Below are positions 1 to 64,000 of a DNA stretch of 64,000 nucleotides, piece by piece. Source of the stretch: Balanoglossus misakiensis (taxonomy: Eukaryota > Animalia > Hemichordata); the NCBI GenBank assembly GCA_040954595.2, contig CM082577.2, forward strand, positions 1,488,001 through 1,552,000, given 5' to 3'. A program made the translations under genes and the position numbers. The notes beneath the pieces were generated by a model. The model saw nothing but the letters and a program-made list of their open reading frames with translations, was not told the origin of the DNA and did no database searches. Each line of letters opens with the position of its first letter. Position 1 is the first letter of the stretch.

Positions 1-2540
1 CCAGTCTTGCCTGGCACCAGCAGAGCAAACATGTCAGAATTTTTTCTTAGTTGCTATTAGTTGTGGGACGTTTTACATGATTCTACATGGGCCATGCGAA
101 AAATTTGCCTTAGGTCTTCCAATGGTAGGCATGCAATAACTGTCATGACATTATGCAAATGAACCAGACGTTAGCAGGTGGTTGAACACTGATGTGCAAA
201 TGCGTGATGCATATCAACACAACTGCCAGTGTTATTTAATTGAGCATTTATCTGCGAAAGAAATGCATTATGAAGCCGGGTTTTTCTAGGAATTGCTTCA
301 GAAGCTGAGTTGTGTGTTAGTCTACTATGGTGGGGGGACTGTTGTGTCTTGTTCCATTTCTGGGGATATCCTTTTTCACTCTTGGAATTGTGAATGGTCT
401 CTGAGTTTCGATTTTGAGGCACATCATGAAAATGATCATGGAACTGGCCAGATTTTGATGGTCATTTTGTGTATAGCGATCGAGTTATCATTGTTTCTAT
501 GCATTCAACATAGAACAGAATGCAAAATAGGGACCAACGAAATAGTTTTGCGTTTACTGTTTTGCTGAAAAATTAAAATAACATCTGTAGATTTAACTTA
601 ATTTACAAATTTATAGAATTTTATGAAAAGATACATTTAGTTTTTTATGTATATAAAGTTTCTATTGAGATTTTAAATTGAAAACCTCTCAAATTCTTCT
701 ATTAATTATGGAACACTTTCATTAGTGTTGGTGGATTTATAGCTAAAAATGTTTCCTGAAATGACATGGTCTTCTTGCAAAGAGGTCATACACACTCCTT
801 GACAATTAAATTGTAATGAGAAAAGCAATGTTGACAATCAACAAAAAAAACATGAAAAAAGAGAATAAAATGGCTTTCAGGGTAATGTTTTACATTCGTA
901 TGCTATTTTTGCTCACATTTGGATGTTTATAATTGTAATTGGAATGCCTGGCCATGATAATTTGTCTCCCGCTAGAGATAAGGTATTTTGACAAACTACT
1001 TGTAATGCAAAGCTGGATACTTTTATTATAAGAGACGAGATTTCCTTTTTCGACATTTGTTGGAAAAGCACAGGTTTAGTGCTAATAACCACAGAGCACA
1101 TTTTCAGTATAAACTACTTGTCTTTAACAGAAATTATATAATTTTCAGTGTGTCAGTCTTGTTTTAATTATATTAGTGAAACTTACGCAGCAGGCTGTGT
1201 TTGGTTTTGCAGATAAAAAAACACAGATTTTGTTGTGTATTATTTTTTTAATTGTGTTTGAAATTAGATTTTACTTTGACGAATGTATATTCAGAATTTG
1301 TCATATGAAACTACAATGTACTCTGATATCAGACATTTTTTCAGAGTCTTATAATGAACCACTGATGATGGCTATTACTGCAGCTGATAGTTAGCAATAG
1401 ACATCTGTTGTTTTTGGGAACTTTGTTAATTACAGTTAATTACATTGCACAAAAAAGGGTACAGAATAAACAACCAACAAAGTTCAGGTTTACAGTTAGG
1501 TACTCATGAGAGTTGCCAAATTTGATATGAAATTTTTAAATATTTCCATGAATGTATGTTTTAGTTTAAATTCATTGCATTGCTTTTAAAATGTGTGTGT
1601 GCATGTGACGTACAAGTCATGTAACACTGTACACATCGTTATCATGCGCTCACCTGTATGTTCAGTACTTTTAAAATTGTCAGTATTAACAATTTAAACC
1701 ATGACAGAATAAGATGAAGATTAATGTTCAAATTTACATGCAGTAGTAGTAGAATTGGATTCAGATTCAGCTTCAGTAATCATAAGTTTTTAATCCAAAA
1801 TGAATGCACAATATGTATTGATCATTAAGATGCACAATCATGTTAAAATTATATGTTCCCAGTTCAGTGCACAATTATGATTCGGGAACTTGTGTGCAAA
1901 ATGCAGGCCGCTGTCATCATTCCACAGATGCACATTTTCAGTTTTGCAGTCGGTGTAAAAAAAACTTGGTTGTTGTATGTAGCTTTTTATCTGTATATAT
2001 TTGGGAATGAAGCAGCCACACTTTTATGTGTTTGATTATGGATTTTGTGAAGTTGCGGACACGTACAGTGGTGTGTCACATCATGATAGGATGCTGTTGT
2101 TTTAACTTCTCTTGCTGCGCTCCAGTCGTGTTTCTTTTTTACTTGATTGTTGCGAGAACATGCTGTAAACTTACAGTGTTGCGTGAAATGTATTTTATAG
2201 GGATGCTGCAGTCACCAGTTCAAATACTAGTAGTTACATTCAGCACATTAAACCACACTGTAGACAAATTTTGCATAAATTTTTGTAATTATGGAAATAG
2301 TCTTGAAACATCCATTGTGTATAAGAAGAATTAAGAAAGCAGTAGTACACCCATTGCCATATTTTCGTGATAAGATGATCTGCTTGCTTTGCCCAGGTTT
2401 TTCTTCAAATAATACTTCATTTATTTTTATGTAGACAAATAGAAAGTACATTTTACTGATACAATAACATTAGGGTTTCACTGTATTTCTGGCTGCTTTA
2501 TCTTTCTCTTAGTCTAATAAAAAGTTCACTATGCCCAAAT
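1..2540 (+). other. Probable long 3' UTR of a + strand gene whose CDS lies upstream of the window
   Basis: No credible ORF; T/TG-rich on the + strand and CpG-poor. AATAAA at ~2516 is followed by a GT-rich tract (gttgtttggttgttt), typical of a cleavage/polyadenylation site. Confidence 0.45.
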
Positions 2541-5382
2541 GAATTCAGTTGTTTGGTTGTTTCTTTGCATGATAGAGGGCGCTGTTCGACTGCCATTAGA
2601 AGCAAGATCTCTCGCGTACCAGGTGCACAGGCATGCAAGAGAATCTAATGTATTGTTAGGTAGCAGTAATTAAACAATCTACCAGTAATTTTTATGCAAG
2701 TCCATGTAATTAATTGGTTCACAAGTCAATGAAATGGTCTCACTATTTTCCAATCTTGGTATTTTTTAAACACTTGACTATTGGTTGCAAACATCAGATA
2801 ATGACAACGATTCCTGATTCAATCTATGAACACCTTTGGAGCCTGCCAAGATTGTTATCTGGGACACAGACACAAAATTGAAGGTCTTTGGCTTTTATTT
2901 TTCGTTCAGCCTGCATTAAACAATGCAAGAGCATGCAAATGATGTAAGAATTACACATTCAGAAATAGTGAGAATGAAAGACTGTTTCTCGCGCGGTAGA
3001 AAAATATATGAAGTAATCCACAGTCATTATTGCTATGTGTCAAATTTGAGCATTAACTCTGTTTGTGTGACCAAAAAAAAATTGCTCAAGGTTCAACAGA
3101 AACACAAGGGTCATACCTGTCCTACAACGAGTATTACTGACTAGAATATGAGCCCAAAGACAAAATCTACACCTATAAAAATAACAAGTACAAATCTACT
3201 CTTTCACAACATGCAAAAATATTTATCTCTATCATGATGCATTGTGGGGGTTTCTTGTGACACACAAGGGCATGGTTGCTATGGGAACAACTATAATCGA
3301 CAATGGTGGCTAAATGATTGCAGCAAAATATCCACTTGTATAGTTCATGTATATTTGTGTAGATACAACAAGAGAAGTTGAAATGCACGTGCAATTGAAC
3401 AAACAGAATAATGTCACACTTTGGGCGAAAGAAATCTTATCAGTTACTACAATACATACTAGACCATCCTTCCTGTAATGCATTTGTGTACATTATAGTT
3501 TATAGAAGGAAAAATATTAAAAGTATTTTCATGTAGTTCAATATGAGTGAAATAACTTTACCTCGTGTTTGATTATTTGGCAAAGTGTAGTATAGAGGTT
3601 TATAGTGGTAAAACCTATCAAAATATATATATCCTCCATCCCTTTACACTCATATTTGTGCTCAATCAGCATTCACTTGAATGAATAAATTTGCATATCA
3701 TTATTATGAAATCTAACTTGCATCTCTCCAATCCATCAAAAATATCTAAGATTTGACGGGAACCCGTTCACCATGCCACAAAACGGAAGTTGTACTGAAT
3801 ATATTAATTTTTCAATAGAAAGACGTTCATGGTGATTTCATGCGTTAAGTAGATTAACACACTTGCAAAACATCTGTGACTTGTTCATCAAGTAAATTAA
3901 AGGTTATCTTCTTATGGAATGATCAAATTTGTGACGGGGGTGTACAATGTAGGCATCAGCTAGGAAAAAACTGCCTGTATGCAAAAATTTCCTGATTTTG
4001 AAAATTCTTTGTTGTCCTCCTGTTACAGTGTCCCCTACTTTTATAGTTATAACTAAAACATGCAAATACTAGTATTTTTGCTACCTACAATAAAAATAGA
4101 ACCAACCTGTTGTACTCATGTTAGAAATTTCATTCTAATGCTGCATTATTTTTGTATTGTATTAAATAGGTTTCATTCCTCCATCGATTAAAAATCTTTG
4201 AAACATACTCTACCAAATTTTACCGCAGAGGGCAGCGTTTGGGTGAGAATTTATGTCGGTCGCAATCAAAATGGCTGACAGTTAGGCTCAAAGTGTGAGA
4301 ACAAAGAAATCAATTCCTAACCCAGTAAGGGATCACCAACTTGAACCTGTTATGAGAGGTCTTAGAGTTCATAGAATTTAGTCAAAAGGAACACAGAAGA
4401 AAAGTTGTCTGATTTGAAAATAATCAAAATTTCACCTGGAATGTTCCGAAAGAAAGAACAGGTATGATATTCTGGTGCGAGTGTGGGCAACAATTTGTAG
4501 CCTAGTAATTTACATCGGTTGAAATGGTTGGAAAATAAATGTGGTTGCAGTATCTCAAAATAGTCCTGCCAGTGACAATTTCCGAACATGGAAAGAACAA
4601 AACTAAGGGTTCGTTAAAATTGACTGATTTTTGCAAAAACTTCTTTGGTTATAAGAGAAACTTTCATGCAAGTGTACATGAATATTAATTTGCTTTCAAG
4701 TGGTACAATATACAAAACAGCTGCCTTCTGGTAATATACAGGTCGTGTTCAAAGTTTGTTTTCTCCCAATTATCTTGCATGTCAGTAACAAAATCCAAGA
4801 CTTTGAAATGTACTCTTGTCAGTAGAGAAGGCATCACTATCAAAATATAGTTTCATCTACAAACGTTAGAAACAGCAGCTACTAATGATTCTCTGTGAAA
4901 AAGTCCACAGATTCTTTCGTAGTTCATGATTTATGTAAATAACAACAAGGGTATGTTGACGTATCAAAATTTATATTTAAATATCCTGATTAAAGCCCTG
5001 AAGTCTGGATTATTCTCATTATTCTCTGTCACGTGTCCTTCATACGAGAGGAGGTTCCCCTCTCCTCCCCCTCCCCCTCCCTTAACCCTTTCAAGCCTGG
5101 CTTTCTGAGAACGTATCCGAATTTCTCCTATATATAGGATATCCGGCCAGAAAGGGTTAAGTATGCATATCTGCATACCACTTCTACCTTCAGACTCTAC
5201 CCTCCCCTGCATGTTCATTTCTGATGAAGTCATCCGAAGGCTCACTTCCACCCTCCTCGCCCTCCCCCCAATCTGCTGCGCATTTTGCTACGACCCATCT
5301 CTTTCAATCCGACTGGAATGTTCCACAGATTCTCTTTGGGGGGGGGGGGGATTGGAAGGGGTGGCCAAAAGGAAACCCCCAG

Positions 5383-8300
5383 CTACACAATGCAGGGCGT
5401 GATTTTGTCGTCCTCCGACTTGCCCGGAAGGTCTTTCCTCATTTGCATAGACACACAGCTGAGCCAGCTGCGACTACTTGGCATTTCACCGAATATCTCC
5501 CAGTGGTCTTGCTCTTCGTCGTAGAACTCGATGGTGTCGTGATGTCTGCAGGAAAAAAATTGTACAGGTGCCAGGTTTTAGACTTTGGCTACATTTTCAC
5601 GTCTTTTTTTTTCAATTAGTGAAACCTGCCTATTAAGGACACCTCAGGGACCAGAAATTTTGTCCTTAATAGAAGGGTGTCCTTCATAGACAGGTAATAT
5701 TCTATTTCAACTGTTACTTTTGTCTTGAAAAAAACATTTATAGAGATATATGTGTCCGACTCCGTAATGACAGGTTTCACTGAACATGCAATCTGTTGCA
5801 TTATTTGATGATAGCCAGTTGAGCTTATAAAAATATCATTAAAAAAAAAACTTTTATCACTAGGAATGTAACATGTGTAAAATGTGTAGATTTCCACAAG
5901 TTGGTTTGTCACTGGATTAATCCTTTCACTCCCATATCTCTTTATACAGGTGCAACTTAACCACAGTAAACAATACATTTCGGCCAAACTATGGTAGTCA
6001 AAAACACAATTCACACAGTCTGCTTACCTATCCCAGCCCTCCTCGCCGCCGAGGACGTATATTTTGCCGTCGACCACCGCCACGCCCGGTCGGTACCGCC
6101 TCTCGTGCATCGCAGCGCGGATCTCCCACTCATTCTTCTTAGGGTTGTAACGCTCCACTTTGTTCGTGTTCTCCGTTGAGGCGTGCCAACCTCCTATTGT
6201 ATCACACACAGAGTGCAGCAGAGAGATGCACAGCTGTTAAGCACTGAGTTTAGATGTGGCCAGGCTGGTTGTGGGACTCCAGCCTCACTCTCCAGCCCAC
6301 TGTCAATCATAGTGCCCATTGGATCAACAGATTTACACAGCCTCAGTATTTTATTGGCCCATCTCATACATGCATGCGTTTTTATACATGCTTGAGCAGT
6401 TTTGATACTATGAGGTTAGCGCCGAGTATCGCCCGACGCGTAAACCTTATTATTATACATCTTACACCTCCGTTAGTTCTTGTGTTGCATGTTACTTGGC
6501 TTTCAAAATGCCGATTCAATCGATCGAAAAACGCTCAGTTGACTCAGTGAGCAGCCATGTTTCTTTTTTGTTTACGTGCGTTGGAGTGGGGTGTCTTGAA
6601 ACCGTCCGCATAACAGCGCATACCTGTACACAGTGAGTTGGGGCGCCTTGAAACTCAACCGTTCCGTACGGCTTTTTATTGCACGCTAAATTCTATTGTT
6701 CTCATTGCCAGATGTATAATAAATAGAAATATCACTTACCTATAATGTAAATGTTACCATTGAGTACACAAGCCGCTGAGCCTGATCTGGGGATGAGCAT
6801 TGGTGCCAACTCTGTCCATCTGTCTGTCTTGGGATTGTAACACTGGACCAAATCAATTCCATCACCATCTTCCAACACGGCTCCACCTAGAAAGCATCAA
6901 TTCAATGATCCAGGGTTATTCACAAAATACGAACAACTGATCTGATCTACTCCAATTTGCTTAAACTCAACAATTTTATCAAGAAATTATTTGAGGTAAA
7001 AAAAGCTCAGAACCTCACTTTACCTGTCACATATAGAAGACCTTCGTGGGCCACGACGGCTGGACTGGTCACAGCCATTTTCATGGGCGACACAAAAGAC
7101 CACAAATTCGTCCAGGTGTCGTACCTCTCGACAGACTCCAGCCTAGCCGACCCCTCCCAGCCGCCCACTGCAAATATTGAGCCGTCCACAATGGCTAGAC
7201 CTGAAACCAATGACATGAAATCAACCATTTCATTAACACTTGGACTTCACAGCATATTTGTCCTACAGCCTCTAATGCAAAACTATTTTTAATTCCTAAA
7301 ACATTGCTTATGACATTTTACATAAACAAGAAATGACAGCTTGTATACTGACCTAGTTCAGATCTGGGAATGTTCATTGGCGCCATCTCCAACCAGTGAT
7401 CGAATGCTGGATCGTACCTCCACACATCTTTACTGGCAGAGCCATCAGGGAACTCCCCACCTGCCATGTACATGAAATTGCTCCCTGAAATGTGAAAAAC
7501 ACAATCTTTGAATAAAATAAAACAAATTCAGTGTCCTCAGCAGAAATATTTAGATAACATTTTGGTTAATTTGAATTGAAAAATGCATTGGTTATAAGGA
7601 ATTTCTATTATTTTTCAAAATTAAAAAGTAGGAGCAAATTATTTTATATTTCTCTGGAAAGAACACTGCCTTAAAAATGAGGTTAATTGGCACAAAATTT
7701 GCCATGTTTTAATGTCTCTAAAATTATTCACTGTAGATTAACATTGAAATATTTTCTCTAGACTCATAAATCGCAAGACGAGTTTTCATATCAAACTGTA
7801 TTAATTCTCTATATTTGCTCACAGCAAACATGCAAGAGTGTACATGTATGTACGTATAACAACAGCTCTTGTTTATCGACAGCAAAATGAGATGGTACCT
7901 GAGACAACTAGTCCATGTTTGCTGACAGCAAACGGCAAACATGCAAGGGTCTTCCACTGTTCTCTATGAGGGTCATAACTCTCCACACTCCTCAGAACAA
8001 CTTTATCATCTTCTCCACCAACTGCTACGATCACTTCTATGGTCCCTGTAAGAATACAAATTGAAATGCTGGTCATGAAAAAGCTAAGCTGTATTTAAAA
8101 AATAAATAAAAATACACGTGGGTGTCAACAGCGGGTGAAACCCTCAGGGCAACGTCTTGATGAAACACTGAATCATACAGCTGTAGCTCTAAAATATGCC
8201 ACTGACTCACCAGTTGATCTCCGTGGCCTCGTCCTTGCGCTGTACAGCTGGCCCCTCCTGTCCTGCAGAAGCTGATAGTTTTTGGCCTCGTCCACCAACT

Positions 8301-9099
8301 TCTGACAGACCTCCGACTGCCGTACAGCCGTCTGGCTTTCCACGAAGTCGTGGAGGAAATAGGCACTGACTAACGGAAGACGGATATAGCTGAAGACTTC
8401 TTCAAAGTAAGGCCGTCGCTCCTCGGGGTTAGAGTTGAACCACAGCATGACCGAGTCAAACACGGTCTCCTCCTGTTTGACGTTCAGTTCATCGTTCGAT
8501 ATAAACTCGATCAGCTTGGCGTGGGAAAGTTTGTTGAACTCGTCGTGGGTGATGACGTCCGTGAAGTGCTCCAGCACGTACTTCTTGGACTTCTGTTGCA
8601 GGTCCTTGCAGGAGTGGGCCTCAGCGAAGCAGTGGATCCCGATGCAGTTGGAATCGTCCATGTGCTTGTCCATGAAGCGGCAGCAGGCGTCCCGAACCGG
8701 AAGCACCTCCAGTAAGTTGGCAGCCGACAGCAGGGACTGCACGTTGGCCTTGGTGATGAGCACCTCTGACGTGTACGCGTATTCGATCAGTTGCTCTATC
8801 ATAGCTGCTTCCACGCCATTAATGGACACCTTCTCCTGCTTGCTCTCGGCCAGTTCCCCCGAGAACATCGCCTTGAAGTAAGGACTGAAAGACGCCAGCA
8901 CAAGCCTGTGGCAGAGATACTCCTGTCCGTCCACGCACAGCGTCACGTCGCAGAAGGTGCACTCGGTCCTCAGAGCGTTGAGACCACTCAGCATGTGCGA
9001 CGAGTGCGACTGTTCTCGGAATAGTTCGTCACCTTCATGAGCGGTGGTGACGCCGCTGTCTGAATTGACACTGTTACGACGATTTCTTGCTGTAGCCAT
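5383..9099 (-). CDS. Kelch-like protein (BTB-BACK-6xKelch; Cul3 substrate adaptor family), 606 aa, 7 coding exons
   Basis: Exons (minus strand): 9099-8211, 8045-7899, 7484-7353, 7200-7024, 6886-6740, 6193-6028, 5545-5383. All introns are GT-AG and the total of 1821 nt is in frame. BTB: FCDVTLCVDGQEYLCHRLVLASFSPYFKAMF. BACK: NCIGIHCFAEAHSC...EETVFDSVMLW...IRLPL. Kelch repeats with GG..Y..W signatures: VGGEDD..VESYDPHREQW, AGGEFP..WRYDPAFDHW, VGGWEG..VERYDTWTNLW, TGGAV..CYNPKTDRW, IGGWH..VERYNPKKNEW, LGGEEGW..IEFYDEEQDHW. An acceptor at 9166 implies a non-coding upstream exon. Orthologue not assigned. Confidence 0.93.
5618..5781. mobile_element. Small MITE-like element with terminal inverted repeats, in the last kelch intron
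   Basis: AGTGAAACCTG at 5618 and its reverse complement CAGGTTTCACT ending at 5781, with internal GTCCTT(A/C)ATAGA sub-repeats. The termini resemble Tc1/pogo-derived MITEs (family assignment is inference). Confidence 0.6.
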
Positions 9100-12000
9100 G
9101 ATTTATTCCGGTTCAGACTGCCCCAGTTCAAAATGACTGCTGAGTCGTCTGCAAGCAAGCCTCATCTGCAGCGAGACAAAAAGAGATATACACTAATTTA
9201 AAATTGCAACAATGGCAGCCAAACTGTGGGTCTAATTTTTGTCATCTTTTCGATAATGAAACACCAAAAACATATCACACTTCAAATTTAATTTGTAAAT
9301 ATGCGCAGAGTACCGAATATCTCACCAACAGTAATAACATCACATTGTAAGAGGCTGGAAATGCTCACAGGTCAAACCTATTACATGTTTAGTTATCTTT
9401 CACTTGTGCATAAGTGTTACCATTTATCACAGTTCCTCTCTATATAAAGAGGGACCGTGCCTTTTAAATGAACAATTTCTGCATGATGAATGGCCATGGC
9501 CTTATCTTGGCCATACCACAAGTCTGTTATTTGAAATATTTGACTCTTGACAACCATGACCTGAAATTCCACCTATGGACGTGACCGCAGCAGAATTCGA
9601 TCCTCCAATATTCATTACTTTACACACGCACATAATGTCGTTCTCTACTAACTGTATGTCTGCAGTCTGTGCTTTGGTATTTGGACTAGACCTTCAATTA
9701 GCCTGTCTACAGTACACCATGTACAATATGTAATCATCACAACAAAATGTAAGCGTTTTTCCTGCCAAGTTTCAACGGTAACTTGCGCGGCGCTGCCACT
9801 AGCCGACACATTCACACAACAGTCAACACAACACAACTTCACAAGTGAACTTTCTAATTGATTGATAGCAAGGGGTGCGTAAACATGTCCAAAACTTGTC
9901 GTATAGGAGAGTACAGTACACGTGTTGCATTTTATCCCATCCTACTGAACTTACACCTATCTCATTAAACTTTTCAACATTTCCTTTCAACTGCAAATAA
10001 AGTTTGCACAGGGAAGAACGGAGACATTTGAAAGCCGGAAACTAACCTGTGCAGCGCCATCTTGAATAATGTTATTTCCCACAATGCCGTGATACAACCC
10101 TGATGAAAGGGCTTTTCCGGTACATGTATCTTGGGCATTTGTCTCGGGCTACCACAGACTCCCCCTCTATTAACTATGGTCACAGTAACCGAGAATACAT
10201 TTACAGCAAAGTAAAAAAATACTGCAGCAAACTGTTATTAATATTTGAACAGATGAACGTGCAAAATGCTGTATTTTGTCTTTTGGCTACCCTGTTGACA
10301 ACACAAACGATAGGCTATGCTAGAATTTAGGTTTTTCACTTAATTTCTTTCGTGTTTGAAACGTTCTCCTCATTTTAATGACACAAAAGTTAGCCAGATT
10401 TTGAAACAATAAAAAATATCCCGACCCTGATACGTTCACCCAAAGCAACAGCAAGATGTTTCTTTTTTTTTATCGGAGAGGGCGCCATCACTCTCGTTGC
10501 TCTAACCATTAACCATAGACCATGTCGCTTCTCCCGCTTGACAGGACCGGTACACTTCCCTGAACTTTGTCCGAGAAAGTTAATGGCCGGTCGAGTATCT
10601 TATCGGAAATAGAAAATGCACCAATATCATGTCCTGCACGTATCCAGACTCCTAACAATCATTTTTTCACGGGGGTGCCACCCATAAATCATTTTCAAAG
10701 ACAATCTCCCCTTTGTTGTTTGTCGCCAGTCCTGTTCTCAACACATTATACGTCGTCACGTGAAAATGTGAAACGCAGGTATCCCGCGACAACTTGGGGG
10801 AAGGATGGGTTTTCGATTCACGTTTGATGTCTCCGTTTTTTGAGCCATTATTCAAAACATCTTGGTCGAGAAACCAAGCTGTTCCGGATGAGAAAATATC
10901 ACATGTACGATTTTGCACCATGGGAGCATTTCCCCACCATCGCTCCCACCACACAATAAAATTTGAATTGTTGCTTTCGGGAGGAGACCTAAAAGTACAA
11001 AACTAAGCTATCAGAGATTTCTAAAGAGCACTGACCGATACATTTCTATTTCTCTGTGAAAATTTCCCTCGGGAATCAGGTAGGTGCAGTCAAGACCTAC
11101 CTACATAATCCCAGAATAATCAAAGGCGCGACATATTAAATCGATGATGAGTGTGTGTATTTTTGAATCAATTTTACACATTGTTAAATTAAAGTGTGTG
11201 TTTCGATAATCGGTTCATATTTGGTAACACATGTGCAAGTTTGCATTGACTGGATTGTACCGAGAATACATCACTCACTTGAACCATCACCTACGCCCCC
11301 AGACGACGAAATTGTCGAAACTGCAAGACTCCTCAGGTATGCAGTCAACAAGTGGCTTCCGCAATTCTCGGGATTTTCACACCTTTTACTCGTTCGTCTT
11401 TGTTGGTTTTGGGTTCAGCACTTGCACAAGCCCACTCACCAACCGCGAGGCTACACGACTACAGGAGAATTTAAGTTACTCACAAATAAACAAGAATTAA
11501 ATTAAAACATTCCTTTACATTTCTGTGATATTTTGCGATTGCAATAAAATGTAGAATTCATTTTATCAGTCTAAGGTGTGATCTCATATTTGAAACACCC
11601 CGGTGAAAAATTCTTTGGTTATACAGCGTTCACAAAAAAAACTTGGGGGGGATTGGCGAAGAAGTTGGAACTATGATGATGTCGGGGACCTGAAAAATAT
11701 GTTCATTGCAAAGGGGGCACTTGAAAATATAATTGATGTCAATATGTGCCGTGTTTATGAAGCTTTACTTGGCGGATTTGAAAATGAGGGATATAGGCCC
11801 TATTTCTCCAAATTCTCCCGTCCCCTTCAGAGGTATTTGTGAACTCTGCCTTGGGAAGGATGTTTGTTTTTACAAATTCAACATGATTTATAAAACAAAT
11901 GTATGGATTTAACAACAACAAAAAATTGGCTACGGGATTTGCTTCTCTTCGTGGTGACCAACGATTCGCAACGACCGCTGAACCGATGCGCAAAGTGTGT

Positions 12001-12869
12001 TATCTCCTTTGCTTGACTCGCCCAAATTTCAATTAATATTTGGAAATTGAAATATTGAATATATTATCTTGTATCCACATGTGTGCTAAATGTGTTTGAG
12101 TTTCTCGTCATTGCACCGGACAACCGCTGAGAGTCATTAGCCGTCAAGACACCGTATAGCAGTGCCTTACTATCACTATTTATATCAATAAACTCGGTTT
12201 TATTACTTCTGTGCGTGCCGTATGGATCGCCTCAAGGGACGACTAGACTAAAAGCCAATCAGTTTCGTTTAATGATCCGCCGTGACCCTATTTGTTTTCT
12301 TTGTAATTATTTTGTTTTCTTTGTGTAATTACCACCCCATTATAGCTAAACATGCTTTATTCGGTTCAGCTAATGATCTTATGAAACTTTCCGCGCAGAC
12401 AAAAGTGAGAAAAACACGGTTTGCGCCCTAATTGCCAAAATCGAAACTTTCCCAACTATGCACAGGTTTGTGTACACATGTTATTCTCTCGGACATCCCC
12501 GCTGATAAAGCGCGAAAGTGATGACGTATTTTCTGCAGCTGTTTGTCATCCCGGGATCTTCAATTAACCGTTCCTGTGCCGTTTCCATGACAGCGAGTGT
12601 TCAAATGCAATCATCCTGGGACGCGGTAGTCGGTGAGACGCGGGGAGCATTTTAGAACGATCCCGACATCCCATAGCCACGGGCATAAGTTCCTGTCAGT
12701 CAAATCCGATGATATGAAATTATGGATAAATTCCCGTCAAAATTCCGTCTTTATCGGATCGAGGAATCCCTTATTAACAGTCCTTCAGCGAATTTAGGCT
12801 TCATTGATTGAGAATATTTCTAAGTTGCAAAATCAGTCAAATCAAAATCAATAAAATCACGTATGTTGC

Positions 12870-12872
<3 letters not shown>

Positions 12873-12950
<78 letters not shown>
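12873..12950. repeat. (CT)n microsatellite
   Basis: Uninterrupted TC dinucleotide run, seen directly. Confidence 0.97.
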
Positions 12951-12952
<2 letters not shown>

Positions 12953-15900
12953 CTCCCACTCTCTCTCTAACATTACGAACTCTTCTGAATCTCAAACTAT
13001 TTAAAATGTTTCGACTTGCAACGTGGGCGCGACGAATGCGCTCTGCATTCTTCTCTGCATTTCACCCCGGGTTCGCAACACAAACTCGGGCGGATTAAGA
13101 TCACATCTCATTTTATCACCTTTGATTGATTTAAGATCTGGTTCCCGCACCGGGCAGAGACGCCGTGTCGCGACACCACATGTTGGTGGAAGACCACAAT
13201 GAGATCATCTCCCGTGAAATTACAGTGGGCTAAATCCTCCCTTACCTGCCCAAACGAGCCTATTTAAACGTCTCTCCCCCGATTCGTAAACAACTCATTC
13301 ATTTCTGGCCCGATGACCACTGGAGTGCCCAAAGATCAGAAACACTTAGGCGCCGAGTGCCGTCCATAAGGTGAACCCTTTTGCCAGGTAATGTGAGTTC
13401 TATTCACTTCCAACCATTGTTAGGCGGCGCGCACAACAGTAACCTTCTGTGCAAATCAAACGGAAAGAATGCCACAACAGTCGCCAAATTGCCACGTTTC
13501 TGCAGTATGCGCTCCATAAAAAAGGGGGGATGTCAAGACGCGCAAACATAACCGGTGACCTTGGATCAGTTGCGGGGTCGGGAGGCTTCCAACGATGGGT
13601 CCTTACCTCGCCATCGCTGAGAAATACCATCGCCCGGACAACGGTCCCCCAGCCGAGCCTATTACTCCGTGGCTTCGGTTTATTCCCCGTAAGTTGTTGC
13701 CCTGAAACGAGTTGAATGCAAGGCATTGGGTCCTTTTTTCAAAAAGGGATTGCATTTCACCGGTCTTGAATGCACGCTCGTTATGATAATCCAAATCGCA
13801 ACCCAAGGAAGTCACGCTTGTGAAGGATAAAATCGTAAAAGCCTTGAAGCCAGTTTATATAGTCGCCACGCCACCTGTTGAGTATCATCGCAAATTATAA
13901 GACTTCTTGCAGTTTTCGGAGTCTGTCGACTTTCAGTTGTACACTTCTGGTGAATATTTTAATTCAAACTATAGACCACAAGATCACCGTTTTGATATTG
14001 TCCACTCGTGTTCGAAAGTGTTATAATTTCACCGCCCATACATGATCTCCGCTTTAATCTACAGAACTTTTGATAAGCTTAAAGCACGCCAGATACATAG
14101 TTTAATTACCAGACACCCGAAACATTTCTCTCCTTACATTGAGAAAAACATATTCATTGACTTCAGAACGATCGGATTTATTTTTAACGGAAATCACGTG
14201 ACCCGGTTGATAGAGTCCTTTGCTGGCGAGAACGTGTACGATTTACGAGGCAATTTTGCAATCGGGCGGCGCGATGTTGCGCTATACACATATCCCTAAC
14301 AGCATTGATTAGGTTTTTAGGCGACACAGAAGGCCCAGTCAAGAGACAGTGTGTTAAAAGCACAATTAATCTCACTGCATGGTTTATCGCGAAGCTCTTC
14401 AAATGAAGATATATACACGGTGGCTAAACACATACAGAGTATTATATAAACCAAAGCGGGCAAATAGCCCTCCTAAAGCCATGTGCGCTTCCTAAGTGAC
14501 ACATTGCGTACTGTGGTTAGCAAATCCAATCGTAAAATGACTACACACCATCACATATTTTGTCGGGAATGACACCACAGACATAGATTCATCACGTTAC
14601 CCCATGCATTTCCAAGTTTCACCATCATATCTGATTTGCGAGAAAAGACTTTCCCACCATCGCGACTTTTGATCTCGTTTGAGAGTTAACGATTCCCGAC
14701 CGTCACCTTCAAAATTGCGTGTGCCGCTCGCATTCAGACAGTTTACATGCAGTCACATCAATCGTTTTAAGACGTTTTCCATTTAGATCTAAATCACACC
14801 AAACAAATTTGTCCAAAACACATCAATATTTAGATTCATGATATGTGTGGTCGTCTTCGACTCGGAGTGTCTGTCGTCTTTCAGTTTACTACGAATTCTC
14901 CGTTTCCCGTGGTAACGCAGACGCAATCACGCACTACGGTCTACGTTCAACTTGCTCGGAAATTCACAGATTCCGAACAATCTAAACAAAATGTTATTCA
15001 AGTGAAACTGTTTTAATTGATGAAGCGTTCCAACTCTCTTTTTTAATATACAGTCGTGAAAACTTCCGAAAAGCCGTTTATTTATGACTTTTCCCCGGAC
15101 AAATTCATGTCTCTGGGATAAAAACACGACTCATTTCTCGCATTGGACAAACTAGCTACCACTATCTATGTTTAGCTGTCTCTCTCTGTCAGCGCACGTA
15201 CATATACATACACATATGTCACTTTGAAATTGACGAGGAATTCAAAGGATTACTGCAATGGCACTGACATGGTCAAGGAAGGCATTTTAATTGTTGCATA
15301 AATTTACGTTGATGTGTTCAGGAAAACGATTGGAGATTGATGGGACTCGATGAAGTTGGTGAAAAATTCACGTTGCTACAACGCACAATTGATTATTTTG
15401 CTAAATGTTGGTCTTTTCGATAAAGTGTTCGCTCGACTTTAATATCAATCGTTAAATTGTCGCAAGCTTGATTTACACAATCATGAAATATAGATTCCTT
15501 TCGCGTATACGCAGTCTCCAGCGACTTGTGGGGAGTCTGATGATTTCTGTCAACGCGGAGACAGAATGATATAAAACTGCATATCAGACGGTTTGGGAAT
15601 TTAAAAACACCGGAACAAATTAATCCCATAACGGACTTGGCCAATGGGATTAACACCATGATCCTTTAAGCTATTACAAGATTATCCCTCCATCTATTGA
15701 AGTACATAAAACAACCTGTGTGTTTGTCGCTGAGGCGATATTTGTAAAAGGTTTCCCTGCGATTTTCTAGAATTTATTTCTAAAGACCCATCGACGCCAA
15801 GTATCCATAAATCAGCCACTGGTTGTTTGAGAGTTTTTGGGTGGCGCGGAAGTCTCCCACAAGTAGCAGTAATCCTCTCTTTGCTTCGTAGATTTGGATT

Positions 15901-17704
15901 ATAAAGCCGTGGCGTTAGAGCGTCCCTACCGCCTCCACCGTTGCAAATCCCGATGGATAAGCCCCACTATGGGAATCTCATCGGGCCGAATTTCTCGTGC
16001 CCTGTCAGTTTCGTCTCAGCGCACCGAGTCGGTACCACCGTTTTTATTGGTCTCGTTATCTCGCGTTGAAAAAAGGACCCTAATTCCCTTGTTTGTTTTT
16101 GCGTTGTCTAAATTACGACACATCACGCCTTCCCAGCAATGCACAATAATGAAATACCGGAGGAAGGCAAGCTCGCCAGCGATTGCACTTCGATAAATTC
16201 CCGGCGTGGTTGGCGTTGGTAGGTATATAGCTGGGACAACGTAATCTGACGCCTTATTCGGTTGTTTTGCAATATCCAACGTGGGATTAGCCTGGCTTTG
16301 CTCGCTTCTGTTTTCATAAAGGTGTGATTTTTTTTTTCAAATATTCATATTGCGCGGTTTCGAGAATGTGGGAACTGGTATACATAACGGACGAGTTACA
16401 ACAGAAAGGCGGGACCATCGCTGAATGGGGGGGGGGGGGGGGGCAGCAGTCGCTGCCTGTTTATATACTACAAGCCGGCTGTGTTGTCTCTTGTATTAGG
16501 AGAATGTTGACGTGACTCTTCAGAGGGTCCTTTAAGCACGATGTTTAGCTTATTATCTCGAGTGTTTTAGATAAGTTACAGTGCCATTAGGGTACTCTGT
16601 TTGTACTGCAAGCGTCTCGCTGACTCGACCAGCGGAGAAGCGATCGGAATAAATGGCCGGTATTTTGTGTCCACGATCCAGTTGCGGCCCGTGCCATACA
16701 GTCTGCGCGTCCACCCTCTTGAAAAACAATTTGAGCACACATCTGATACATTTTCGAGTGAGGTTCCCATGCCTGCTGTTATTTCACTCGCTCCATTGTA
16801 AACAGTAACACGATGCATCTTATTACAAACTATTGGTATAGATGCACTTACTTCGCGCCCACTGAGAGGCGAATGCGCGCCACCACCTATTACAGAAACG
16901 CTAGATGGGCCAGAACGCATGCAGCTGGTATGGTTCACTGGTTAAGGGTGGCAGGGGGGTCCTGTCCGGTTTTACTTTCTCGGGGATAAAAAAAATCCGC
17001 CCGGGGATAAAAAAAAATTCAAGTTTTTGCACTTTCTCCGGACTGGCCGCATTGCTGTAATAAACGCAGGGCCTCTCCGGTGCAGTGGTTTAATTTCCAC
17101 GGGAGCGCGCGCCGGGGATGGGTCGGGATCACAGATAGCACTCGTTACACACATTGGCCGTGTGACGTGTATACGCCAAACAAAAAAATGCGTGCGTGTA
17201 ACGTCCGCCCTTTTAGTGTCCGGCTCCCACGCCGGTCCACTGCCAGCGTCTAGACACACTGTCGCTACATTTATTCATATTGTTGCCATGGCTACAAGAA
17301 TGAAATTTCATTTAAATTGGGGGAGAGAGAATGTTTAATTAGCTGGAAAGTTTTCCAACTTATTCATTGAGGAGCCGGGGCTCACACTGAAGGGATCGTC
17401 TGCTAAATGTATGTACGCCCGCCAAGTCTACGAATGCATTTGCCAGCATTGACAGAGCCAATATATCCACACTCTGCGAGCGCTGCTGTGCGGATCATCT
17501 CAAAGTGTAAATCATGTCGCACGGAGGTAAGCAACGCGGTCTGCCTGCTGCATCACACATGTATGCATTTCTATACCGTTCCGCTGACGGCTAGCTATTT
17601 TCTGGATACTCCCGGAGCTAGATTTATTTTGACAGCGTCATATAATCGTATTTCCTCTTCATTTCTCGTCTCCGTTTCTCTTTTTTTAAACCACAGCCGG
17701 AGTC

Positions 17705-18397
17705 ATGACGCTGCAAACGGAGACTGTGTTTTTGGTGATAGTCGTTGTACTTCTCGGGGGGAGTCACTGTCAGCCGGACTTGCTGCTCGACAGCTCGCCC
17801 CCGAAAACCCCCAACAAGAACTGCAAATATCTGGATCTCCCCATGCTGGATCTGCAGACCATCGGAGGATCCCAGTACACGCCGCCCGCCCACGAGCTCG
17901 AGGATGAGAAAGCGCTGCTTCGTCTCATAGGAGACGACTTCGACGAGGAGTTCATGAGCATCGGGCGGCCCAAGAGGAGGAGGCTGCCGGTGGAGTGGAA
18001 GCTGCAAGGCGACATGCCGGAGCACATCAGGAGGCAGAATCTGAGGCGGTACCCGGACGGCACCAACATGAGGCTGGGGATCGCCTACTTGCACTCGCGC
18101 AAGAAATTCCGCAAGTGGCTCTGGGGGAGAACGCACTGCCCGGTGAAGTACGTCTGGAAGAACCTGGGGAAGCGGTTCTGGCCGCGGTGGCTGAAGATCG
18201 GCGAGTGCTACCAGTCGAAGGAGTCGTGCTCCATCCCGTCGGGATTGTCGTGTTTGCCCAGCAAGTCGACATCGAAAAAAGTGCTCTTCTGGGGCTGCAT
18301 ACGGGACCCTCGAATCGACGACATGTACTGCCGGTGGATCCATGTGCCTTACCCGATTATGACCGAGTGCCGCTGCGGCGGTAACTGTGACGATTAA
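17705..18397 (+). CDS. nog: Noggin (secreted cystine-knot BMP antagonist family), 230 aa; 237 aa if the upstream mini-exon 17514-17526 is used
   Basis: Signal peptide (VFLVIVVVLLGGSHC). Noggin motifs LPMLDL, LLRLIGDDFDEEFMS, KFRKWLWGRTHCPVKYVWKNLGKRFWPRWLKIGEC, SCSIPSGLSCLP, FWGC, CRWIHVPYPIMTECRC. The Cys5-Cys6 loop is short (10 aa), as in canonical noggins. Confidence 0.93.
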   Translation: MTLQTETVFLVIVVVLLGGSHCQPDLLLDSSPPKTPNKNCKYLDLPMLDLQTIGGSQYTPPAHELEDEKALLRLIGDDFDEEFMSIGRPKRRRLPVEWKLQGDMPEHIRRQNLRRYPDGTNMRLGIAYLHSRKKFRKWLWGRTHCPVKYVWKNLGKRFWPRWLKIGECYQSKESCSIPSGLSCLPSKSTSKKVLFWGCIRDPRIDDMYCRWIHVPYPIMTECRCGGNCDD

Positions 18398-21300
18398 AGC
18401 GGGGCGAAAAAAAGTGAAATCCTCATATTATCACCCCAGCAGAATTCAACAGAGGAACTCGATACGCTGTTGAAGTTGTGGATAAACTTCTGTGTATTAA
18501 AAAACTCGAAGTCGAACCCCTTGCCACGTTGTATTAATATCAACCCGAACATTGTTTACCGACGGACGGACGCTGTATGAGCGAAAGCGAGTCTCGCAAT
18601 ACGTTTGTAGACTTCTTCTGTATATAGAGAACAGACGATGTAGATATAACCTTCCAAGTTTTGTAAATTTTGTAAGTAAAAAAAGATACATATTTCTTCA
18701 AGGAGAGCGATTTTCTGCTCTTCCTCGTATTATAGTGCACGGTATCCGATCTCTTGGTCGGCGCATGACCCAGTTGGTAGCGAAAGTAAGGTGGTCTAAC
18801 TACGCCGTTAAATGGTGCGTTGTGTAGAATATATTGTATTGACACAGATAAGCCAAACAAACAGACGGCAACAAATAGCTTTCATTGATGGAGTATTATT
18901 GGTTGCGTTTCCAATGACCTGTTCAAAGTTTAGACTACGCGGTTGGGGAAGAAAGCAACGTGTCTCCTTCGCTCACGAACCCGTTCAGTTCCTCTGCCGA
19001 ACCCCTCACCATAGGCGATATATATACTTCGAGGGGTTAACACTAAAACCGCCATATCTAGGTAAATATTGACAAGGAGAAACCGGAGTAACCGAAGTTT
19101 GTTGTTCTCCATTCACAAACCAAAAAAACATTTGTTATTCGTGTTTGCGCCAATGTTACGCAGTAAGTTGGAGAAAAAAAGCAGCCTGTCTTTGGGAACC
19201 GTGCATATAGCCTGTAGCACACGATCATGACAGCCGTCGTCGACCGTCAACAAGTGGACACTCATTAGAACATTCCAAACAAACTTGGAGAAAAAAAAGT
19301 TAGTTGAATCTAGAAATGAATAGTAACGGACTAACTGGCACCATTTAAATCAACACTAAGCTTCTAACCCTCTAACGAGGTCCCGAAGGTTATCTGCAAT
19401 ATCTTATCCGTCTACCTGTTTTTCAAGCATTTACAATCCATGTACAAGTGATTGCGGCATGCTCCAGCGCCTTAATCCACATCCACGCACTTCTTCTGCA
19501 CATGCATGGCGGCGTTTAAGTGCCACTGCTCAACGAATACACATAATACAAAAGTTTCATGCAAGGCTTGCCGCGCATAATACGCCGGCGTATTGAATAC
19601 TGGACCCCTCTCTTTATTGATAGAGATCCTTTCAACGTGTCCGTAATGAAGAAAAATCCGCTACGTCTCATCCCAGATTCGCTGACAATCCCATTTGTCA
19701 CAGAGTTTGAAAGGAAAGATGTGTACAGTTTAATTTTTAAAAGAAACACAATAAAACTTTATTTATTTATCGAGCCTGGCGTATAGAGGGTGGATATTTT
19801 TGTATGCCGTGCAGCGTGTGACAGGTTTTTAAAACCATTTCGCTTTGATCAAATAAGCATCTGATATGCATGCGCATCGGTGCTTGTCGTCTGCGAGTCG
19901 AGTTAACAGAAAAAAACGGGGCGGGAAAATGGTCTCTGAGTGGTTTGCATGAGCCCCAGGGCACCCCACCCTCCCCGTCCATGCCCCCGGGCGCAACTTT
20001 CTGCGGGAAAGACAATCTTCTTTCACCTAAGTCGCCAGCTAACGCTTACTTGAATGACCCCAGTCATTGAAGTAACTGGTTAATTTGAATGGCACAAAGT
20101 TTGAGCGTCGGCGGGCGCGTTAGGTTTCCGCGGTTAGATTCCCATTGAACTTGCGGTCGCCGAGAGTTCCTGAAATGAACGGATACATAGGCTACTATGT
20201 ACATACACCGGCGTTCATTGGAAGTTGTAGTGGCTGGAGCCGTGGACACAATTGCGGCCCATTAAAGAGAATATGAGGATGCTCCGGGTGATATATGGTC
20301 AGCCGCTAATTAGGGGCGACGGCAGAATCATACCATATGTCAAACCACACACACCGGGGGAACGATAGGGTAGGCTGGCGTTGCAGCCCTGTGCATGTAG
20401 TCAACGGTATTGGTGCAGGAGTGAAACCTTTTCCGACCCGTGCCGTTGGTTGTTGACTCTCAAAGCACGTATGTTCAGGCCACCTTAAAATATTTCCGCT
20501 GTAAATGCTTCGCAAAAAGCACTTGATCCCGCCCAACATTCTTGGCACCGAGTTAACATAAACGATATTCCCGGCCGCGTTCAACGAAAACACGATAGCC
20601 GGGGAGGATGTATTTCGCTGAAATGCTATATTGGCACTAAGAAAACACCGACCAGTCCAAAGTGGTAAATAAACACAGAGGCCATGGCACAGATACAAAA
20701 ATATACTGCGTGACGACAGATTTGGCGGCTAAACGGCTTGTCGTTGCGGCGGGACAAATTAGTACAACACATGTGAATTGGAAATGGCTTCGCGTCCGGC
20801 GTGTGCCATGGTCTAGTGACAGTTCGGAGGTAGACCCGACACTGACTCGTTTTCCTCGGTGGAAATCCAAACACGCGTTTTGGGATTTCTGTATTCAAGA
20901 AGGCAAAAAAAAACATAGCATGTGAATGATCAATGATGCCATTTCATGGTTAGCGTAACATAGGTGCTTTGCCCGGAAAAGGCTCATTTGTTATTAATCA
21001 CCGAAAACGCACGGTTTGACCAACTTTCACTTTACTGTGACCGACTTCCGCAATGCACACCAATTTGACATCTACTCTGTATGAATTTCAAAATTGCGAA
21101 CTTCTGAGAAGTCAGCGACATGTAATATATTTAAACGTTGACGAGGGGACGAGACGAGACTCGCCCAGCGCTTTTACTGAAACCCCGGCCTGTTTCTTCC
21201 GTCAGTCAACGCGTCGACGTATACACGGGGGTGTCTGTCCCCGTTCGGGTCACGGGGTAAGATCCCAATCGTGCAATCATACACATAATCCCTGACACAT

Positions 21301-24300
21301 AATCTGCCAGTCGTGGTTCGGAGAGGCTGGATTTTAAAAGAAGTCGGTCGCTGGAAGACCTCTTGTAAATTTAAATTTAAGCGTGGTGCCAGTGAGTATA
21401 CTGGACGAGCTCCGTCGTTAATAACATCATGTTTACTGGCAGTGAACCGGTGGAGATATTCCGGCTCACACCGCGGCTGGCGACATAAACCGATGCCCAG
21501 CTGCTAAAAAGAATTTGAGCGGCGTCAACTTTAAGGCGGTCGACGAGACAGATTCGATCACCATACCAAAAAGTATTTTTAAAAAGGCATGTTTTGAACG
21601 ATTAGTGGCACCAAACTGTATCCATTGGTCAAAATCTGATTTTGATTACTACAGAATAAATTGTCGTCTCACGCGCCAGTGGAGCCAGCGGCGATGTCCA
21701 CCCAATAAAATGTAGCAATGACTACGCACAAGTGCGACAGGAGAAGGAACGGCTCTGCAGTCTAAAAGACCCCCTCCCCGTGGGATTTAACTGGGTCAGT
21801 GTTATTGATGACACCATCCACCGTTGTTAAACGTCTTTTGTGTACACGATATCGTTTGATGGTGCAATTATTGGTTTTGCTAAGGAATTCTAATTATCGG
21901 ATAATGACTGGGCGCTGGCATCAAAAACACGAGATAAATAACAGTGAAAAAGGAATTGAAAGTGTGATTGGAATATTTGTCTAAACAGGCCGACAGAGAG
22001 TCGCCCCGGTTGCTCCCAAAAGAAAGCAAACATCCCAGCGTTGCCGGATCATAACGTTACACCAGCACTGAAAACTAGCCAGAGTTTTGTTTATTTAGTC
22101 ATTAAAAGAAAAAAAAAGTGGAGGGGCGTTCAACGTGACCGAGGAAGGTTTCGTATTTTACACATTTCAGATATAAGTGATAACATATCAGGAATCGCTT
22201 TATAAACCGTTCGCCGGGAGAAATGTGGTGCGCCTTTCCTCGGAGCCGAGACGCGCGGGGCCGGAGTCGGACAAGGCGGGGGTTGAGTCTCTTCCGCGGC
22301 CGTAGATATGTCAGAGTTACACCCGCACAAGTCATGCCTATAGTACTTGCGCTAAGGTCTACTCGTCGTCACCTTTCAAGGTTGATTCCCATAGGAAGCG
22401 TCCCCAGTCCCCCATTACCGAGACTAATGAGGGTCTTCATGAGATTGCCGGAGATTTATTTTGTAAGCCGAGAAGAAACTGTTTCCCATGGGCATTTTTG
22501 GAAGGTTTTTCGCGACTTAATATATCTGGGGTCCTATTAAGAGATAAGGATATATCCGATTGGACAAATTACTCCCCAGCGGCAGCCCGGGACGCTCTGT
22601 TGTCAACACGAATTACCGCTGACACGCGTGTGACCGCACGCAGTGACCGACCGCCACGCCACAGTATGTGCGTCGCTACCGTTGCGTCGTAGGTGTTCGC
22701 AACAACAGAGGGGGCTTGTCAACTATCGGTAGTTTCTATGGAAACCGAAGCTACCGTTCAGTATTACACTAAGCACTGGTCGCTATAATTTTGTAGTGCG
22801 TGTAAACTATATTTTTTAACTTCGCAAAATTTTAGCTTGGTCCATTTTTTGCGATATAGAAAATGGTTTTCGAATTCAGCTCATTTTTTTTCAAGTTATA
22901 TTTTAGCAATTTTACAACGAATCAACAGATAAATTAGGAAGAAGCCAGATTAGGTATATTTCTTGTATTTGTCTTTGATTGTTAACTGATATCCGCTAGA
23001 CAAAGGCCACCAGCAAAGGACACTGTGTGTGTATTACAGACAAAATGAAGAAAAGGGAATTAATTACCCGCACATGCATGCAGTGAAGCCACGACATGTA
23101 GTGCCCAAGGCAAGATTCTGTGTGGCATTGCGCATTTAGGAAGTGGGGTGTCGGTGATACTGGGGAAGTTTGAAATTCCTGAACACGGACATTCAACTGC
23201 TCAGTGGGAAGAGATAAAAAGTAAAAAAAATCTATCTTTACGAGACAAATCAACAAAATCTGCTGATTCGGTGGTTCGTTTTACGTGCCTAACGTCGTGC
23301 GAAATGGCCCGGCTAATTATTGGCTAAGTCGTTCCAGCTGATCGCTTGGCCGTTCTCAAGCACGTAGCCGTGCTCGGCGGAACGATAGGGCAGCGTATCT
23401 GTGAGTTTGATCATATCATCGTTGGTGGCAAAATTGGCGGCCGGGGATCGGTGGGGACTCGACCTCAAGAGCCCCCGCCCCCATCGTACGCTGACATCTA
23501 CCCCGTGTTTGTTGTGCGCAGCGGCCAAGGGGGAACGTTAACGCCACCAGACTTTCAAGTCGCTTGCACGCGACAGCTTTCAACTACACGTTTACAACTG
23601 CCGTTTGCCACACACACACGCACACACCGGGCGCTAGATGTTTGTCAGTCGTATGAAGTTACCAGATTTAGAAGAGTGGCGATAGGCATGGGGTCGTGGT
23701 ACTCCAGATTGAAATTTGGAGGCTGAAATGTAATACGCCTTCCTCGTCGTGATCAATATTCCTGGTGTTTTCCCCTTAGCAAACGCATTTTCATCCATCG
23801 CGATCTGGGCGTATTACCAGTGGCCGAATTCGACGTGCGATCTGACAGCGTCAGCTTTAAAGGGGGAATTTCCACGTTTCAGCTTAGTAAAACCCGCGAT
23901 TCAAATACCATAAACAAAGTACTTGTAACTGCATTGTGTTCGAATTGTTTTCTGGGGTATATTTTACCTCGTTCACACGGGGCTAATTTTTGTACACCGA
24001 CATCAGAGAATATCAGATCGACCCCCTGGCTGGCCACCAGCACGTGGCTGACGAAAATGAGCTACCCCGAGATCTGGCTGGCGCTCGGTGACGAATTTGA
24101 GCGGCCCTGCTCTTAATTGAAGTAGTTGTGGAAGCCGTTCAAGAGGTTCTCACGCGGTAGATTTTCAATTTGGTTTTCGACCAAGAGTGGAAAGTTTGAC
24201 CCAAGCACCGCGTCGTACGACAGAAAGCTGGTTGACATTCATCGGCAGCGTGCCGAGAGTCAGCCCGTCCCGAGAACGGAAGGAAGGCGGGGCTGATTCG

Positions 24301-25667
24301 ATTAACGGCGCCGTGATGACTTCAAATGTACGAGAGGTGCATGACATATTATTTCATTGACGGCAGGACTTTGTTTACTACTGGGACCAATTCTTTGACC
24401 CCTCCCCCTCTCCTCATCCCCACTGTCCCCTCAAGACCAGCACCTTAGGTTCTTCGGATGCATAAATATTTTGTCAGGTTTGACTGTTGCGAGATGCACC
24501 TACCGAGAATGTCATGAATCAACGTCCACGCCGCGACAGTGAAGTGTGTTCTGGACCGATCCCGGGAAAATTGTCCGGTTTTATTGGTCCGTGGAATCAG
24601 TGTTTTCCTTTTCTTGTGTAATGCACGATATAAATCTTTACACGCCCTTTTCGTAATTCAATATGGAGCCCGGATCTTTTCTGAACTTTTTTATTGGAAG
24701 GTTAAGTCAACTTTTCTGAAGTTTTGCAGCTCCCCTCGAGAAGAGCTGTCGGTGTTGACCTATGACCCCAGGCTTGTAGTCTCGTATCGTTATGTACATG
24801 TACTAGCAAGGAAACCATTGGTTACAAGCTAAAATGGGTACTACCAGTATTTGCATAATCAGGGATTTCACGTAATTGACAGCCATGGTAGTGTAATCGT
24901 TCATATGTTGTATATAACAACACAAGCTAAAACTTAAAACACAGTCGTCTACCCCGTCCCGATAGTGCATGAAATAATTGCGATCGTGGTTCCAAAATGT
25001 TGTTTACGGTCACTGAAATCACCGACTGGTGAATTGGATTCAGTAAGGCGTCATTAAAGGTTCAAAGTACATGAAATCAGTAGAAACAAGAATGTCCAAA
25101 ATACCCAGCGAAAATCACATATTCGTGTTCAAAGTTTCATGCTCAAAGAAACAGCGGAATGTTGTATGCATATTCTGGCATGAAAGGGGTTTTCGACTGG
25201 GTTATCGTTGCAAATATTGCACGAATTAACCACAGCCCGCCAACTTGGAAACAAAATCGCTGCAACTTGGTTTATTTACCTTGAAAGATGTTTGTGGTTT
25301 TGTCCCAAGGTTGAAACACTATGAAAGACTTCCTTATTTTGCAGTCGCATGAAACTGATCCCTGTGTTTTCGCGAGCGAGTGCTGAGCCGTACACACATA
25401 CTTAAAATGTTTCGAAACGAATGTTTGAAATCCGGGTAATTGCTGGTGTCCTTCGTGTTTTTCTTTAAAAGTGCGCGTTTGTCGATATATCATTGGTCAG
25501 TTCTCTATGTGTGGCTGACCATCATTTGCCGTAAACACAACGTGCATGATTGAAATTATATACTCCAAGCTTGTTCAAACGAAAAACAAATAGTACACGA
25601 TAGACCAAGACATTATTTAGAACATGAATTAGAAATCACATTGAGCTGAAATAATAAGAAAAGTACA

Positions 25668-26321
25668 TTATTACACCTCACGTATTATACCATATTCGTG
25701 ATTGGCTGAGACGCGCTCACGTGATATAGAAAAAAAAGTGATATAACATGGCTAGAGTTGATAAAGCCCTGTCGCGTGCACTGATATTGCCCGCTGGGTT
25801 GTTCTGTGTTCTGCGCGCGACTTCTGCGCGTTCCAAACTGTCGTTCAATGGCTTCCTCCACGATCAGTCAACTCCCGCATCTATGGCTTCAAAGCGACAC
25901 ATAGGCTTAACACCTGTTCAACTGGACGATATTTTACCACAAACGGACAGTAAATACAACAAAATCGCAACCAACAGTGCAGTATTTTCAAAATAATCTA
26001 AGTTCGAAGTAGGTATCGTATAATTCTTGGGAGATCGAGACATTTTACATTCTCAGCAACGTACGACATATGGACGCGCGTCTACGTTCTTCTATGCCTG
26101 CCTTGTATGTACGTTCAAATGTTCGGCGTAATAAAATTAATAACACATGATGCTCGGGCAACATCACGATTTGAAGCCTGCCCTCGGGCTGGTGATCTCT
26201 GACCACAATATTGATGATACCCTCGCCTGCGGCTCGGGCATCATCAATATTATAGTCAGAGATCACCATCCCTCGTGCAGGCTTCAAATCGTGATATTGC
26301 CCTCGCTATCATGTGTTATTA
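25668..26321. mobile_element. Non-autonomous interspersed element ending in a long imperfect hairpin (Crypton-like, inferred)
   Basis: Inverted arms of ~83 bp span 26138-26321 around the loop TCGCCTGCGGCTCG. GATTGGCTGAG lies near the other end, and a 6-bp TTATTA direct repeat marks both putative ends. No coding capacity. Confidence 0.55.
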
Positions 26322-29300
26322 TTTAATTATTGACTTTTCGTTTAACCGCCTTTTGAATTTTATTGGTTTGTTCAACATGGGATCAACCTAAACAAGTTTT
26401 ACTTTTCCTGTTCAATCTATTCATATCTCTCTGTCCCATCCTCTCTCTCTCTGTCCATCTCAATCCCTGCCTCCCTTCACCACTATCACTCTTAAGGAAT
26501 CTGCGCGGACTGAGATGACCGAACCTTGACGCAGTTCGCGGGCATATGAGTGTATCCGCAGCTAAGATTTACTAAGTGATGGCATGTGTTGAAAGGGTTA
26601 GCCGGTAAGCGAGAGAGCAGACCACCGTTGCTGTGGCTGTTTGGAGAAAGATGTCCCCCATCGATGACGTTACTTGCTTTCAACGCCACATACATCACTC
26701 AGTGAGTTCACAGTACTGGCCCGGGCCGTACGTGTTGTGTTGTATTTTCTGAATTGTCGGAAGCGCTCCGCGGGGGCGGGCGTGGGCCCTTGGCAGAATT
26801 TCAGCCGGCGTAAGAGTTTACAGATTTGCGTGGATAAAAAAAAAAACGTAAGCGATTCTTTCGATTCGATTTCACGCTGATTGTTGTAGGGCGCCACTCA
26901 GGGTTGCTTATCAGTTTGATTGCATGCTAGAGGGCGCCAAGATCGCGCATTCTCACGCATTCCTGGCAGTTACCAAAGTGAAAAATTGCATAAGAGCATT
27001 TCGAAGGACAGAGATTTTTTTGGAGGGGGCATAGAACTGGAATTGGGCCAGAGATTCCCACGTGACATGGTTCTACAGTATTGGTTCGATCCACTCAAGT
27101 TGAACGTAAAACTCCAAAAGAACACAGCACAGCGCACAACACAATACAAAATACTAGAACACAAAACAAATTTGATCTTGTCGATTCAACCATCACTTCA
27201 CTGTTTGCATTTTGAGGGCATAAAACTAAATCTACATGGCGGTAAACATTTGGCCCCAACATCAAAATAATTATTATTGTGCATCTTCGACGGAGACCGA
27301 CCCGTCGACGCTTGACCCCAAAACCACAGACCGTTCTCGGACACCCTCTCTCGCGTGTCATCCAAATCGCGCCATCTAGCATAGCAACGACGACAGGCTT
27401 ACGTTTTTATCCACCAATGCTACCGACTGATTCGCTATTGCCAAAGCTTGGCCGCAGACATTGAAACAGAGCTGCGAAATCTGATCAAAATCAAATCGAA
27501 AAGGATACGACAAACGCGCATCCATCTTTCAAAAAGGTTCTGAAGCTGTCAAAGGTGCAAATATCGACTCGTTAGGGTCTGTTTCCTATCATCGAACCTT
27601 GATCTATTCCACGTGAACTTTATCATAGCAAACCGCTCCAAAAGTTAATAAAGTGTGGTGCGAAACGCAGATTTTGCACGTTGTAAGGTTACACCCAAAG
27701 GCGTGCCGAAACTTGAATCCTGATTTACACATTGGGACATTCAAGCTACTGATAATAGAAAAGAACAACAAATGCATTGAGCAGATTGACCAGTCTTTGA
27801 ACTGCGAGGAGGCCAAAAAGTCAATTCGACAAACGTTTCGACTGATACTGTAACAGTCAGGCAGTCTGCATTTGTGTTATCAAAACAGCTAAGAAAAGTT
27901 TAAAACGGACGCAAAACCAGCCCCAGGGTAACACAACTTCGACTGGACTATGACGGTAACAACTATAAATTTGGCAAGACTATTAAATTGACAACTTTTG
28001 ATTGCGATTTCATTTCATTTCTAAATTGGAATTACCAAGCAGTGGTTTAATAAATACTTAATTCCCCCATTTCCTCCGTCGATCGTCAAATGCCCTCGAT
28101 GGTTGGACATGCTTTAGGCTTGTCGTGTGACAACTAATGGCAAATGCCAGACGGAGGAGGAGGGTGATAGAGAGAGAGAAGGGGGGGGGGGACTGGCCTT
28201 GGGACTCCACACAACTTTTAGGGTACCGCCACCAGTGGCTGAATACACCGAAGACTTTCGTTTTTTCCTAGCCTATCTAGAGAGTCGGCGGCGGCGCAAC
28301 CCACGTGTCCTTGACAGATACCCGACACCTTAATGTATTTGTTCATACGTTCAACCGCTGACAGTAACTCGAATCACCGGCAGCGAACATTCCACGGACA
28401 CGGATATGATTTCAGATTACTCGCCATTGTAGCCACTTTGAATCATCACCCACGACAATGATTTTAGACGATCCAATTAAACGCGTGTCTACCTCTTCGT
28501 TTGCTCTAGGCGAACCCCAATTGCAAGACCCGAACGCGGGCAAACAACATTCCCATCCTACATCACACGGTTCGTTTATTCAGCCGACTACAGGCGTCAC
28601 CGGAGATAGCAAGCAAAAAAAAAATCAAAATGTAATTTGTGGCTTCCGGTATGGTACAATACATTACGTGGCTGACGTGGAGAACGATTTGCAGGCGACC
28701 CGCGCCAGACTTTTGTTTCAGTCTCTCTCTTTTTTTCTCCTCTCGTCTGTCTGCTTAGTGTCAAAGCGGCGTTATCAACTCATTAGCGGAGACTATCTTC
28801 TAATAGTTGTGTTTTATTGACATATAATATCCTGTTTGTGGTTGTAGGATTGTTATTTAGTTCCTGTTTCTATTGAAGCAGACCCGAAACCCCGAGTCAG
28901 TCGTGAACACATGTATGTTGGTGACTGACCTCTCTTTTGTTTATCCCATTTTAACTCTCACACGACATTTTTTGTTAAATTCTGAAGACCCAGTTCTTGA
29001 ACAGGAAAGTTTGCCGCCATAATGGTCTATTAGGCGCTTATGGGAAACCCGCGGTATGTTCTTCATCAACGGCAGCTTTACAATAAATCCAGTGTCACCC
29101 GCCGCTGGCGATCTCGCACTCTAGGCCTGCAGCCTTCGTTATATATAGATTTGTCCCGTAATACTTGTCAGCTTCGATTTGGGGTTAACATAAACTTGAC
29201 GAGAAATTGTCTTGTTCTAAAAGTTAACTCAATACCCTCAACGTCTGCTCTTGGAGTTTTATTGGCCATTCATCCAAGACCGTCTGTATTACGCGATTGA

Positions 29301-31335
29301 CTGTGACACCAAACGCCCCCAAGTCAAGACAGCGCCGATGAAATTCGAGACGCCTTGTCCCCAACGCGTTTTCCCCCTCTTCTCTGAATCACACTTTGTC
29401 GACATGGCAACGATGTCCAGCCACACTTTGTCGTCATGGCAACGATGTCACAGAGCGAGACGAGGACGATACGGCCGTGCGTGGCAGACGCTGGAACGCA
29501 GATTCGACACGGTGAACTCAATTAGCGACAATGGTATAGAATGTGCCGACGGGTCGTGAAAAACTCGATATGGGGGGGGGGGGGAGTTAACGAGACTCCG
29601 AAGCGCTCATACGCTATTAATTTACATAAACCCTTAAATTTCTACTCCTACGGTAATTTTTCCATCTTGCTGTCTCGCTGCACTAATAAATAACTCGTTT
29701 ACCGCCTCTCTCTCTGACCCGCGAAATAATCAAAACTCTGTAACGTTTACGTGATCAATTGCGCGACTCAGTTTAAACTCTAGTGTAAATAATTTGATTT
29801 TCATCATATCTAATATTATGATTTGTTGGCCTTGTTATGATTTTTTCCAAATGTGGCGGAGTGATAACTACGCGCATAAACTACTTAGGCCTATGTTGGC
29901 GGTAAATCCCGATGTTGTATTCGGCTACGATAACGCTCCGCCATCCCTCTCGATCACAAAGTATAGCGCAAAATTACGTCAGCAAAATCACCGACTGACA
30001 TGAGACAGGGGCGCCCCCAGGGTCCGATGTGCGTGTGTAATTTACTATCAAGTTTGATCTAGTTCCCTTGACACCATACCTCTTCGGTCGAAAAAAGTGA
30101 TATTTTAATTAGTTCACCTGTAATAGTAGTATCATCGACGTCGACTGGGAAAGCGTCGCGGTCACAAGATCAGGCAACGCTCGCCTGGCAAATTTCCGGT
30201 CGGCTTGAAGCGGTTTGACTGACAGGCGTCGGTCAAGTACGGGCAACATCGCTTGAAAAAAAGCTGTGCGAGGCTCTGCCAGTTGGCGGAATGCCATCGC
30301 TGCACGCCGTGCCGTAAATGACAGGGCTGGCTTCATATGAAAAATATTAACCCCTGTGGGTCTTTGCATCAGCCGCTGTCTCCTTCCAACCAGCTAACAA
30401 CGCTAGTTGAACCCAGACGCAAATATGCCTGAATACAAACATATGACATTTGCAATACATCAACACAGTATTGCGTGTGAGTAAACATTTTGATATTGGT
30501 TTCCTGCTCGAGGTTATGTGATGTTGGAATATTGCGGTGATTCACCGCTGAGAGCGAAACCAGATTGTGTCTGCGCTGTTTTATGCGACGCCGTAGTTGG
30601 TTCGGGGGTCGGGGTGGGGATGAGTGCGGTGGGGGAAGGGCAGGTGTTACGTCACACCTTGCAACCCCAGTCACGTGGCATGACGCATTGCACACAATAC
30701 ATGTACAAGGTGTGTACATTCGAAGAGTGTTTGCTCTGTTTCACATATCCTGCTCAATAAGCGCCAGAATACTAAATATTTCGACAAAAAATAAGTTTTT
30801 AGATTCGTCATTATCACACTTTGAACGCTTCCAACCACTGTAAACAAGTCTTGCACGGGGGACGCACTCCCAACAGACAAACGGCGTGATATGTGCATCA
30901 TGCGTTAGCGGCATCTCATCACGTAATCTTTGCACTGCAAACACTTACACTTGGCAAAATTCCACAACATTGCGAACAAATGGCGGACAACCCAAGACGC
31001 CACATCCTTGGCTATCTCGGATTAAACTTTTACAGGTTCACGCTGATTTTCGCATTCTCTGAAAACCCTGCTTTATGTCAACTGCCGTTCTGGCTTCAAT
31101 CACTTTCCGAGTGCGGTGCCACCCCGTTCTTTGAGACATAAAATGGCGTGTTTTGACTTTGCTCTTGCGATTTACTCGAAATTCAAATCTCACACAGTTC
31201 ATCAGACTTCAGTTATGGTATTGTCAGAGCACACGCTGGAATGAGGAGTCTTCCTCCCTTAAGATTAACAAGGACACCGAAGTGTTTTCTATAAAATTAA
31301 ATTCGATACATCCCCTCCCCATATCTTCGCTTACA

Positions 31336-31350
31336 GACGATGACGATGAC

Positions 31351-31445
<95 letters not shown>

Positions 31446-31473
31446 CGATGACGATGACGATGCCGACGACGAC
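31336..31473. repeat. (GAT)n trinucleotide microsatellite with GAC-degenerate flanks
   Basis: Seen directly; accounts for the poly-D/poly-M/poly-S ORFs in the track. Confidence 0.97.
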
Positions 31474-34400
31474 GCCCCCGCTACCACAATTCGATCGGAC
31501 TCAGAACATCGTGGTTGGTAAAGTTACGTTTCAAATGAATGGGATTCTAATGGCGCTCGGGAACCGCGGGGGTTAATTTGAAAATTCTTCGCAGAATCGA
31601 CACTGGAAATTGACGCTATGGGACGGCGCCCGTTGGGAACAGAATTATGTCGGCGAATATTAGAGAAAGTTGTTCGATACGGCGTCTCCAAATTGCATTA
31701 CCTACATAAGAGCCAATTCTTCCAACCAGACTCAATAAACTGTTTATTTCTCAAGGCTTCATATTTCCAAATTTCATTACCGTCGCGACTAAACGATAAG
31801 TACCTATGAAATTATTTCTCGTCTGATAAATCGGGAAATACCACCGTAAAGCAATTGTGTTAAACGATATGTATTATCATCGCGCACCGTTTAAAATTAT
31901 TCGAACGTCTGAGATCATGGGCACACTCGTGTGAAAAATGTCGTTCGACTCACTCGATGCCAAGAACGTGAAGGAGTCTTTGAGAAACAACAAAAGCCGT
32001 GATGACAGAATGTCGGGATTCGAAGGAGATCTTGAATTTGAGAGGCCTCGGCCATCCCGCGCGACTTTTAATGAAAATTATTCTTGACACTCTGCCTAAA
32101 GTGCGCAGGAAGTGTCAAGAGGCCACCCATTGCAGCTGCGCGGTAAACATAGTTGTAGTTTAATTGCGTTTGTCCAGTGACAGATCGTAGTTCCCGCTGC
32201 ACAATATATGTCAGTGGTACCCGACAAGTATGTAAAAGCCAACCGAAGTGGGTTGATGACTTCACATCTTTCCCGTCTCGCTGGCGCCTCTTTCCCTCAT
32301 TACACCATTTCAAGGCCCTTTCCCCTGTGTTCAGTTTTTTTATATATCTATACAGTGTACCTGACGACACGTCGGCAAAAACAGGCGGTTGCATAACTTA
32401 ATAACAGAGGGGCGGGCAAGAGGCCGTTTCTTGGCCGGTAGTCTTGTGCTATGATTTTTGAGGAAGCTCAAAAAGTCTGTTACTTATAAATCGGCACTGG
32501 AAGGATTTTCTGTGTGCTTGAAAGAAAATAGTCGGTCGCGGCAAGAGTGGGAGAAGAGTGGTCCGTCCCTTTAAAACTGGTTATTGGCAACATAGCGAAG
32601 GAATCTGACACAGTCGGCGAGGAAATGCCAAAACGTCTCTTAGTCGAGCGGACCCAGTATAAGCACCGTTAATTAAACGCCCGACCAGCTTCGTACCGTT
32701 CCGTGGGTCCTAATAGCGTTTAATATTCATTGCGCACACGCCTGAGTAAATTTTATGCTCTCTTTTTTTAAGGTTTGTCGTATAACGTGGTCATAGTTCA
32801 CCAGCCGAGGAAGAAAACTGATACGCGCCCCATGAAGCGATCCTTCCACAAAACTCGCACATGTTTGTAAACTGTCGAGGAGAAATAGTGTCCTAAACGA
32901 GGCAGCTTGAGGGGCGGCAGGGAAAACTTGTGTAGTCTCCGGTATTCGCGATTTTCGGGGGGGGGGGGAGTTATTATGCATGGTCGGTTGCTCACTTTGT
33001 GGCGGGCGATGTGTTTGCTATTGTTGTCTGGCATGGCTGAACTGAGTGCAAATGTTACTCTGGACACGACACGGAACAGTCGGTCTGAATGAAAATGCGT
33101 TAGACCGGGGGAACGGAGAGAGATTTCTCAACAACCGTCAGTTTTGCCGGAATTCTCTTGAAAATGACACCACTCCGTCAACAACCAACCGATGACGAGT
33201 TTCTGTGAGCATTCATAGGAGGCCTGTAACGGTAACCGAAACCAGAAGCCGAGCCCCGAATTCGAAACTCAGCTCAGTACCAAAAAACTCGCCCAAAGTT
33301 AGCAAAACACGAAAAGTATTGAGAATCTTTATAAAGACAAAAAAAATCACCAAGCGACCAGTGGACTATAGGCTATGGCGAAGGTAGAACTCGAGATTTG
33401 ACCGACGTTTAAGCTACTGGTAGTCCGCGCATTCATCACTTGGCGGGATTCACAAAATGTAGCAAAGCGGGTGTCGGTCGGCAGTCGGCGTATCGCTCAC
33501 CGCCGTGGTCGTCACAGATCACGATGTGTAAACAATCGCTGAAAGAAGATGCGAAAGAACATTTGACGCCAACATTGTATAACAAACATAAATGACACGA
33601 ACCACGCCCCCAATGACCTTAAATTCCGACCACCACATCCTTGCAGCCAACGAGCCAGACACATTAAAACATGACGCACCCATCCATCAAACAATATTTC
33701 ATGATTTTTTTAAAACGTTATATTTCCGACACCAGTGATGGGACTGAGAGGGTAGGTTGTTTTGGCATCCGGTAAAAACTCTTATATCGTTATTACTGCT
33801 TTGCATATTCCGTTCTCAACTAGGAGTATTAACCAAGCATACAGTTCTTCAACGTTATCTTACATATTACGCGGCGCGGACGGTCACTTGGCGTACAACG
33901 GCTGTCGCCTGGCAGGTCGCCGAGTAATCCTGCGCCGTACATCCGACCGCAACAACGTAAGAATCCGCCAGATTCTGTGATTACGTCATCAGCGCAGTTC
34001 TCTGTGGAAATTGCGGAGTGTTTTTTATGACGATACAGCTGGCCGATACAAGTCTCGAAGCGTGAATTCGGGGTTGATCTGCGCCAGCCTACAAAACTAA
34101 TAGCATCACGCATGTACATCGCCGTTGATAGAATTTACCATTCCCACGAGTTGGGGTAAGAAAAAGGTCGGCGGGGTCAGGGGTCAACAGGCTAAAACAG
34201 CAGATCACGAACTGTAGCGTTTGAAGACAGAAGTAGGGGAACTACTTCGAGTGTTCAAGGATCTTCAAAGTCTGCCAGGCAACGCCGACCTATCTGAAGT
34301 AAACCCGTCCTAAGTTGTCCAGACTAAGACTCAACGCATACTATTCTAGTCATTTTTCTATTCATTAACTCTATTGAAATCAAACACTTTTATACCCACA

Positions 34401-37400
34401 ACTGTAAACGTATTTTGTGCTGAAGAGCTGGAAAATGATAGCAAGGAGTCCTTTTCCACAATGTGCTTTCCCAATACTTTTAAAAACCAATAAACTTAAT
34501 TCTTTAATTTGAACAGAATAGAGAGAAACATCAGGAAAGTAAAACGGCACGAGAAAGCCAGAGAGAAAAATGTGACTTCGTGGTTAAAGACACTGTGCCG
34601 CTCAGTAGCCTATCGCTATCTGAAGTCAAGTCTTGGGATATTTCGACCGCAAATGAAGTATCTGATTAACTTAAGTGTCCTTTTTATCACGAGAGCCCTT
34701 GAAAAATTATTAAATCAACATAGTTCGTGCCTGTACTACTTTTTTTCGTCGAAAATGCCAGGGTTGGATTGTGGCCCTGTTCGGGGCATTCCTGGTCGGC
34801 AAAACTTCAGAACAGCAGAGATGCACAATTTAAACTTATGCCGCCAGGGGTAAGGGTGTTCCCGATGAAATTCTGTCGGGGGTAATTAAAGGGGCGCGCC
34901 GACCCTTGAGCCGGGTGGGTTTTGAATGTCGCGGCACCAGAAATGGTGGTCAGTCGATCGATCGATCTTAACGCCGGTTGAGTGTACTATATGGAATATT
35001 TGTTTTTTAAAAGAACAAAACACACAAACACATACGCACTATCTTTCAAGCGGCCGCAGACAGTCGATATGGGTGAATACAATGCGCTTTTTTAACATCG
35101 TCTCTCTGTCAGTGTCTGCCGTTTAAGAAAAACGACTGCAGGGTCGGTGGTTCACCGTAGAAACATTTTCCCTTTGACCGAAATCATCAATGAAACTAAC
35201 AGACGGGACCGGGATCCATGGCAACGGCGACTGTTGCAGGGGTTTGCGGGTTTTCCCACGAACACCCGGTGGCATTCTATATTTAGCCGCCGCGCATCGG
35301 ATGAATTACCGTCTGCATTATTCCCGTCCGACAGAAATCCCTCCCCTTCTTCAGAGGGACGAGTTACCCCGTCCAAACAACGAACGCTGTCGAGGCACAT
35401 GGTTACCCAACCACTGGACGTGTAGCGTGTTAGGAATTTGCCTGCCGGGAATTAACAACTACACGACGACGGTGTTCGGTAAACACCGTCCCCGTGCACG
35501 TGCTGACCGGGGCGATATATCACCGGGGTTATAGCACGCCGACGTAACCTTTGCGAAAGTCAGTTTATAATAATTGTACAAGACTGAAACAGTTATACTC
35601 TCCGTTGCGTTTAGGGACTACAAAAGTTAATTCAGCCCGATAATAAGTGATGATGGCGTCGCTAATAAATCAATGGAATGAAAGTACAGAATCTCATAAG
35701 AGGTACGTCCATGCCGTTTGTACTGCACTTTATGCAGGAAGGCATCAAGCAGAACCAAGATCCTGAGAGATCAGACAATGTTATGGTCAAAATAGTTCTA
35801 CATTTAAATTTGACGATACGAAGACCATGTACAGAGTCAGAGTTATGACAAGATCACCCCCTTCTCTGGCTTCCTCCCTCCCCCCTCCCTGTCTCTGCCA
35901 CTCAGTCCTCCCTCACGACCAAGCTCATTTAGCCTGCATGTTTACAAATTCGCTTATTATCTCAAAACGAATTATATTTCGTTATTTGATGACCACGTTT
36001 CCCTTTTCCAGCCAGTACTACAAAGTGGGCGTGTGGAAAGAAAATTGGCTCTTCCTGCCAGTTGAGGAGTTTTATTGATGTCTGTAAATTAACTGCGTGT
36101 TTAGGGGGCTTGTCTGGTGCTGTTTCCCATTGCGTTAAGTTGTTCAACCCCCATTAAGGTCGCTTCAATCTATCCGAGTTGTCTGCAGTGGTTTCTTTAT
36201 CTATAAAGTTGTCTGGAGCTAGACACCGGATACGACAAAATCCACCACTTTGAATTATCGTCGATTGCGTATATCGCGCCCAGACCGGGATGATCGCGAT
36301 GAGAGGAAAGAATTAAGCCACGGGGAAGGACCGCCGGAGGTTTTCAACCGCTTGAAATCAAAAAGAACGGTTCTAAGACCATGACAAGGTCCCCAGCCAC
36401 GCTCTGCATGCTGGTCCTCCCGACGCACGCCACATTTCACTCAACTGATAGCAAAGCAATCGACGCCATCTGCGTCGCGAGACTAACCCTTACAAGATAC
36501 AAACGCAACTATATACGCAGGATGACGTACACACATTATCATCATGTTTAACATTTGCGATCGATTTAATACTATGCAGCGACTATATACAAAATATGAG
36601 AAATGAATCCAGTAAATGTAAAATGTATAACAATTGAACACAGCATCGGCTTGCTATAGCTGTACAGAGACTGCACTACTAAATATCAAAGTATCGAGCC
36701 GTGTATATTGCTTACGTTTCAAGCTGAATCCATTAAGTTTTGAGAGTGAAGTAATTCTTTGAATCTGTATGCTCCATTCGCCCTTTCAACTGACAATGGG
36801 TTGTCTGAGATCAGCACAACGCTGACGACCAAATCAACTCTAAGTTCAATGTATACGTGATTTCTACTCTTAATCCGTGTATTCAAACAGCAATTTGTGA
36901 TATATAACTGTCTATTTATAACCAGACGTTAAACGTCTATTATTACTAGCTAACTACTCACTTCTATAGACGTTAAACGTCTACAATATTCTTTTCACCA
37001 TTGTACTACAACAGGTGCCGACAAAGTTCAACTTGATCTTGCATGGTCAGTTAAGGACAAACTGAATTCCTTATTGAAACTTGCTTTGCATTATATTTTC
37101 ACACAACTTCTAATTTTTATCTTCCGTTCATACTACAGTTGTTCGCTCGCATGCGTTAGTAACGTATGCTTGTACATATTTTCAAACTGTGAATATCATT
37201 TTGTTCAAAATGCCTCTTTTCAGAACTACATTGCTTTGCTTATTGATGTGCTTTTATCCCCTTGTTGAATACAGACTGGTGACGTTTTCTTTTTGTGGTA
37301 ATTTTCTGGTGTTTACTGAGCATGCTCATGATTTTTAGCCTTGAAGGATTCATCATGCGCCCCACTGTACCTGACATATATGGGCTCCATGTCCATGGCA

Positions 37401-38015
37401 CTGCACATCATCTTACTAACATATATAGTCTTTTGGTGAGTTCAATGACACTGTTGACTAAACGTATCTAATGACTGCCTGAAAGCTACGTGAAAAGCAA
37501 CAGCTACCGAAACTTTACAAGCATACAAGGTCCGTCGCTCAAAGACGCTAAAATCTGACTCTTCGCCAGTTCAAACACCTCACGTACAACAAAATAGATA
37601 CAAATGTACAGCAATTTCATGATCTTGTTACCAGGCGAGCACGGTCTGTTTGTTTATAACCGTCCATGTATCTGTTCTCCATCAAATGACGGGGAATCTC
37701 TGCACTGTGTCCTACGCGATTTCACTCCAAACTTTTCACGTCAAAAGCGGAAGCAGATAACAAGAACTGTAAATACGATACAAAAATGCTTATTTTAGAC
37801 TAGGTGACATCTAGAAATGGTTTGTGAAAACGAATTGACTTACAAAGCGATTTCACGTACTCTTTGTCTGTAAGACGGTGTGTACATATGGCAAAATCTC
37901 AATGTACCTTTTTTGACAACTCACTTAAACGTGCTCTTCCGTCTGGTCGCGATCGACGCTAGTAAAACAGGTAAATGTTACGTTTGAAAGATCTCCTTGT
38001 GTAATATCGCGGCTG

Positions 38016-38804
38016 TTACTTCTTTTCTTTGCATTTACACGTACATTCCGAAGTTACTGGATAAGGTACTTTAATCCAATCACACTTCTTCTTCCTCTTC
38101 TTCTTGGAGCCCTTCTTCTCGCCGTCTTTGGTTCCCCTCTTCTCGCGAGACGGGGTGATATCGGGCGGACCTTGTTTGGATTTCCCTTTGCTTCCCCGGC
38201 AGTGCCAGAACAGCAGCTGTAGCTCGGAGATTTTGCCGGGCTCGCACGCCATTCCCTCCGGCCAAGAGCAGTTCTGGTCGGCGCACTGACCGTCTTTGAT
38301 CCACCGCGGCCAGAACAGTTTCCCCACGAACGTCCAGCGGTACTGGACGGGGCACGCCGCCTTGCGCGCCAGCCAGGCCTGCATCTGTTCCACGGTCTGT
38401 TCGTCCATGGTCACCGTCTCCCCTTCGTCGTTCACGTAGCTGAAGTCGAGCCCGGCGGCTTGCTGTCTCAGGGACTCGGGCACGGCCGTCGACAGTTGCG
38501 CCAGCTGCTCGTCGGGCTCGTCCACCGACATCCACTCCCGATCGAAGTCTCTCCCCAGTTTCTTCTCCAGTTTCTTGGTGCGCAGGTCCTTCGCCTTGGG
38601 CTCGAGCTTGGGGTCCAGCTCCGGCCACCAGAATGTCCTGTTGTTGACCTTCAGGATTGGCGGATCTCGGGACCCGTACAACTGTCTCAAGGATTCCAGA
38701 GTCTTATCTTCGGTGGTGGCCGCACCGCCGGCGTTCACACGTGACACACAGGCCCAATAGCACAGACAGACGATCGTGAAAGCACACGCGTTTCTCCGTG
38801 TCAT
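38016..38804 (-). CDS. Noggin-like protein (noggin domain with an insertion between Cys5 and Cys6), 262 aa, single coding exon
   Basis: ATG at 38804 (the track's 38813 start is GTG). Signal peptide MTRRNACAFTIVCLCYWACVSRVNA. Motifs DPKLEPKAKDL..LEKKLGRDFDREWMS, WLARKAACPVQYRWTFVGKLFWPRWIKDGQC, CSWPEGMACEP, WHC-[38-aa K/R-rich insert]-CDWIKVPYPVTSECTCKC. Confidence 0.92.
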   Translation of the reverse strand: MTRRNACAFTIVCLCYWACVSRVNAGGAATTEDKTLESLRQLYGSRDPPILKVNNRTFWWPELDPKLEPKAKDLRTKKLEKKLGRDFDREWMSVDEPDEQLAQLSTAVPESLRQQAAGLDFSYVNDEGETVTMDEQTVEQMQAWLARKAACPVQYRWTFVGKLFWPRWIKDGQCADQNCSWPEGMACEPGKISELQLLFWHCRGSKGKSKQGPPDITPSREKRGTKDGEKKGSKKKRKKKCDWIKVPYPVTSECTCKCKEKK

Positions 38805-41800
38805 AGTCTCCACGCTTTGTCGTGTGCACAGCTGGCAGTCTCAACACTTGTTACAGAATTCTGGATGGAGTGTCCTCGCGTGGAGTGTCCTGACTGGACC
38901 GGTAGGTTGGGATAAATCTGAGGCCAACTGTCCTAGACTTATTAAACGTACCGGCGTTTCTCGCGGATAGATGCAAAGAGGCGAGTCCTGCAGCTACATC
39001 GAAGTGCGCGTCGAAACTAGAGGTGTTTGGCAGCAGTAAGTTTAGTTTTTTTTTCTAAACGGCTCTCATACGGATACGACACGGAGGACTTGCTGCTGAC
39101 GGTCGCACACTGTTATGCAGTACGTATCCAACTTGCCGACTGGGGAACGGACTGAATCGCACTGCACAAAAAGAGCACTATACTCTCTCGCAAGGCAGAC
39201 ATAAATTAATCGGCAATATAGATTGATTGTTGATAACCTTCTGTACAGTCTGAGGCGGCGGCCGGGGGTGTGGTAGCGGGCCCAATCGGGCATCTAATAG
39301 GACCGTCCGTCCGCACGGGGGAGAGAATACACCGATGTTGATTTGCTCGCTCGATGGACGCTTCTCTGACGTTGCCCACCAAGTCCCAGAGAAATGCACG
39401 CACACACTCGCTTCTTCAATTAACCGCTCGGGTTTCTGCCAGTCAATAGAAGGCGTCGTCAACTGCAGGGCACGTACGCGGCGTAAGTAACCGAGTCGCC
39501 CCACCTACTGATCAGCCCAGGCTCATATCGCTAAAACTTATAGTCCCCCCCCCCCCCCCCCATTACATGTTCAGTGGTATTCTGCGTTTTATCACGTGTC
39601 GTCTACGGTTTACAGCAAAGGTCAGCCGAAGTCTATTCACTGAGAAACCCAGCGCCCCCGGCATTGGCTAAATCATGAAAACTTGTTATGAAAGAATAAG
39701 ACGCCGCCAAACAAACAGAATCTAATATGTGCGAGTTTTTGTTCCCGCCACTGGCGCGACATTTCGAAATGATTTGACGCGTTGAATCTGTCAAGGCAAG
39801 GATAAATTAATATCAATTTAATGGTGGAACGTGCGATCTGTCGCTTAGAATCCAGAGTTAGGTAATAACTTCATACTTTAAATGTCATATTCTGTTTTTG
39901 ATAATGTCAAACGGTAATAAATTGTGAGAGAGGCACTTTGCGTACATGAGATTCGCTTGGAGGACTTTCATTACTGCACGTAATTAGGGGCTATGATCAC
40001 ATGCGCTGGTGTCTCTCTGTGATATTCAAAAGCCATACCAACTAAAACGTGTGTTTCGCATCCCGGCGAAATGTCGATATTGCTGTTTCTCCAGTTCTAC
40101 GATTTCCTTTTACAAATACCAATATTTCAGTGAAAAAAAGAAGGCCTGCGTTAGATCGTGGTCAATTGGTGGAAGTACGGGGTAAGTTGGGAGAACCAGG
40201 CAGCGTTCCTTTGGTTTTACATCTTATGAATAAAAAAACACCGATTTTTTTGTACTGTCCTTAAATGAATCATGAGAGGGTCCGAGTAGGCACAATGTTC
40301 CAAATCAAAGTGTATACGTTAATGTTCCTCTAAGATGGCTTGGACGTGTCAGAATGCTCACCACGTCCTTTGTGCGCATCGTTAAGCACCAGTCTGGCGA
40401 ACCAAAGTATTCAAACCAAAGAATGTGGTTGGTTTAATAGCCATAGTCCCTCCATGGTTTGTTATTAATCAGTTCAATTTCGATATAACTGTCCGTACAC
40501 CTAAAAAGTAAACGCGGGAGGCTTGATAAGTCTGGCGGGAAAAGTTGTCATCACTCCAGGCTCATCACTGCAGTTTACCAGGAGGCATACGCGAATAAAA
40601 TAGCGGCAAACCGGACGTGTAGGCGGTCAGTATAGACCAGGGGTAGTCAATGGCGTAGATACATGAACGCGTTACCTTTACTTTAACTACTTGAGACTTG
40701 AAGCGTCTAATTTAAACAGCGATCACTCACTACTTACGTGAAGTATAAATAAACACGACATTACAATCGCCCCGTGTCCGCCACACAAAGGACAAGCCCG
40801 ACCCGGGTCGCCGTGGTGACGTCACACCTCCATTCCAGGTAAGCCCCCTAGACTAGGGGACGCATGTGATGTGCCGACGGACGGCCCTCGCTGACGCCAG
40901 ACACTTCATTTTCCAGCAAATCATCGCTATTGTTGTCGCGGGCGCGGATTTCTCAACCTGGCGCAACCCGAACTCTACTTCCAGAAATAAAGAAAAACAT
41001 CCTCTTATGGGAATTTCGGATTTCATCAGGAGAAACGGTTGTTGAACTGTCCGTGTTTTTTTTGTCCTTGATGGAAGAGTCTCGCCGGGCTAATTACGCC
41101 GAGACAAATTTATGTCGAAGTGAGCGTTCTTTAGAATTTGCAAGACTCAGACCACTGTACCCCATTAATGTTTACTTCACTATTCTTTAGTGAGAAGACT
41201 CCATTATCCAACCCCTGAAACCGTTGCCCCCCCCCCCTATCAACATCCAGGTATGGCAATATCAAAACTAAGGAGTGCCGGGGTATTGTTAACATGGTTA
41301 CGCAGAAATTATATCAGGTTGCTAATTATCGTGTTTTTCACAACTGTATTGGCCGAAAATATACCATATCATTATACACAATTCTGACGCATAGTCTGAG
41401 CCAAAAACAATATCAAAACCAAATCAGATCGACACAATTTTTTAAAATCCCGGCGCCACCATAAAACGAGTTAGTCACCGTGGTTCTCTTTATGAATACA
41501 TAACCCCCGAGACAAATGGTCACGTGGTATAAAGTTTGAGGGAACGTTTATTTCATCAAACAGTCATCACCCCTTAACTTTTAAGTCAAGGCAATGCAAT
41601 CACCATAAAAACCTTAATTTGATGCTTCTTACAGCTTGAAGTTGTGTGTGAGTGGGTGACCGCCATTATTTAATTTAGATATTACTCATGCTTGCCTATG
41701 GGGGCGAAATGTAAAATGACAGTTAATTTTGCGCCGTTGAAGTCGATACTTGTCAAGCCGACGGGGAGGGTAATCGATCACTTGGCCAAAAGGATATGAC

Positions 41801-42239
41801 GTCATTGAAGGCTGATTTGTGCCCAATAAAAACGAAAACCTCTTGCGAAGCAAAAGTAACATGACGAATGGCGTTCGCCATTTATGACGTCACCGCACGA
41901 TATCCCGGCATATCCGTAATATCTCCACACTGCTTTCTTTTTTATTGACACTTGACTTTTGGGTTTCAACGCCGCTTTAGGGGTATAATCTGCCGGAAGA
42001 CAGTCTTTGCGGTGAAGCAGTGCAGCGTTATTGCATTACGCAAGTGATGACGTAAAAGCTTTCTGAATTGAGCGTTTCTGAATTGCCGAAAACTAACGGT
42101 GAATTGACACTTCCTTAAATGTTAACCAAATGACAAATATTTGATGTGTAGTCTCTTGGCATAATTGATGAATTAAATTGGTGATTTGTTATAAGGGAAA
42201 GTACTGGATATAAGTAATACATTCATACATACACGTGCG

Positions 42240-42304
42240 TACGTACGTACGCGGACGGACGGGCGGACAGACAGACGGACGGACAGACGGATGGATGGAT
42301 GGAT
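42240..42304. repeat. Compound tetranucleotide microsatellite (TACG/GACG/GACA/GGAT)
   Basis: Seen directly. Confidence 0.85.
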
Positions 42305-44483
42305 AGCGCCAGGCTCACCGATCGGACACACTTCAGTTTTGTGATGCATGGCGGATGCATCAGATTAATGTTTTTTATTTTATTCTGTGAGAAGCGAGAT
42401 TTCAGTTTGAATCCGGTTCTTTTATGTAGCTCACTGGGAACTGTGCCAGTGAAGTCATTTGAGAACTGGTGTGATACATTCATTTAAGATAGTCAGCCCC
42501 TCGGGGACAGATTTGCAGAAAAAAATGATAGACCTCCAAATCTGGCAGAAGAAATTGGATAAATCATCATTTACAAATTTTAAAAACAAGACTTCTTATA
42601 AATGTTAATACGTATCACTTATTGATGATCAATTAACAAAAGAGATATTACGTAACGGTAAAATAAATGCAAGAAAATAACATTGTTTTCAGCGTCACGT
42701 GTAAGATAAGACGGAGGTGATTTAGCAAGATTTGGTCAACGAGTATATTCAGGCACGTAACACCAAAAATAACTTGAAAAGTTTTCCGGTCCGTCAGCAG
42801 GCTGAGGAACGGCCAAACTCATGAGCGCACGAGAAATCCTTTTCGATCGGCATAGTTTTCCTCATAAGGAGCCGATTGTTTTTGTGATGGAAAAGAAGTT
42901 TCGTAAGATTACACTGCTCTAGCTCGCACGAAGCTCTATACCTTGTGTGCCCACCCCGGAATACGTGTCAACCACTTCCTCATTGCAGAACCTGATACAA
43001 AACTGTATTTCCCCGCGCTCCGAAACCACAGATAGCTCGGCACGGCACGTCAGCTATATTTAATCTTCCCGTGCGTCACGTCCACCTTCTACATTTGACA
43101 GGTGTTTGTGCGTTTTGAGTTGAAATGAGAGAGGAATGTTGATATCTGCTGTGAAAAAATCTGCACCCTCACGCATAGATCTCCACACTCCGGTTGTCGT
43201 GCGATATCGAGATCTGCGTCAGCGAAGGCACTACAGAGGGCGCTAGATATTACATCCTGGCCCCTTCACCAGGTGCACCAAGCCGTGATACGGAAATTCC
43301 GATCAATAGGAAATGCGAAGATTTGTGATGCGCTCGCGAATACAACGGACCGCATGTGGCGTTACCTGCAGACGGAACATGTGGTCGTGCGCGGGGCTAT
43401 GATGACGTGTTACAATAGGCGGTGTTACTTGTGAGTTACGAAAGATTTTAAGCCCAAAACGGCATGTGTGAACATCCCGTGAAACACCGTTTCGGTGTTC
43501 TCATCTCGTATAAGACGTGTATGTCTCACAAAACAGGTAACTTCGGACACACATACTCGTGGTCATTACAATGTAGGTCAGCCGTTCTAAGGGAATTATT
43601 GTTTCTGTGTCAACTTAAAAATAGCGAGTAACATATCACAACAAACCCATGCTCAAAGTTTTTATTTATTTTGCGTAGGTGCGCTATCGCATGCCACTGT
43701 GTGCTTACCTTGCTATCCATCCGCGATCTCTTCATCGTCAATTTCCACCGAATTACCTATGTGAACTGGATTCTCCGGCTCGACCACGGGAACTGCAGCC
43801 TATTGGATTTGAAAAAAAGTCTTATTAAAGTTTTTTACTCTTATTCAAGTTTTTTTTACTGGGTGCGTCTCCGATTTACATAGATTTCAATTTTAATATC
43901 CTGTAGGGAAATACCAATATCAACATAAAGAGGCGTAAACATCCCATGCATCTTCATCATAAACATAGGCACACGGTTCATCATGATCAGACTACAGTTT
44001 ATCAGTGTTCAGAGTTTATCAATGTTCCGGACCCTGACATATTTCACACAATGTCAAGAATACGGAGCGCAGTTATAGACTCGCTATGGTTACCTGCTTC
44101 CATTGTCTACATAGTATTACATCCATAGTGTGAAAGCAGACGACAGTTACCGCTAAATCTCGGCCCTCAAAGGTGAAATATTTCTACACAGTTCATGGTT
44201 TTTTGAAGTTGATGCGGTTCAGCCAAACGATACAGCCAGTATCAGCTTTACTCTAGCTCGGTGGAAGTGTGTAATTCGAATTCAGACTGTCTTTGTATAA
44301 ATGCACTGTGTCGTGCCGTGTCGTGCACGGCTCACCATATAAATAAGTAGCAGTCGTTTTTTCCTGGTGTATGACCGACCATCTACCCTTCATGCAGTGG
44401 TCCTACATGTAACCGTGGAATTCGAAGCAGCGCCCTCAACTTTGTAGAACAATTTGTAAGACCAGTTCCGGGTTGATATACCA

Positions 44484-44494
44484 GGGGGAAACCC
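44484..44494 (+). promoter_or_regulatory. Candidate NF-kB/Rel site GGGGGAAACCC, ~200 bp upstream of the adaptor A ATG
   Basis: Close match to the kB consensus GGGRNWYYCC; motif match only. Confidence 0.35.
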
Positions 44495-44690
44495 AGTTTT
44501 AGTCATTTGGAGAGCTACTTGCAGAATTTTATCACCGGCACAGCGTGTCAAGCTGAGTTCAAGGTTTGGAAACTGACTTGCGGGACTCGGGACTAGAACG
44601 CTGCACAGTTTGGAACCGCTGATGTACTACATGTAGTACGCAAGTCTTTCAGATGAAATAGTTATGTTGTGAACCTGTGCTGGGACCATC

Positions 44691-47600
44691 ATGAATTCGA
44701 ATCGTGAAAGATGCCGTGAAGTCCTCGAGGAAGACTATCTCCGGTGCAAGTATATCCCGAAGCAAAACTGTAACAAGAACGTAGTGAAACAGGTAAGCGA
44801 ACGGCGTTTCAATGTTCTGTTGCAGTCCGCGTTTAGCTATAGACGTCATAACCTAGCACTTTTGATAATGCAGCGTGTGTATCACGTGAAAGCAGTAGCG
44901 AAGGTGTGTGGAGCTTAACTTCCTGGTTCTGAAACCACGGGGCAAAATAGATACGGCACAAGGTTACGGGTACGGGGCGTATATGTGGCGATGACTTCTG
45001 TATTTCGTCCCGACATGGACGGCTAAACCTCAACAACCACCAAGTGACGTTCATGGATCAGGGTGGAGTCGGAGAGCCAGTGTTGGTGGTTGCTTTTGCA
45101 GTCAAAATTCACACTGCTCTGGCATTGCTAGTTTGCATGATTTAGTATTGAAGGACTGAAATTCAATGCAGTTACATGTAATTATGAGCTTAGTTGTCAC
45201 AATGACACCGTTGCAATGATTCGGAGTGGTGCTTGCAACAGAGCCCGGACAAGCATTTAAAAAATATCATACTCTGGATCTCACACTTTTTTTTGAGGGG
45301 GGGGGGGGGGGGGTGGATAATTTAAATCTCCGGGAAGTACTAAGATGTAGTTTCGTGATCACAAAGCGCGTTCCTGTGTGTCCAGTAGCCGTCATGACAG
45401 ATCGTCACGGCTCAGGGAAATCACCTTTGCTGGGTCCATGCCGGGGTCACTCAGCTATGCGAGAAATGCGCACGCATTCGCCTTGTATGAACTTTTATCT
45501 CGACGTCTCTTGCTTTATTGCTTCCTGCGTCGCACGCTCAAATTTTATAGTATAGTATAGTATAGTATAGTATAGTATAGTATAGTATAGTATAGTATAG
45601 TATAGTATAGTATAGTATAGTATAGTATAGTATAGTATAGTATAGTATAGTATAGTATAGTATAGTATAGTATAGTATAGTATAGTATAGTATAGTATAG
45701 TATAGTACAGTACAGTACAGTACAGTACAGTATAGTATAGTATAGTATAGTATAGTATAGTAGTGCTAAATTTTAATAGGCCAGTATTTTCATACTGTCT
45801 GTCTACTCAGTTCCCTACAACATGTTGACATGACCAATATATTCAGCTTTATATCACAGCCTATAATATGAGCGAGAGGAACACACTGTCGAAATTGTAG
45901 TTGTTGCGCAGTGATCAGTGACCTGTAATCCAATCTCGTCTTTCTGAAACCGACCTACATTTTAGTATCATGTACCTCGGGATGGATTTTCAGGGAAAAA
46001 TGATAATCTCCCCAAACCTTCCAATTCCTTGTTGAAAACAAAGTCGAAACCTAGATGTTCACCGACTTGTTGTAATGAAAACCTCTACTTGAAATTTTCT
46101 CCATAGACTTAACACATAGAGCGGGCGGCCATTTTGAATTTCAAATTTGAGAAAATGTCACTCTCTCATTCAAAATGTTGCACGGTGACACTCCGATTTT
46201 AATCTCAATTTTAAAAGACAATAATCTGAACTTGACCTGGCCAAATTATGAGAGAAAGTTGAAGATTTCCGAAGCGCGTTCTTACTACCTTGAATTGAAC
46301 TGGTTTATTTACAGGAAGTTTTCGCAAGGCTGGAGGTAGATGAACGTCCCAGTTCCGTTGCCTGCAGCAACGTTCCCGGAAGTACAGGTAAGAGAGTCGG
46401 CGAATATTATGGTGCATGTATTTGTCGTGAGCTGAACAAATATTGACATTATGTGCGTGATGGGAAGTTTTTGGTTCGTGACTTGTCTCCCTTTTATCGT
46501 ACAAATCCAAAATGTATCAAACATGTAAATGTTCGCCCGTATTTTGTTTCAGTAATGGATTTTTCTTTTTTTTTAAATCAAGAAAAACATCATAGCTCAC
46601 CGCGGAAACTTCTGGATTAGAGACGGAAATTGCCCCAAATCTGCCATTATTTTAAATTCAAAATGGCCACCAGTCTCTGTCCTGGCGTGAATGATTACTA
46701 TGTGCCCGAAAGCTGGCCACTAGAAATTGCTTTTTGCTCAGTCGAAGATGCTTAAATGATGAACATGGACCTAAGCAGACGTGATATAGGGCTTTGCCTT
46801 CAATAGGCAATGACGCGGAGACATCTCATCAGTCTTTCAAAGAAATAAAAACTTACGTCGCTTTTCCCTCATTATAGTTTGTTCAGTTAACTCATTACCT
46901 TTCACTATTCCAGTGTATTTGACGCTGGAAAGAGTAAAGGGAAGGAATAGCCGTGTGCCATGGAAGACGTTCGAGCTGCGCCCGGACAATTTCTGTGGAG
47001 TGGACCTTGGTCCCCGAGAAAGAGACGGCAAGAAACTGGTGCTCATCTTCAAATCCGACAAGGACAATGGAACTACAAGTCTGCTGCAGTTGAAAGCGTC
47101 AAAGTACATCGCCCACTGCCTCAAGGTGTCCGACAAACCGGACATGACTAGATGGAAAGACAGGGTGTTGAATTTGCTGATGGACAAAGGTACATATCTT
47201 CCTCCACATCGATATCTTTTCCTTATTTGCACGGTAGATTCAAACTTGGCGACACGTGCATGGGTGGATGCATGCGGACGGATAGGTACAGGACACGGTC
47301 GTGTCAAAATGTGGTACAAATTCATGATACACTTTCTAATTTCTTACAGAGCAACATTACGAAGTGGGCATCTCTCAGGCACATGGCGATCTACCGGCGG
47401 GAACTATGAACCTCTACGTTTTGCCGAAAAGGATGGTTTTGTGTACTCTGTTTAACACGAAACGTTCGCTCCCGGAGTGTGTCATGGATCAAGCAAATTC
47501 TAATTTTGACTTGTCCTACAGTCCGGGGGAGCGGGTATACATTTTGAGAGTCCGGGGGGAGTCGAACAAGAAATTCCTCAGGACAAAGACAACGGACGAC

Positions 47601-50600
47601 AGCGAGCGAATCGCTCGAAAATTCGACGAGTTCAAATTAAGCCAGGGAACGGAAGTGAGCGCGGACTCTGTCGTTGAGGAGAACCACAACCCCACAGAAA
47701 GCGGGAATCGGGACGCACCGACGACAAACTCTGTAACCAGTGAAACCACCAGGCTTTGGCGGGAAAGGAGGGGTCTTCGGGGAGGATCCCAGCGAGTATC
47801 TCACCCTAAACCGGACGTCCATCCGACAAAGGAGATATGTCACAGTTTCCAGGGTGCTCCCCCGATGCCCAACCGCTGTCCAAAGCCGGCGACGTGTCGG
47901 TGTGCGGAGTGCCAGCCAGCTGAGGATTGGTACGTCAACCAGCCAGGGGTGCCACCCCCGGTACCCGCTCGCCAGCAAAAGGTCAGTAGCATGTGTGGGA
48001 CGGGTATTTGTAATGTTTAGCCACTGCACTGACAGCCAGGTGGATAGCAAGTAAGCAGGCACTGTTGTGGTGCAACGTGGATGCGTGTGAATTTTCCCCG
48101 AAGCTAATGACCATCCCACTGCAGTAATCTAGTTTATTTGACCAAAAATGGCACCAATACAGCACATTTTCGACGTTAGGCCGTTGCATAAGATTGCACT
48201 GCGTAATATGCAGTCACTCTTCGTTGACTTGAATGGACAAAATAAATTGCCACCCATTCCCCCGACTGACATTTCTTCTGTCGCATTTCTAGGCTGTCTT
48301 GGAAGTGACTGTCGCTGTTTTTGCTGGAAGACCTAGCCTAGGCGGGAGATGGATCGTAGATGTATACGTTGTCCACCCGGAGAAAAATCCCCTCGCCATA
48401 GTAAGTCAGAACTGGAAGCGGCCAACTGGTTGCAACCAATTTATTATTACTTTGCTCAATGATTGGGTCATTTGGTATAACACATACGGGTGATCCAGGC
48501 TCGAGAAATAACACGACTGAACACAAATAAATGGCATCTTGGAATGTATGTCGAAGAAATTTTGAGGCCGTAAAATGAGTGGCAGAAAAGAAGCTATTTT
48601 AGTATTTCACCAGAAAGTCTGACAACGTCATTCATTTCTTCCAGAGAGAAGCGCTGCAACAGTGTAAAACGAGCAAAGACCACATCGCCCTTCCGCCGCG
48701 TCGGGTCGAAGTGACCGACACACTGGTGATCAAGATACCCAAGTTACAGAGAGGATGGCGCTTCGAAGGCGATACTCAGTCTAAGGTGGGGTATTACTAA
48801 ATGCCGCTGTTTGCGAGTGAGTGAGTTAAGAGTGGCTATAACTAAGTGATAAGCCCACGCGTGACTCTGCGTTGACTTTTTGCTGACACGTGATGCAACA
48901 TCCAATTTGACGGACAAAACATCTGTGACGATCCACCACCTCGGAGGTCTAAACTTAAACTTGAGTCAGCTCTCGCTCACCAGCTCCGTATCAGTGATGC
49001 TTGGTGGGAAAGTAATGTGTGGCATTTCAAGTTCTGGTTCCAAAAACCGGTGAACTTCTGCATTTTTAAAAGAGAGTCTTTGTTTGGAAATTGTTGTGAG
49101 TTCAAAGAGAATATCGCGACACACTTCGCATTCCGTTGTCATTCGGCCAACTGCGAAACACGCATACTTGAAGGTTTAGGCATATCATAAAGAGCTATGT
49201 TAAATGCAGAGATCGTAGAAATGGTGGGTAATACAAACAGATTGCACGGGGGCAATACTCCCACCACTCATCTCATTGAATTACTAAGAGTCCATCCCCT
49301 TTTACCCTTCAGAATAGCTTACCTGTTTTCCAGTCTCGACCTTTAACCTTTGTGATCCAGTCAGTACCAACGAACCGCACTCAGCATTGTTGACAAATCT
49401 GTTGGAAATAAAAGAACACGAGATGAAGTCAGTGGTCGCGTTGCCGCATGCCAAAACTAACTATTCCGTAGTTGAATACGCCGCCATTAAAATATTTTCC
49501 ACTTCTGTACACAGATATTTGCCTACGAGGAAGTGGAGAGGATCGCAACAAAGCGTACCCTTGACTGTGTTTTGGATGAAGGGCACACTTTCGTCATCGC
49601 CCACGATGCCAGGCTAAACCAGGACAAATTCCACTGTCAGATTCAAATCAAAGGTCGGAAAAATCGAAACGATGTGATATACAACCTATCAACGAACTTT
49701 AGGACTTATGTAAGTAAACGGGTCTTATATGTTCAAGAATTCAAACAGAAATATTGTATATAGTACATAAACTACAGAGCCCGTTCGACATCAGTTCTGT
49801 ATGCACGTCAATACAAAGATACATAACGATTATTTCTGCAAATCACGTGAAGAAGGTTACCAATATTAATTATTATATGTGGAATAATGCATTGCAAAAT
49901 GTTGGCAATGTCAGCTGCAGCGGATAGTGAAACTTTGAAAATTGAAGTGCATGTCGGTGCGACCCATGCTGTGCACGTTGAGAAAAACCGACATCTGTGG
50001 ACACCTGTGTGAATATACAACCCGTGTCCACCATCAATTTCCATGAAAACAACCAACAAAATGTTATATTTTCGTGCAGGCAAAATCGGGTGAACGATTG
50101 GGGGAGTCGGACGTGGACAAAATGGCGGCAGAGATTCACAGACAAGGGACAGATATGCCAGGTTGGTTAACTTACAAGAAACTGGCGGAAATCAGCTCTC
50201 TGTTGACGCCATATTGCACCCTTGGGAACGACTGGCGCACCGTTTTGGACTACGCCGGTTTCGACTTTGTTGTTATCGACGAGGTGGAGCGAACTTTCGC
50301 CCGGACGGGGATCAGTCACGGCGAGCTGGTGTTGCGGCTGTGGTGCCGGATGAAACCGGACGAGTTCACGGAGGAGAAGCTTCGAGACGCGTTCCTGAAG
50401 ATGGGGAGGGAAGACGCCGTGTCTGTCCTGGCTGGAGATGACGAGGAAGGAGATGGACGTCGTTGTGTAAGGGAGACCGGAGGTGACCCGTCTTGTGAGT
50501 CGTGCGCGTGCCGCGTCAACAAGAACAATAGTGAATCGTGGCCAAGCTGTGTCAGGCCGAACCACGTCGAGACATGTGCTGACTCTGCAGACGCTGGTAC

Positions 50601-50901
50601 TAGCGGTGGTCTCACCAGTCAACGGCACTTCTGTAATCCAGTCTCGGAAAGATGTGAACCCACGTCGCCGCCGTGCAGCGAGTGCCACGCCGGTCACGAC
50701 GGAATGTCAGTGCCGCCGGCGTGTGGCGGTGGCGGAGACGAACATAATATCCCTGTCGCCCCGGAGTCGTCGAGCCAGTGCACGGCCCAGGAGGCGAATG
50801 CCACCGAATCGGCGCACTACGAGGTGTTACCGGGGGATGCACAACGGAAAGATTCTGATCTGAACAAAGAAAACCTCGACTTGAAAACAGGTGCGCTGTG
50901 A
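44691..50901 (+). CDS. Adaptor A: Dok-7-like PH-PTB, pY/Pro-rich linker, UPA-like domain, death domain and Cys-rich tail; 782 aa, 8 coding exons
   Basis: Exons 44691-44792, 46315-46387, 46914-47189, 47350-47981, 48293-48400, 48645-48785, 49515-49709, 50080-50901. All GT-AG; phases 0,1,1,0,0,0,0; 2349 nt in frame. PH: VLEEDYLRC..EVFARLE..VYLTLE..PDNFCGVD..KLVLIF..DMTRWKDRVLNLL. PTB-like: HYEVGI..GTMNLYV..MVLC..FLRTKTTDDSERIARKF. UPA-like: LEVTVAVFAG..IVDVYVV..GWRFEG..HTFVIAH..FHCQIQIKG. Death domain: ISSLLTP..GNDWRTVLDYAG..LVLRLW..LRDAFLKMGREDAVSVL. Confidence 0.8.
45546..45760. repeat. (TATAG)n pentanucleotide microsatellite with a TACAG variant block, in intron 1 of adaptor A
   Basis: Seen directly. 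Confidence 0.97.
45960..46293. mobile_element. Degenerate non-autonomous DNA-transposon-like repeat
   Basis: Contains TTTTCTCCATAGACTTAACACA-GGCGGCCATTTTGAATTTCAAA and TTGCACGGTGAC, and ends in ACTACCTTGAA. A related inverted fragment (TTAAATTCAAAATGGCCACC) lies at ~46652-46671, and a possible related terminus (TTAAGATAG...CCTCGGGGACAGAT) at ~42484. Family not determined. Confidence 0.45.
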
Positions 50902-52690
50902 AAAGCATACAATGGTCATCGACCCCTGAACTCACGCCATCGGACGGGACTTGGAGGAACACAAGTGGAACGTTCCAGCCAGTTTCCGCCCAGCCTGCAG
51001 CAGCCGAAAGTCTGCTATCGTGGGAAGATACGGAAGATGTGAAAATCCCTACTCAAATGGTCAACTGACGACATGGAGCACAAAAAATGATGACATTTAT
51101 GAGAAGCTCTGAAACCAATACTTATTGAATAATATTTCAAAGGTTACATTATACCTTTCAATTAAATGAAAGACAGAGAAACTTTACGGATAATCGAAGA
51201 AAATGTAGTTCCAAAGTACAGGAGATTTCAGTTTCGAATACTTTGCAAATTGTGTCCAATTCTTCTGCAAACTCTAGAGATCTGTACGTAAACCTCGTTC
51301 ATTGCCTTCCATTCGTCAGTTACTGAAATCAGGAAATCTGATCAGAAAACGTTTCTGTTAAGGTCGACCCCTGACATGACATATCTCCAAGACCGATGTC
51401 CATGTTACTTTTCTTCTCTCGTATTTTAAGCCTCTTGTAAATAAGCCCGTTCATTCGTATTTGTATATTTATTGCCTGCTGTGTCTAGTAGGATATCAAA
51501 TCTGCTGTATATTTTGCTCGTGTTCTAAATTTGACTTCATAATTCCCAAACATGCATCGCGAGTACAAGTTCTTTCTGAAGCATTGACATATTTACTGGC
51601 TACTCTTGGCAATGACTTTGTGATACTGAGCTGTTTGTGGCACGTATACCTTGCGTGTATAATTAATCAAAAATTAAGCAATCCCCTTTTCTGCAAACAG
51701 AATTTTACTGTGATATCTTCCGATACAATTTACATTTCTGTCGCTGTAAAAAGTTGAATTATTGCAGTTTTAAATAAAATCAGAAATCAGACTGAAAGTA
51801 CAATTCTGCATTACGGAATCATGTCTCAGCGTCGGAAGCGTGAATGCGCCTAACAATTGAACGTTCTTGACCTTTTTGCGTGAAGGTCATCATGGTTCAC
51901 GGTTGTTTGACGCGTGCGCCCTCAGTGTCTAACTGTGTGCAGTTGAATTACTGTGAGTGAATGAATGAATGAGTGAGTGGGCGGATGAATGTAGTGAGCG
52001 TTTCCGGGTTCTTGTGGAATAACGGCATCATGTGTTAGATTCAAAACGGCGGAAATAATTGGCGGTCACACGCACGACCCACGACTATAACGGAAGCGAA
52101 ATCGAGCCAATTTCAGTCCCAAACTGAGTTCGCACATGCTTGTAGGGTCTTGGTAACTAATTGCTAATTTACATATTGAACGACTTGAAATGCAGTTACT
52201 GCATCTAATTTTCTAGAGAAACTGAGATCATATAGATCTGTACATGTGTTAAAAGAACGGGTTTAGGCCCCAGTAAAGTTTACTTGAAGAAGCATAATCT
52301 GAAACTTGTTATGTGTAGGTCCTATATTGCCAGGAAAAGCGTATCTCGGATTTTTAAAACACATTATTTTTTTGCAAGTTTTATTTCAGCCTTTGGGGGT
52401 TTGAAGTTCAAGGCGTAGGCCGGAAAGATAGAGAGGTTGGCAATAACGTTGCGTGACAAAGCGCGCGTGAAACTGAGACGATACCTGGTCCACCGGCGCG
52501 GCCGGCCTCACAAACAGTTTACCGGCCGGCGGCCGTCAGGCGTTTCCTGGTGGGAGAGTCACATGACTCTGACTGTACTTGACGCTGCAGTCACGACGCG
52601 CAGTCAAACCATGTAAACTGCTGATAGTCCAGTCCTCGCCACGGGATCTCTTAGTTCCACAGCCGGACCTTGCAGGGGAGAATGGTTCCG

Positions 52691-55600
52691 ATGGAGAGTA
52701 CTCACCACAGGGGCACCGTTATCAAGACGGGAATTTGGCGCTGCAACGCGCAGGACCCGAGTAAAGGCAGAGGAAAAGTAAGTGCCACATAATTGCTGCC
52801 GATCGACATGCGGAAGACTTCAAACCTGATATTGTTATAAATACTGTTAATAGGATTGTATCGCCGTGACGTGATGATTTTTGGCCAGTTTCACATCACT
52901 TCTTCCCATGTCTTACGAAAATACGATCAGCACGAGAAACTTTTTTATAAGATGGTAAAATCGCGTAATTGTTAAATTAATATGTATGTATACTAAATAC
53001 AGCATAATTTGGTATGATTTACACAGCAACGAGTAAAAGTTTCTATCGAAGTAGACGATGGTGGGATGATTCCAGCTGAATCTGGTAAGCGCAATAACTC
53101 CATGATATTGGCCAACAAGTCAACAACACGGAAAACCAGTTTTCACATATTCCATATCTTATACATGTAAATAGTAAACATTCTTTAGTTTAACTGTAAG
53201 AAAGCCTTTCGACCGTAGGTCACATTTTCTGTACAACTCCGTTTTTGTGATGAATTGTAGACTCGCATTGGCGTAATAACCAAAGCCTGCTTTTGAAGAG
53301 CAGGCTTCTGAACAAACAAAAAACGCCAAATCATTTTTGTCACATTGCATAACCATAAACAGGCCGGGGATTCCCCGGGTTTCTTTCCCCTGTTTCGGTG
53401 GGCCTACTTCCTCCTTGCACAAGCGGCAAGATATGCGTGGACCGGCCGCTTCACTTGCTTCGGGCCGAGATACAAGGCTTGGCACGAAAGTTCAAAAGTT
53501 CAGACAAACACGACGGTAGTTTCTCGGGGAATTCGGTGATGTCGTTTGAGGAGTTGTCCCCTTTGTGTAAACCGAAAGTAATATGACTTTGTTTACTGTG
53601 GGTACGTTATACGGCATCTCACGTTATGACGCATGGTATATCGTATATTAAAGTACGGTCACTCATGACCGTGATTAAAGCAGCTTCGCTACACGCACAG
53701 ACCGCGTGACTATAGACTATAGGACAACTTTAAAATTGATGTCTGTAAGGATTTGGGGTAGGGCACGGGTGGCAAATGGCGAACTGGGACACGACAGGTC
53801 TAGGAAGTCCTATCCCGTGACATAACAGGAAATACTACCCGCGGCTCTCACGGTTACCTTCACGCCGGCTACCGTGACTGTAACGGTGATTCGTGTTGTC
53901 AGCTTTTTTGAACGCGTGTTTCTTTCAAGTCGCCCACACATTCGATTTCGTAAACTTTTGATTTGTTTACTACATACATTCTAACTAGGCTTTTTGCTAC
54001 CTGGTGAGTGATAAAAGGGGTTCAGAAGCAAAATAAATGTCAAGTCATAAGCTCACTAAACTGATAATTGTAAAGATATAACTTTTAGACACCGATTAGT
54101 CATGAAATACAGTCCAGACACTCTAGAAATGGGCCCCGGCAGGGGACTAGGACCAGACTATGGTAGAAGTGTTTTCATATGATTTGACTGTCGTAATTAC
54201 ACGTATTGTATCTCTCCACAGTAATCATCAACCTTTACAAGCTCGCAAAGGACAGTCCCCTCATCTCGTCGACCAGAATCACGCAGGACAACTTCTGCGG
54301 CGCCGCCACCAGCCACATGCAGAAGACCTGCAAATCGTTGGTCATTCTGTACAAGACAGAAGAGGGCGAGAATAGGGGTATTCTGCTTAAGGACGGAGAC
54401 GGTTGCCCCAGCGTGGATGAACTCAAGTGTCGATTCCTGCAAGCGCTTCTGACAGAAAGTAAATGAATGATGATGATACATATTCACGCTTTCCTAGAAA
54501 TTGAGTTGGCGAGGGAGGGGGGGGGGGTACACAGTTGCCAAAAACTGGTATAAGTGTCTCTGTATATGTTTTTGTGACAAGTTTCTGGCTTTCGTGTTTT
54601 TGTGCCATCTAATGTTTTTATAATTTTTCTTGACAGGACAAATTTACGAAAATGTCGAATATGACGGGGAAATGAGGAATTTGTACGTGCTCAGAAGAAG
54701 GGTGGTTATGTGCAGACTGTTTTCCAAGACCGGCGGACTCCCGGTCTGTTGCTGGGATTCCCCGGTGGAGGCGTTGAGGAGGTCGTACTGCCGAGCCGGG
54801 GACGCGGTGTACGCGTTGAAACTGTCGGGCGCGGATAAGCAGGGCGCGGAGATCACCACGTTCCTCAAGACGAAAACATCAGACGACAGCGAGCACATCA
54901 ACACCACGGTGCAGAAGTTCGTGTCGGCGATGGATCGTGAAAGTCGCGGCAGTGACTGCAGCAGTGTCGACAGCGGGGTCGGAGACTCGGGGAGCGAGAC
55001 TGCCATCGCCGACAGCAGCCCGTCGCATGCGGACGATTCGTCACCGACGATTTCGCCGCCGCGCGTTTGGGTGGCGCAAGCGCGCGCGGAACTGATCGAG
55101 TCGCCACCGATCTACGCGCGCCCGGGAGATTCGGGCGACGATTCCCCGGCTAGCGACGCCACCGCCGGCGCCGAGGCGGAAGAAAAGTCAACTGGACTGT
55201 CCGAAGCGTGTCGGAGGAACTCTCTGCTTTGCAATCAAGACAGCCAAGAAGATCCCGTTAAACCGCGGTGTTCCTGCCCATCGTGCATCTCAAACTTGTC
55301 GGCCACTGTGCGTGATATGCCCGTGGGTATGGCACTACACGACAACCACTATGTAAATACCCAAGTCTATGAGAATAATCTCACGGAAAACGAAGAAATC
55401 ACCAAAGCGGTTCCAAAGAGACCGCCCCCTCCCTTGCCCAAGAGGACGTATAAGGTTAGTTGAGTCACAGAAGCAAGTCTTGTCAAGTACTCTAGAGGCC
55501 TTCATCATTATCAAACTTTCTAAGTCAATATTTAATAACTACTTTTCTCCTATTTCGAGGAATTGGTCACTCCCTGCTTCTGTTAATTATTAAACCGAAA

Positions 55601-56059
55601 ATCCAGTTTGGTTCGATGGATCCTAGATACTGGACATTCCATAAATGATCAGTGAAATTAATTCTTTCGTTTCAAATTTTCAAGTTCAATTTCTGTCTTC
55701 TTTTATAGAAGGAGCTGACCGACATGCAGCGTTTGATAATGTTGATCGACAAGAGGAACGACCAGGACAACGACTGGTTCACGTTTGAAGAACTTCACCA
55801 GATCAGCGAGCTGCTGTCGCCCGTCTGCCCGCTGGGCCACGACTGGCGAAGGCTGGTCGACTTCGCCGGGATCAGCATCACGGAGTTGGAGGGCGACATC
55901 GACGCGGTGGCCGCTCACTCGGGAAATTTGCCCGCGTACCTGTTCTTGACCTTGTGGCGGAAGGTGAGACCCCTGGACTGCAACAGGCAACGGGTCAAAG
56001 ACGTTTTGGGCGACATGGGCAGATACGATGTTCTCAGGGTCGTCTTCAAACAAGACTGA
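52691..56059 (+). CDS. Adaptor B: Dok-7-like PH-PTB, Ser/pY/Pro-rich linker and death domain (no UPA); 516 aa, 5 coding exons; paralogue of adaptor A
   Basis: Exons 52691-52777 (an in-frame ATG also at 52682), 53027-53084, 54222-54458, 54637-55454, 55709-56059. GT-AG; phases 0,1,1,0; 1551 nt in frame. The PH starts VIKTGIWRC. Shared with A: IEVD/LEVD, DNFCG, LVILYK/LVLIFK, NLYVL, FLKTKTSDDSEHI/FLRTKTTDDSERI, CxCxxC, YVN, PPPxPxR. Death domain: ISELLSPVCPLGHDWRRLVDFAG..LFLTLW..VKDVLGDMGRYDVLRV. Confidence 0.82.
53366..53376. promoter_or_regulatory. Near-palindromic kB site GGGGATTCCCC in intron 2 of adaptor B
   Basis: Matches the 11-bp p50-type kB consensus GGGRNWNYCCC; motif match only. Confidence 0.35.
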
Positions 56060-56839
56060 GGAAGAAGAGGATTTTCTTTCCCATGGGAGTACACACAGAG
56101 TAAAAGCAAAGACTCCGTCCACATTCCTCGCTACGTTAAATGTAAATCCACGTAATACATATTGCATTGTGGGTAAGAAGTCGACAATTCGTTGAAATAA
56201 GAGTTTGAAGAAATGTTACTGTATTTCACTGCTTAAAAACGCTGCTACACACTGGGACTACGTATTACTTTGACAACAGGAAGTGGATGCATTGTTTAAG
56301 TCAGCACAGTTATACTGAAACTCCTTCACCTTTATTTCCAGTTAGGAATGTCTGCCCACTTCCTCGTCAAAGTCAGCAAAAGGTCACATCAGTTTGGGTT
56401 GAAAATAAAGTCAGTGGATTTTATTAATTCTGAGACAAAAATTGGTCAACTTAGCCTTAAATTTCTCGAAGGTGGCACTTTTATAGTAATATGATGCATA
56501 AATCTAAAAACATAAAAATTGTGTAAAGAACATAATTATGATACACATGTACAATGTTCTCCCGTGGAATTGTTCAATAGTATTGATTTTATTTGCATGA
56601 CAATGAATGTAAGCAATTGTTATGGTAATAGATTCTATTGTTTTCACAAAATTAAAGAAGTACAAGCAGATCTCTACAACTCTTATTTTGTACAAAATAT
56701 AAACTCAATCCCTTTGAGACGACAGTGACACTGCACTCTGGTTGTTGTAAGTAGATACACACAATTGAACATGTTGGTACAGCCCACTTGTTGGCAGTAC
56801 TGGTATATATACACAGCTGGTGAGCTGAGGGAATTCCTA

Positions 56840-58450
56840 CTAGAAATCCAGGAGCTGTAAGTATAAAAGAAAACAATATTCATGACATATAACAACATTT
56901 TAGAGAGTATTTGTATTTTTGAAACAAAATAATTTGGTTGGAAACATAAATCTGATCGTCAGGATTGTTGCTGTGCAGAAATCACTCTGGAGAATGGGAA
57001 GAGCATTTTAACTATTTTGGAAAATAAGAACATTTTTACGTGTATTGCCATGGTCACTGCAGTGGAAGTACTGATGACTTTGGTTATCAGTTAATACTGA
57101 TTAATATTATTATCTATGGGTTGGCCACACTGGCAATCTATTTGGTTGAGGAACTTCGAGTTTAGTGTTTCACTTCTGTTTATTGTCTGGCTGAACAGCG
57201 GCTGAATCAAATCGTCAAATCGTAAAGCGCCCCCACTTGCCATTGATGACAAAACTTTTGTTTCCTTAAGTCATGCCATCAAACAAACGCATATTGCTAG
57301 CATCTTGAATGTTAGTTCATAACATGTTTTGTAGTGCAATTAATAAAAAAAACTGCAGCTAACACTGCATAATATCCAGCCACACCTTTGCCCACATCTA
57401 ATTAGTCTAAACTATGAGCTGAATATCACATGTATAATGAACATGATGAAGTAAAAACTTACCAGTTGAGGTAGTACTTTTTCAAAATGTTCTATTCCAA
57501 CCACGTCAGACGCTGCGGCTTTCGCCTGTAATTCTGATCTGTTGGCGGCTTCTGTGTGCACACACAAATGTATATCACGATTTAGTGTCTTCTCATGCGT
57601 TGTCTTGCATTTGTCCGATGTGAAAGATTTATGCGCGTAATTGCAGAATGCTGCTGCTGATCGTGGTTACAAAAACAGCAACACTCACACTGGAATCTGT
57701 TGTTTCTATTCCGACTAAAGTAAGGAACAGCCAGGTGTATGTAATCAGATTGGCTACTCACAGGCCATTTACAAAAAGAGGGTGCACGTCAAACACAATC
57801 TTAACCCAGTGGTAGCCATGAGGCCAAGGGATGTATTTATACAATCGTAATATATGAAATGATGTTATAATTTCTTGTAATTTATGAATTTATTATATGT
57901 AATTCATACATACCTAGCGTAAATATTCTTAGGTATTCTACAGCCAGCTTTAGTGCATCACTGTTGACTGTCAGATATATAATAAATAAATAAATAAATA
58001 AATAATAAATAAACAAATAAATAAATAAATAAATATGGAAAGTGTATAGAAATTAGAATACAATGTATATAACTCACTTTTCGTCTTTTCATCTTTGAAG
58101 TTATTTTGAAGAAGTTTATGCACAGTCTCCTGAAAAATGATAAATGAGAAAATTACATTTATTTCTATCGTTATCTGTACTCATGGATGTAAAGATATAT
58201 GGGTATAGACATAATCTGATTTGGTAGTGGTACTATGTAATACCTTTCCCTTTTACCAACTGGACTACCAAGTGAATTGTGTACCCGAAAGGAAGTCTAC
58301 GAAGTCCTGATGTTGTATCATGTTTCGTTAAGGTGTTAGGGTCCATCCTCAAAATCAGTCAGCCTCGTGGAGCTAAAGGCTAGCACCTACTAACGTTTTG
58401 CACCAGATACTTACGGCTTTGAATGTGGCGCCCACTTCGTCGTCCGCCAT
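56840..58450 (-). CDS. CENPX: Centromere protein X (CENP-X / MHF2 / STRA13), 81 aa histone-fold protein, 5 exons
   Basis: Exons (minus strand): 58450-58415, 58129-58078, 57967-57914, 57551-57463, 56854-56840; GT-AG; 246 nt. Protein MADDEVGATFKAETVHKLLQNNFKDEKTKINSDALKLAVEYLRIFTLEAANRSELQAKAAASDVVGIEHFEKVLPQLLLDF, with the diagnostic FKDxKTK and EKVLPQLLLDF ends. Confidence 0.95.
57983..58033. repeat. (TAAA)n microsatellite in CENPX intron 2
   Basis: Seen directly. Confidence 0.9.
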
Positions 58451-58911
58451 TTTGTGTTGATGTTTCGTGTAACTTTTCTCCAATCAGCATTCGAGCCTCT
58501 TTCCAAATATACCTATTTTCTTACTGTTAAACCGAAGTAAAAATATTTGTCGTGTTTATCGCTGAACAAACTGATTAGTTTTGTGCGTTATTTGTGTGAA
58601 GGGTAAGTTCATCGAGAGACGAACCTGCTAGATTCACCAAAATAACGCCGTGTTGACGAAGAACCATTTGAAATTCATCTCCATTTTAAAATGGTTTAGT
58701 CCAAATGGTCCGACACTTAAAAAAGCCCTCTAAGGTAGTAAAAATAGGGTGGATACTGAAGAAGTCCAACATCCAATCAAATGCATGAAATGACGTATTC
58801 TTGATAATGTTTAGAAAGTTAAGCGGATATGAAATTGCTAGGGTCATAGGTAACACAACTACAAATAAACGTACTACGATCGCGATCAAGACTAGACAGG
58901 GAGCGTGAAAC
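58451..58911. promoter_or_regulatory. Probable bidirectional promoter shared by CENPX and PCYT2
   Basis: Only 461 bp separate the divergent ATGs. The region is locally CpG-richer and has a CCAAT at ~58480; the CENPX start AAAATGGCGG is also a YY1-type motif. Confidence 0.6.

Positions 58912-64000
<5,089 letters not shown>

What the first reader, a model, noticed from the sequence alone, without database searches (positions are those of the whole stretch)
44691..56059. Tandem pair of apparently novel adaptors fusing a Dok-7-like PH-PTB module to a death domain
Seen: two complete in-frame gene models (782 and 516 aa) with matching exon phases, mostly fragmented in the ORF track. By eye the N-termini align with Dok-7 (from memory LTLEDICGL, HTLAIVC, MCAWDARIRYALGE..FHVTV..GPATLHL, WKLSDLRRYG, FFLSSAEGEQI) against DNFCG, KLVLIF/SLVILY, MTRWKDRVLNLL..HYEVGI..GTMNLYV, WDSPVEALRRSY and FLKTKTSDDSEHI. 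The C-termini are death domains of the MyD88/UNC5 type (GNDWR/GHDWR..LW..MGRxD). Established: Dok/IRS/FRS2 adaptors dock on phosphorylated receptor tyrosine kinases, and I know of none with a death domain; death domains nucleate Myddosome/PIDDosome/DISC-type complexes. Inference: a membrane-recruited adaptor system coupling tyrosine-kinase receptors to death-domain NF-kB or apoptotic signalling, possibly with A and B as a heteromeric or activator/inhibitor pair.
Basis: partly seen in the sequence, partly recalled or inferred. Interest (0 to 1): 0.9.

Follow-up and report, generated by a model that had tools for sequence, protein, structure and literature searches.

The report
Acorn-worm Dok7-like adaptors with death domains
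Two neighbouring genes, likely from an acorn worm, each join a front end predicted to fold like the receptor adaptor Dok7 to a death domain (one also carries a predicted UPA domain), a combination shared with uncharacterised proteins of three acorn-worm species that would link tyrosine-kinase receptors to death-domain signalling, though no function has been tested.

Summary
Two tandem paralogues rebuild with canonical splice sites: A (8 exons, 782 aa) and B (5 exons, 516/519 aa). Both end in a Pfam death domain. All 5 relatives found among 1.84 billion representatives are uncharacterised acorn-worm RefSeq proteins. Each holds the exon-4 domain and a death domain in one chain, and the two closest align collinearly with A and B.

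An AlphaFold model of one relative ranks the Dok7 PH-PTB structure first of 48,161 chains (Z 14.9; IRS-1 9.3). So A is PH-PTB-UPA-DD, an UNC5/PIDD-type tail with PH-PTB where ZU5 usually sits, and B is PH-PTB-DD.

A and B are separate, conserved subfamilies. Receptor docking, A/B pairing and NF-kB or apoptotic output are inferred only. The likely phosphotyrosine-binding position is basic in B-type proteins but acidic or Ala in A-type. There is no RNA evidence. My paper searches found no description. Verdict: a real new domain combination of known modules.

The parts
44691..44792 (+). Gene A exon 1 (aa 1-34): start codon, predicted PH strand 1 and basic loop 1-2
   Evidence: 14 of 33 aligned residues identical to P0001
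46315..46387 (+). Gene A exon 2 (aa 35-58): predicted PH strand 2; the least conserved exon
   Evidence: 5 of 21 identical to P0001
46914..47189 (+). Gene A exon 3 (aa 59-150): predicted PH strands 3-7 and C-terminal helix with Trp139
   Evidence: 55 of 92 identical to P0001
47350..47981 (+). Gene A exon 4 (aa 151-361): predicted PTB-like domain (aa 151-246) and linker
   Evidence: 67 of 96 identical to P0001 in the domain, 23 of 110 in the linker
47931..47972 (+). Gene A linker motif: one YxN (Tyr345) followed by a proline-rich stretch
   Evidence: YxN reached by 5.7% of shuffles, PxxPx[RK] by 23%
48293..48400 (+). Gene A exon 5 (aa 362-397): first part of the UPA domain
   Evidence: 24 of 36 identical to P0001
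48645..48785 (+). Gene A exon 6 (aa 398-444): middle of the UPA domain
   Evidence: 34 of 47
49515..49709 (+). Gene A exon 7 (aa 445-509): end of the UPA domain
   Evidence: 27 of 62
50080..50901 (+). Gene A exon 8 (aa 510-782): predicted pre-DD helix, death domain (about 50188-50433), poorly conserved tail, stop codon
   Evidence: 75 of 119 identical over aa 510-630, 26 of 111 over the tail
52682..52777 (+). Gene B exon 1 (aa 1-32; second ATG at 52691 gives 516 aa)
   Evidence: 12 of 29 identical to P0004
53027..53084 (+). Gene B exon 2 (aa 33-51)
   Evidence: 7 of 19
54222..54458 (+). Gene B exon 3 (aa 52-130): rest of the predicted PH domain; the helix Trp is absent
   Evidence: 26 of 74
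54637..55454 (+). Gene B exon 4 (aa 131-403): predicted PTB-like domain (aa 131-227) and long linker; no UPA exons follow
   Evidence: 42 of 90 identical to P0004 in the domain
55350..55448 (+). Gene B linker motif: two YxN (Tyr369, Tyr375) and a proline-rich stretch; same double YxN in P0004
   Evidence: two YxN reached by 1.0% (B) and 2.5% (P0004) of shuffles
55709..56059 (+). Gene B exon 5 (aa 404-519): pre-DD helix, death domain (about 55799-56044), stop codon
   Evidence: 55 of 115 identical to P0004

Best explanation
These are two paralogous genes, likely of an acorn worm, that each join a predicted Dok7-like PH-PTB module to a death domain, with a predicted UPA domain in between in gene A, and they likely act as cytoplasmic adaptors that would turn membrane and tyrosine-kinase-receptor recruitment into death-domain assembly. 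Shown: the exon structure, the death domains, no transmembrane segment, and two subfamilies (A-type with UPA, B-type without) present together in this window and in Glandiceps. Predicted from models of relatives: the PH-PTB and UPA folds. Inferred steps: (1) the basic PH loop would bring the protein to acidic membrane lipids; (2) B, which keeps a basic residue at the likely phosphotyrosine position and carries two YxN motifs, would dock on a phosphorylated receptor tail, be phosphorylated and recruit a Grb2-type SH2 adaptor; (3) clustering would concentrate death domains, and A, whose UPA-DD has no ZU5 cap, would nucleate or amplify a death-domain assembly, as UPA does for the CARD of NLRP1 and CARD8; (4) the output would be NF-kB or caspase activation. 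Odds: gene models 0.95, PH-PTB(-UPA)-DD architecture 0.9, descent from a Dok7-like gene 0.7, the receptor-to-death-domain mechanism about 0.4.
For: Gene models. A aligns with P. flava XP_070580820 at 50% over aa 3-639 and B with G. talaboti XP_077980474 at 33.5% over aa 10-519, collinear across the junctions. 5 of 5 hits of the exon-4 profile carry a Pfam death domain. AlphaFold2 model of P0005, mean pLDDT 71.7: seven strands plus helix, a second strand-rich domain plus helix, a disordered linker, a beta sandwich, a helical domain. Dok7 PH-PTB ranks first of 48,161 chains (Z 14.9, rmsd 3.7, 192 aligned), UNC5B UPA second (Z 11.8, rmsd 2.6, 131 aligned), IRS-1 third (Z 9.3, rmsd 10.1) (same order). 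An independent Atlas model of P0001 372-522 gives TM 0.72 over 142 residues to UNC5 UPA. Window introns 1 and 3 have the phase and structural place of human DOK7 introns 1 and 3 (c.54|55; c.331). YxN occurs in the linker of 5 of 7 proteins. The PH loop 1-2 is net basic in 6 of the 6 proteins with a whole PH region. Tree: B with P0004 at 100/100 against the five A-type rows. UPA lowers the threshold for CARD filament formation (PMC7794386).
Against: No transcript evidence for the window itself. The fold comes from relatives (P0005 is 31% identical to A), not from the window's spliced proteins; pTM is only 0.50, and the relative packing of the two domains may echo Dok7 structures the predictor was trained on. 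Identity to Dok7 is 13-15%, and no Pfam PH or IRS hit appears at E up to 10 in any exon or relative. The profile search did not reach vertebrate Dok7. At the column that by eye matches the first Arg of Dok7's LRRY motif, 4 of 5 A-type proteins have Asp and one has Ala. 2 of 7 proteins have no YxN, and the proline motif is within chance. Atlas features for P0005 10-250 pointed to ZU5-containing clusters (score 0.87, under the 0.9 bar). The death domain resembles NRADD, FADD, ankyrin and UNC5 at least as much as MyD88, and ankyrin death domains are not known to signal death (recalled).
Confidence: 0.5

Rival explanations
1. The architecture is right but the proteins are not tyrosine-kinase docks or death signallers. 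PH-PTB is a phosphotyrosine-independent membrane or peptide anchor, or a cap that replaces ZU5, and UPA-DD scaffolds partners as in ankyrins, SH3BP4/MACC1 or UNC5 (guidance, trafficking, cytoskeleton).
For: Acidic or Ala residue at the likely phosphotyrosine position in 5 of 5 A-type proteins. The UPA matches UNC5B and ankyrin-B (Z 11.8 and 8.1) better than CARD8 or NLRP1 (Z 7.7, 7.4). Copy number is low (one or two found per species), unlike the expanded invertebrate immune families described in PMC8195603.
Against: YxN motifs are kept between B and P0004 although the rest of the linker is only 35 of 116 identical. B-type keeps Arg or Lys at that position. K/R is invariant at A782 positions 105, 178 and 217 in 7 of 7 rows, which could form a shifted phosphate pocket.
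Confidence: 0.27
2. These are the acorn-worm orthologues of Dok7 itself, working with a MuSK-like receptor at neuromuscular or cholinergic contacts, with the UPA-DD tail as a lineage-specific addition.
For: Dok7 is the best structural match, 5.6 Z units above IRS-1. Two intron phases and places agree with DOK7. [quoted passage not shown]
Against: No sequence-level hit to Dok7. DOK7 intron 5 (c.652|653, phase 1) has no counterpart, since exon 4 runs unbroken through PTB and linker. YxxP motifs of the Crk-binding kind occur in 1 of 7 linkers. Whether these species hold a separate, more Dok7-like gene was not tested.
Confidence: 0.14
3. The exons belong to separate transcripts, and the fusion is a gene-modelling artefact.
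For: No RNA was examined for the window. AATAAA occurs in 4 of 7 introns of A and 1 of 4 of B.
Against: Five RefSeq models from three families join the same parts. All junctions are in frame and collinear with them. Exon 4 has no in-frame stop of its own before the donor, and the last exons have no separate start evidence.
Confidence: 0.04
4. The N-terminal region is a divergent ZU5 (or ZU5-ZU5), which would make A an ordinary ZU5-UPA-DD protein of the UNC5CL, DTHD1, PIDD or ankyrin kind.
For: Atlas feature search for P0005 10-250 lists ZU5-containing clusters first (0.87, 125 of 256 features shared).
Against: That score is under the tool's 0.9 bar and was not calibrated for parts of proteins. 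The model has two domains each ending in a helix, and residues 14-249 align end to end with Dok7 3-210, while UNC5B aligns only to 291-432. No Pfam ZU5 hit in 5 of 5 relatives.
Confidence: 0.03

Closest known systems
Dok7 (PH-PTB, PDB 3ML4); Dok/IRS docking adaptors (IRS-1 PH-PTB, 1QQG)
   Same: Predicted tandem PH plus PTB-like module with Dok7-like arrangement (Z 14.9, 192 aligned); introns 1 and 3 in the same phase and structural place; cytoplasmic; tyrosine motifs in the flexible region after the PTB.
   Different: Only 13-15% identical, no Pfam PH or IRS hit. Followed by folded UPA and death domains, whereas Dok7 has a long unstructured tail (PMC10117378). Likely phosphotyrosine Arg replaced in A-type. 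Linker motifs are YxN rather than YxxP.
UNC5B cytoplasmic ZU5-UPA-DD (3G5B); ankyrin-B ZU5-ZU5-UPA-DD (4D8O); PIDD1
   Same: Gene A has UPA directly followed by a death domain (UPA Z 11.8, rmsd 2.6 to UNC5B).
   Different: No ZU5, no transmembrane segment or ectodomain, no ankyrin or leucine-rich repeats. PH-PTB and a 50-130 residue linker stand before UPA. Gene B has no UPA.
Released UPA-CARD fragments of NLRP1 and CARD8
   Same: UPA plus a death-fold domain with no ZU5 attached; UPA fold matches at Z 7.4-7.7. Used as a 'works like' model only.
   Different: Death domain rather than CARD; no FIIND or self-cleavage motif; input module is PH-PTB.
MyD88, FADD, TRADD-type death-domain adaptors
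   Same: Two-module cytoplasmic adaptor with a death domain (closest for gene B).
   Different: Partner module is PH-PTB, not TIR, DED or TRADD-N. Death-domain similarity is weak: NRADD E 2e-4, FADD 2e-3, ankyrin-3 0.02, UNC5B 0.11, MyD88 0.95.

Membership tests
Dok7 / Dok family | N-terminal tandem PH and IRS-type PTB fold | tested here: met
   Model of relative P0005: Dok7 first of 48,161 chains, Z 14.9, rmsd 3.7, 192 aligned. The window's own spliced proteins were not folded.
Dok7 / Dok family | Sequence match to PH or IRS profiles | tested here: not met
   No Pfam PH or IRS hit at E up to 10 in window exons or 5 of 5 relatives; 3ML4 not among PDB sequence hits.
Dok7 / Dok family | Shared intron positions with DOK7 | tested here: inconclusive
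   Introns 1 (phase 0, PH loop 1-2) and 3 (phase 1, PH-PTB junction) agree with DOK7 c.54|55 and c.331. DOK7 intron 2 (phase 1) is recalled, not verified. DOK7 intron 5 has no counterpart. Codon-exact register not tested, as no tool gave a Dok7 sequence.
Dok7 / Dok family | Phosphotyrosine-binding arginines in the PTB domain | tested here: inconclusive
Column A782-204 is D/A/D/D/D in A-type and R/K in B-type.
Dok7 / Dok family | Basic phosphoinositide patch in PH loop 1-2 (K18, K20, R22, R54 in Dok7) | tested here: inconclusive
   Loop has 3-5 K/R against 0-2 D/E in 6 of 6 proteins with a whole PH region, but no basic column there is invariant.
Dok7 / Dok family | Unstructured C-terminal tail with no folded domain | tested here: not met
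   Death domain in 7 of 7 proteins; UPA in A-type.
Dok7 / Dok family | Binds and is phosphorylated by a receptor tyrosine kinase | not testable with these tools
   Needs binding and cell assays.
ZU5-UPA-DD proteins (UNC5, PIDD, ankyrin, UNC5CL, DTHD1) | UPA domain followed by a death domain | tested here: met
   A-type only: Z 11.8 to UNC5B 688-828; Atlas TM 0.72 to PF17217; Pfam Death. Pfam UPA itself gave no sequence hit. Gene B has no UPA exons.
ZU5-UPA-DD proteins (UNC5, PIDD, ankyrin, UNC5CL, DTHD1) | ZU5 domain directly before UPA | tested here: not met
   In P0005 the region before UPA is positively assigned: 14-249 aligns to PH-PTB and 250-289 is a 40-residue low-confidence linker; linkers are 50-128 residues and proline- or polar-rich in A-type.
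UNC5 receptors | Ectodomain and transmembrane helix | tested here: not met
   Highest 19-residue hydropathy 0.91-1.34 in 7 of 7 proteins.
PIDD / NLRP1 / CARD8 | Self-cleavage site at the ZU5-UPA boundary | tested here: not met
   No HFS-like motif (pattern recalled) in the 70 residues before UPA in 5 of 5 A-type proteins.
MyD88 | Death domain plus TIR domain | tested here: not met
   No Pfam TIR hit in 5 of 5 relatives or in window exons; MyD88 death-domain match E 0.95.

The most novel reading that the evidence does not exclude
Acorn worms fused a Dok7-type receptor-tyrosine-kinase sensor to the uncapped UPA-death-domain output of an UNC5/PIDD-type protein and split the job between two conserved partners: B reads the phosphorylated receptor and A nucleates a death-domain signalosome. 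This would be a direct switch from tyrosine-kinase signalling to death-fold signalling.
Probability: 0.25. Interest if true: 0.78.

Novelty: new variant of a known kind. Interest (0 to 1): 0.55.

Why it matters
Dok/IRS adaptors and death-domain signalosomes are normally separate toolkits. A protein that holds both gives a testable physical link between receptor tyrosine kinases and NF-kB or caspase platforms in a deuterostome lineage close to chordate origins. Gene A is also a natural UPA-DD without ZU5, which tests whether UPA promotes death-domain assembly as it does CARD assembly, and what keeps it off. The Dok7-like fold and introns bear on where Dok7 came from. Limits: the family is so far seen only in acorn worms, every module is known, and fusing new front ends to death-fold tails is common in marine invertebrates (PMC8195603).

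Tried and rejected
No whole genome is held for the window, so other copies and a separate Dok7 gene could not be sought. No RNA holder was listed; this is no evidence on expression, and no reads were laid.

Word-based homologue searches were blank or uninformative: B exon 4 against longer proteins, 0 of 93 candidates; B death-domain exon, 0 of 115; profile A2, 1 of 7,995 (P0005 only), although four other relatives are in the collection. They cannot bound the family's range.

PDB sequence searches gave nothing for the N-terminal module (2 chance hits; death domains only, plus QmcA at E 0.6). A two-sequence AlphaFold model of B exon 4 alone (pLDDT 59) gave no clear fold match (best Z 5.2 of 48,161). 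The Atlas's own model of P0005 was poor (pLDDT 0.46; best TM 0.33 for residues 10-250). No death-domain structure appeared among the top 50 rows and 117 other than within UNC5B and ankyrin entries aligned on UPA; the death domain rests on Pfam.

The complex prediction of two copies of P0005 10-250 gave no verdict (score 0.00, alignment not used, fold uncertain). An A/B heteromer was not modelled.

A profile of all seven proteins found no third paralogue in the window. The PxxPx[RK] motif was dropped as evidence (5 of 7 linkers, but 16-43% of shuffles of those). The ZU5 reading of the N-terminus and the MyD88 reading of the death domain were rejected as above.

Papers not held: Bergamin 2010 on the Dok7 structure, the ankyrin-B ZZUD paper and a DOK7 splice-mutation paper. 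Passages of PMC2772990, PMC5415388, PMC5043372 and PMC8662601 did not bear on the architecture. No supplementary files were read; domain-architecture tables in the supplements of PMC8195603 or PMC8662601 could list these proteins.
Full report
1. Observation. Reading 44000-64000 and testing splice boundaries gives two plus-strand genes. Gene A has eight exons and 782 codons, AG/GT at every junction and no internal stop; my first build missed the 108-base exon at 48293. Gene B has five exons and 519 codons, or 516 from the second ATG. Intron phases are 0,1,1,0 for the first four introns of both genes. A has three further phase-0 introns. GC3 is 0.61 and 0.71 against intron GC 0.41, both starts have in-frame stops upstream, and AATAAA lies at 51773 and 56404. 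Pfam Death passes its cut-off in 2 of 10 pieces scanned, the two last exons. No third paralogue lies in the window.

2. Relatives. A two-sequence profile of the exon-4 domain, run against 1.84 billion representatives, gave 5 hits at E up to 0.001. All are 'uncharacterized' RefSeq proteins of acorn worms: Ptychodera flava (P0001), Glandiceps talaboti (P0003, P0004) and Saccoglossus kowalevskii (P0002, P0005), from three families. Within each of the latter two species both proteins have the same longest-contig length, which fits linkage but does not show adjacency. 5 of 5 carry a Pfam death domain, and none has a PH, IRS, UPA, ZU5 or TIR hit. A aligns with P0001 at 50% over aa 3-639 and B with P0004 at 33.5% over aa 10-519, collinear at the junctions. 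Identity is concentrated in domains: 67 of 96 in the exon-4 domain, 85 of 145 in exons 5-7 and 75 of 119 around the death domain, against 23 of 110 in the linker. A tree of the exon-4 domain plus death domain (7 of 7 rows) separates B and P0004 from the five A-type rows at 100/100, so the A/B split predates the separation of this species from Glandiceps. No B-type was found in P. flava or S. kowalevskii; the search sees one representative per 50% cluster, so that is weak. P0002 lacks most of the first domain and the end of the middle domain and may be a partial model. The window is therefore likely from an acorn worm (inference). Independent models in three families make separate transcripts unlikely, but no RNA was examined.

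3. Folds. AlphaFold2 on P0005 with a 16-row alignment (five relatives plus eleven window exon pieces) gave pLDDT 71.7 and pTM 0.50: residues 14-143 form seven strands and a helix, 149-256 a second strand-rich domain and helix, 250-289 are low confidence, 296-431 form a beta sandwich, and 438-550 are helical. Foldseek lists UNC5B (5.9e-7), IRS-1 PH-PTB, Rtt106 double PH, Dok7 PH-PTB (highest TM by target in the list, 0.58-0.64) and ankyrin-B. VIA on those candidates (987 chains) ranks Dok7 first, Z 15.0, model 14-249 on chain 3-210. The search that does not use Foldseek agrees: Dok7 Z 14.9, UNC5B Z 11.8 on model 291-432, IRS-1 Z 9.3 with rmsd 10.1, single PH domains 9.0 or less. The Atlas's separate model of P0001 372-522 matches UNC5 UPA at TM 0.72 over 142 residues. 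So A is PH-PTB, linker, UPA, DD, tail, and B is PH-PTB, linker, DD. Against: Atlas features for the N-terminus pointed to ZU5 clusters below the tool's bar, and a two-sequence model of B exon 4 matched nothing clearly. The fit to Dok7's domain packing may partly reflect the predictor's training. No protein has a transmembrane segment.

4. Kinship to Dok7. Human DOK7 intron 1 lies at c.54|55, phase 0 (passage of PMC13545678), after K18 in PH loop 1-2 (passages of PMC4961371). Intron 3 lies at c.331, phase 1 (passage of PMC6207248), splitting codon 111, just after G109 (passage of PMC10117378). In both window genes intron 1 is phase 0 just before predicted strand 2, and intron 3 is phase 1 between the PH helix and the first PTB strand. 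Intron 2 is phase 1 at the start of strand 3; DOK7's intron 2 is recalled as phase 1 nearby but was not verified. DOK7 intron 5 has no counterpart. I recall, untested, that vertebrate UNC5 genes have phase-0 introns at about the places of A's UPA introns. Together this favours a Dok7-like 5' part joined to an UNC5-like 3' part, with B lacking the UPA exons (a symmetric phase-0 block; direction of change not tested).

5. Functional clues. K/R is invariant at A positions 105, 178 and 217. PH loop 1-2 is net basic in 6 of 6. YxN, the Grb2 SH2 consensus (recalled), occurs in 5 of 7 linkers, twice in both B-type proteins (1.0% and 2.5% of shuffles; 4-11% for the single ones); these rows are related, so not independent. 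The proline motif is within chance. B-type lacks the PH-helix Trp. The death domain is not assignable: NRADD, FADD, ankyrin-3, UNC5B and MyD88 in falling order, E 2e-4 to 0.95.

6. Mechanism. Most likely a membrane-recruited adaptor pair in which B docks on a phosphorylated receptor and A supplies UPA-assisted death-domain assembly. The analogy is that UPA lowers the threshold for CARD filament formation in NLRP1 and CARD8 once freed from the ZU5-bearing fragment (abstract and passages of PMC7794386). Every step after the anatomy is inferred; about 0.4. Rivals: a phosphotyrosine-independent scaffold of the UNC5/ankyrin kind (0.27), a true Dok7 orthologue working with a MuSK-like kinase (0.14), an annotation artefact (0.04), a ZU5 protein (0.03).

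7. Novelty. Not a member of the Dok family as defined (folded C-terminal domains, no profile hit) nor of the ZU5-UPA-DD family (no ZU5), but it likely works like a hybrid of the two. Full-text searches found no description in the listings: 'Dok-7' + 'death domain', 2 unrelated papers; 'UPA domain' + 'death domain' + 'pleckstrin homology', 2 ankyrin papers; a five-term PTB/death-domain query, 0; hemichordate + death domain + Saccoglossus + domain architecture, 5 papers, of which three were read in passages without finding it; six accession or locus ids, 0. The library lacks most subscription papers, and InterPro could not be queried. Lineage-specific death-fold fusions are common in marine invertebrates, hemichordates included, and unchecked notes of this scan report other front ends on ZU5-UPA-DD tails. 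What stands out here is the Dok7-type front end, the missing ZU5 and the low-copy conserved pair.

8. Verdict. Observation confirmed and extended; interpretation structurally supported and functionally untested. New variant of a known kind, interest 0.55.

Noticed in passing
window 17690-18394 (+) and 38019-38840 (-): Two convergent single-ORF noggin genes about 20 kb apart (Pfam Noggin 165 and 141 bits).
   Followed up: partly
window 6027-9102 (-): BTB-BACK-kelch gene (KLHL type): BTB and BACK in 8176-9102, kelch repeat exon at 6027-6236.
   Followed up: partly
window 58913-64000 (+): Multi-exon cytidylyltransferase gene running off the window end (Pfam CTP_transf_like); by eye ethanolamine-phosphate cytidylyltransferase (PCYT2, name recalled).
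   Followed up: partly
window 50080-50190 and 55709-55800: A conserved predicted helix precedes the death domain in both A- and B-type proteins (H438-455 in the P0005 model); role unexplained.
   Followed up: no
window 55200-55300; P0004 about 285-295: B-type linkers share a short Cys cluster (CxCxxC-like) before the YxN motifs; gene A also has Cys-rich stretches in its linker and tail. Possible metal or lipid-modification site, untested.
   Followed up: no
window 45555-45763: About 200 bases of a TATAG/TACAG pentamer repeat in intron 1 of gene A.
   Followed up: no
P0002 (XP_077862290): Second Saccoglossus A-type model lacks most of the PH domain and the last UPA exon's equivalent; partial annotation or a degenerate copy.
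   Followed up: no

Follow-up and report, generated by a model that had tools for sequence, protein, structure and literature searches.

Why should a UPA domain, usually described within a ZU5-UPA-death-fold module whose ZU5 either keeps it closed or has to be cleaved away, be encoded by a gene that has no ZU5? The question is raised by three short exons in a 64,000-nucleotide stretch of the genome of the acorn worm Balanoglossus misakiensis (GCA_040954595.2 CM082577.2:1488001-1552000; hereafter, the window). A preliminary description had read them as a UPA-like domain present in only one (A) of two paralogous adaptor genes, A and B, and as a visible record of exon shuffling. ZU5-UPA-DD modules (DD, death domain) are autoinhibited (PMC9162469 and PMC8897508), and in UNC5B ZU5 binds both the UPA and the DD, suppressing signalling (PMC8897508).

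Exons of gene A and fold of the segment

Gene A consists of eight exons on the + strand (44691-50901), which join into a single open frame encoding a protein of 782 amino acids, protein A:

44691..44792, + strand: exon 1, aa 1-34, in which the first PH-fold domain begins; placed by open frame and donor, aligns to the N-terminus of the Ptychodera protein P0001
46315..46387, + strand: exon 2, phase 0-1, PH-fold domain; aligned with P0001
46914..47189, + strand: exon 3, phase 1-1, PH-fold domain; residues 14-251 of the P0001 model match the Dok7 PH-PTB
47350..47981, + strand: exon 4, phase 1-0, predicted PTB-like PH-fold domain (aa 151-250), then a disordered linker
48293..48400, + strand: exon 5, 108 nt, phase 0-0, first part of the UPA, aa 362-397
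48645..48785, + strand: exon 6, 141 nt, phase 0-0, middle part of the UPA, aa 398-444
49515..49709, + strand: exon 7, 195 nt, phase 0-0, last part of the UPA, aa 445-509
50080..50901, + strand: exon 8, death domain at about aa 546-627, then a poorly conserved tail

The UPA segment of protein A (aa 362-509, 148 aa) is thus encoded by exons 5-7, which have GT-AG sites throughout, and it directly precedes the death domain, found by Pfam Death from about aa 546. In a simple consensus count the acceptors of exons 5-7 ranked in the top 0.6-1.6% among 800 AG sites, and the donors of exons 5, 6 and 7 in the top 6%, 21% and 1.5%, respectively, among 880 GT sites. Splicing of the three exons is predicted from these sites and from the NCBI protein models of three further genera, in which the exons are conserved, and with the open frame of 782 codons this upholds the three symmetric phase 0-0 exons first described. 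Indeed, a six-frame search of the window with a UPA profile built without protein A picked out exactly exons 5-7 from 2166 window segments (E values of 6e-12, 7e-11 and 9e-10; next best, 1.3). The three stretches matched consecutive parts of the profile (2-38, 33-78 and 80-138); no exon on its own encodes a whole domain, the three together making up a single beta-sandwich. Removal of the three exons together keeps the frame and leaves a product of 634 aa, so that skipping to give a B-like isoform, as had been suggested, would be possible by frame, though the suggestion is unsupported. Intron 1 of gene A contains a long TATAG pentanucleotide repeat (window 45550-45765).

Fold models were built for the Ptychodera orthologue P0001, 59% identical to A in the segment, rather than for protein A, with eight sequences in the alignment. 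The AlphaFold model of the P0001 UPA segment alone (pLDDT 82, pTM 0.79) was compared with 48,161 chains, among which the best match was UNC5b 688-828 (Z 12.5, rmsd 3.1, 134 residues aligned), followed by the UPA of NLRP1 (Z 8.2), that of CARD8 (7.2), the best unrelated chain (7.1) and ankyrin-B (6.8). Of the eight highest-scoring chains, four belong to known UPA-containing proteins, and UNC5b stood more than 5 Z units above the best unrelated chain. Foldseek returned the UNC5b structure, 3g5b, as the sole match below 0.001 (E 1.1e-6), and the ESM Atlas's own model of the segment matched the UNC5 UPA with a TM score of 0.72. In the full-length AlphaFold model of P0001, also from eight sequences and with a pTM of 0.35, residues 372-516 superposed on UNC5b 688-828 with Z 12.9 and rmsd 2.8 over 134 residues, and the top Foldseek match was again UNC5b (E 1.3e-8). 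The resemblance to the UNC5 UPA, noticed in the preliminary description, was therefore confirmed at the level of predicted structure. Part of a bacterial TIR-domain cluster in the ESM Atlas also aligns to the segment (TM 0.65), below the bar for naming a family.

The sequence is less telling. The segment is 13-17% identical to UNC5b, and the Pfam UPA model (PF17217), which had been proposed as a check, gave no match above the cut-off in the single exons or in P0001, P0002, P0003-P0007 and P0010, whereas the same scan does detect the UPA of the Ptychodera ZU5-UPA-DD protein P0009. On this UNC5-like protein our UPA-only profile scored 2.6 bits, a value equalled by 3 of 1000 shuffles. UPA identity would thus be marginal if judged by sequence alone; judged by the models, the assignment of the segment as an UNC5-type UPA domain appears sound.

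The absence of ZU5 extends beyond gene A, in line with the preliminary description: Pfam ZU5 matched none of the seven UPA-bearing family members. A hidden ZU5 exon in the 311-nt intron preceding exon 5 (47982-48292) was ruled out, as there are stops in all three frames. In the full-length P0001 model the region directly before the UPA is a low-confidence coil.

Relatives and neighbouring domains

A search with exon 4 returned one protein, XP_070580820 of Ptychodera flava (P0001), which is 50% identical over aa 3-639 of A and contains the whole UPA segment; a search with the UPA segment returned the Glandiceps talaboti protein P0002. Over that segment identity to A is 59% in Ptychodera, 53% in Glandiceps and 45% in Saccoglossus. 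Taken exon by exon, identity to the P. flava orthologue is 67, 72 and 42% for exons 5, 6 and 7, 23% for the linker and 18% for the tail in exon 8 (5-18% across orthologues); among hemichordates, exons 5-6 are conserved as much as the DD or more.

A two-sequence profile run against 1.84 billion protein representatives gave 13 matches, seven of them UPA-bearing (Ptychodera, Glandiceps, two Saccoglossus and three Branchiostoma), one B-type (Glandiceps P0005) and one the ZU5-UPA-DD protein P0009 of Ptychodera; the WD40 protein P0008 and P0011-P0013, which match in the DD only, were left out of the family count. Among 10 of the 13 matches, those checked by name, there is no echinoderm, tunicate or protostome, and the sole vertebrate match, P0012, lies in the DD only. 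Since the profile held two sequences and the amphioxus members scored just 2e-16 to 4e-5, more distant members could be missed by it. A word-based search with an alignment as query scored 7995 candidates and recovered none but the first row of that alignment, and is uninformative on the range of the family.

In the reverse direction, a UPA profile made from amphioxus proteins only matched A at 366-509 with an E value of 2.6e-16. All four of the aligned amphioxus members have the UPA, as do the two Saccoglossus copies, one of which is partial, and the PH-PTB-UPA-DD layout is common to Saccoglossus, Glandiceps, Ptychodera and amphioxus. In the seven UPA-bearing members Pfam recognizes Death only, plus FN3 in the amphioxus proteins P0007 and P0010; the acorn-worm proteins thus show nothing but a death domain to Pfam, and their architecture is invisible to standard annotation. 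In the Saccoglossus protein P0004 the counterpart of exon 7 is missing, as is much of the first PH domain, and the end of its exon-6 part is joined straight to the start of its exon-8 part; the gaps may be due to a modelling error, to decay or to the skipping of exons. Among the Branchiostoma proteins P0006, P0014 and P0015, which all have the doubled UPA-DD, two isoforms differ by one glutamine in the first UPA, about two codons from the exon 6/7 junction of A, a difference such as a tandem acceptor would be expected to give. Both cases make the exon junctions look old. In Branchiostoma belcheri P0020, a family member is fused to an OGFOD2-like sequence, likely two neighbouring genes merged in the model.

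Upstream of the UPA, residues 14-251 of the P0001 model match the PH-PTB pair of Dok7 (3ml4; Z 12.3, rmsd 4.4, 186 aligned; Foldseek E 1.3e-4). The second PH-fold domain by itself fits the IRS-1 PTB (Z 12.1, rmsd 1.9, 97 aligned), and IRS-1 PTB, FERM-C and Exo84 PH tie at Z 12.1-12.3. The N-terminus is therefore predicted to be a tandem PH fold like the Dok7 PH-PTB, which agrees with the PH-PTB pair originally proposed. Neither Pfam PH nor Pfam IRS (PF02174) matched the single exons or the family members scanned, an ESM Atlas search with P0001 1-255 gave PH-like rows all with TM below 0.5, and the match between hemichordate and amphioxus N-termini is modest (hhalign 74%, E 2.8e-5). In DOK and IRS proteins, an arginine of the pocket strand takes part in phosphotyrosine binding. 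Visual comparison of that strand in the family alignment with the DOK/IRS motif found the basic residue (arginine) in B of the window and in two of three aligned amphioxus proteins, and no arginine in the A-type hemichordate proteins, which makes phosphotyrosine binding by A doubtful.

The linker that follows is disordered and ranges from 30 to 143 residues across the family, with low pLDDT at P0001 257-372. In A, its exon 4 portion carries a YxN tyrosine (Y345) and a PxxPxR motif, which are of the kinds recognized by SH2 and SH3 domains, respectively. Nine of the 12 linkers contain YxN, as do seven of the eight that have a single tyrosine; these are raw counts, uncorrected by shuffling, that include two near-duplicate pairs.

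At the other end, Pfam Death (PF00531) scores 24.7 bits in A and 31.6 in B, against a cut-off of 22.6, and residues 545-641 of the P0001 model match death domains (ankyrin-G DD, Z 12.0, rmsd 2.3, 88 aligned). A phmmer search of the PDB with P0001 gave weak DD matches only, and the best solved match for the death domain alone is UNC5. A 10-sequence family profile aligned to UNC5B (chain 152-401) in one unbroken run that starts at the first UPA strand and extends through the whole DD (E 4.5e-10), scoring 41.8 bits on UNC5B UPA plus DD versus 32.6 on a DD-only UNC5 chain; hhalign of the family to P0009 gave 98.2% over UPA plus DD. In Branchiostoma P0006 a PH-PTB-like unit is followed by UPA-DD twice. 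The unbroken alignment and this doubling suggest that UPA plus DD was likely the unit joined to PH-PTB. Vertebrate UNC5 genes have phase-0 introns after residues 185, 235 and 290 of the 3g5b chain and none known at the ZU5/UPA border; the three later introns of A would then lie, on the alignment of the family profile to UNC5B, within one codon of these positions.

What a UPA without ZU5 may do

The account that we think probable as a whole is, jointly, that the segment is an UNC5-type UPA in a conserved PH-PTB-like/UPA/DD protein born of an old fusion of DOK-like and UNC5-like parts, that this protein is a receptor-docking adaptor in which the ZU5-free UPA aids clustering of the DD, and that B lost its UPA exons. 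The PH-fold pair would recruit protein A to the membrane or to a receptor tail, and the YxN and PxxPxR motifs of the linker would recruit SH2 or SH3 partners. The UPA, free of the ZU5 clamp, would then concentrate death domains locally and thereby nucleate a DD partner. Recruitment, instead of ZU5 release, would be the point of control, and B would act as a UPA-less, weaker or competing form.

There are precedents for parts of this scheme. PIDD1, NLRP1 and CARD8 are described as cleaving themselves at the end of ZU5 (PMC3210808 and PMC9162469); the resulting PIDD1-CC and NLRP1/CARD8 C-terminal fragments resemble A in having a UPA and death-fold unit apart from ZU5, and differ in being made by autoproteolysis, whereas gene A encodes no ZU5. 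By analogy, protein A may be encoded from the start in a form corresponding to the UPA-death-fold fragments that PIDD1 and NLRP1 release from ZU5. Filaments of the NLRP1 and CARD8 CARDs require the UPA (PMC11874512 and bioRxiv 10.1101/2020.06.27.175497), and engineered DED-PTB/SH2 chimeras turn tyrosine-kinase signalling to apoptosis (PMC2575513).

The main rival keeps the same architecture and origin and takes the UPA for a binding surface for another protein, not a self-association module; we regard it as a serious, if lesser, possibility. The UPA of A is of the UNC5 type, its closest fold being that of UNC5b (Z 12.5), well above the UPAs of NLRP1 and CARD8 (8.2 and 7.2), and exons 5-6 are as well conserved as would be expected of such a surface. 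In UNC5B the UPA by itself suffices for co-precipitation of LRP6 (PMC8897508). However, a partner of the UPA of A is only hypothetical, and the tandem UPA-DD of amphioxus P0006 suggests that valency matters.

Alternatively, the PH-PTB pair might take over the role of ZU5, folding back on UPA-DD so that the protein stays closed as long as no receptor or lipid is bound. The pair occupies the place in the chain that ZU5 has in the autoinhibited ZU5-UPA-DD modules (PMC9162469 and PMC8897508), and the A-type PTB-like domains, which do not have the basic residues of B, have room for another role. Nevertheless, the disordered linker, of such variable length and poorly conserved, makes the fold-back unlikely; the full-length model, with its pTM of 0.35, is weak evidence either way.

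Compared with UNC5, the family shares the UPA fold followed by a death domain, both spanned by the one profile, and differs in having no Pfam match to ZU5, Ig or TSP and in having the tandem PH-fold unit and disordered linker upstream. The DOK/IRS/FRS2 adaptors (Dok7, 3ml4) are alike in their N-terminal tandem PH folds and in the disordered region that follows, with YxN and PxxPxR as candidate docking motifs, whereas A has no Pfam IRS or PH match, its phosphotyrosine pocket is putative, and it ends in UPA-DD, which is not known from DOK proteins. SH3BP4/MACC1 and the ankyrins are likewise cytoplasmic scaffolds with UPA and DD and are weaker matches (TM 0.64-0.66; ankyrin-B Z 6.8); unlike A, they retain ZU5 and lack a PH-PTB.

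In the literature searched, largely the main texts of openly available papers, we found no description of a PH-PTB-UPA-DD protein or of a ZU5-free UPA; the excerpts of PMC8195603 mention UPA only together with ZU5. All of the domains are known, and it is their combination and the ZU5-free UPA that appear undescribed. In some ESM Atlas clusters ZU5 is present in under half of the members, so ZU5-free UPAs may occur elsewhere, or these members may be fragments. We put forward only tentatively, as a reading that may well prove too ambitious, that we are dealing with an old deuterostome adaptor family, which our searches did not detect in vertebrates and in which DOK-like docking is hard-wired to a ZU5-free UPA-DD nucleator; it would be a natural PTB-death-fold chimera in which recruitment replaces ZU5 release and B serves as a built-in damper. 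That UPA-DD is kept without ZU5 in acorn worms and amphioxus indicates that a UPA can persist on its own. A and B form a natural pair with and without UPA at one locus, a clean system for the function of UNC5-type UPAs, to which the double UPA-DD of amphioxus adds. If the proposed mechanism is true, receptor docking would be linked directly to death-domain signalling in invertebrate deuterostomes.

Paralogue B and the order of events

52691..56059, + strand: paralogue B, PH-PTB-linker-DD, 516 aa, no UPA
52691-52777, 53027-53084, 54222-54458, 54637-55454 and 55709-56059, + strand: the five exons of paralogue B

The intron phases of B (0,1,1,0) are those of the first four introns of A, and blastp aligns the two proteins over the N-terminus (E 6e-19) and over the DD (E 3e-17). 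As the preliminary description had it, B joins its linker straight to the death domain, across a 254-nt phase-0 intron; the UPA profile gave no trace in B or around it, which rules out a remnant there. B has an orthologue in Glandiceps, P0005. Its N-terminus matches hemichordate A-type genes with E values of 5e-20 to 5e-12 and amphioxus genes with 0.045 or worse, and trees place the A and B types together versus amphioxus with support of 94/97 for the DD and 100/99 for the N-terminus, one near-duplicate amphioxus row being omitted from the latter. With four outgroups, and another such row omitted, support for the A plus B branch is reduced to 56/80, and a tree with all UPA-bearing genes together and B outside is not rejected by the AU test (p=0.075). 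Later loss of the UPA exons by B is therefore favoured, not proven. The PH-PTB-UPA-DD layout in amphioxus and the unbroken alignment to UNC5B make it likely that a UPA-DD block from an UNC5-like gene was fused to the PH-PTB unit before the split of hemichordates and chordates.

The order implied at first was the opposite one: the UPA would have been inserted by exon shuffling into a B-like PH-PTB-DD ancestor, its phase-0 exons recording the gain. The four introns around and within the UPA are indeed all phase 0, as is the one intron of B at that place, and the tree with B outside, not being rejected, would allow this. We nonetheless consider it quite improbable. Gain by A specifically does not fit the layout shared by Saccoglossus, Glandiceps, Ptychodera and amphioxus, nor the much stronger resemblance of B to hemichordate A than to amphioxus; and shuffling of the UPA alone does not fit a DD that is also nearest to UNC5 and aligns with it in one run with the UPA, or the repetition of UPA-DD as a unit in P0006. 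Phase symmetry does not demonstrate a gain: A and B have 11 introns between them, of which 7 are phase 0, and the exons are mere fragments of one domain; under the favoured loss, it would have offered B a way to shed the UPA block cleanly. Finally, the view that the segment is non-coding or forms some generic beta-sandwich, as the silence of Pfam UPA and the low identity to UNC5b might suggest, is largely refuted and very improbable, given its conservation in three other genera and amphioxus and the known UPA proteins that make up half of its eight top structural matches, the first far above any unrelated chain.

Intron 2 of B contains a 15-nt stretch (window 53989-54003, + strand) with an acceptor before it and GTGAGT after it, a candidate micro-exon that would keep the frame. 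Four further genes were noticed in the window:

8173-9102, - strand: BTB-BACK exon of a kelch-like gene, a side observation
17690-18397, + strand: single-exon gene of the noggin family (Pfam Noggin, E 2e-48)
38016-38840, - strand: single-exon gene of the noggin family (Pfam Noggin, E 8e-41)
59461-63774, + strand: exons of a cytidylyltransferase gene

The cytidylyltransferase gene is, to judge by its translated motifs, likely of the PCYT2 type, and the two noggin-family genes face each other, upstream of gene A.
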